NCBI RefSeq assembly: GCF_003231495.1
Contig: NZ_PQWO01000003.1
Span: forward strand, 180,001 to 212,000
Direction: 5' to 3'
Length of the DNA: 32,000 bases
Source of the DNA: Acaryochloris thomasi RCC1774
GTDB lineage: Bacteria; Cyanobacteriota; Cyanobacteriia; Thermosynechococcales; Thermosynechococcaceae
Part shown: in pieces, positions 1-32,000 of the stretch
Position numbering within the stretch: the stretch's first letter is position 1
Layout of the letters: each line of letters opens with the position of its first letter
Position numbers and translations under genes: made by a program
Notes under the pieces: model-generated
What the model saw: only the letters and a program-made list of their open reading frames with translations
What the model was told of the DNA's origin: nothing
Databases searched by the model: none

Positions 1-2
1 CC

Positions 3-479
3 CTACCCTTCGTGTGGGACGTCACCCAGGTCACCATCGGCATCGGCCTAGGGTTTGGAATCACGCTTGCCAGCGCCGTAGTCTATCAACTTTGGCCCAA
101 GTACCGCGAGTCGGCAGACCTCTATTTAAAGCTCATTCTATCGCCGCTCTTTTGGCCCGATCTAATCTGGCTAGGGCTGCTTCCTGGCCTCAGCGAAGAG
201 TTACTCTTTCGCGGCGTCATGCTCCCCGCATTCGGCCTCAATATAGTCGGTCTCATCATCTCTAGCATTTGCTTCGGCGTCCTACACATGAGCGGCCGCA
301 ATCAGTGGCCCTACGTCGTCTGGGCCACCGCCGTGGGAATGCTGCTGGGCTACAGCGTTATCTTGACGGGCAACCTTCTGATTCCGGTGATCGCGCACAT
401 CGTCACCAATCTCATCTCCAGCATCACCTGGAAATTCAGACATTCAGATCCACCCCCCCTCGAAAAAGTCCAAAATTAG
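3..479 (+). CDS. CPBP family intramembrane metalloprotease (CAAX/Abi type), probably 5'-partial
   Basis: The frame is open to the window start (track start 12 is a GTG). It has the CPBP motifs LSEELLFRG (EExxxR), FGVLH (FxxxH) and IAHIVTNL (HxxxN) within hydrophobic helices. Confidence 0.75.
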   Translation, partial: LPFVWDVTQVTIGIGLGFGITLASAVVYQLWPKYRESADLYLKLILSPLFWPDLIWLGLLPGLSEELLFRGVMLPAFGLNIVGLIISSICFGVLHMSGRNQWPYVVWATAVGMLLGYSVILTGNLLIPVIAHIVTNLISSITWKFRHSDPPPLEKVQN

Positions 480-575
480 CTCGACTCTCTAGCAGTAAAC
501 GGCGGAGCTAGAACAGCCCTTCACCAGCACAGATGGGTTTCAGCTATTTTTATGTCCTAGTCAATACGTGTAGTG

Positions 576-1271
576 CTACAAAACCTGATCGAGCGTGAGC
601 TGTTCTGCCGTTGAAGTAGCCTCACCCTTCGGTAGATAAATCGTCTGAATATCTTCTGGCAGAGCTTCCTGCAGGCATCGATAGGCGTAGCGGAGCTTCG
701 GCTGAATTTGCTCAATTGTGATCTCCTCCCCCTCGGCCTGCAGCACCGCCGCGATTCGGGAATCCGGCCAGCGAAAGACCTGCGAAAGCGTCAGCAATAG
801 GCGAGAGAGCGGCGGCAAATCTTCCAGCGCCATCTGCAAATAGCACCACAGAGGCGGAGAGGCAGCTTCCAAAGAATATTGAATTGTCTCAATGGCCGGG
901 ACTTCATCTTGATTAATACATAGAGCAATTTTATTGACCACCCAAGGCTGAAGCGAAAAATCATCGGGTGCGTTGCTGGCATCAACCGGCAGATACCTCA
1001 ACTCATAAAAAATGTTGCGCCACAGGCGCGCAAATAGGTAATCCACCTGCATTGCCACTCTGGCCTTATTCCGTAATAGCGAGTATGTGAGCACGCCATA
1101 CCGACAAAAGATCGCCACAAAAAATCGACCCTGCTCGGGGTGTAGCTGAAATCCTTGAGTCAGCTCAAGATCGCTCTGCTCTAGGCAAGGACCTACAAGT
1201 GGGTGGCCTGCTTCAGGGAATTCAGGTAGCTTCATGGACTCAACAGGAATGGTGAATGGGCTGGACGGCAC
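576..1271 (-). CDS. hypothetical protein, weakly sigma-70-like (region 4-type HTH at the C-terminus)
   Basis: 231-aa ORF. The segment LSQVFRWPDSRIAAVLQAEGEEITIEQIQPKLRYAYRCLQEAL resembles a sigma-70 region 4 HTH. The assignment is by eye only. Confidence 0.35.
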   Translation of the reverse strand: MPSSPFTIPVESMKLPEFPEAGHPLVGPCLEQSDLELTQGFQLHPEQGRFFVAIFCRYGVLTYSLLRNKARVAMQVDYLFARLWRNIFYELRYLPVDASNAPDDFSLQPWVVNKIALCINQDEVPAIETIQYSLEAASPPLWCYLQMALEDLPPLSRLLLTLSQVFRWPDSRIAAVLQAEGEEITIEQIQPKLRYAYRCLQEALPEDIQTIYLPKGEATSTAEQLTLDQVL

Positions 1272-1462
1272 AGGGCAGCAGTTCCATCACAGCAAACCTT
1301 AGCATCAACTGGAAAATCTGCGAAAGTGGCGACCATTAGCGAAAAGCAGCAGCCATTCACCTAGCGCTCTTAAAGAGACCACTCAATCCAACGATGGATC
1401 CCTTTATTAAGAAAAGTAAATATAATAGTTAATAGAACTTAATCATTCTGTTAAGCCTCACG

Positions 1463-2158
1463 ATGAATACCACTCCTTACATACGCTTACGGCGACTCTC
1501 AACGCTGATCGCTGTTTCAATCTTGACTTTGTTTACCCTGTCTGGCGTGACCGGCATATTACTAGCGTTTTACTATGACCCAGCAGCAGGAGAAGCCTAC
1601 AACTCTCTCCAAAATATTGTGGAGAACGTCTCCAGTGGCTGGCTGATCTACAGCATTCACAATCTGGCCGGGAACGGCATCATCACTTTAGCAATGGTGC
1701 AAATGGTGATCTTATTTCTAGGACGGCAGTTCAACCGCCACTGGTGGCTGTCTTGGATTAGCGGCGGTCTGTTGCTGCTAAATCTGATGGGCCTGGGCTG
1801 GACCTCAATGATTCTGGGCTGGAACCAGGAAGGATTTTGGCGCTTGAAGATCGAGCTGGGCCAAATTTCTGGCATTCCGGTCGTGGGTGAGACCTTGGCT
1901 CGCATCTTGACAGGAGGCGTAGGCATCGGCACAGCAACCATTCAGCACCTATATACGCTGCACAGCTATGTCCTAGCCTTGACGGCGCTTGGTTTAGCAG
2001 TGACCCACCTGACTGTTCTCATCCGACAGCAGCAAGACGATCGATTGTTCGTCTTGGACAAGCTGGAGAAGCTAGTCCAAGGGTCTGAATTGTCAGAAGA
2101 AGCGGCGTCTGAAACAGCAACATCTGAAGAACGAGAGAAGGTGACCTCTGCTTCCTAG
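1463..2158 (+). CDS. cytochrome b/b6 N-terminal-domain-like membrane protein (PetB paralogue-like)
   Basis: GWLIYSIHNLAGNG matches the b6 helix B motif GWLIRSIHRW. It is a four-helix protein with H-x14-H on the last helix and an acidic Ser/Glu-rich tail. It lies upstream of petCA on the same strand. Confidence 0.6.
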   Translation: MNTTPYIRLRRLSTLIAVSILTLFTLSGVTGILLAFYYDPAAGEAYNSLQNIVENVSSGWLIYSIHNLAGNGIITLAMVQMVILFLGRQFNRHWWLSWISGGLLLLNLMGLGWTSMILGWNQEGFWRLKIELGQISGIPVVGETLARILTGGVGIGTATIQHLYTLHSYVLALTALGLAVTHLTVLIRQQQDDRLFVLDKLEKLVQGSELSEEAASETATSEEREKVTSAS

Positions 2159-2175
2159 CGAAGGATGCCAGGAAT

Positions 2176-2493
2176 CTAGAAGTTTTCCACCATCCACTCT
2201 GAGGCTCTGCCCCCTAGCTCAACGGGAATGCTCACGGCTTTACCCAGACGAGGTCGCTCTTTAGTATTCTGAACGTAGTCGGTAATCTGTTGGCCTGCGC
2301 CCCAGCCTTTGATGTAGGTTGCGATCGCATCTAAATGCTCTTGATATTCTAGCTCCGTCATCGGGAACGACGCCTGCTCTAAATAGCGCCACATCACCTG
2401 GACAAAGACCTTGCCCTGGGTGCGCCGCAGTTGAACATCATAGGAACGGCCCCATTTTTCAAGTAACAACTGGTGTAACTCCGAGCCAGTCAT
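2176..2493 (-). CDS. conserved cyanobacterial/plastid-lineage small protein (DUF3067-like)
   Basis: 105-aa ORF. The N-terminus LLLEKWGRSYDVQLRRTQGKVFVQVMWRYLEQASFP matches my recollection of the DUF3067 family. Confidence 0.5.
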   Translation of the reverse strand: MTGSELHQLLLEKWGRSYDVQLRRTQGKVFVQVMWRYLEQASFPMTELEYQEHLDAIATYIKGWGAGQQITDYVQNTKERPRLGKAVSIPVELGGRASEWMVENF

Positions 2494-2797
2494 AGGTCAG
2501 TCCTTATTGATCATGCGCATCTTCTCAGGCTATACCAGATTTTGAGTCGATGCGACAGGTCAAACTATCACTAAATCCGCATAATTTCCGTTGCAGGTGG
2601 AATTGAGACTCAACAAATGGGATAATGATGTCAAGAAATGTAATGATGCCCCTCGAATTTTGGTTGTGACCTCTCTAACGTCAATCTTGCCAGCCCCTCT
2701 GTTTGCAACATCAGAGCTGTCGGCAAATGAAGTCATCGCCCAAACGTTAGGGGACCGTGCAAAGCTGTTGATACCCACATTAAGATCATCGTAAATC

Positions 2798-3337
2798 ATG
2801 GCTCAAGTCTCTGGATCCGCTGATGTGCCCGATATGGGCCGTCGTCAATTTATGAACTTTTTAGCGTTCGGCGCTGTGACAGGCACGGCTATCGGCGGCC
2901 TGTACCCTGTTGTTCGATACTTTATCCCACCTTCAAGTGGTGGATCGGGTGGCGGCATCAACGCAAAAGATGCCCTCGGTAACGACATTGTTGTCAGCGA
3001 GTACACCGCCTCTCACCCCGCAGGCGATCGCAACCTAGCCCAGGGACTCAAGGGTGACCCAACCTACGTAATTGTGGATGAAGACGATTCCATTCGCAGC
3101 TACGGCCTCAATGCAATCTGCACTCACCTGGGCTGTGTTGTGCCTTGGAATGTGGGTCAAGACCGGTTTATCTGCCCCTGCCACGGTTCTCAGTATGACA
3201 ACACCGGTAAAGTGGTTCGTGGTCCCGCACCTCGATCCCTAGCCCTTGCCCATGCCGACGTCGTTGATGACAAGCTGGTCTTTAGTACGTGGACAGAAAC
3301 AGACTTCCGTACCGACGAAGATCCTTGGTGGGCCTAG
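2798..3337 (+). CDS. petC: cytochrome b6-f complex Rieske iron-sulfur subunit
   Basis: It has the Rieske 2Fe-2S boxes [10 protein letters not shown] and CPCHGSQY, an N-terminal TM anchor and the typical 179-aa length. It sits directly upstream of petA. Confidence 0.95.
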
Positions 3338-3426
3338 GCGCACAGGTAAGTTTCAGAACTTTCTAGCAGCGAGAGTTCTGACATTTTATTTTTTTGCTGA
3401 TTCCTTTGATTTGAGTTTGACTGATA

Positions 3427-4386
3427 ATGAAGCGAAGCTTTTTACCCATAATCACTCGGACGGGCCTTAGTTTCTTGAGTGCGCTCCTTGTCTGCCTTGG
3501 CGGCATCGTCGCACTACCCAACGTAGCTCAGGCTTATCCCATCTACGCGCAGCAGGCCTACGACAGCCCGCGCGAGGCCACGGGTCGGATCGTGTGCGCG
3601 AACTGTCACCTGGGGGCCAAACCGACTAAGGTGGAAATTCCTCAGGCAATTCTGCCCGACACCGTATTTGAAGCCATTGTCGAAATCCCCTACGACACTG
3701 ACGTCCAGCAGGTTCTAGGTAACGGAGAGTTAGGGCCGCTCAACGTGGGTGCGGTTATTGACCTGCCCGAAGGCTTCAAGCTAGCGCCTGAAGAGCGGAT
3801 TCCCGAAGAAATAAAAGAAAAAACCACCGGTCTCTTCTACCAGCCGTACAAAGCTGGCGAAGACGGAACCTACGTGATTGGTCCAATCTCTGGCGCTGAT
3901 CACCAAGAGATTGTCTTCCCGATTCTGTCTCCTGATCCTAAGACTGACCCCAATGTTCACTTTGGCAAGTATTCCGTTCATGTCGGCGGCAACCGAGGCC
4001 GAGGTCAGATTCAGCCAACCGGTGACAAGACTAACAACGCAATCTACACGGCTTCTGTCGCGGGCCAAATCACCGGCATTTCCGCTGGAGACTCCGGTGC
4101 AACGGTAACCATTGCTGCGGAAGATGGCGGTACCGTCACTGAGACCATTCCAAATGGACCGCAGATCATTGTTTCTGAAGGTGAGGATATCGCGGCAGGC
4201 GCACCACTCACCAACGATCCTAATGTCGGCGGCTTTGGTCAAAAAGATGCCGAGATCGTGCTACAGAACCCCACACGGATTAAGTGGCTGATGGCTTTCT
4301 TTGCAGCCATTATGATTTCTCAAGCCATGCTGGTTCTGAAGAAGAAGCAGGTCGAGCAAGTTCAAGCTGCAGAGATGAATTTCTAG
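3427..4386 (+). CDS. petA: cytochrome f precursor
   Basis: The signal peptide ends AQA|YPIYAQQAY, giving the mature N-terminal Tyr. It has the CANCH haem-binding motif and a C-terminal TM anchor WLMAFFAAIMISQAMLVL. Confidence 0.95.
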   Translation: MKRSFLPIITRTGLSFLSALLVCLGGIVALPNVAQAYPIYAQQAYDSPREATGRIVCANCHLGAKPTKVEIPQAILPDTVFEAIVEIPYDTDVQQVLGNGELGPLNVGAVIDLPEGFKLAPEERIPEEIKEKTTGLFYQPYKAGEDGTYVIGPISGADHQEIVFPILSPDPKTDPNVHFGKYSVHVGGNRGRGQIQPTGDKTNNAIYTASVAGQITGISAGDSGATVTIAAEDGGTVTETIPNGPQIIVSEGEDIAAGAPLTNDPNVGGFGQKDAEIVLQNPTRIKWLMAFFAAIMISQAMLVLKKKQVEQVQAAEMNF

Positions 4387-4417
4387 CAACGAGTCTGGCT
4401 TGCTAAATTGAATGTAC

Positions 4418-4450
4418 GAAAGGCGCTTCCTCATGGTTGCGCCTTTTTTT
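4418..4450 (+). terminator. intrinsic terminator after petA
   Basis: Hairpin gaaaggcgc / gcgcctttc with a 12-nt loop, followed by a T-run (gcgccttttttt). It lies between convergent petA and nadV. Confidence 0.6.
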
Positions 4451-4477
4451 AGAACGTTTGAAGAATTAGAAATTTGC

Positions 4478-5854
4478 TTATGTTTTCAGAGCAGTCGCTC
4501 GAACAGCCTCAAAGTCATATTCCTTCAGCAGGGTACCGTTTTCATAAACCGTTGCCAGAACACTTTGGTCATGCTGAGCTTGTCCTTCTAGGGCGACTGT
4601 GCAATATCCTGTCTTATCTATAATCAGGTCCAGACGACCCGCTTTACTCCGCTTGCCTGGGTCGGTAGCAGGATCTTTAAAGACGGGGGTCGCATCTCCG
4701 TCGATATTGATGCTGCTGCACTTGTAGGCAAACCGTTGGGTATCGCGATCCACTCGCTGCAGAAGAGCACCTCCCATACCAAAGGCAACATTAGAGGCAC
4801 TGAAGCCTTGCTGCATCATGGCATCTAAAACGTCTGCAATACTTTGCGGGTTCATGCCGTCCCCCTGAATTAAGCGGACGTGTTGAAGAACTTTGTATCC
4901 CTTTGTATTTTTGACGGTACCGAAGGCATCCTCTAGAAGGTGCAGGCAACGCATGACAACAGTCTTGGGGTCTCCAGAATCAGGACGAATGACAACTGTT
5001 GCACCGGAGTCGATCACCTGCTGGCGTAGTTTTTGGCCCCAGAGATTTGCGATCGCACCCCAAATATCATAAGAATCCGACACCACAGCCACCGTTTTTC
5101 CCGGCTGAGCAAAACGCTGCAGCATATTCTGATAAGCATCCACCTCTCGAGATCTGCCCCAGGCCGTCATCGTAGAGTGTTCTGCTGCCGGAATCGAGAA
5201 CCCCGCCATCGGGCAATTGTAATAACGGTTGGCGTATAAAACACCCTGTACAGTATCGCTGCCTTTAAAGTTGACTAAGTTAGCCATGCCGCCAATTCCA
5301 GAAGATTCACAGCTAGAGACCCCTCTCGCTCCGAAATCGTGAAGCTTAAAGTCAATCTCTTCGTCAGGCTGATCAGCCGTTTTGACCAGATAGTCATAAA
5401 TGAGCTGGCGAATGTAGTAGCTTTGGGTCGCCACCGTTGTCGGATACCAGACCCTCAATAGCATCGTTTCTAGCCAAGAGACCAGCCAGAACGATTTGGG
5501 ATCCGTCGATTCCACCGTCATTAGAACATTGTGAACCGGCACCACAGAGCCTTCGGGGACGGCGCGGATTCTGACCGGCAGTCTACCGTCTAGTCGCTGA
5601 ACAATATCGGTGAAGCCTTCGGCATTAAAGGGAACACCGTGGGCTTGATAGAAAGCTTGAGCTTCATCCACCATCCACTGTTCGAGGGGCTGGCTGAGGT
5701 AGGTTTTGAGAATATACTGCAGGCCAAAAAAGACGGTGGCCGGATAGCGTCCCCCTCGACTTTCGGCGTAGGAGAACATGCTGTCGGTGCCGGGTGGATA
5801 CTGCAGCCAGTGGCTTGCTTTGTACGAATCAGTATCAAGCAGTAAGTTATACAT
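4478..5854 (-). CDS. nadV: nicotinamide phosphoribosyltransferase
   Basis: 458 aa. The N-terminus LLLDTDSYKASHWLQYPPGT is typical of the NAMPT/NadV family. It is adjacent to nadM, as in Synechocystis slr0788/slr0787. Confidence 0.9.
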   Translation of the reverse strand: MYNLLLDTDSYKASHWLQYPPGTDSMFSYAESRGGRYPATVFFGLQYILKTYLSQPLEQWMVDEAQAFYQAHGVPFNAEGFTDIVQRLDGRLPVRIRAVPEGSVVPVHNVLMTVESTDPKSFWLVSWLETMLLRVWYPTTVATQSYYIRQLIYDYLVKTADQPDEEIDFKLHDFGARGVSSCESSGIGGMANLVNFKGSDTVQGVLYANRYYNCPMAGFSIPAAEHSTMTAWGRSREVDAYQNMLQRFAQPGKTVAVVSDSYDIWGAIANLWGQKLRQQVIDSGATVVIRPDSGDPKTVVMRCLHLLEDAFGTVKNTKGYKVLQHVRLIQGDGMNPQSIADVLDAMMQQGFSASNVAFGMGGALLQRVDRDTQRFAYKCSSINIDGDATPVFKDPATDPGKRSKAGRLDLIIDKTGYCTVALEGQAQHDQSVLATVYENGTLLKEYDFEAVRATALKT

Positions 5855-6005
5855 CGTGAATTCCTTTGTCGCGCTCCGCGACAGATATGTATGCCCTCGG
5901 TCTATCTGAGGGTTTGAGGTCCAGTTGATTAGGGGAAATTGGAGCTTGCGATCTTATCGGGGTATTGGTTAGCTGAAGAACGAGCAGAGATTTTGCACTG
6001 GCCCC

Positions 6006-6218
6006 CACTGGCCCCCCTAGCCCCCAATTCTGGGGGAAAGTACTCAAATTGTTTAGGCTTTCCCAGAAAATGATTGTCGTTCGCAGATAAGCAGCATTGT
6101 GCCTTAGAAGAAACAGCCTTGAGCGTTTAGATGGCCACTAGAAGAGGGCTTAGCCTTTACGATCTCTCAACACTTACATACACTCTCCCCCCAGAATTGG
6201 GGGGCCGGGGGGCCAATG
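6006..6218. repeat. imperfect inverted repeat pair (about 31-nt G/C-run arms) flanking about 150 bp
   Basis: Left arm 6006-6036 is cactggcccccctagcccccaattctggggg. The reverse complement of right arm 6187-6218 is cattggccccccggccccccaattctgggggg. Each arm also holds a local hairpin (ccccca-attc-tggggg). Confidence 0.6.
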
Positions 6219-6273
6219 CAGCAGCTCCAAAAAGCAGCCGTTCCCAGAAAAGCCACTCCCACAGGAGGTACGG

Positions 6274-7296
6274 CTAAATCTGGCTAATAAAGTGCTGAAT
6301 GATGTGAAAGTGATCCTCATAAAAGCGAGGCTCATCTTTCTCAAGGCTTGATAGCGACATCCACCAGGCTTTATCAGCATCATCACTGCCCTTAACGCGG
6401 GGCAAGGGGCCAGACTTGAGCTGAATAAAGAAGGCGTGGGTAATTGTGCGGCCCCTCAGAGAGCGGTCGGGGTTATCAAAAACCTGCCGTCCCACAATCG
6501 ATCCTTGGAGAACCGGAACCGGAACTTTAATACCTGTTTCTTCTCTCAACTCCCGGATCATGCCATTTTCTAGCGTTTCCAATTGATCAATAAAGCCACC
6601 CGGCAGCGCAACCAGACCTTTCCCCGGAGAAGCTTTGCGACGGACCATGAGCACGTGGCCGGACTGCACCACGACCGCATCAACCGTGACGTGGGTCGGC
6701 GGATAGGGAGCCACTGACCAGGATTCTTTGTACTGCTGAATGAACCGCCATTCTTCACAAAGGCGCTGGTATTCTGGGTCGGACTGGAAGGTTTTCAGAT
6801 CATTGAGCACGGAAGGGGGAAGCTGTGAGGACTGCTTCCAATTGTCGCTGCCGCTGAAGTATCGGGTCCGAATTGCAGTGGCGTTTAAGCCCTGATAGTT
6901 ATCAACAGGCACATAGTCCCACTGGGGAAACAAGTCGAGGTAGTAGGAGCTGTTGTCCTTTTGATGGCCGATGATGGCGACGCTATCGGAGGCGTCGGTG
7001 ATCATCTCGACCTGTTTTTGAATGTCGGAGACCCAAAGGTTGTCACTGTAGAGGCGATCACGGGCATAGGCAAAGATGATGCGATTCTGGGTTGCAGCAT
7101 CAAAGCAACCAGAGATCATTGATTGCCGATGCTCAGAACTCCAGGGGTTTTTGATATTGGGAGCAACCTGATGGCTCCCTAAAAAAACAATAACCACCTC
7201 TGACAACTGCAACGCCTTCTCGACGGTGTACAGATGTCCTAAGTGGAACGGCTGAAATCTACCAATGTAGACACAGTGGCTGTATTTATAATTCAT
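6274..7296 (-). CDS. nadM: bifunctional NMN adenylyltransferase / Nudix hydrolase (NadM-Nudix)
   Basis: It has the nucleotidyltransferase motif YIGRFQPFHLGH and the Nudix box GGFIDQLETLENGMIRELREETGI. I chose the ATG at 7296 (MNYKYSH), preceded by a GGGAG-like SD, over the track start at 7356. Confidence 0.85.
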   Translation of the reverse strand: MNYKYSHCVYIGRFQPFHLGHLYTVEKALQLSEVVIVFLGSHQVAPNIKNPWSSEHRQSMISGCFDAATQNRIIFAYARDRLYSDNLWVSDIQKQVEMITDASDSVAIIGHQKDNSSYYLDLFPQWDYVPVDNYQGLNATAIRTRYFSGSDNWKQSSQLPPSVLNDLKTFQSDPEYQRLCEEWRFIQQYKESWSVAPYPPTHVTVDAVVVQSGHVLMVRRKASPGKGLVALPGGFIDQLETLENGMIRELREETGIKVPVPVLQGSIVGRQVFDNPDRSLRGRTITHAFFIQLKSGPLPRVKGSDDADKAWWMSLSSLEKDEPRFYEDHFHIIQHFISQI

Positions 7297-7412
7297 CCCA
7301 GACTCCCTAGGAAAAGTGGTGTCTTCTCTCCGAAGACGTGATACCACGCTAATCAATCAAATTTAATCTGTCAATAGTCAGTGACGAATTCTGTGCATGC
7401 TCAGCCTGTGAT

Positions 7413-7622
7413 CTAGACAGCAGGATAAGCTTCTATCCATTCAAAAATTCTGTTGACTTGTGGCAGAGAGACCAGTCCAAACTTCCAAAGAATCACAGGG
7501 AGATGATTGAGGCTTGAGATCTCCTGCCGTAACACAAGAGAAATGGCTTCTTGCGAAACGCTCAAGTCTTTTTGCAAGAATTCAGTCAGATGAGCGGTGA
7601 GTTGTGGTGACATATCTCTCAT
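7413..7622 (-). CDS. small conserved cyanobacterial protein (DUF2949-like)
   Basis: 69 aa with the core ILWKFGLVSLPQVNRIFEWIE. It is a clear paralogue of the ORF at 30651-30869. Confidence 0.55.
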   Translation of the reverse strand: MRDMSPQLTAHLTEFLQKDLSVSQEAISLVLRQEISSLNHLPVILWKFGLVSLPQVNRIFEWIEAYPAV

Positions 7623-7704
7623 GCACTTGCTGATGACAATTCAGAATATATCGGCAAAATCTGAGAGAGTCCTGATACAGTTCTAAATTTAGCGGAGGGA
7701 GTCT

Positions 7705-8562
7705 CTAAGAATAAATGAGCCAAGCAAACTTACCGACTCCAAGACTAATGTACAAGAGAAGTGCGATCGCAAATACTCCGACAAAAGATGAGATCGCAAC
7801 CCAATCAGCTTTCCCTAACACCGACTCATGCAGATAGGTCCGGTCTGCGCTTCCTGAAAATGCCTTAGACTGGAGCACCACCTCTAGCTTTTGCGACTTC
7901 ATCATCGCTCCTAGAATCAGCGGTACCGCCACCCCACCATAAACCTGCACCTTCTGCAGCGGATTCATTTGCTCCAATGCCAGTCCTCGCAGGCGCTGCG
8001 CCTCCACAATGCTCTGCAGTTCTTCAAACAACAGCGGGAAAAAACGCAGCGTTGAAGAAAAGACAAACACAATCTTGTAAGGCACCTTCGTCTGCACCAG
8101 CGCCACGATCATATTGTTGATATCCGTCGTCAGCATCGCCAGCGGAATGACCAAAATCATCGTCAGCGTTTTGAAAACAATATTCAACCCGTAAAGCGTC
8201 CCCTCCACTGACAGTTGAGCACCCCCAACCCAAAGCCAATTAACAGGCAGGGTTAGCAACGGCGTCAGCACCTCTTTATTAGTGAGTGCCTTGACCTGGG
8301 CAACGTTGAAGAATCCCATACTCAACAGCAAAAAAAAATAGAGCGGAATCATCACCTTGAGCAAAGTTGTCAGATAGCTGCGCTTCACGCCCACCAGTAG
8401 GCTAGACACGATGACCGCAAGCGTCAGCAGCCCCCCTGCAATCGGGCTTTCCCACAGGAAGGCAATCACGGTGATGAGAGCGACGATCACAAGCTTGGCG
8501 CGGAAGTCTAAACGAGTGAACGCTGATTCACGAGTGACGGTTTGCAGTCGAGTGACGGCCAT
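7705..8562 (-). CDS. ecfT: ECF transporter transmembrane (T) component, CbiQ/EcfT family
   Basis: Polytopic protein with the EcfT signature region LRFFPLLFEELQSIVEAQRLRGL ... LQSKAFSG. I chose the start at ATG 8562 (MAVTRLQ), which has an AAGGA SD and removes the overlap with the Uma2 gene. Confidence 0.75.
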   Translation of the reverse strand: MAVTRLQTVTRESAFTRLDFRAKLVIVALITVIAFLWESPIAGGLLTLAVIVSSLLVGVKRSYLTTLLKVMIPLYFFLLLSMGFFNVAQVKALTNKEVLTPLLTLPVNWLWVGGAQLSVEGTLYGLNIVFKTLTMILVIPLAMLTTDINNMIVALVQTKVPYKIVFVFSSTLRFFPLLFEELQSIVEAQRLRGLALEQMNPLQKVQVYGGVAVPLILGAMMKSQKLEVVLQSKAFSGSADRTYLHESVLGKADWVAISSFVGVFAIALLLYISLGVGKFAWLIYS

Positions 8563-8608
8563 TATCGTTCCTTGAGGACTAGATGCCAATAGGTCAATAC
8601 AGCCCTCA

Positions 8609-9175
8609 TCAAAAGAAACAGGCCAGTCGACAGCAGAATCCTGGCAAAAGTGGTGAGTCAATTTGATCAGAAGCTAAGAGTGTTGCCATCAGGAGAAGTT
8701 GAGCACCTTCCCGCCGATAAACTTCCAGTTGCTTTAGTCGCCAGTCAACAATCCAGTATTCTTGAACGCCCTTAAGAGAATAAAGTTTCAACTTCGCTTC
8801 TCGGTCTCGACGTTCATTGGTGTTGCCCGCCGAAAGCACTTCGATTATGAGTTCAGGTGCATCAGTGAGATGACCTTCATCATCCATAATTTCTTCTAAA
8901 CGCTCACTGCTGACCCAAACTAAATCTGGAATGACGTTATCGGCATCAGAGAAAATAACTCCCGGCGTAATCAGGGGTATCCCCAACGCTGTCTCATTCG
9001 ACCAGCTCAACAACTTGGCATAAATTCGCCCAAGGGAATTTTGATGCCCGGCGTGAGGCGCACGGGTCACAAAAAGCTCTCCATCAATAATTTCATAGCG
9101 CTTCCACTCATCAGCCGCTAACAACTCTACATCGGCGCTTGTCCAGCGTACTTTACCTGTGGCGGTCTGAATCAT
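8609..9175 (-). CDS. Uma2 family (DUF820) putative endonuclease
   Basis: 188 aa with typical Uma2 blocks: YEIIDGELF, PDLVWVS, PELIIEVLS, KLKLYSLKGVQEYWIVD. Confidence 0.8.
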   Translation of the reverse strand: MIQTATGKVRWTSADVELLAADEWKRYEIIDGELFVTRAPHAGHQNSLGRIYAKLLSWSNETALGIPLITPGVIFSDADNVIPDLVWVSSERLEEIMDDEGHLTDAPELIIEVLSAGNTNERRDREAKLKLYSLKGVQEYWIVDWRLKQLEVYRREGAQLLLMATLLASDQIDSPLLPGFCCRLACFF

Positions 9176-9319
9176 AGGTCGTGACGCCTAAAATGAGCGT
9201 TGCCAAGTTACTCTTGCTAAATCACAAAATATCTAGCCTTATTCACGATTGTAATCGCAATCACTCCAAGCCTATTCAAGACTACCTCTCCCCAATACGT
9301 CAGGCTGGTAGTTACAGTG

Positions 9320-12103
9320 TTAAACCTCGTTCAATGGCGGAAGATTATGGTTTATTTCGTTCCTTGTCGCTTTCCATCTCCACCAGACGGCGAGAACAGC
9401 AAAGCAGGCTAACAGAAGAAGCCATTCAGCCGGTTCAGGAACTGCCGAGACAGGTGCGATCTCATCCTGCGGATCGGGCAACTGCTGATCTTCAACTTCA
9501 CGATTAAAGCGATCGCTGGCTTCAGCCTCTTTGAGCTGCCGTTTCTGCTCAGGATTGACCAACACCAGCATCGACGAATAGGGCGTCACAATACTGTTCT
9601 CTTTCGCCACCTGATGAATGGCATCCAACTGGTTAAGCTGGTCCGGTTTGACTGCTTGACTCACCTGCGCAATCCACTGACGAGCGGCCATCGGAGCCAC
9701 CGCTTCTACCGTCTTCACATCTGAATCAGGAGTGGAACTGAGAAACCAAGCATAGCCATCCACAACGTTTAGCAGAGAAGTCCCCTGTCCCAGGCTGGGT
9801 TGGGTCGCAATTCGAGTCATGACTGTTTTGATGTCAGCCGCCACATTACCGCCGGTTTGCTGAATTGTTGCTAACGTTGCATCGTCATAGGCCGCCTGTA
9901 AACCGCCTAAGTGAACCAACCAGAGCGGTGCCGCAAGTGGAAGCGGTGAGCCATCTTGAGTTAGCTCGTAACTACCAGAATCGGTCAGTAAAATAACGGC
10001 ATCATAGTTTTGAGCTTCAGCCACCTGCTGATATTGATCTAGCATTTGGCGAGTCTGAAGCGAACCATAAAGAACCGTTTTTCCGGGGTCAAACGCGTCC
10101 AGGCTGCTTACCTTCTGAGCTTGGGTTCCATCAGCCCTTGTTAGATAAAGATCAGCAGAGTTAGCACCTAGCAGATTATCTTTTAGCCATTGGAAACTAT
10201 CCTCCAGCTCTTTTCGATGGGCCTCCATGCTGTAAGAGCGATCCACAATAAAGGCAAAATGCTGACCCTGAGGAAGTTGATAATCTTGCTCGGCGAGGGG
10301 TTTTGCAACAACGTATCCCCCTGGGAGCTTAGCCTGCAATGCTGACGCGGGTTCACTCACATCAGCAGGGATAGAGGCGGGTAGCCAAGCGTCACTTTTT
10401 TGCTGAGGTTTACCATTGAGCGTTCGCTGGGTGTCTTGGGTCCAGAAGATATTGCGTTGTTCATTGAGGACCGGCAACATCCACTGATCGTTTTGCTTCA
10501 TCACCTTGTAGGTCATCCATAGGTGCATCCGATCAGGCTGACCATCTTGAGGGAGTAAATCCCGACCCGCAGGCGGAATGGGAAAGGCCCGCAAGCGATA
10601 ATTCCGTGGTCCTACCTGTTCAAGTAAGGCCGGATCAACCTGCCGCCGAACTTGGTCCGTGTAAACCTGTTGGGCTGCACCCCGAGGAGCCACGACATAT
10701 TCATATCGCTGGGCGAGATCGGCTGTTTCTCCTAGCCACAGTCCTGTGATGGTGGCGCTTTCCGGTAGCGAGAAGTAGTAGAGAATTTCTGTATTTTCAA
10801 AGGTAGTATTGGCATAGACTTCGTGCAGTTTGATCTCAGCCCAGTCTCCCTCAGGCGTAATCGAAACATCCTGCTGCTGTAGTCGAACGCGCTCGGCACC
10901 AATATCTAAGAGTCCTGCCTTTGCCTCTGTCCGATTAAAGTTTGAGAGGACTGCATTTTGGATTGTGCTGTGTTCGCCGCGAAGGATTGGGGTGTCGAAG
11001 AATTCTGCATAGAGCTGGGCCGCCTTATCTTTATCCAGCGCATTCCCTTGATAGGCAAAAGGTGTCAGTACCGTCCGATAGGCATCCTGAACAGTCTCGG
11101 CGACTGCGTTTGGTGCTCCTAACAAGTTTGAATACATCCGATACATGCCTTTGTCTTCCAGCAGTGGGTAGCGGTAGGCACTGAGATATGCATTCAGTAA
11201 GCCTTTGCGAATGGCATCAGCATTTTGCAAAAGGGCTTGACGCTCTCCTTCAGACTGAGGTTGCTTTTCTAAAAGGGTAAAGGCTTGGGTTTGAGGCTGC
11301 TGCTGTAACAGCAAGAGTAAACCTAGCCATACGGCCAATACTGTTCCTACCCAAGCGCGGGGAAGGGTTTTGCCATGCTGTTGAGAGAGAGACTGTAGTG
11401 TTTGTCGCCAAGACCTGAGAAACAACCGCAACATCCCCCAGGGCATCATCACTAGACCAGAAAACACCATGATGAAGGGAAAAAAGATGGGAATCAGGAC
11501 CACTAAGAAAATTGAAAGGTAAAGCGCACTTCCCATAACCACAATCAGCGGCAAAACGTAGAAGAGAGCAATCACGGACAGATACAGCGACAGCACTAGC
11601 ATGATCGTTAAGCCTGCCAAATGCATCCAGCTGGCCCATGAAGATTGACGGTGATGGCGATGTAATAACCAATGTGCCAAGGCAATCGTCCCGACAGCGA
11701 GCGAGATAAACAGGAAAGAACTCGCAGGTGTCAAAGCTCTGAGAAAGAAGAGGCGAATTGTGCAGGCCATCAGCAGCGGCGCTTCTAGCCCAAAGAAGAT
11801 TTGGAATAGTGAGATCGGCTGGGGCATTGGCCCTAGAGGGGCTGCAGGCTTCAGGTTGCTAATCTTGTTGAGCTGGCGCTTCCGTTGAATGCCGAGCGCG
11901 GTGGAGGTCGTGGGCACCCCAATCAGACCAAAAACAGGAATCAGGATGCTGAAGGGGACTTCGCCTCTGAGGGCGTCATTGAGAATATCCATGGCTAAGA
12001 ACGGGAGGAAGCCAATGAATATCACGAGTAGCAAGGATAGATTAAACAGCCAGAAAAAAGCTGTAAATAGAGAGCGAGACTTGGGCGACACTGAAGTTGT
12101 CAT
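9320..12103 (-). CDS. polytopic membrane protein with VIT-like and VWA domains and a C-terminal PEP-CTERM sorting signal
   Basis: It has about 8-10 N-terminal TM helices, a VIT-like segment YYFSLPESATITGLWLGE and a VWA MIDAS DxSxS motif in FIVDRSYSM. The C-terminus is VPEP + AEWLLLLACFAVLAVWW + RWKATR. The start is ambiguous: ATG 12103 or GTG 12166. Confidence 0.8.
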   Translation of the reverse strand: MTTSVSPKSRSLFTAFFWLFNLSLLLVIFIGFLPFLAMDILNDALRGEVPFSILIPVFGLIGVPTTSTALGIQRKRQLNKISNLKPAAPLGPMPQPISLFQIFFGLEAPLLMACTIRLFFLRALTPASSFLFISLAVGTIALAHWLLHRHHRQSSWASWMHLAGLTIMLVLSLYLSVIALFYVLPLIVVMGSALYLSIFLVVLIPIFFPFIMVFSGLVMMPWGMLRLFLRSWRQTLQSLSQQHGKTLPRAWVGTVLAVWLGLLLLLQQQPQTQAFTLLEKQPQSEGERQALLQNADAIRKGLLNAYLSAYRYPLLEDKGMYRMYSNLLGAPNAVAETVQDAYRTVLTPFAYQGNALDKDKAAQLYAEFFDTPILRGEHSTIQNAVLSNFNRTEAKAGLLDIGAERVRLQQQDVSITPEGDWAEIKLHEVYANTTFENTEILYYFSLPESATITGLWLGETADLAQRYEYVVAPRGAAQQVYTDQVRRQVDPALLEQVGPRNYRLRAFPIPPAGRDLLPQDGQPDRMHLWMTYKVMKQNDQWMLPVLNEQRNIFWTQDTQRTLNGKPQQKSDAWLPASIPADVSEPASALQAKLPGGYVVAKPLAEQDYQLPQGQHFAFIVDRSYSMEAHRKELEDSFQWLKDNLLGANSADLYLTRADGTQAQKVSSLDAFDPGKTVLYGSLQTRQMLDQYQQVAEAQNYDAVILLTDSGSYELTQDGSPLPLAAPLWLVHLGGLQAAYDDATLATIQQTGGNVAADIKTVMTRIATQPSLGQGTSLLNVVDGYAWFLSSTPDSDVKTVEAVAPMAARQWIAQVSQAVKPDQLNQLDAIHQVAKENSIVTPYSSMLVLVNPEQKRQLKEAEASDRFNREVEDQQLPDPQDEIAPVSAVPEPAEWLLLLACFAVLAVWWRWKATRNEINHNLPPLNEV

Positions 12104-12213
12104 GAGAAATACGTCAGATCTTCTAAAGATATTTAAGTGCTGAGTCTCTGAATTTAGACTTCTCACAGAGACTTAGGGATGATGGTGATTTCTGCGGCTC
12201 TTCGGAACGGGGG

Positions 12214-13710
12214 TTAAGTCATGGCGGTTGAGATTGCATCATGCACATCTGCTAACACCGCTTGCACCGCTGCATCATCAGCGGACACTGACTGATCAAA
12301 GAGGATAGAAACCATTGTCCAATGGGGTTCTTTGCGAATCATTTCACTCCAGACGCGATCGAGATAGTGATCGGTTGTCCGCTGCGAAGACTGGAACCAG
12401 TAGGCTGCTTGACGTTGGCCCTGATCAAGTGAAAGCCAGCGTCCGGTCACTTGGCTCGTCAGCGTTCGCTTCTGCATGTCGTCTATTTTGAAGCCGCTGG
12501 CTAAGAAACAGAGTTCAGGCGCATGGTGAGCCTGCCAGCTTGGACTGGCCACAAAAATCATAGACCCTGAAATATTCTGGGTTTTGAAAGCTTGCTTCTG
12601 GGCAACAACACCCGGATATTGGGTAAAAAACATCTGTTCCGGCCGCGTCAGATTGACAGATTCGGCCTGCATTGAGGTCGGCCACTGTAGCGAGTCCCAG
12701 CCGACAGCAGCGGCAGTTGGATGCGGAATCAAGGCTAGACCCAGCAGCAAACCCAACGTTATGAGCGCATTGCGGATATTTGCAGCGGGCGACTGAGTCT
12801 TTCTGGACTCTTGAAGCTTTGTTGTTGAAGGACGCTGATGGGGAACAAATTGGAGCAGCAACAGCGTAAGCAGACAAACGCTGATGAAGCCACATAACCC
12901 AAGCGGTACATGCAAAATTTCTGCTACAGTGCGCTGCTGCAGGACAAAGGTGAGGGTGACAATGACAAAGATTCGGGCGATATTAGCGACAATCAGCAAG
13001 GCAAAATTCGTTACCCCGACCAAAAACCACCGGAGGCCCATCTGCCTGCGTTCTAGCATTGATGCAGCGATAAAAAACAAGCTGCCAATCTCAATATTTT
13101 TGAATCCGCTGCAGGGGATATCAACAAAGGCAACACCGGTACTGAGAACTAAAATGTCTTCAGAAGTGATGGCGTTGACGCTAAAGGGCTGCAGCAAGTA
13201 TTCAACGATTTCTGCAATTCCGGTACGGGCCAGATGGCCTAAGTCTGTAAGCTCTAGAGCGAACAGAAAAACCAGAATGGCGAAGGCACCCACGAACGGA
13301 ATGTTACGCTTCCAGGTTTGGGTGTCGCAGAAGAGGCCCATGAGTCCGTAGGCTCCGATAATGGCCCCGACTGCTGAGAGGTTTTCTAGATCGAGAAAGT
13401 TTCGAGTCAGGAGAGATGCGATCGCAACTCCAACCATCACCAACAAAGGCAATCCTTGAAAGGTCGGCTCCAGCGAAAACTTCCATTGATCTCGGCAACG
13501 AAATCCCTGAATAAAAAGCACTGCAGCCGCCCCGGCTAGCAGCAATATATTGAATAGAGAAAGAATCTTGAGCAGATGCGTGAATCCCATTAACTCTGGC
13601 AAGAACAAGACGAGCCAAAGGAGAATGGTTATCACCCCCAGCAGCCGATTGAGCGACAGGACATGCGTGGGGTCAGCTTCAAAACGAGCAAGAGGGTTAT
13701 CGTAGGTCAT
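12214..13710 (-). CDS. exosortase fused to an EpsI-like C-terminal domain
   Basis: Eight-helix core with the ordered exosortase motifs Cys (DIPCSGF), Arg (ANIARIF) and His (ILHVPLG). After a further TM helix comes an EpsI-like domain with HHAPELCFLASGF. Confidence 0.8.
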   Translation of the reverse strand: MTYDNPLARFEADPTHVLSLNRLLGVITILLWLVLFLPELMGFTHLLKILSLFNILLLAGAAAVLFIQGFRCRDQWKFSLEPTFQGLPLLVMVGVAIASLLTRNFLDLENLSAVGAIIGAYGLMGLFCDTQTWKRNIPFVGAFAILVFLFALELTDLGHLARTGIAEIVEYLLQPFSVNAITSEDILVLSTGVAFVDIPCSGFKNIEIGSLFFIAASMLERRQMGLRWFLVGVTNFALLIVANIARIFVIVTLTFVLQQRTVAEILHVPLGLCGFISVCLLTLLLLQFVPHQRPSTTKLQESRKTQSPAANIRNALITLGLLLGLALIPHPTAAAVGWDSLQWPTSMQAESVNLTRPEQMFFTQYPGVVAQKQAFKTQNISGSMIFVASPSWQAHHAPELCFLASGFKIDDMQKRTLTSQVTGRWLSLDQGQRQAAYWFQSSQRTTDHYLDRVWSEMIRKEPHWTMVSILFDQSVSADDAAVQAVLADVHDAISTAMT

Positions 13711-13930
13711 AGCTCAGTCCTCCAACCGTCAACTGAGCTGCAGATCGTATTGAGACCATGAGACCGTCCTTCTTCTGAAACCAACGTGCCACCAGCTTAG
13801 CCAGCACATAGTCGGATTGTCAGTCGGGCAAAGTCGGACGTTTCGGCATGGGTCTGACAAGCCGAAGAGGAGACATAAATATTATGGTCCTGCCCCGCAA
13901 GGTGCCAAGCTGATCCACTCGACCCAAAAC

Positions 13931-14248
13931 TCAAAGCGATTGAGATAAAACTTGCTCTACGAGCGTATTAAGACTGACGCCCTTAATCTGAGCCTTTTGG
14001 ACGGCTTTTCGATGCAATTCAGGCGGAATTCTCAGATTGAAGCGGCCTGAACAAGGCTTATCTGGATCTTTACCGACGCGTTGACAATCTTCTAGATACT
14101 CATCAATGACAGCCTGAAAGGATGATTCCAGCTCGTCTACTGTTTGACCATCAAAAACAATTACATCTCTGGTGCCAACCACTCGACCGAAGAAAATACG
14201 ATCTTCAGCATCAAACTCAACAGTCACCTCATATCCCCTATATTTCAT
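13931..14248 (-). CDS. hicB: type II antitoxin HicB
   Basis: The N-terminal HicB fold sequence is YEVTVEFDAEDRIFFGRVVG. The C-terminal RHH-like segment is GRFNLRIPPELHRKA. It overlaps hicA by 11 nt. Confidence 0.85.
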   Translation of the reverse strand: MKYRGYEVTVEFDAEDRIFFGRVVGTRDVIVFDGQTVDELESSFQAVIDEYLEDCQRVGKDPDKPCSGRFNLRIPPELHRKAVQKAQIKGVSLNTLVEQVLSQSL

Positions 14249-14498
14249 CTTTGATACCTGCCTTTGTTAGAAAATCACGTACAGCCTGAACTTGATAACG
14301 CTTTAGCTCATTCCCAGGATGAGGAGAATGAATATTTAAGGCAACGCTATTAAGATCGAAGCGCGCTCGTGAACCACTCCCTTGCAGGACATCCCCGCCC
14401 AGTCCCTTGATCAAATTAACGACATCAGGCCATGAGATATTTCTGCGAATCGGTTTTGCAAAAATTGCCGTTAGCGTTTTTCGCTGCTTGCTGTTCAT
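14238..14498 (-). CDS. hicA: type II toxin HicA (mRNA interferase)
   Basis: 86 aa. KQRKTLTAIFAKP ... ISWPDVVNLIKGLG ... GSGSRARF is typical of HicA, and it lies upstream of hicB. Confidence 0.85.
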   Translation of the reverse strand: MNSKQRKTLTAIFAKPIRRNISWPDVVNLIKGLGGDVLQGSGSRARFDLNSVALNIHSPHPGNELKRYQVQAVRDFLTKAGIKDEI

Positions 14499-14530
14499 TG
14501 ATGCATAGTACCACTACATAGTACCAGACC

Positions 14531-14932
14531 CTAGTAAGACTGTTCTAGAAACACGTTTAATTCCTGGATAATCCATTCTTTCTCGCAATCGCTGAGCCTT
14601 GCACCAAATTTATACGTTTGGTTACCAACATAAATCGTGCAGACCTTTGTGGATGGACCGCTGTAACCAGGAGTTGTCTGGAGTGCAACCTTCTTTAGCT
14701 TATTTACGTTGCCTTGAACTTTTCTTTTGAGAAAGAAGAACTGCCACTGAAGTTGAAATTTTCGTTTATGAATCCATAGGCGTGTGCAGCCAGAACTCCA
14801 ATAGAGCAAGCGTATCCCCATTCCTAAGCCAGCAAGCAAAAACGGGATTAAAAATGGGACAGGTGAAAAAAACAAGGTGCCACCGGAAAGCCAACTGCAG
14901 AGATAGACAAAAAGAAAGCCATTCCACACCAA
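14531..14932 (-). CDS. two-TM membrane module plus small C-terminal domain, in frame with the upstream kinase
   Basis: The ORF has only GTG/TTG start options. It shares the frame of the kinase ORF, with one TGA as the only stop between them. It has two hydrophobic helices. Confidence 0.5.
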   Translation of the reverse strand: MVWNGFLFVYLCSWLSGGTLFFSPVPFLIPFLLAGLGMGIRLLYWSSGCTRLWIHKRKFQLQWQFFFLKRKVQGNVNKLKKVALQTTPGYSGPSTKVCTIYVGNQTYKFGARLSDCEKEWIIQELNVFLEQSY

Positions 14933-14995
14933 GGTGAAAGTTGCGAGAGATAATGTTTCCCCCCGTAAGCCCGTTGATGGAATAGTTAGCAGCAG

Positions 14996-15901
14996 TCATG
15001 CGTTTGTTCTCTGAAGCTGAACCAAGCTACCAACGGGTTGACTCAGTTCACCTCTTGTCAAAACGGGGGCCATGAACCGAAGAGGAGCTTGGTCTAATGC
15101 ATTTAATGCTTCCTGTGCGGTCGGAAAGCGATCTTCAAGATGGGGGTTGATCATTTGATCAAGCCAATCTGCAAAGCTTGGCTCAATTTGCCCCTGTAAA
15201 TGTTCTCTAAACAACAGCTTGAGGCGCTTCTGCGGAAGATCTCCTGGACAGATATGAGTCAATAAAAAGAGTAGAGTTGCTCCTAAAGCATAAAGATCAG
15301 TTGCACCATAGGCTTGTCCTTGTAATTGCTCGGGTGCCATATAACCGTAGGTGCCTACAATCGTACTGCCGTGAACTGTTGTGTTGCGAAGCACAGCTTG
15401 AACAGCTCCAAAATCTACCAGATGGATGTGACCATCATTGCTATACACAATGTTTTGGGGCTTAATATCCCGATGGACAACGGGTGGCGTTAAACCATGC
15501 AAATAAATCAGGATGTTGAGAGTCATACGAGCAATGCGTTGAACCTCAGCCGGATTTGGACACCAGCCTTCTTCAATGAGAGTCGCCAGCGACTTGCCTG
15601 GAGCTAAAGCTTGGGCGATATAGAAGAGGCGATCATGCTCACTATCAATCTGGAAGTAATTCAAATATTGAGGAATCGCGGGATGCTTCAGACATGAGAG
15701 TACTTGAGCTTCACGTTCAAACAGCTCCAACTGCTTCCAATTCTGCATCCCTCGGAAGGACATAGCCTTAAGAGCTACCCGCTGATAGGTCTCAAGATCC
15801 TCCACTTCATAGGTTGTACCAGAACTGCCCTGTCCGATTAGAGTAACGATGCGGTAGCGGCCAAGGACAATCTCATCGGCAGAGTGCAGGGTCTTCAACA
15901 C
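14996..15901 (-). CDS. Hanks-type Ser/Thr protein kinase catalytic domain
   Basis: It has the glycine loop GQGSSGTTY, the VALK lysine, the catalytic loop HRDIKPQN, then DFG and APE. Confidence 0.9.
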   Translation of the reverse strand: MLKTLHSADEIVLGRYRIVTLIGQGSSGTTYEVEDLETYQRVALKAMSFRGMQNWKQLELFEREAQVLSCLKHPAIPQYLNYFQIDSEHDRLFYIAQALAPGKSLATLIEEGWCPNPAEVQRIARMTLNILIYLHGLTPPVVHRDIKPQNIVYSNDGHIHLVDFGAVQAVLRNTTVHGSTIVGTYGYMAPEQLQGQAYGATDLYALGATLLFLLTHICPGDLPQKRLKLLFREHLQGQIEPSFADWLDQMINPHLEDRFPTAQEALNALDQAPLRFMAPVLTRGELSQPVGSLVQLQRTNA

Positions 15902-16010
15902 AGCAGGTCTCAGTTTTGCCAGAGGTGGCGGTCTATTCTAAGTGTGCCTTGGCAGCATAGAAATCTTTCAGCTTGAACCCGTTGAAGAATATATATTTTA
16001 TGCTCTAGAG

Positions 16011-16232
16011 ATGCCAAGCTGCTGGCACAGCTCTTGTGAAGATTTCATTGAAAAATAGAGCTTCGTCGGCTTTGGACCGGGATATCGTATCTACTTTGGG
16101 CAAGTTGATGGCTTCATCGTCGTTCTGCTTTGTGGCGGTGATAAAAGTACCCAGAAACAGAATATAAAGAGCGCTATCGCATTGTGGGAGCTTTACCGTA
16201 ATGAAATTGAGAGATATCTCCGAGACTTTTGA
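16011..16232 (+). pseudogene. decayed addiction-module killer protein (RelE/ParE superfamily, HI1419-like)
   Basis: The frame starting at ATG 16011 hits TAG at 16056-16058. Downstream in the same frame reads FGPGYRIYFGQVDGFIVVLLCGGDKSTQKQNIKSAIALWELY, the conserved C-terminal half of this toxin family. The N-terminal half is unrecognisable or scattered across frames. Confidence 0.55.
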
Positions 16233-16509
16233 GGCAGACCTGCAAGACTCTGAGTTTGTTCAGGTGTATTTAGAGGAAGCCATGCATGATGGCACACCTA
16301 ATCTTCTCGTAGCTCTACGAAATGTAATTCAGGCCAATGAGGGCATGGCAGACATCGCTCAAGAAGTCGGTGTCGGGCGTGAAAGTCTATACAAAACTCT
16401 CTCAGAAACTGGGAACCCCCACTTTGCAACGATAGAGAAAGTAATCAAGGCTCTGGGACTGAGATTGACTATCGCTCCAGCGGCAATGGCGAAAGCTTCA
16501 TCAATCTGA
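16201..16509 (+). CDS. addiction-module antidote protein (HI1420-like HTH antitoxin)
   Basis: 102 aa. The pattern is YLEEAMHDGTPNLLVALRNVIQANEGMADIAQEVGVGRESLYKTLSETGNPHFATIEKVIKALG. It overlaps the toxin remnant by 32 nt. Confidence 0.8.
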   Translation: MKLRDISETFEADLQDSEFVQVYLEEAMHDGTPNLLVALRNVIQANEGMADIAQEVGVGRESLYKTLSETGNPHFATIEKVIKALGLRLTIAPAAMAKASSI

Positions 16510-16519
16510 TCTCTTCTGC

Positions 16520-18328
16520 TTAGCGAAAACAACTAGCCACCTCAGCAGGGGTTAGCAAAGGATAATCTTTCTCTGTCAGTCGGCCTAGATGCTGCGCTAG
16601 CAAAACAGCTTGGGGAGGCGCTAAGAAAGTAGATTTCAGAATCTCAGTCTGGTGGTAAGCCTCTCGCAGTGACGTATCAAGCAAGACTGTCCCCTGCCCC
16701 ATAATGACGGCCCGCTCAGCATAGTCTGGCATTAGATGCAGATGGTGAGTAATTACAATCAGCGTCTTGCCCATCTCATGAAGCTGCCGACTCACCTCCA
16801 AGATTGCATTGGCTCCGCGATCATCCTGACCAATAGTGGGTTCATCCAAAATGATGATCTCTGGCTCCATTGCCAAGATGGCAGCAATCACGATCCGGGC
16901 ACGATCGCCCTTCGGCAGCGAAAGCGGATGAACCTGACGCTCTTCGAGCAAATTCATCGCAGCTAAACTCTCCGTCGCTCGCTGCTGAATCGTTCCCGAG
17001 TCATAGCCTAGATTCCGCAGCGCATAGGTGACTTCTTTCTCAACGGTAGAGTTAAAAATCTGGTTGTCTGGATTCTGCGCCACATAGCCAATCCGGCGCG
17101 CTAACTCACTCATCTTTAGCTGCGCGGTGGACTGCTGCCCCAGCATTACGTTCCCAGACGTAGGCTTGAGCAAATTGAGAAAGTGCTTCACTAGCGTGCT
17201 TTTACCGGCTCCGTTCTGGCCAGCAATCAACAGATATTCACCCGGAAAGATGTCCAAAGAAATATCCGTGAGCGCTTGCGTACCGTCAGTATAGGTATGG
17301 CTTAAATTCCGCACTGAGATTTGGGGGGGGGCACCTCTGGGAGAAGACTTCTCAGCTTTCGGGGCTGGAGATAAGTCCCGCAGACGGATCAATTTCTCTA
17401 GAGCTTCCAGGCCCTCCGAGAGAGTGACAGGCATCTCTTGCAAGGCCGGTTCATTAATCTGGGCCATCGTCTGCGTCACCTGAGGGGGCCGAAGTCCCAG
17501 AGACTGCAAAGGCGCAAACTGACCATAAATTTCTGAGGGCGCTCCGGTGACCTGAAGTTGCCCGTCAGAGAGCAGCGCAAGGCGATCTGCGTAGGTTGCC
17601 ATCTCTTCAGCGGCGTGGCTGACCATGACGACGGTGACGCCTAGGGTTTGATTAAGATGCTTGACGGTGGCGAAGACTTCTTCGGCCCCAACAGGGTCAA
17701 GCTGGGAGGTCGGTTCATCAAGAATGAGGAGATCGGGCTGGAGGGCTAGGGCAGATGCGATCGCAAGTCTCTGTTTTTGCCCCCCCGACAAATCCTGCGG
17801 ATGCTTATCTTCCGTCCCTTCCAATCTCACCGCTGCCAACACGCGGGGAATCCTAGCTCGAATCTCAGGCGCTGGAACCTTGAGATTCTCTAAGGCAAAG
17901 GCAATTTCATTTTCTACTGAGGTCGCCGTGAGCTGTACTTCAGGATCTTCGAAGACAGCGGCAACGTGTCGCGCAAGATCGCTAATCGGATGGCTGAGGG
18001 TATCTTTGCCTGCGATGGAGATGTGACCGAAAAAACGACCGCCATAGAACTGCGGCACAATTCCATTGAGCGTCAGGCAAAGGGTGCTTTTCCCCGCTCC
18101 TGTGGGGCCAATGATACCTAGAAACTCTCCTCGATAGATCTCTAGGGAAATATCTTTCAGAACCGGGGCTGTGGACTTGGGATAAAGGTAGTAGACATTT
18201 TTGAGGGTTGCGATCGCATCCATAGCCACAGGGGTTAAGGGGAAGTCAATAGCATGATCGATCTCAGCGGATAAATGCAACTCAAAGGACTGTGAGCCTA
18301 GATTTTGCTGACTGGGAGTCTCTGTCAA
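16520..18328 (-). CDS. ECF/ABC transporter ATPase with two fused ATP-binding domains (EcfA-EcfA', YkoD-like)
   Basis: Two Walker A motifs (GPTGAGKST, GQNGAGKST). The first domain has the signature LSGGQKQR and Walker B LILDEPT. The second domain has a degenerate signature (LSLPKGDRAR). The CbiO-type block VFEDPEVQL is present. The start is uncertain: TTG 18328 or ATG 18223. Confidence 0.85.
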   Translation of the reverse strand: MTETPSQQNLGSQSFELHLSAEIDHAIDFPLTPVAMDAIATLKNVYYLYPKSTAPVLKDISLEIYRGEFLGIIGPTGAGKSTLCLTLNGIVPQFYGGRFFGHISIAGKDTLSHPISDLARHVAAVFEDPEVQLTATSVENEIAFALENLKVPAPEIRARIPRVLAAVRLEGTEDKHPQDLSGGQKQRLAIASALALQPDLLILDEPTSQLDPVGAEEVFATVKHLNQTLGVTVVMVSHAAEEMATYADRLALLSDGQLQVTGAPSEIYGQFAPLQSLGLRPPQVTQTMAQINEPALQEMPVTLSEGLEALEKLIRLRDLSPAPKAEKSSPRGAPPQISVRNLSHTYTDGTQALTDISLDIFPGEYLLIAGQNGAGKSTLVKHFLNLLKPTSGNVMLGQQSTAQLKMSELARRIGYVAQNPDNQIFNSTVEKEVTYALRNLGYDSGTIQQRATESLAAMNLLEERQVHPLSLPKGDRARIVIAAILAMEPEIIILDEPTIGQDDRGANAILEVSRQLHEMGKTLIVITHHLHLMPDYAERAVIMGQGTVLLDTSLREAYHQTEILKSTFLAPPQAVLLAQHLGRLTEKDYPLLTPAEVASCFR

Positions 18329-18599
18329 AACAGAGCATTGTTTCCATCACAGGAAATAAACAATGATCAACCCAACTCATTCCCGTTCACATTATTTAAT
18401 TCCTCCTTATTAGTTTTTAACGATTTCAGCACAAAATATGGGAGAAGATGAACGCGAGGATAAAAGCAAGCTGTTTTTCCCTATATTTTATTAGCGAAAA
18501 ATCATTGAAGCCGACATTTTTGAGTTTCTCACCCGTCCCATTTCTATAGATATCTGCAATGACCCTTGTTAGGCCAGTCCATAACATCAGGTATTTGCT

Positions 18600-21419
18600 A
18601 TGAGATTTTCTGAGAGTTTCAACGGTATTCTGTCCAAGAAATATTTTCAAGAAAAGCATCAAAAAAATTCAAGATTAAATCAAGAAGTATTTAAAGAATC
18701 CCCAAATTCATTTGGAAAGTATTATCGAGGTCTAGGTCATGGAAGTGCTGCAGTCCTTGCTCAACAATTATCTACTTCTCCCTCTACAAAGAAAGTCTCT
18801 CTACCCAATTTCAAAGGAAAAGGACGAGAAATTTTCTCTCGCCGATTTGATCCTGAACGGCTAAATATCGCTGAGCAGCAGCTAGGCTTTTCTGATGAAT
18901 ACAGTGCCCTCATCAGAAGAATAAAGAGTGCTCTGAGCTTAGAAAATCGTCATGACTTAAGGGACTCTATTGTCCAAGTCGACAAAGAGCTATCACAGAA
19001 AAACCCTCATCAGAACACACCACAACAACAGATAGCCTTTGAAGGATTTCCCTATCTTTCAAATTTTGTGGAGCTATCCAACGATCTCAACATTCACTAT
19101 CTAGATGAAGGGAGTGGAGATCCCATCGTTTTACTTCATGGAGTCCCCACATCTTCTTACCTCTGGCGAGATATTATTCCTGAATTAGCAACAAGAGGAC
19201 GAGTGATTGTTCCAGATCTAATCAATTTTGGGCTTTCAGACAAAACAGAGGATCCACTTAGTTTCGTTGAGCATGGCCAACTTTTTGGTGAATTCGTCGA
19301 CACCTTAGACCTTGAAGACATTACCTTTGTAGGTCATGACTGGGGTGGTCCGATTGGATTAAACTACATTGTTGATAATCCTGACAATGTGGAAGCACTG
19401 GCATTCTTTGAGAGTCCCATCGTTCCTTTACCAAATGTTGACGCCCTCAGAGCATTACCGGGTAATTTTTTCGATACTTTTATCGACCCTGCAAACAGTG
19501 CATCCAATATTGTTGATGAAAATTTATTTATCGAAGGATATTTATTTAATCCTGAGTTCGGTGGGGTCGCGGAAAGCCCCACCGACGCGGAGAAGACAAT
19601 TTACAGAGATCCTTTTTCAAATGCGGAAGATAGAGATCAGCTCCTTTCTTTTCCACTAGAGATACCACTCCTAAATACAACCGGTCATCCCGTCTATGAT
19701 CCTGATGGTGTAGGTGGCTTACCTCCTGAACCCGTTCCGAATATTGCCGAGTTTTTGAACTTCGCGAACTACCTAAGTACAACAGATATTCCTCGACTGC
19801 TCATCGCCGGAACACCAGGCTTTGCTCCAGCAGACGTGGTCCTTCCCCTTGCTGAAGCCATCCCTGGTCTTGAGGTACAGACCGTGGGAGATGAGATCAA
19901 CAATCCGGCCTTTCACTTTTTACAAGAAGATGTACCAGAGCAACTGAGCGAAGTTTTAGGAGCATGGATTGATTCGACAAACGCTCCTCCTGAACCTGAA
20001 CCGCCCTCAGCAACAACCTTACAAATTACCGTAGAGAACTTAGCGCCGGAAAATGGCATTGGCTTTGCGGCCCTATGGTTTGGCCTCCACGATGGCAGCT
20101 TTGATACATTCAACCCTGACGATCCAGCTTCAGAAGCCCTAGAGTTCCTGTTTGAAGATGGTTTAGTCGGCTTAGAAGAGGCTGTCTTGCCTGGGATTTT
20201 AGAAGACATAATTGCCGCCGGTCTAGATCCAGCTCAATTGCCGCTGTCTATCCAACAGGCGTTGACTTTAGGGCTAGATTTACCGACGCTACCTCCTCCT
20301 CCAGGAACGCTCGCGGGAGAATTCCTCCTCGATCCTGCAGGCGCAAATGGTGGAACACAGGGGATGGTAGTAACCAGCATCAGAACCAATCCGGAACTGT
20401 TTGACTTGCTCGACGACCCGAGTGCCTTCCCCCAAAATGTTTTAGACAGTGTCACGAACCCATTCTTCTTTATCCAAGCCTCGGGAGAGACTGAAACCTT
20501 TACGGTCACACTCAACGGCACACCAGAGGAAAATCGCTACTTCAGCTTTGCCTCAATGCTGTTCCCCACCAATGATGGCTTTATCGGCAATGATGATCCT
20601 GAAGCGATAGAAATCTTCGATGCGTCAGGCAATTTCGTCGGTGCAGATTTTATTGTGACGGGTGCAGATGCCTGGGATGGTGGCACAGAGGTTAATGACG
20701 AAGCTCCCGAAAGCCTCCTTTATACCTTCGAAGCATTTGGAGACGGTATTGATGAAGGTGGAACCATTCAACCTTTCCCTGGTTTTCGGCCTCCGGGTGA
20801 TGGAGGAGCCTTAGACTTTGAATTCAATGGCAATCTAGTGGCTGAGAATGCTGATTTTTCCAGTACAGACCCAATTGCCAGAATCACTGTTACAGCGGTC
20901 GATGCGCCAGAAGTGCCGACTTCACCAGAGCTTGAGCCAGATTTTGGCACCGATGGTGACGACATTTTAGAAGTCGCCAATAGCAACGAATTAGTTTTTG
21001 CAGGAGCTGGCAACGATTTAATTGATGCTTCCCCTAGTCAAGGGGGAAATCGTATCTTTGGCGGGGCCGGGAACGACACCTTTATCTTAGGGACAGGAGA
21101 TGTCTCGGCGGGTGGAGAAGAGAACGATCGCTTCTTCAATCAAGCTGGCGGTGAGAATCAGGTCGCTGGGGGAACCGGGGCGGACCAATTTTGGATAGCG
21201 GTGGCGGATCTACCGGGCGTAGCTTTGGTGATTACTGATTTTGAGCTAGAGGCTGATGTGATTGGTATCGCAGGGATTGGTGCGTCATCTGCGGCTGACT
21301 TAAGTTTTAGTCAGGAGGGTGATAGCGCAATCATTAGTTTCGGCAATACGGATTTAGCGGTTTTACGAGGTATTGAGAGCAATAGCCTTGAGCAAAATGC
21401 AACCTTTGCATTTGTCTGA
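18600..21419 (+). CDS. multidomain secreted-type protein: haloalkane-dehalogenase-like alpha/beta hydrolase + spondin_N-like domain + RTX calcium-binding repeats
   Basis: HLD-II-like motifs LLHGVPTSSYLWRDIIPE, GHDWGG and FHFLQEDVP. Spondin-like motifs VENLAP..LWFGLHDGSFD, SMLFPTNDGF and DGGTEVNDE. C-terminal GGxGxD-type repeats (AGAGNDLI, GGAGNDTF, GGTGADQF). No N-terminal signal peptide. Confidence 0.8.
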   Translation: MRFSESFNGILSKKYFQEKHQKNSRLNQEVFKESPNSFGKYYRGLGHGSAAVLAQQLSTSPSTKKVSLPNFKGKGREIFSRRFDPERLNIAEQQLGFSDEYSALIRRIKSALSLENRHDLRDSIVQVDKELSQKNPHQNTPQQQIAFEGFPYLSNFVELSNDLNIHYLDEGSGDPIVLLHGVPTSSYLWRDIIPELATRGRVIVPDLINFGLSDKTEDPLSFVEHGQLFGEFVDTLDLEDITFVGHDWGGPIGLNYIVDNPDNVEALAFFESPIVPLPNVDALRALPGNFFDTFIDPANSASNIVDENLFIEGYLFNPEFGGVAESPTDAEKTIYRDPFSNAEDRDQLLSFPLEIPLLNTTGHPVYDPDGVGGLPPEPVPNIAEFLNFANYLSTTDIPRLLIAGTPGFAPADVVLPLAEAIPGLEVQTVGDEINNPAFHFLQEDVPEQLSEVLGAWIDSTNAPPEPEPPSATTLQITVENLAPENGIGFAALWFGLHDGSFDTFNPDDPASEALEFLFEDGLVGLEEAVLPGILEDIIAAGLDPAQLPLSIQQALTLGLDLPTLPPPPGTLAGEFLLDPAGANGGTQGMVVTSIRTNPELFDLLDDPSAFPQNVLDSVTNPFFFIQASGETETFTVTLNGTPEENRYFSFASMLFPTNDGFIGNDDPEAIEIFDASGNFVGADFIVTGADAWDGGTEVNDEAPESLLYTFEAFGDGIDEGGTIQPFPGFRPPGDGGALDFEFNGNLVAENADFSSTDPIARITVTAVDAPEVPTSPELEPDFGTDGDDILEVANSNELVFAGAGNDLIDASPSQGGNRIFGGAGNDTFILGTGDVSAGGEENDRFFNQAGGENQVAGGTGADQFWIAVADLPGVALVITDFELEADVIGIAGIGASSAADLSFSQEGDSAIISFGNTDLAVLRGIESNSLEQNATFAFV

Positions 21420-21429
21420 GGATGGTGGT

Positions 21430-21453
21430 TTAGGGTTGCGATCGCAACCCTAA
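21430..21453. terminator. 24-nt perfect palindrome centred on HIP1, just after the 939-aa ORF
   Basis: ttagggttgcga|tcgcaaccctaa is a perfect palindrome that begins 11 nt after the stop at 21419. No clear T-tract follows, so terminator function is uncertain. Confidence 0.35.
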
Positions 21454-21513
21454 AAGAGAACCTGAAGAATAGCTGCCAGAGTGATGGAGATAAGCCGTTC
21501 AATATAGTTCAAA

Positions 21514-21544
21514 GGTCAGTGAGGCTTAGAAAGCCTCACTGACC
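21514..21544. terminator. bidirectional hairpin terminator between the convergent 939-aa ORF and katG
   Basis: Perfect 14-bp stem ggtcagtgaggctt / aagcctcactgacc with a 3-nt loop, 19 nt from the katG stop. Confidence 0.6.
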
Positions 21545-21562
21545 GACACCGTTCCGAGAACG

Positions 21563-23974
<2,412 letters not shown>

Positions 23975-24098
23975 TCACTCACTTTTGAAGCAGGGTATCC
24001 TGCTCTTATCCACTTATATCAGAATAGTTCTAACTTAAGAGTAAATAAACAAAAATAATTATTCAGATTTAAGTTTTACTCAGAAAGATGAATATCTG

Positions 24099-24127
24099 TA
24101 GACTAGAGAAGTGGGGCTTGTTATAAT
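24099..24127 (+). promoter_or_regulatory. candidate sigma70-type promoter for the Fur/PerR-like gene
   Basis: TAGACT-N17-TATAAT, with the -10 at 24122-24127, 58 nt upstream of the ATG at 24185. It lies in an AT-rich divergent intergenic region. Confidence 0.3.
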
Positions 24128-24184
24128 AAATCCTTAAACTTACGCATTGAGGTGGGGTTTAGCGCGTCTCCGGAGGAATCATCG

Positions 24185-24610
24185 ATGCAGCAAACGGCAG
24201 ATAGAATTGTTCAGCAAATGAAGTCGAAGGGATTGCGGGTAACGCCCCAACGCTTTGCAGTCTATGCCCACTTACTGGCGCGTTCGGACCATCCGACGGC
24301 AGAGCAGATTTCAAGTCATCTGAATCAAGACGTACCGACCTCTTCTCAGGCAACTGTGTACAACTCGCTCCAGGCCCTGCGAGAGGTGGGACTGGTGCAA
24401 GAGGTTCTCTTGGAAGAAGGAGTTTGCCGTTATGATGCCAACATTGCCCCTCACCACCATTTTCGATGTCAGTCCTGCGGTGTAATTGAAGATATCGCCT
24501 GGGAAAAGCTCCAGAATTTAGAATTCAAGGGGCTGCGCTCAGGATTGCAGGTAGAGAATTATGAGATCACCGTGCGTGGATATTGCGATTGCTGCAGCCC
24601 TAGAAGGTAA
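24185..24610 (+). CDS. Fur family transcriptional regulator, PerR-like
   Basis: It has the winged-helix N-terminus RVTPQRFAVYAHLL, the HHHF metal site, and two CxxC pairs (CQSC, CDCC). It is divergent from katG. A GGAGG SD precedes the ATG at 24185. Confidence 0.8.
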   Translation: MQQTADRIVQQMKSKGLRVTPQRFAVYAHLLARSDHPTAEQISSHLNQDVPTSSQATVYNSLQALREVGLVQEVLLEEGVCRYDANIAPHHHFRCQSCGVIEDIAWEKLQNLEFKGLRSGLQVENYEITVRGYCDCCSPRR

Positions 24611-24676
24611 GCAACAGCAATACATCACCCACAAGCTACCCTGGCAGACCTTTGCATCATTCAATGCTTGGCAAGG

Positions 24677-25462
24677 TTAATAAAGAGCAGCGGGTGGCTT
24701 AATCAAAAAGAGCACCCGCAACCCAGTAATCACCCGTGCACCAATTAGCGTCCCAACGACACAACGCACGACCTGCTCAAAAGGAATAACCGGAATCAGC
24801 GTAATCCAGATCTCCTGGGGCCAGTTGAAAACCGCATAGGAAATACTCATCTGGAACAGATGCGCGACGCCTCCAGAAATCCAGGTTCCTAAAACTAGGC
24901 CCATCGCCAACTGGATCAGATCAGAACTTTGCAGCCAGCGGCCCACCAGCTTACGAACAGGCAAAATCAGAAAAATCAAAGCTGACCAGTCAATAAAAGT
25001 GCCAGCAACAAATATTTTGAGGTCTACCCCATTCTGAATCACAGCCCGAGCCGCCAGAAATAAATAGGCCGGTACTGCAAAACCCACCAAAATCCAGCAC
25101 CACCAACCCCGCCGTGCCCCCATTAAGCCAGCAGCAAGACTCGCAACAGCAGCCCCTCCCACCGTCAGCGGCAAAATCCCAGCCGTATAGGGAGCCAAAA
25201 AGGCACCGATAAACGTGCCAATACTGCAGGCCACAGCCCCTGCTACTGGTCCTAATAAAAAGCCAACTAAAGGTAGAATGCCGCTGCTCAAGGGAATCGC
25301 GCTCACAGACGTCCCCAGGGTCACCGAGAACGGAATAAACGAGAGCGCCGTCACCACAGACGCCAGCACAACAATATACGCAATCGGCGTGCCATCAATC
25401 GAAGCACTCCCCAAAAAGCGAACCTCACGCTCCTCAGCCTCGGGGGGAATCTGACCTGTCAT
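24677..25462 (-). CDS. polytopic membrane protein, possibly an ECF transporter S component
   Basis: 261 aa with 6-7 Gly/Ala-rich helices (LLGPVAGAVACSIGTFIGAF). The S-component idea rests only on general resemblance and on the ECF A and T genes sharing its strand. Confidence 0.55.
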   Translation of the reverse strand: MTGQIPPEAEEREVRFLGSASIDGTPIAYIVVLASVVTALSFIPFSVTLGTSVSAIPLSSGILPLVGFLLGPVAGAVACSIGTFIGAFLAPYTAGILPLTVGGAAVASLAAGLMGARRGWWCWILVGFAVPAYLFLAARAVIQNGVDLKIFVAGTFIDWSALIFLILPVRKLVGRWLQSSDLIQLAMGLVLGTWISGGVAHLFQMSISYAVFNWPQEIWITLIPVIPFEQVVRCVVGTLIGARVITGLRVLFLIKPPAALY

Positions 25463-25521
25463 CGCACCACACTTTTCCGCTAACCTTTGGGGAAGCGTAA
25501 CACTATATTCTCAGCTCCGCC

Positions 25522-26409
25522 GTGCAACTTTGTCTGCGACCGACTCCCCTCAAACCCGGAGACCGCCTTTGGGTGACGATGCCCAGCGGTCCCCTACGAG
25601 ATCCAGACCCCTTTCATAAAGGAATCGAGATGTGGAGGGATCGTGGCTATCAGATCGATCTATCCCCCAGCTATAAGCAGCAGTGGGCTTACCTCGCAGG
25701 CACAGACCCAAAACGGCGGGCCTCGCTTGAACAAGGACTGAGAGATCAGCGATACCGGGCGATTCTCTGTGGCCGGGGTGGCTATGGCGGTGCCCGACTG
25801 CTCGAAACATGGAAGTGGCCTGCTGTACCGGAAAAATGGCTGATTGGCTTTTCCGATATCACCAGCCTACTCTGGAGCTTGGCACAAACCGGCATATCTG
25901 GTGTTCATGGCCCCGTTCTCACAACGCTAGCCCAAGAGCCAGACTGGTCAGTACAGCGTCTATTTGACTGGGTTGAAGGTCGAGCCATCGCTCCGCTCAA
26001 GGGCGCTGGCTGGGGCGGTGGCCGTACCACCGGTAAACTTCTGCCAGCCAATCTAACTGTAGCCACTCACCTGCTTGGGACTGCCGTGCAGCCTGATTTA
26101 TCCGGTGTCATTTTAGCCTTTGAAGACGTAGGCGAAGCTCCCTATCGCATCGACCGCATGCTAACCCAATGGCGAATGACGGGGGCACTACAGTCCATCC
26201 GAGGAATTGCTCTCGGGCGGTTCAGTGACTGTGAGAATCCAGGGGAAGAAACCGTTACAGAAACATTACGCGATCGCATCGGCGACTTGGGCATTCCAAT
26301 CGTCGCGGACTTACCCTTTGGCCATCAAGGTGCCAACGCAGCACTTCCGGTTGGCGTAATGGCGCATCTTGACGGCAACCAAGGAAGTCTTGAAATTGAC
26401 AGCACTTAG
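25522..26409 (+). CDS. ldcA: LD-carboxypeptidase (peptidase S66, muramoyltetrapeptide carboxypeptidase)
   Basis: It has LKPGDRLWV..PSGP, ILCGRGGYGGARLL and the nucleophile motif GFSDITSL. GTG start. Confidence 0.8.
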   Translation: MQLCLRPTPLKPGDRLWVTMPSGPLRDPDPFHKGIEMWRDRGYQIDLSPSYKQQWAYLAGTDPKRRASLEQGLRDQRYRAILCGRGGYGGARLLETWKWPAVPEKWLIGFSDITSLLWSLAQTGISGVHGPVLTTLAQEPDWSVQRLFDWVEGRAIAPLKGAGWGGGRTTGKLLPANLTVATHLLGTAVQPDLSGVILAFEDVGEAPYRIDRMLTQWRMTGALQSIRGIALGRFSDCENPGEETVTETLRDRIGDLGIPIVADLPFGHQGANAALPVGVMAHLDGNQGSLEIDST

Positions 26410-27087
26410 GCTCACCAAACCTTAAACACCTGTCTCAAAAGAGATCTTTGTGTTTACCCAATCCACTGAACTTCATCTTCGTCAGGTGACTAGATTCGAG
26501 TCGTTTTCGCTTGCGATAGAGTAACCTTCGCGTCTAGTTTAGGATCCAGCTGAATATTGCTCTTTTCACGCTGAGATGGGGCGGAATGCTTTTTCATTAG
26601 CATCCCCGCAAAGCATTCTTCAGGGAATAAATGGAGCAGGAAAAAATCCAGCGTCGGCTGCTTCATCAGCCCGAGCAAAACGACGGCTGTTATCGCTGCT
26701 CACAACAGATGCGCTCAACTTGGTCTGTACTCAACAATGCTGCAGCTCACCCAACCAAAGCTTATGGACTTGACCAAGCAAATTGGGCCACTGCTCAACG
26801 AAGAAATCAGCTGTCTCCTATTTGAGCTAGCCGCGAAGGGCTAAGATCTCTCCAAAGAGCAGATTGGCATAAGAAGATTCGTCATGAGCTGCGACTTCAA
26901 TCCGTGCCTCAGAAATCAATTCAGCCCTCAGCAAAAGCTTACCCAAGCGGCGAGGAGGACTCGATTTTAAACCTACCTAGGCTTTGTGATTTAGCGATAA
27001 CGGCGCACACCACCTTATAAAGGCCCTTTCTTAGCTCAGCAGAAAACTCGAGGCAAATTAGAGAAAGTAATGGATGTGGTGAGCAAC

Positions 27088-27675
27088 TTACTGGATCTGC
27101 TCGTTGGGAGAAGTCGTAACAGGCTGCAGTTCAGGCTTGGCTGTGGAGGACTCTAAACTTACCTGGTAGACCTGCCATACGGCGGTACCGCCTAATGCCG
27201 TCATCGTGCATAGTAACAACCCCGAGAGAATTTTAATTTGACTGCGAAGCTGCTTGATCTCTCGAACCTGTGAGCGAGGAATTGCGCTTTTTTGAAGTAG
27301 TGCGGCTTCAGAATTATCAGATGACACGACTTCAGCAACGGATGGAACAGGCTCCGGATCCGGATCCGGCCGGAGCGAAACCTTGGACTGTAGCCAATTG
27401 ACGATAAGAGTCGGGCAATTCTTCTTAAACCACCTTAGAGCAAGAACTTTTGCAGCTGGTTTCGACATTCCAGCCAAAGTGCGGGCAACACGATTCTGGC
27501 GCTCTCCAGTTACTTTTTGGTTAATTAGATTGACGGCACCTACGTCGTATAGACAACCAATAATTAATTTCAAGGTCGTCTCTTCATTCTCGACTAAATG
27601 ATTCAGCAGCAGCAAAACGTTCTGCATTTGCTCTGCTTCTTTCTGACGATCCTTGGATATTTTGTCGATGGCCAT
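27088..27675 (-). CDS. hypothetical protein with C-terminal TM helix
   Basis: 195-aa ORF with a plausible composition, a PDPDPEP linker and a hydrophobic helix ILSGLLLCTMTALGGTAVW. I recognise no family. Confidence 0.5.
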   Translation of the reverse strand: MAIDKISKDRQKEAEQMQNVLLLLNHLVENEETTLKLIIGCLYDVGAVNLINQKVTGERQNRVARTLAGMSKPAAKVLALRWFKKNCPTLIVNWLQSKVSLRPDPDPEPVPSVAEVVSSDNSEAALLQKSAIPRSQVREIKQLRSQIKILSGLLLCTMTALGGTAVWQVYQVSLESSTAKPELQPVTTSPNEQIQ

Positions 27676-27994
27676 GGGTCTACTGAGAGTGACGTCTTTA
27701 GTATGGAAGAAGAGCCATCAGTTTTCTTCGATGGCTGTTGGCCAACCCTTAGGCCGACCGCAGGACTGACGCTCCTCTCTCACAGACTCAGAAAACATCG
27801 CATAGCCTCAACCTGCTCCATAGAGCTGTCTACAAGCCAATGTATGCAGATCTAACTCAATATATAGGAACCATGGAACCTACACCTACCTGATTGTAGA
27901 CGCACCTCAAATTTTTGAGCAAGATTGAAGGCCAAGCTTTGTATCCCCTACCATAAGGGAAGATACAACCCTACTCTCTTCGAGAAGAAATAGC

Positions 27995-28276
27995 ATGCCT
28001 GTACGACTTGACAAAGCAGCCATCACAGAAAAGACATCCACTTTACCAGACTGGAAAACGGATGGCGAAACCCTTCACCAAACAAAAAAATTTCAAGACT
28101 TTGTAGAAGCGATCGCATTTGTCAATAAACTTGTATCGCCAGCTGAAGCAATTGGCCACCACCCCGACATCAGCATTAGCTACAACAAAGTCTCAATCAC
28201 AATCACAACGCACGACGCGGGAGGACTAACTGAGCTGGACTTTCAACTCGCTCAGACAATTTCTAATCTAGTCTAA
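27995..28276 (+). CDS. 4a-hydroxytetrahydrobiopterin (pterin-4a-carbinolamine) dehydratase
   Basis: 93 aa with the PCD/DCoH pattern: DWK...F.DF..A..FVN ... HHPD ... V.I...TH. Confidence 0.85.
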   Translation: MPVRLDKAAITEKTSTLPDWKTDGETLHQTKKFQDFVEAIAFVNKLVSPAEAIGHHPDISISYNKVSITITTHDAGGLTELDFQLAQTISNLV

Positions 28277-28282
28277 ACAGAC

Positions 28283-28462
28283 CTACGACCAAGCCAAAAC
28301 AGCAAACAACACCAAAAAGAACCCCAGCATCGCTAGGCGGCCGTTCCAGAGCTCTGCATTGCGGGTCCATCCCCACTTCCATGCTTCATGATGCTCAACG
28401 GCTGCAGCCTCCACGACAGAATTTGACCTGGGATTGGCTTGGGTGGATAAGTTAGTGTACAT
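28283..28462 (-). CDS. hli: high-light-inducible protein (HLIP/Scp, one-helix CAB family)
   Basis: Not on the ORF track because it is 59 aa. My translation is MYTNLSTQANPRSNSVVEAAAVEHHEAWKWGWTRNAELWNGRLAMLGFFLVLFAVLAWS. The chlorophyll-binding motif AELWNGRLAMLGF is present. Confidence 0.8.
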   Translation of the reverse strand: MYTNLSTQANPRSNSVVEAAAVEHHEAWKWGWTRNAELWNGRLAMLGFFLVLFAVLAWS

Positions 28463-28628
28463 GAAGCAACTCTTAAACTGCAGTAGAAAGACAAAATCGG
28501 CAACAATTGCGGCAGCAGCTAAGCTGACACCGAAACCGCTTAAACTATCTTAACAAATTTATGTAAACTTGCTTACCCAGCGCCAAGCGTCGAACACGGA
28601 AGCAGAGATTAGTGCATTGACATCAGAT

Positions 28629-28748
28629 AAAGATAAACCCCTAGCCGTCTGCTTGGCTAAGGGTTTGGTGGGGTTGCTTAACCGTGGGGGTACACTGCTA
28701 AGCGTTATCTACAATTTAGCCTCCACTTGTGAAGAAGTCGGGAAAAAA
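28629..28748. repeat. 120-nt structured repeat, copy 1 (slightly diverged)
   Basis: Begins aaagataaacccctagccgtctgcttggctaaggg and ends gaagaagtcgggaaaaaa. Relative to copies 2 and 3 it has one stem mismatch and a 1-nt indel. Confidence 0.9.
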
Positions 28749-28869
28749 TCAGCCCATCTAACAGTGCACGTATTCATCAAGACTATTTAGTGGATGACAT
28801 CAGGCAATACAGTAACTGAAATCAATATTGGCAAAATGAAGAACTACCCCAGCTCAACGGACTACGGCT

Positions 28870-28990
28870 AAAGTTAAACCCCTAGCCGTCTGCTTGGCTA
28901 GGGGTTTGGTGGGGTTGCTTAACCGTGGGGGTACACTGCTAAGCGTTATTTACTAATTTAGCCTCCACTTGTGAAGAAGTCGGGAAAAAA
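28870..28990. repeat. 120-nt structured repeat, copy 2
   Basis: Identical to copy 3 over 120 nt. It has a 12-bp perfect hairpin aaacccctagcc / ggctaggggttt. Confidence 0.9.
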
Positions 28991-29007
28991 CGGGCAGAAC
29001 AAGAGAG

Positions 29008-29127
29008 AAAGTTAAACCCCTAGCCGTCTGCTTGGCTAGGGGTTTGGTGGGGTTGCTTAACCGTGGGGGTACACTGCTAAGCGTTATTTACTAATTTAGC
29101 CTCCACTTGTGAAGAAGTCGGGAAAAA
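29008..29127. repeat. 120-nt structured repeat, copy 3
   Basis: Identical to copy 2. It is separated from copy 2 by only 17 nt. Confidence 0.9.
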
Positions 29128-29272
29128 GCCAAGCCTTGCAAATCGAAATTGATACTGAAGCAACCTTCAGATTGTTCTAAATGCATAGAGTCAATCAATA
29201 ACGGTCTATTTTGGTGAAAACGACTATAATTAAAATAGTCAAAATTTAACCTAGCCATAAAGGTATTGAGAC

Positions 29273-30232
29273 GTGTTTACTGCTCTTCGTTCGTCGGACA
29301 CTGCGCTGCCCTTAGACTTAGTCTCAGCAATTCAAGAACTCAAGCGCGAGCTCAACGCCGTAGTTTTAGCTCACTATTACCAAGAGTCTGAAATACAGGA
29401 TGTTGCGGATTACATCGGTGACTCCTTGGGATTGTCTCGACAGGCAGCCAGCACCGATGCCGATGTGATTGTCTTTGCTGGCGTTCACTTCATGGCGGAG
29501 ACCGCGAAGATTCTCAATCCAAATAAGCTAGTACTGCTGCCGGATCTAGAGGCGGGTTGCTCTTTGGCAGATAGCTGCCCTCCCGATCAGTTTGCAGCTT
29601 TTAAGGCCGTTCACCCCGACCATTTGGTGATCTCTTACGTCAACTGCACTGCTGCGATTAAAGCAATGAGCGATATTATCTGTACTAGCTCTAATGCCGT
29701 ACAAATTGTGCAGCAAATTCCTGCAGAACAGCCCATTATCTTTGCCCCCGATAAAAATCTGGGTCGGTATGTGATGGCTCAGACCGGACGAGATCTGCTG
29801 CTTTGGGACGGAAGCTGTATTGTGCATGAGACTTTTTCTGAACGTAAGCTTATCGATTTAAAAGTTCAGCATCCTGAGGCAGAGGTTGTGGCCCACCCTG
29901 AATGTGAACCGACAATTTTGCGCCATGCCCATTTTGTGGGGTCGACAACAGCACTGCTCAACTACACGCAGCAAAGCCCCAAACAGGCGTTTATTGTGGC
30001 GACTGAATCCGGCATTTTGCATCAGATGCAGAAGCAGGCTCCAGGGAAAACCTATATTCCCGCCCCGCCAACACAGAATTGTGCCTGTAATGAATGTCCC
30101 TATATGCGCCTGAACACTCTAGAAAAGCTTTATACGGCCATGAAGGAACGCTCCCCTGAGATTACTTTGCCTGAAGAGGTGCGTGTTGCGGCTCTAAAAC
30201 CAATGGAGAGAATGTTAGAAATGAGTGCTTGA
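29273..30232 (+). CDS. nadA: quinolinate synthase
   Basis: 319 aa with NadA blocks [21 protein letters not shown] and the C-terminal CxxC-containing CNECPYM. GTG start. A TATAAT lies at 29225-29230 upstream. Confidence 0.9.
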
Positions 30233-30264
30233 TTCAGCCCCAAAACATGGGGCAATAACTAACA

Positions 30265-30292
30265 CCCCCCGCAGCTCAAAAGCTGCGGGGGG
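30265..30292. terminator. bidirectional intrinsic terminator between nadA and tRNA-Leu
   Basis: Perfect 12-bp GC-rich stem ccccccgcagct / agctgcgggggg with loop caaa. It is followed by tattt on the plus strand and by tgttagttatt on the minus strand. Confidence 0.7.
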
Positions 30293-30299
30293 TATTTGA

Positions 30300-30381
30300 T
30301 GCGGATGGCGAGAATCGAACTCGCAAGGCTTACGCCACACGCCCCTCAAGCGTGCGTGTCTACCAATTCCACCACATCCGC
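30300..30381 (-). tRNA. tRNA-Leu(GAG)
   Basis: 82-nt cloverleaf built by hand: acceptor GCGGATG/CATCCGC, anticodon stem CACGC/GCGTG, loop TTGAGGG, long variable arm, T-loop GTTCGATTC. CCA is not encoded. Confidence 0.9.
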
Positions 30382-30650
30382 TCGCAATTTAACTAGCGAT
30401 TGAGTTTCAGAACTCTAGGCTAGTTCAGAAGCTCAATTAGTATACCAACATATTTCCAGTCCTGACCGCCATTTTGGGCGATGCTGTAGCGACATCTGCG
30501 AAATATACGTATGTAGGGAGTTTGAAGGCTGATGGCAACCGTCAAAAGTTCAGTGGTTTCCCCTTGGGCAATCTACTTGGGAGTGGCGATAGTGGTGTGA
30601 ACAGGTTATTTCACCTCTTTTGAACACATCTATTCTTCCCAGGCTCCCAA

Positions 30651-30869
30651 ATGTCAGTTTCTTTACAGCAGAAGTTTATTGAGTATCTACAAACCGAGCT
30701 AGATATACCGACTAACTCCATTACGGTTGTGCAGCGCTGTAGTGGCTACTGTCCAGGTCAGCTCCACATGCTCCTTTGGCAGTATGGGTTGATTACGCTG
30801 CAGCAGCTAGAACGAATTTTTGACTGGCTAGAGACGGCTGCGATGCCTGCGGTACCCGCAGAGCTATAG
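30651..30869 (+). CDS. small conserved cyanobacterial protein (DUF2949-like), paralogue of 7413-7622
   Basis: 72 aa with the core LLWQYGLITLQQLERIFDWLE. Confidence 0.55.
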   Translation: MSVSLQQKFIEYLQTELDIPTNSITVVQRCSGYCPGQLHMLLWQYGLITLQQLERIFDWLETAAMPAVPAEL

Positions 30870-30977
30870 AAATCGTCAGAAGTTGAGCGATTCAATAAAT
30901 ATTGAGTGAAAAACAGTACGGTCCCCTCATGATCTGCTCTTGGTCTGTTTCGAGGGTATGAAAGATGATGCTCAACG

Positions 30978-31520
30978 TCAGATTTTAGAGGTATGCCACT
31001 CTCCTGATTTCCCGCCCTGTTTGTGCAATAGATGAATGTTCTCAATGCGGATCGATTTTTCCAGTGCTTTGGCCATGTCGTAGAGGGTGAGTGCAGCAAT
31101 CGAAACAGCGGTCAGTGCTTCCATCTCTACGCCTGTCTCTGATTTCGTTTTCACGATTGCTTGAATAACATAGCCCGAGCGTTGGGCATCAGGGGTAATC
31201 TCAACCTTAATTTTCTGCAGCGGTAGGGGATGACAAAGGGGAATAAGCTGAGCTGTTTGCTTCGCTGCCATAATTCCGGCTAAACGGGCAGTGCCGAGAA
31301 CATCGCCTTTGGGAGCATTGCCAGCTTCAATAGCGGCAAAGGTTGCCGCGGACATCAGGACTTGCCCCTGTGCGATCGCAACTCTAGCAGTCACCACTTT
31401 TTCGGAGACATCGACCATATGGGCCTGCCCCTGAACATCTAGATGAGTGAGAGTAGGAGAGTCATCATGGGGGGGCTGAAAGCCAGGCCCACCATTCCCC
31501 TCTGTAAATTCTGTTGTCAT
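30978..31520 (-). CDS. moaC: cyclic pyranopterin monophosphate synthase
   Basis: [44 protein letters not shown] and GVEMEALTA are canonical MoaC blocks. Confidence 0.9.
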
Positions 31521-31553
31521 AGGTACAGCTATGGTAAGATGGAGTTCCTCTGA

Positions 31554-31627
31554 GGGCTTGTAGCTCAGTGGACTAGAGCACGTGGCTACGGACCACGGTG
31601 TCGGGGGTTCGAATCCCTCCTAGCCCG
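31554..31627 (+). tRNA. tRNA-Arg(ACG)
   Basis: 74-nt cloverleaf: GGGCTTG acceptor, D-arm GCTC/GAGC, anticodon stem CGTGG/CCACG with loop CTACGGA, T-arm GGGGG-TTCGAAT-CCCTC. There is one U-U mismatch in the acceptor stem. Confidence 0.85.
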
Positions 31628-31725
31628 TTTGATTTGTCAGTATACGCTTTCCCCTTGATGTCGGTCAGATGTCTTGGGGGTTTTGCGTATTGGCCGCGTT
31701 TTTCAATTTTATTGCCGGCGAACCG

Positions 31726-32000
31726 CTATTCTAAATCCCGGATAAAATCTAAAAGCTGGTGAGCCATCGATAGCTTGCTACAGTTTGAAACTTCAAGCTG
31801 GCGACCGGTTTTATCAATCAGAGTGGCTTGATTCTGACTGCTGCCAAAGCCGCTGTTGGGCTGGTCTACCGGGTTAGTTGAGATCGCATCCAACCCTTTC
31901 CTCTGCAGCTTGTCTTTAGCCGGTGTCACAATATCTCCGGTCTGAGCCGCGAACCCAATCAGTCTCTGGTGGGGCTGTTTAAGCCGACTGAGTTCCGACA
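31726..32000 (-). CDS. coaBC: phosphopantothenoylcysteine decarboxylase / phosphopantothenate-cysteine ligase, C-terminal end (5'-partial, runs off the window)
   Basis: The frame stays open from 31929 to the window end. LIGFAAQTGDIV..A..KL..KGLDAISTNPV....GFGS..N matches the CoaB C-terminal pattern of Dfp proteins. Confidence 0.7.
   Translation of the reverse strand, partial: SELSRLKQPHQRLIGFAAQTGDIVTPAKDKLQRKGLDAISTNPVDQPNSGFGSSQNQATLIDKTGRQLEVSNCSKLSMAHQLLDFIRDLE

Follow-up and report, generated by a model that had tools for sequence, protein, structure and literature searches.

We find that the locus is probably best explained, as a whole, as a standard two-gene xrtO operon, i.e. a dedicated (one-to-one) exosortase system in which exosortase O (XrtO) precedes its presumed substrate, a polytopic VIT/VWA membrane protein of the TIGR02921 family. 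Both genes lie on the minus strand of the window (the whole stretch of DNA analysed, 32 kb), where a preliminary description of the same DNA had placed them (Table 1). Its interpretation was essentially right and rediscovers a pair of families that is already catalogued, the enzyme being already named exosortase O.

Table 1. Coordinates of the xrtO locus within the window
Feature	Coordinates	Strand	Basis
xrtO, exosortase O (498 aa), exosortase core fused to a C-terminal periplasmic domain	12214..13710	-	TIGR04489, Exosortase_EpsH, AlphaFold2
XrtO exosortase transmembrane core (aa 15-286)	12853..13668	-	AlphaFold2 helices, invariant residues
XrtO linker transmembrane helix (aa 309-337)	12700..12786	-	Hydropathy and loop charges; model helix 312-326
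EpsI-like periplasmic domain of XrtO (aa 338-498), beta-rich	12217..12699	-	Sub-threshold EpsI matches, invariant motif
xrtO-substrate intergenic spacer, 110 nt (47 nt if GTG 12166)	12104..12213	-	Sequence
TIGR02921-family PEP-CTERM integral membrane protein, presumed XrtO substrate (927 aa, ATG 12103)	9320..12103	-	TIGR02921, AlphaFold2
N-terminal polytopic membrane domain of substrate (aa 7-266)	11306..12085	-	AlphaFold2, hydropathy, loop charges
Juxtamembrane all-helical periplasmic domain of substrate (aa 270-401)	10901..11296	-	AlphaFold2 helices, invariant residues
VIT beta-sandwich region (aa 406-602)	10298..10888	-	Pfam VIT PF08487, model beta strands, ITIH1 alignment
VWA-like alpha/beta domain (aa 615-862) with MIDAS-like site	9518..10261	-	Foldseek ITIH1, invariant residues
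PEP-CTERM signal, XrtO-specific type: VPEPAEW, hydrophobic helix, RWKATR (VPEPAEWLLLLACFAVLAVWWRWKATR)	9362..9442	-	Sequence, conservation

The exosortase and its C-terminal domain

The xrtO product matches NCBIfam TIGR04489 over the full length of the profile (443.2 bits, cutoff 250, profile 1-451/451) and Pfam Exosortase_EpsH with 54.9 bits, and NCBIfam profiles identify all 69 homologues of the enzyme as XrtO. An exosortase had been proposed from Cys, Arg and His motifs, and this is borne out: Cys200 in DIPCSGF (nt 13111-13113), Arg246 in ANIARIF (nt 12973-12975) and His267 in ILHVPLG (nt 12910-12912) are invariant in the 69 homologues, together with Asn243, Pro269 and Gly271. These three putative catalytic residues would lie near the periplasmic face, judging from the charged loops. 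The AlphaFold2 model of XrtO has a pLDDT of 83, and a structure search found no solved structure similar to it. The preliminary description did not recognise the enzyme as the named family exosortase O.

As had been described, one more helix leads from the core into a C-terminal domain, which the model and hydropathy present as a beta-rich periplasmic domain of ~160 aa; the linker helix is preceded by a K/R-rich cytoplasmic loop and, on hydropathy and charges, is predicted to take the domain to the periplasmic side. The suggestion of an EpsI-like fusion holds as a probable remote homology at the HxPExC region, while the EpsI models stay far below their cutoffs. Matches to EpsI type B (E 6.8e-5, sub-threshold) centre on this region, and those to TIGR02914 (16.9 bits, cutoff 42.8) and DUF3485 (18.8 bits, cutoff 26.1) on the corresponding HHAPELC motif (nt 12508-12528). 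The similarity is reproducible yet below threshold, with EpsI type B matched by 23/69 family members, and His396, Pro398, Glu399 and Cys401 are invariant in the 69 homologues.

The presumed substrate

The downstream gene product matches TIGR02921 over its full length (784.1 bits, cutoff 200, profile 9-917/922), which is the TIGRFAMs family of large PEP-CTERM membrane proteins that had been pointed to before; its AlphaFold2 model has a pLDDT of 86 and a pTM of 0.80. An alternative GTG start at 12166 would extend the ORF to 9320-12166 (948 aa). We place the start at ATG 12103 because the database gene call has 927 aa and M1 is invariant in the aligned homologue N-termini. This start leaves 110 nt to xrtO, or 47 nt from the GTG, in agreement with the range of 47-110 nt given before, and no terminator-like site was found within the 110-nt spacer.

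The N-terminal membrane domain probably has about 7 transmembrane helices (range 6-8) and a cytoplasmic N-terminus, judging from hydropathy, the modelled helices and the positive-inside rule, rather than the 8-10 helices first proposed; the count is uncertain, as is one 89-residue modelled helix (aa 155-243). Glu107 and Arg117 in TM3 are invariant among homologues, and a Pfam search detected no family over this domain. The juxtamembrane helical domain that follows likewise matches no known family and is the best conserved part of the protein, with invariant residues such as R299, G301, L302, A305-L307, R311, Y312, F368-D370 and E377.

The remainder of the ectodomain supports the claim of a polytopic protein that combines VIT and VWA with a PEP-CTERM tail, which TIGR02921, Pfam VIT, AlphaFold2 and the match to ITIH1 uphold together. 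The VIT region scores 41.7 bits against PF08487 (cutoff 26.5), aligns to ITIH1 and aligns weakly to the VIT domain of PARP4. A Pfam search of the substrate returned no VWA match, and we assign this domain because of its structural match to ITIH1 and the invariance of D621, S623, S625 and D708 in 85 sequences; the proposed DRSYS MIDAS thus stands on structure and conservation while its Pfam family went undetected. In Foldseek, the ectodomain model matched ITIH1 (6fpy) with an E of 4.9e-15 and a probability of 1.0 over 606 columns. The MIDAS-like site comprises DRSYS (10229-10243) and TDSGSYE (9965-9985), with Thr or Ser at position 681 in 60/85 sequences.

In the AlphaFold2 model, a low-confidence, flexible linker (aa 873-890) precedes the sorting signal, which has invariant P889, E890, P891 and L896, with E893 and W894 conserved at >=95%. 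The generic PEP-CTERM model PF07589 reaches 15.1 bits on this tail, below its threshold of 20.7, and TIGR02595 is absent from the substrate's matches at E <= 0.01. The profile comparison suggested earlier places the exosortase, VIT and TIGR02921 models above their cutoffs and EpsI/DUF3485 and PF07589 below, with VWA unmatched in Pfam. As already noted, no ORF of the 32-kb window other than the substrate combines a PEP motif, a hydrophobic helix and a basic tail.

Gene pairing and covariation of the signal

Is this gene pair a common arrangement? The substrate gene lies immediately downstream on the same strand in 69 of the 70 testable XrtO-anchored loci (10 further loci, in which the sequence stops <400 nt after xrtO, were left out). 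Across 114 related pairs the spacing has a median of 8 nt and is <=50 nt in 82. Besides Cyanobacteria, such pairs occur in one Sericytochromatia MAG and in at least one MAG of Chloroflexota. Viewed from the substrate, XrtO is directly upstream in 45/75 testable loci and absent in 30/75 (~40%); substrates lacking XrtO, those of Nostocales among them, are spread over at least 5 separate clades of a neighbour-joining tree that serves as a rough guide. The pairing is very strong in one direction and non-reciprocal. No third conserved neighbour was found, and the genes flanking the pair in the window are unrelated.

The E-W signature of the sorting signal was found only where XrtO is present: PEPx[E/L][W/Y] occurs in 94/96 XrtO-linked tails versus 0/29 XrtO-less tails, counts that are not phylogenetically independent. 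XrtO-linked tails also resemble those of XrtN targets (27/30 versus 0/30). A generic PEP-CTERM model matches both tail types alike (21/30 each), which marks the XrtO-less tails as different without showing them to be 'more generic'. No other PEPxEW-tailed ORF was found across 1.96 Mb of flanks. The earlier idea of a one-enzyme, one-substrate module is thus sustained from the side of the enzyme by adjacency, tight spacing, tail covariation and this search of the flanks, and needs correction from the side of the substrate, where the pairing is not reciprocated.

Proposed mechanism and alternatives

We propose that the substrate, starting from an N-terminus on the inside, would insert ~7 transmembrane helices into the cytoplasmic membrane, display its large helical, VIT and VWA ectodomain in the periplasm, and re-enter the membrane with the PEP-CTERM helix, the basic tail RWKATR remaining cytoplasmic; the ectodomain would therefore be pinned at both ends. 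By analogy with sortase, archaeosortase and rhombosortase, the Cys200/Arg246/His267 site of XrtO, near the periplasmic face, may both recognise VPEPxEW and cleave at the membrane surface, via a thioester acyl-enzyme. Dedicated sorting systems as a concept and PEP-CTERM cleavage by exosortases have been described (10.1101/2023.06.07.544157). Cleavage would take off the C-terminal helix, and the new C-terminus would then be received by a lipid head group or a polysaccharide of the envelope as acceptor, or by water. We speculate that the EpsI-like domain with its invariant His/Cys pair aids substrate or acceptor binding. A doubly anchored precursor would become a mature protein held by its N-terminal domain, whose metal-dependent VWA adhesion module might extend freely or become covalently linked with the envelope matrix. 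Where a lineage has lost xrtO, the homologue with its different tail would presumably be handled by the housekeeping cyanoexosortase. A literature search found no paper naming XrtO or TIGR02921 proteins, and no report of cleavage, an acyl-enzyme or an acceptor for either.

Transfer to an acceptor may not be part of the reaction. XrtO could be a purely hydrolytic protease that clips the C-terminal helix, with no effect other than to release the C-terminal side of the ectodomain and so mature or activate the protein, which we consider rather unlikely. No gene at the locus would make an acceptor, conserved EPS or lipid-modification genes are lacking nearby, and no new anchor would be needed because the N-terminal domain still holds the substrate. 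However, related sorting enzymes have been described with attachment chemistry (10.1101/2023.06.07.544157), and the conserved extra periplasmic domain with its invariant His and Cys suggests more than hydrolysis, although neither point is decisive.

That XrtO instead acts generally on many PEP-CTERM proteins encoded elsewhere in the genome, its TIGR02921 neighbour being one client, appears improbable. The contig measures at least 431 kb, of which our view covers 32 kb, and one cyanobacterial exosortase can serve dozens of proteins, such as the 35 PEP-CTERM proteins of N. punctiforme (PMC12188702). Against this stand the near-universal adjacency, the restriction of the signature to XrtO-linked tails, the lack of a further PEPxEW tail in the flanks searched, and the changed tail wherever XrtO is absent. 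We regard a stable, cleavage-free membrane complex of the two proteins as highly improbable; in it, the PEP-CTERM helix would dock permanently in XrtO, and XrtO would serve a VWA-based receptor or transporter as a subunit or regulator. Co-operonic, one-to-one genes would be expected of complex subunits, and the conserved charged E107 and R117 hint at a membrane-embedded function; yet the full invariance of the Cys/Arg/His residues and the PEP motif argues for catalysis, and many lineages keep substrate homologues without XrtO, which is therefore no obligatory subunit.

Comparison with known systems

Compared with its own families, TIGR04489 and TIGR02921, in which gene order, catalytic motifs and tail are common to ~70 and >500 homologues, respectively, the pair shows no difference of kind and is a typical member. 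It is 83-87% identical to its nearest metagenomic relatives and ~70% to proteins of Thermosynechococcaceae MAGs. The nearest paralogue families are XrtN (TIGR04476) and XrtT (NF033770), matched by 69/69 and 66/69 XrtO members, with profile matches that reach into the C-terminal domain. XrtO scores 62.7 bits against XrtN (cutoff 200) and 69.1 bits against XrtT (cutoff 250), far below the cutoffs, and we therefore treat these families as separate. Like the substrate, the XrtN target (TIGR04477, 'XrtN system VIT domain-containing protein') carries a VIT domain, and in 27/30 cases its C-terminal signal is similar to the XrtO-type tail. The pairing of XrtN with MSEP-CTERM proteins in the preliminary description is probably inexact, because the NCBIfam XrtN target is separate from TIGR04286.

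MSEP-CTERM proteins (TIGR04286) and the target of a marine proteobacterial sortase (TIGR03788) are likewise VIT proteins with a dedicated C-terminal signal, and their VIT match to the substrate is weak. The MSEP-CTERM profile has its VIT at positions 495-566 of 920, so that its N-terminal region should be of comparable length, whereas in TIGR03788 the VIT starts at profile position 3, thus without a long N-terminal membrane domain. Their signals, MSEP and LPXTG, are both unlike the PEP-CTERM of the substrate, and both presumably rely on enzymes other than XrtO, in TIGR03788 a sortase and not an exosortase.

Within cyanobacteria, cyanoexosortase B (CrtB) of Nostoc punctiforme and its ~35 PEP-CTERM proteins also form an exosortase/PEP-CTERM system. 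CrtB is the single exosortase of this organism and affects PEP-CTERM exoproteins, with genetic data on motility, biofilm and scytonemin (PMC12188702); it is the sole cyanobacterial exosortase with genetic data that our literature search found. In contrast to the one-to-one XrtO pair, CrtB is one-to-many and lies in a polysaccharide locus, and it serves proteins that carry a signal peptide and are secreted, unlike a polytopic membrane protein. In Nostocales, the TIGR02921 homologues without XrtO are likely processed by CrtB. XrtO members match the CrtA model in 1/69 and the CrtC model in 8/69 cases, all weakly.

The best structural match to the ectodomain (~600 aligned columns), ITIH1 (PDB 6fpy), combines VIT and VWA, with Asp/Ser/Ser/Asp forming the MIDAS (PMC7170535). 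The two share 13-14% sequence identity at a low TM-score (0.28/0.39), and the domain orientations therefore differ. Unlike the substrate, ITIH1 is soluble, secreted and eukaryotic and has neither a membrane domain nor a PEP-CTERM, and its transfer chemistry (TSG-6 transesterification) has no relation to that of exosortases. ITIH heavy chains, which sit covalently on chondroitin sulfate and are moved to hyaluronan, nevertheless provide a precedent for a VIT-VWA protein tied to a polysaccharide.

Identity of the gene pair

The exosortase gene and the gene of its presumed target, an integral membrane protein hereafter called the substrate, lie head to tail on the same strand. Because the ATG at 12103 is taken as the start of the substrate gene, following the public gene call and the aligned N-termini of 17 homologues, the spacer between both genes is 110 nt. 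The upstream protein matched TIGR04489 (NCBIfam) over profile positions 1-451 of 451 with 443.2 bits (curated cutoff 250), the exosortase signature TIGR04178 with 27.9 bits (cutoff 23) and the Pfam model Exosortase_EpsH with 54.9 bits. The downstream protein matched TIGR02921 over profile positions 9-917 of 922 with 784.1 bits (curated cutoff 200), and this is the family of large PEP-CTERM integral membrane proteins to which the preliminary description had referred. By these profile matches, the upstream gene encodes a full-length exosortase O (XrtO) and the downstream gene a full-length TIGR02921 member; homologues are publicly annotated under exactly these two family names. The motifs quoted in the preliminary description (DIPCSGF, ANIARIF, ILHVPLG, HHAPELC, DRSYS and VPEP with a helix and RWKATR) were all located where expected. 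Given the family matches, the public names and an earlier description (PMC1569441), the locus is a rediscovery of a pair already catalogued as XrtO and TIGR02921, of which the window copy is a typical member and for which the annotation needs no new name. The observation of the preliminary description is confirmed and its interpretation supported, with small corrections. In the searchable literature, we found no relevant paper on XrtO, TIGR02921, XrtN, XrtK or MSEP-CTERM, nor any experimental study in which XrtO cleaves or transpeptidates the PEP-CTERM signal.

Features of the xrtO locus and of the two encoded proteins (nucleotide positions refer to the window; aa, residue numbers)
Feature	Position	Strand	Remarks
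Rce1-like CAAX-protease-family ORF	12-479	+	window edge
CbiQ-type ECF transporter T component	7705-8661	-	lies within 7705-9175
Substrate gene, public call	9320-12103	-	from ATG, 927 aa
Substrate ORF	9320-12166	-	from GTG, 948 aa
xrtO	12214-13710	-	498 aa ORF
Best promoter-like match for xrtO	13881-13908
HicB antitoxin	13931-14248	-	directly upstream of xrtO, with HicA
HicA toxin	14238-14498	-	directly upstream of xrtO, with HicB
Hydrophobic ORF	14531-14932	-	133 aa, matches no Pfam family
Ser/Thr protein kinase	14996-15901	-	followed by the 133-aa hydrophobic ORF
Double ABC ATPase	16520-18328	-
XrtO, HxPExC motif	12508-12528; aa 395-401	-
Substrate, hydrophobic helices	aa 7-266		AlphaFold2 model
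Substrate, Glu107 and Arg117	11743-11785; aa 107-117	-	inside TM3
Substrate, all-helical domain	aa 270-401		model; densest run of invariant residues
Substrate, juxtamembrane helical domain	10901-11296	-
Substrate, beta-sandwich	aa 406-602		model; includes Pfam VIT match
Substrate, alpha/beta domain	aa 615-862		model
Substrate, low-confidence linker	aa 873-890		model
Substrate, terminal helix	aa 891-919		model

The exosortase core and its C-terminal domain

Across 69 homologues, Cys200 (in PCSG), Asn243, Arg246, His267, Pro269 and Gly271 are invariant. The Cys in a CxG motif, the Arg and the His, all residues of catalytic type, fall in successive transmembrane helices and match the exosortase/archaeosortase signature. 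In the AlphaFold2 model (pLDDT 83) a helical core extends to residue 286 and is followed by a K/R-rich loop, one further transmembrane helix (312-326) and a beta-rich domain (~338-498). From the loop charges, we infer that Cys, Arg and His lie near the periplasmic face and that the C-terminal domain is periplasmic.

This C-terminal domain had been described as an EpsI fusion, a claim of which the relationship stands but not the family membership. The EpsI matches fall precisely at an HxPExC motif, and EpsI type B recurs in 23 of the 69 family members; however, every EpsI model scores far under its cutoff on the XrtO domain (TIGR02914, 16.9 vs 42.8; DUF3485 (PF11984), 18.8 vs 26.1; EpsI type B, 22.4 bits vs 220, E 6.8e-5). 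Judged by this remote homology, the domain is EpsI-like and stands outside the EpsI family proper. Exosortases (EpsH) fused to an EpsI-like C-terminal region are described in PMC1569441. The closest paralogue families are XrtN and XrtT, whose matches reach into the C-terminal domain. No similar solved structure emerged from a PDB sequence search and a fold search (best Foldseek E 0.04, TM-scores ≤0.1), and weak matches of the C-terminal domain to Bet v 1/PYL-like folds were set aside as noise. Within the domain, His396, Pro398, Glu399 and Cys401 are invariant among the 69 homologues. His396 and Cys401 form a second invariant His/Cys pair besides Cys200/His267 in the membrane; this pair may serve as an additional reactive centre, bind a metal or form a disulfide.

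Architecture of the substrate

The AlphaFold2 model of the substrate (pLDDT 86, pTM 0.80) resolves the domain architecture listed in the table. K/R-rich loops (73-95, 149-156 and 230-245) and the basic C-terminal tail are consistent with an N-in orientation and a periplasmic ectodomain. Together, the modelled helices and these loops indicate about seven N-terminal transmembrane helices, so that the earlier figure of 8-10 is probably an overcount; the exact number is uncertain because one modelled helix (155-243) spans 89 residues. An exceptional family of integral-membrane PEP-CTERM proteins with several transmembrane segments before the PEP-CTERM region was described by Haft 2006 (PMC1569441), and the substrate, with ~7 hydrophobic helices ahead of that region, has this organisation. 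Searches of Pfam, NCBIfam and PDB sequences returned no family for the N-terminal membrane domain or the juxtamembrane helical domain. The latter, with the motifs RxGLLNAYLxxYRYP and YAEFFDTPILRGE, is more strongly conserved than any other part of the substrate; Glu107 and Arg117 are invariant as well. Such conservation hints that the membrane-proximal part may have a function of its own.

In the ectodomain, the VIT domain PF08487 scored 41.7 bits (gathering threshold 26.5). The Foldseek search placed the ectodomain on the VIT-VWA region of ITIH1 (6fpy), the inter-alpha-inhibitor heavy chain 1, over 606 columns (E 4.9e-15, probability 1.0). Although no Pfam VWA model matched the substrate, this fold match and the invariant DxSxS...D pattern uphold the VWA domain with MIDAS-type residues: D621, S623, S625 and D708, the counterparts of the Asp/Ser/Ser/Asp MIDAS in ITIH1 (PMC7170535), do not vary among 85 sequences, 60 of which have Thr or Ser at position 681. 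The modelled alpha/beta domain is thus supported as a VWA domain with a putative MIDAS.

The tail, VPEP-AEWLLLLACFAVLAVWW-RWKATR, shows directly the tripartite organisation of a PEP-CTERM signal, namely the PEP motif, a hydrophobic helix and a basic C-terminal cluster, as had been proposed; PEP is invariant in 85 homologues. On this tail the generic model PF07589 scored 15.1 bits, below its cutoff of 20.7, and the window tail was absent from the TIGR02595 matches at E ≤ 0.01, among which 21 of 30 related tails were present. By its sequence, the window tail represents a divergent form of the PEP-CTERM signal, specific to XrtO. An ORF pattern scan of the 32 kb returned no other combination of PEP, hydrophobic helix and basic tail, in agreement with the substrate being the sole PEP-CTERM candidate in the window.

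Pairing and distribution

How strictly are the two genes paired? We fetched 80 XrtO-anchored loci from metagenomes and 80 substrate-anchored loci from genomes and searched every ORF with HMMs derived from our own alignments. Ten XrtO loci that end <400 nt past xrtO were left out; in 69 of the remaining 70, which had enough downstream sequence, a substrate homologue lies directly downstream on the same strand. The sole odd arrangement, on a short contig of 3.7 kb (L130, 2-3718), is divergent, with the substrate homologue upstream of xrtO on the opposite strand. The operon is tight, with an estimated median spacing of 8 nt and ≤50 nt in 82 of 114 pairs. The pairing holds in one direction of the gene neighbourhood but not in the other, for XrtO was absent upstream in 30 of 75 testable substrate loci (≥1.7 kb, up to 8 kb searched), including those of Nostocales, Laspinema, Microcoleus vaginatus and Oscillatoria. 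As no XrtO locus was without a substrate, unlinked xrtO must be rare, and loss of the enzyme is the most likely explanation for these lineages. An alternative upstream partner was rejected, as the XrtO-less loci have heterogeneous contexts with no exosortase-like ORF within 1.7-8 kb. Likewise, clustering of the flanking ORFs of ~160 loci yielded no third conserved gene; the extra clusters were antisense shadow ORFs inside both genes. Upstream of the substrate gene, at a distance of ~1.2-4.5 kb, seven XrtO-less Laspinema/Oscillatoria loci (L031, L033, L034, L036, L037, L042 and L048) share a conserved series of four ORFs (~425, 151, 239 and 172 aa) on the same strand.

The pair is spread over many cyanobacterial orders; in Kovacikia minuta CCNUW1, for instance, both genes reside on a single 7.3-Mb contig. 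It was also present in a Candidatus Sericytochromatia MAG (L030) and in 16 metagenome loci that form a divergent clade (L126-L159). Anaerolineae and Roseiflexaceae MAGs supplied the XrtO proteins nearest to this clade, and one of its loci, L126, appears to be an Ardenticatenaceae (Chloroflexota) MAG locus carrying the XrtO homologue P0054. The tails of the clade, like that of L030, read VPEP[EH]E[WY]LL. If the clade belongs to the Chloroflexota, as the one labelled locus suggests, an outer membrane may be dispensable for the system, judging by the envelope of that phylum.

Covariation of signal and enzyme

The tail pattern [V/T]PEP-x-[E/L]-[W/Y]-[L/M/I]-L was present in 94 of 96 XrtO-linked tails and in 0 of 29 XrtO-less tails, counts that are not independent. 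XrtO-less tails instead read VPEPHQWLG, VPEPSGGW, VPESSNGW, IPEPRMV and similar. As the XrtO-less proteins form at least five separate clades in a rough NJ tree, the tail change accompanies enzyme loss repeatedly. The C-terminus of TIGR04477, the model of XrtN targets, matched 27 of 30 XrtO-type tails and 0 of 30 XrtO-less tails. The notion that XrtO-less tails are more generic was dropped, because TIGR02595 matched 21 of 30 in both sets; judged by their sequences, they are different from the XrtO type. In 1.96 Mb of loci (≤20 kb each), no ORF other than the substrate carried a PEPxEW tail, and no description of this covariation was found in the searchable literature. N. punctiforme has a single exosortase, the cyanoexosortase CrtB, and about 35 PEP-CTERM proteins (PMC12188702), and the supplements of that study on CrtB make no mention of a TIGR02921-like protein. 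CrtB presumably serves the XrtO-less homologues of Nostocales.

Genomic neighbourhood

The cassette is flanked by HicAB, a Uma2 endonuclease gene, the ECF T component, NAD-salvage genes and the Ser/Thr kinase. Promoter and terminator scans gave counts at chance level; the best promoter-like match for xrtO (10/12) lies between HicAB and xrtO, and the xrtO-substrate spacer contains no terminator-like site. The ECF T component and the double ABC ATPase lie ~8 kb apart, separated by the Uma2 gene, the cassette, HicAB, the 133-aa membrane ORF and the kinase. Such an arrangement could reflect insertion of the intervening block into a transporter locus; no clear break is visible in the GC profile. 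Fusions of EpsH with CAAX proteases are described in Haft 2006 (PMC1569441); here, the CAAX-protease ORF is encoded on the opposite strand at a distance of 12 kb from xrtO and is probably a coincidental neighbour. The rest of the window (1463-4386 (+), 18600-23956 and 30300-31627) is ordinary cyanobacterial chromosome with a cytochrome b-like gene, petC, petA, a 939-aa alpha/beta-hydrolase-domain protein, a KatG-type peroxidase, NadA and two tRNA genes. The window contains no polysaccharide-synthesis genes.

Discussion

Why would a protein anchored by many helices be processed at its C-terminus, as the preliminary description asked? In the reading that we favour, processing is not needed for anchoring, which is one answer to this puzzle. 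Both ends of the precursor would be anchored in the cytoplasmic membrane. Through a thioester on Cys200, as proposed for exosortases generally (10.1101/2023.06.07.544157), XrtO would cleave at or near PEP, removing the C-terminal helix, and the new C-terminus would be passed on either to an acceptor in the envelope or to water. The N-terminal transmembrane domain would hold the processed substrate in the membrane, while the far end of the ectodomain would be released or re-attached, so that the VWA module could extend or be tied to a matrix.

A bolder version, which we regard as unlikely, is that XrtO covalently transfers the new C-terminus to an envelope polysaccharide or lipid, that the enzyme's specificity is set by the Glu-Trp two and three residues after PEP, and that the system was repeatedly lost and the substrate re-targeted to a housekeeping cyanoexosortase by rewriting these residues. 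If so, the substrate would be held by its polytopic membrane domain at one end and by the cell-surface matrix at the other, and would be the bacterial equivalent of ITIH heavy chains, its best structural match, which are attached covalently to glycosaminoglycans. ITIH is a VIT-VWA protein that is covalently moved onto a polysaccharide (PMC7170535); the parallel to the substrate is suggestive only.

To our knowledge, the chemical product has not been defined for any exosortase, most of which act on dozens of unrelated clients. With one enzyme, one presumed substrate and a recognisable PEPxEW signature, the XrtO pair is thus among the simplest places to learn what exosortases do: a single substrate can be followed by mass spectrometry, the putative catalytic Cys is clear, and lineages with the enzyme lost and the tail rewritten serve as natural 'controls'. 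The signature and these lineages make the chemistry and function of the pair tractable. Among PEP-CTERM proteins, the substrate is exceptional in being polytopic and not secreted. Several further dedicated sorting systems in the catalogues (TIGR04477, TIGR04286 and TIGR03788) also contain its VIT-VWA module, a recurrence that suggests a shared adhesion or matrix-tethering role.

Follow-up and report, generated by a model that had tools for sequence, protein, structure and literature searches.

In Acaryochloris thomasi RCC1774, the hli gene (HLIP; Pfam Chloroa_b-bind; 28283..28462, minus strand) and the nadA gene (Pfam NadA; 29273..30232, plus strand) are separated by a gap of 810 nt, reaching from the start of hli at 28462 to the start of nadA at 29273 within the window, by which we mean the whole 32,000-nt stretch of DNA that was analysed. 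Beyond hli lies a gene for a pterin-4a-carbinolamine dehydratase (Pfam Pterin_4a). The NadA, PerR and Pterin_4a proteins encoded in the window are 100% identical to the proteins of A. thomasi RCC1774, a unicellular, chlorophyll-b-containing organism that forms no heterocysts. A repeat search of the window located three copies of a 120-nt unit in the hli-nadA gap, at 28629-28748 (copy 1, hli-proximal), 28870-28989 (copy 2) and 29008-29127 (copy 3, nadA-proximal), in agreement with a sequence-only reading of this DNA which had described three near-identical units of ~120 nt at this position. Copies 2 and 3 are 100% identical over 120 nt, and Tandem Repeats Finder reported them as a repeat with a period of 138 nt, 1.9 copies and 100% matches. 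Copy 1 scored 80%, a value that is an artefact of the ungapped comparison; with a 1-nt indel counted, it differs from copies 2 and 3 by ~3 substitutions. The spacer between copies 1 and 2 measures 121 nt, as previously given, and that between copies 2 and 3 was measured at ~18 nt instead of 17 nt. On the minus strand, hli follows downstream of the array, 166 nt beyond the tail of copy 1; nadA is divergent from the array and is preceded by a conserved promoter-like motif of its own at 29209-29231. Read on the plus strand, copies 2 and 3 each open with the perfect 12-bp hairpin AAACCCCTAGCC-N8-GGCTAGGGGTTT that had been claimed for the units, and the version in copy 1 carries the G-to-A change that had likewise been noted. 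The hairpin pattern and a 33-nt core gave zero matches in 100 shuffles of the window, which indicates that the array repeat is non-random.

The gap had been described as free of credible open reading frames, and this view was upheld. Its sole ORFs, one of 73 aa over copy 1 and one of 55 aa, have no Pfam match and are both disrupted by indels in relatives, and a coding role was rejected for either. In addition, a conserved linker within the unit carries a 1-nt indel (CCA-CC vs CCACCC) between lineages, which rules out a protein-coding function for either strand.

On the minus strand, each unit reads as a putative small-RNA gene with a predicted product of ~77 nt. In copy 3 (29008..29085) the RNA would extend from a 5' end at ~29085 to a 3' end at ~29008; the corresponding positions are 28870..28947 for copy 2, which belongs to the same repeat family and is identical to copy 3, and 28629..28706 for copy 1, in which the terminator stem contains one U·G pair. 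A covariance model matched the three copies at 29002-29084 (copy 3, 100.2 bits), 28864-28946 (copy 2, 99.8 bits) and 28623-28705 (copy 1, 99.2 bits), and found no extra copy in the window or at the other loci scanned. The predicted RNA begins with a 5' stem-loop, GCUUAGC-A-GUG / loop UACCCC / CAC-G-GUUAAGC (copy 3, 29055..29082; copy 2, 28917-28944; copy 1, 28676-28703; minus strand, as for all parts of the unit given here). A first C-rich tract, ACCCCCAC, is situated in and beside the loop (29063..29070; 28925-28932; 28684-28691), and a second one, AACCCCACC, in the single-stranded linker (29046..29054; 28908-28916; 28667-28675); both are candidate seeds. The first tract is invariant in 12/12 distinct RNAs and unpaired in the minimum-free-energy fold. 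The second, also unpaired in the fold, is invariant across lineages, with a 1-nt C indel just 3' of the tract, so that the linker takes the form AACCCCACC(C)AA. A second hairpin with a 12-bp stem and an 8-nt loop, followed by UUUAACUUU, occupies 29014..29045 in copy 3, 28876-28907 in copy 2 and 28635-28666 in copy 1. Its stem contains 6-7 G·C pairs and is followed by UUUAUCUUU or UUUAACUUU, and a terminator scan called this hairpin in copies 1 and 3, exclusively on the minus strand, in line with the earlier suggestion that the hairpin is an intrinsic terminator on this strand. In copy 3 the tail UUUAACUUU ends at ~29008; the tails after the terminator are richer in U in relatives than in the window.

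The notion that the unit is structured was supported by both folding and comparison of relatives. The minus strand folds into two hairpins with a z of -6.5 for the 76-nt core in the sequence of copy 2 and of -5.7 for that of copy 1, and the plus strand of the unit gave a z of -2.1. The comparison drew on 12 RNAs which are distinct but related, so that its statistics are modest, shuffle counts for this set are not to be taken as probabilities, and the numbers that carry meaning are those of the slide control and of the compensatory changes. Of 264 pair cells of the two-hairpin structure, 99.6% hold standard pairs, compared with at most 49.6% when the partners were moved by 1-3 columns in the slide control. 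Compensatory double changes occur at four pairs (C-G to U-A twice, A-U to G-C, and G-C to A-U), and seven further pairs display one-sided variation. Helix 1, the 5' stem-loop, comprises 10 pairs with 100% of cells paired, among them pair 8/25, which is seen as G-C, G-U and A-U; helix 2, the terminator, is paired in 99.3% of cells and includes three pairs with compensatory changes. RNAalifold, to which the structure was not supplied, returned the identical two-hairpin structure.

The same alignment distinguishes between the two strands. When read as minus-strand RNA, the pair cells comprise 251 Watson-Crick pairs, 12 G·U pairs and 1 other, whereas the same positions on the plus strand yield 251 Watson-Crick pairs, 0 G·U pairs and 13 mismatches. 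Every cell in which only one side has changed (12/12) thus retains a G·U pair when read as minus-strand RNA but would be an A·C mismatch in a plus-strand RNA; these 12 G·U cells derive from at least eight different pair/lineage combinations. This asymmetry indicates that the functional molecule is the minus-strand RNA, and, together with the minus-only terminators and the position of the nadA motif downstream of the array, it settles the strand as minus. The proposal that the locus is a minus-strand small-RNA array is accordingly strengthened by the covarying pairs and the G·U versus A·C asymmetry as well as by conserved synteny and sharp conservation boundaries, which are described below, and it is likely that the array units are minus-strand small-RNA genes.

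An alignment of distinct unit sequences across lineages was used to obtain a profile of between-lineage identity. Identity is 0.29 far upstream of the unit, 0.86 over the 17-nt stretch TTCCCGACTTCTTCACA, which consists of a 16-nt block and one additional base, 0.55 in the spacer after the block, 0.85-0.93 in the RNA body and 0.48 in the tail after the hairpin. The block, TTCCCGACTTCTTCAC in the window and TTCYCnnnTTCTTCAC as a consensus, is located at 29109..29124 in copy 3, 28971-28986 in copy 2 and 28729-28744 in copy 1. The sequence-only reading had placed a promoter at TTCACA-N17-TAAATA. This sequence is indeed present, with the given spacing in most units and as N16-TAGATA in copy 1, but TAAATA (copy 3, 29085..29090; copy 2, 28947-28952; TAGATA in copy 1, 28706-28711) did not hold up as the -10 element: its between-lineage identity is ~0.60, with variants including TCACAT, TCAGTA and TAGACA, whereas in the motif TAnnTT, 8 nt upstream of TAAATA, positions T1, A2, T5 and T6 are invariant across 16 aligned unit sequences in which all lineages are represented. 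In the window this motif reads TAAATT and is found at 29093..29098 (copy 3), 28955-28960 (copy 2) and 28713-28718 (copy 1). A start directed by TAAATA would fall inside the 5' arm of stem 1; a start directed by TAnnTT would fall 2-4 nt before stem 1, and the whole conserved hairpin would be included in the RNA. TAnnTT agrees with the form TAnnnT of -10 elements in cyanobacteria, and it appears to be a better -10 than TAAATA. As this -10 moves the start to a position just 5' of the first hairpin, the length of the predicted RNA was revised from ~70 nt to ~77 nt. With TAnnTT as the -10, the block TTCYCnnnTTCTTCAC spans roughly -39 to -24; TTCACA, which had been taken for a -35 box, is part of this longer conserved block. 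The block does not lie at canonical -35 spacing from TAnnTT, neither promoter model offers a canonical -35/-10 pair in which both boxes are conserved and canonically spaced, and a scan with the sigma-70 promoter consensus called no promoter within the units. The block may represent a possible factor-binding site. Inspection of the unit promoter by eye revealed neither an NtcA-type GTA-N8-TAC nor a Fur/PerR-type palindrome, and no convincing HLR1 direct repeat.

Rfam 15 at gathering thresholds yielded two tRNAs only for the whole window, and a search of 28450-29300 at E<=10 gave three snoRNA matches at chance level (12-17 bits). The statement that the unit belongs to no named RNA family thus passed the Rfam check, with no match at E<=10 beyond chance level, and a full-text literature search found no description of A. 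thomasi sRNAs. The small RNA is a new family of a well-known kind, absent from Rfam and from the searched literature. A scan of ~186,000 species-representative genomes with a loose pattern returned 23 loci, of which the real matches were confined to two MAGs of the Thermosynechococcaceae. These two (L018 and L022) are the same loci as L003 and L008 among the relatives treated below, and each MAG has one locus, at nadA; A. thomasi itself was not among the matches of this collection, and the single-locus result refers to the two related MAGs. The other 21 loci were rejected as chance matches: three cyanobacterial ones that were read lie in coding-like sequence and the rest scored <=19 bits. In the metagenome collection nothing was found with a strict pattern, and a loose pattern produced 42 loci, all of them chance matches with covariance-model scores of <=19 bits. 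The plasmid and phage collections contained no match to the unit. As far as could be tested, the RNA family appears to be confined to the A. thomasi clade, with a single locus per genome.

To examine relatives, contigs were collected that encode a NadA 83-97% identical to that of the window. The array is found in full length between hli and nadA in five lineages, L002 (three copies), L003 (two), L007 (four), L008 (two) and L032 (two), and a partial array copy is present at the contig end in L033. The gene order Pterin_4a, hli, array, nadA is common to the window and the array-bearing relatives, with the hli-side arrangement read in L003, L007, L008 and L032. Neighbouring units start 138-142 nt apart in every array, with one exception: the starts of copies 1 and 2 of the window are separated by 241 nt. 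L001 has no array on its contig and an insertion-sequence transposase directly upstream of nadA; in A. marina (L005) the array is absent upstream of nadA, which is found in a different context, next to SepF. The promoter-like motif of nadA is kept in both array-less loci. A contig reached through a Pterin_4a homologue, which belonged to an unrelated organism, carried no array either. Judging from relatives which keep two to four copies at the same spot, the array is almost certainly functional. The hli-side copy of L003, L008, L032 and L007 has the terminator loop GAGCAGAU (GCGCAGAU in L003) and a stem of the CCUUUGGCC or CCUCUAGC type, and the nadA-side copy of L003, L008 and L032 has the loop AAGCAGAC and the stem CCCCUAGCC; the nadA-side copies of L007 retain the CCCCUAGCC 5' arm and have the loop AAGCAGAU. 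Since the hli-side and nadA-side terminator types recur across lineages, at least two paralogues are older than the split of these lineages. Later changes in copy number occurred by duplication of whole units of ~140 nt; duplicated units are copies 2 and 3 of the window, copies 2-4 of L007 and copies 1 and 2 of L002.

Based on these comparisons, we propose that the locus comprises three tandem genes for one small RNA, each of which would be read in the direction of hli, on the minus strand, from a promoter region consisting of the 16-nt block TTCYCnnnTTCTTCAC followed by the invariant TAnnTT -10. The RNA of ~77 nt would form a 10-bp 5' hairpin with the loop UACCCC(CAC) and a GC-rich hairpin of 12 bp, joined by the single-stranded AACCCCACC(C)AA linker, and a U-rich tail after the second hairpin would end transcription. 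The two invariant, exposed C-rich tracts would be the working parts of the molecule, enabling the RNAs to pair in trans with stretches rich in G, of the GUGGGGG or GGUGGGGUU type, within or close to the ribosome-binding regions of mRNAs and thereby to alter translation or stability, and the presence of two to four sibling copies might raise the dose or the speed of the response. The upstream block near the -35 position suggests that transcription may be factor-dependent and stress-induced, and the constant place of the array just upstream of hli may hint at light or oxidative stress. Base-pairing in trans is proposed because the RNA is short and has its own terminator, because its invariant C tracts are exposed, and because it is encoded by sibling genes. 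The stems drift between lineages, but neither C tract varies in any of them, which is the pattern that would be expected of seed regions. We lean slightly towards the view that the RNAs act by C-rich-seed base-pairing in trans, and we consider the explanation as a whole, minus-strand small-RNA genes combined with this mode of action, to be reasonably probable. The comparisons themselves demonstrate the repeat, its conserved sequence and position, the covarying secondary structure, the strand, the make-up of the terminator and the lack of matches in Rfam and at the other loci scanned; transcription of each unit, the exact 5' end, the trans mechanism, the inducing signal and the targets are parts of this explanation which we infer.

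Since the common Shine-Dalgarno sequence GGAGG is no pairing partner for an uninterrupted run of C, targets would need to have unusual G-rich sites. The search for such sites covered the 32-kb window. The best match in a true translation-initiation region of the window is located in the leader of perR (ATG at 24185), where GGUGGGGUU at 24151-24159 in the 5' UTR forms a 9-nt perfect complement of the linker. perR was rejected as a target because this site is not conserved in the perR leaders of L035 and L036, of which L035 comes from the same MAG as the sRNA-bearing L002; the duplex energy of the site is no better than that of many coding-region sites. The match to hli itself was discounted as evidence of a target, as its GUGGGG(N)U complementarity follows from the W-x-W-G-W codons alone, and the third position of the Gly codon varies between lineages (GGA, GGG, GGT).

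Other explanations of the array have to be considered. It is conceivable that the RNAs bind and titrate a protein (poly(C)/KH-type or other), as a decoy of the CsrB/RsmY kind. Two copies of an invariant, exposed C-rich motif per RNA and several RNAs per genome would suit such a role, as would the finding of no conserved mRNA target, and repeated loop motifs have been likened to protein-binding RNAs in work on LhrC (PMC4132741). However, no candidate gene for a binding protein adjoins the array in any lineage, two motifs per RNA are far fewer than in known decoy RNAs, and in all of the characterised sRNAs with C-rich motifs cited here these motifs pair with mRNA; we regard titration of a protein as unlikely. 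The array might also act in cis, either by leaky terminators or promoters that set the read-through into hli or as an antisense to a long nadA leader. A precedent would be NsiR1.1, which is antisense to the 5' UTR of hetF (PMC9045159), and wherever the upstream gene could be read, the array directly precedes hli in the same orientation and is oriented against nadA. This possibility, too, appears improbable: a conserved motif belonging to hli itself lies between the array and the hli start codon, the promoter-like motif of nadA lies downstream of the array and is retained in the array-less L001 and A. marina, and a role in cis would require neither invariant C tracts nor a conserved 5' hairpin in every unit.

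Two further explanations would do without a minus-strand RNA. A plus-strand role upstream of nadA, which the sequence-only reading had left open, would make the unit a structured DNA or RNA element; the hairpins form on the plus strand as well, and the array lies upstream of nadA. Yet 12/12 one-sided stem changes become A·C mismatches in this orientation, the z of the fold is only -2.1, no T-run follows the hairpin, and the nadA motif is situated downstream of the array and is kept without it in L001 and A. marina. This role was abandoned as very improbable. The identity of copies 2 and 3 and the variation in copy number between lineages could, moreover, point to a selfish or mobile repeat (MITE/REP-like) or to a recent neutral duplication without function. 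Such an origin is hardly credible, as the unit has no copies at other loci scanned, is restricted to one locus in each of the two related MAGs that were matched, has no plasmid or phage copies, and lacks terminal inverted repeats and target-site duplications, all of which supports the earlier view that it is not a mobile repeat. The unit also shows purifying selection and compensatory changes, and the array predates the split from lineages whose NadA is 83% identical to that of the window.

The preferred explanation, minus-strand small RNAs with C-rich seeds, would add a well-supported sRNA family in a poorly studied branch of the cyanobacteria, represented by A. thomasi and uncultured relatives from stromatolite and other metagenomes. 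The taxonomic range of the family is narrow and its comparative support is strong. The limits of the genes, their strand and structure, and candidates for the seeds and for a regulatory block are now defined, the covariance model and the alignment could seed an Rfam family, and the coordinates annotate three unannotated genes. If the link to hli and light stress is true, photoprotection would acquire a post-transcriptional layer through the array.

With regard to its architecture, the predicted RNA resembles Yfr1, a short cyanobacterial sRNA in which two hairpins flank a conserved single-stranded, pyrimidine-rich motif; here, too, two hairpins flank a conserved single-stranded stretch. However, Yfr1 is not known to be arranged in tandem, the array has no Rfam match at E<=10, and the Yfr1 signature ACUCCUCACAC gave no match in the array with up to two mismatches allowed. 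Tandem sibling sRNAs are rare in cyanobacteria, and the examples found were NsiR1 of the Nostocales and a repeat array of Trichodesmium (PMC6596454). NsiR1 of Nostoc sp. PCC 7120 is encoded by 12 tandem copies with individual promoters (PMC9045159). Similarly, the A. thomasi locus is a cyanobacterial tandem array of near-identical sRNA genes, with RNAs of ~77 nt compared with ~60 nt for NsiR1; in both cases tandem units are seen, which here have per-unit terminators and per-unit promoters predicted from the block and the -10-like box, and in both the array is located upstream of a protein gene on the opposite strand, with some copies (central ones in NsiR1) identical and peripheral copies diverged. 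The parallel, which the sequence-only reading had drawn with an array of heterocystous cyanobacteria, does not extend beyond the layout. The neighbours are hli and nadA and not hetF, members of the A. thomasi clade have 2-4 copies as opposed to 12, and no relationship in sequence or in Rfam exists to NsiR1, which is not characterised by C-rich seeds. The DIF1 motif TCCGGA occurs four times in the window and not once in 28600-29150. Since the host, A. thomasi, is not heterocystous and the array has no DIF1 motif, NsiR1 is an analogy of layout only.

With respect to its putative mode of action, the array is closer to multicopy sibling sRNAs of other bacteria, such as the LhrC and RsaE/RoxS-type RNAs, in which C-rich motifs pair with G-rich sites in ribosome-binding regions. 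The genes lhrC1-4 are adjacent to each other. In LhrC1-5 of Listeria monocytogenes, UCCC motifs are found in loop A, in a single-stranded stretch and in the terminator loop, and pairing with the lapB mRNA takes place at a G-rich site ahead of its start codon (PMC4132741). The RNA described here shares with this class, which is a functional class and not one of homology, C-rich motifs in a loop and a linker that are conserved while the stems vary; in the count made for this comparison, eight pairs are variable and both C tracts are invariant. On the other hand, LhrC belongs to another phylum (Firmicutes) and has no sequence homology to the A. thomasi RNA, its motif is UCCC instead of ACCCCCAC and AACCCCACC, its motif also occurs in the terminator loop, which in the A. 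thomasi RNA (AAGCAGAC) is not rich in C, and its regulation by LisRK is not applicable to the A. thomasi array. The CcsR1-4 RNAs (cuckoo RNAs) of Rhodobacter sphaeroides (PMC8034643, PMC4615179) likewise are four homologous tandem sRNAs in a phototroph, forming hairpins with C-rich, anti-SD-like loops and being induced by (photo)oxidative stress; they have a role in oxidative stress, pair through their C-rich motifs with G-rich SD regions and are processed from one transcript (PMC8034643). RNase E releases them from the 3' UTR of a DUF1127 gene that is under the control of one RpoHI/HII promoter, whereas in A. thomasi a conserved upstream block and a terminator accompany each individual unit; the CcsR motif CCUCCUCCC is absent from the units, and the called gene lists of the loci contain no DUF1127 gene. 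It might tentatively be speculated, as a possibility rather than an expectation, that the array is the first cyanobacterial counterpart of the sibling sRNAs with C-rich seeds of the Firmicutes and alpha-proteobacteria, a lineage-specific and factor-dependent system co-located with hli and induced by stress (high light or oxidative), with a regulon of mRNAs that have unusual G-rich translation-initiation regions and with TTCYCnnnTTCTTCAC as the operator of a transcription factor.

Upstream of nadA (window 29273-30232, plus strand), a 23-nt motif, TTTTGGTGAAAACGACTATAATT, is located at 29209-29231 on the plus strand, and the start codon of the gene follows about 40 nt past its end. The motif is retained just upstream of nadA in every A. 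thomasi-clade locus, that is, in the window and in L001, L002, L003, L007, L008, L032 and L033, all fetched by NadA similarity, and a near-conserved form, TTTTTGGTAAAATCAACTATAATT, occurs in A. marina (L005, about 2935-2957). In contrast, the surrounding intergenic DNA is not conserved. The motif includes a perfect TATAAT, and the conserved stretch upstream of this hexamer could act as the operator of an NAD-related regulator. In L001, whose NadA is 91% identical to that of the window, an insertion-sequence transposase (DDE_Tnp_1 and DUF4096 ORFs, 3034-3788) directly abuts nadA on its upstream side, and the contig carries neither hli nor the sRNA array; thus, the nadA locus has been rearranged in this lineage. 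Downstream of nadA, a tRNA-Leu(GAG) gene (30300-30381, minus strand) and a tRNA-Arg(ACG) gene (31554-31627, plus strand) were the only Rfam matches in the window.

The predicted sRNA units are spaced by 138-142 nt in every lineage; the one exception is in the window, where copy 1 and copy 2 lie 241 nt apart. The stretch between these two copies (28749-28869) would reflect either an insertion of about 100 nt of unrelated sequence or the decay of one unit. A pattern scan of species-representative genomes did not return A. thomasi, despite three perfect pattern matches in the window. The genome is either absent from this collection or masked in it, so that the copy count for A. thomasi is that of the window alone.

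Elsewhere in the window, katG, encoding a catalase-peroxidase (21563-23956, minus strand), and perR, encoding a Fur-family PerR (24185-24610, plus strand), are divergently oriented, and their intergenic region harbors AT-rich near-palindromes such as TCAGAATAGTTCTAACT. Akin to these are the TTAGAATAATTCTTA boxes upstream of perR in two relatives (L035, from the same MAG as the sRNA-bearing L002, and L036); the elements are probably PerR autoregulatory boxes.

The hli gene (28283-28462, minus strand), located downstream of the array, is preceded at a distance of about 80-95 nt from its start by a conserved, direct-repeat-like motif, TTGTTAAGATAGTTTAAG in minus-strand reading (28539-28556), which is also kept in L003, L008 and L032. 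A light-responsive promoter belonging to hli itself, between the array and the gene, is suggested by the loose likeness of this motif to the HLR1 element, the RpaB site of high-light-inducible genes.
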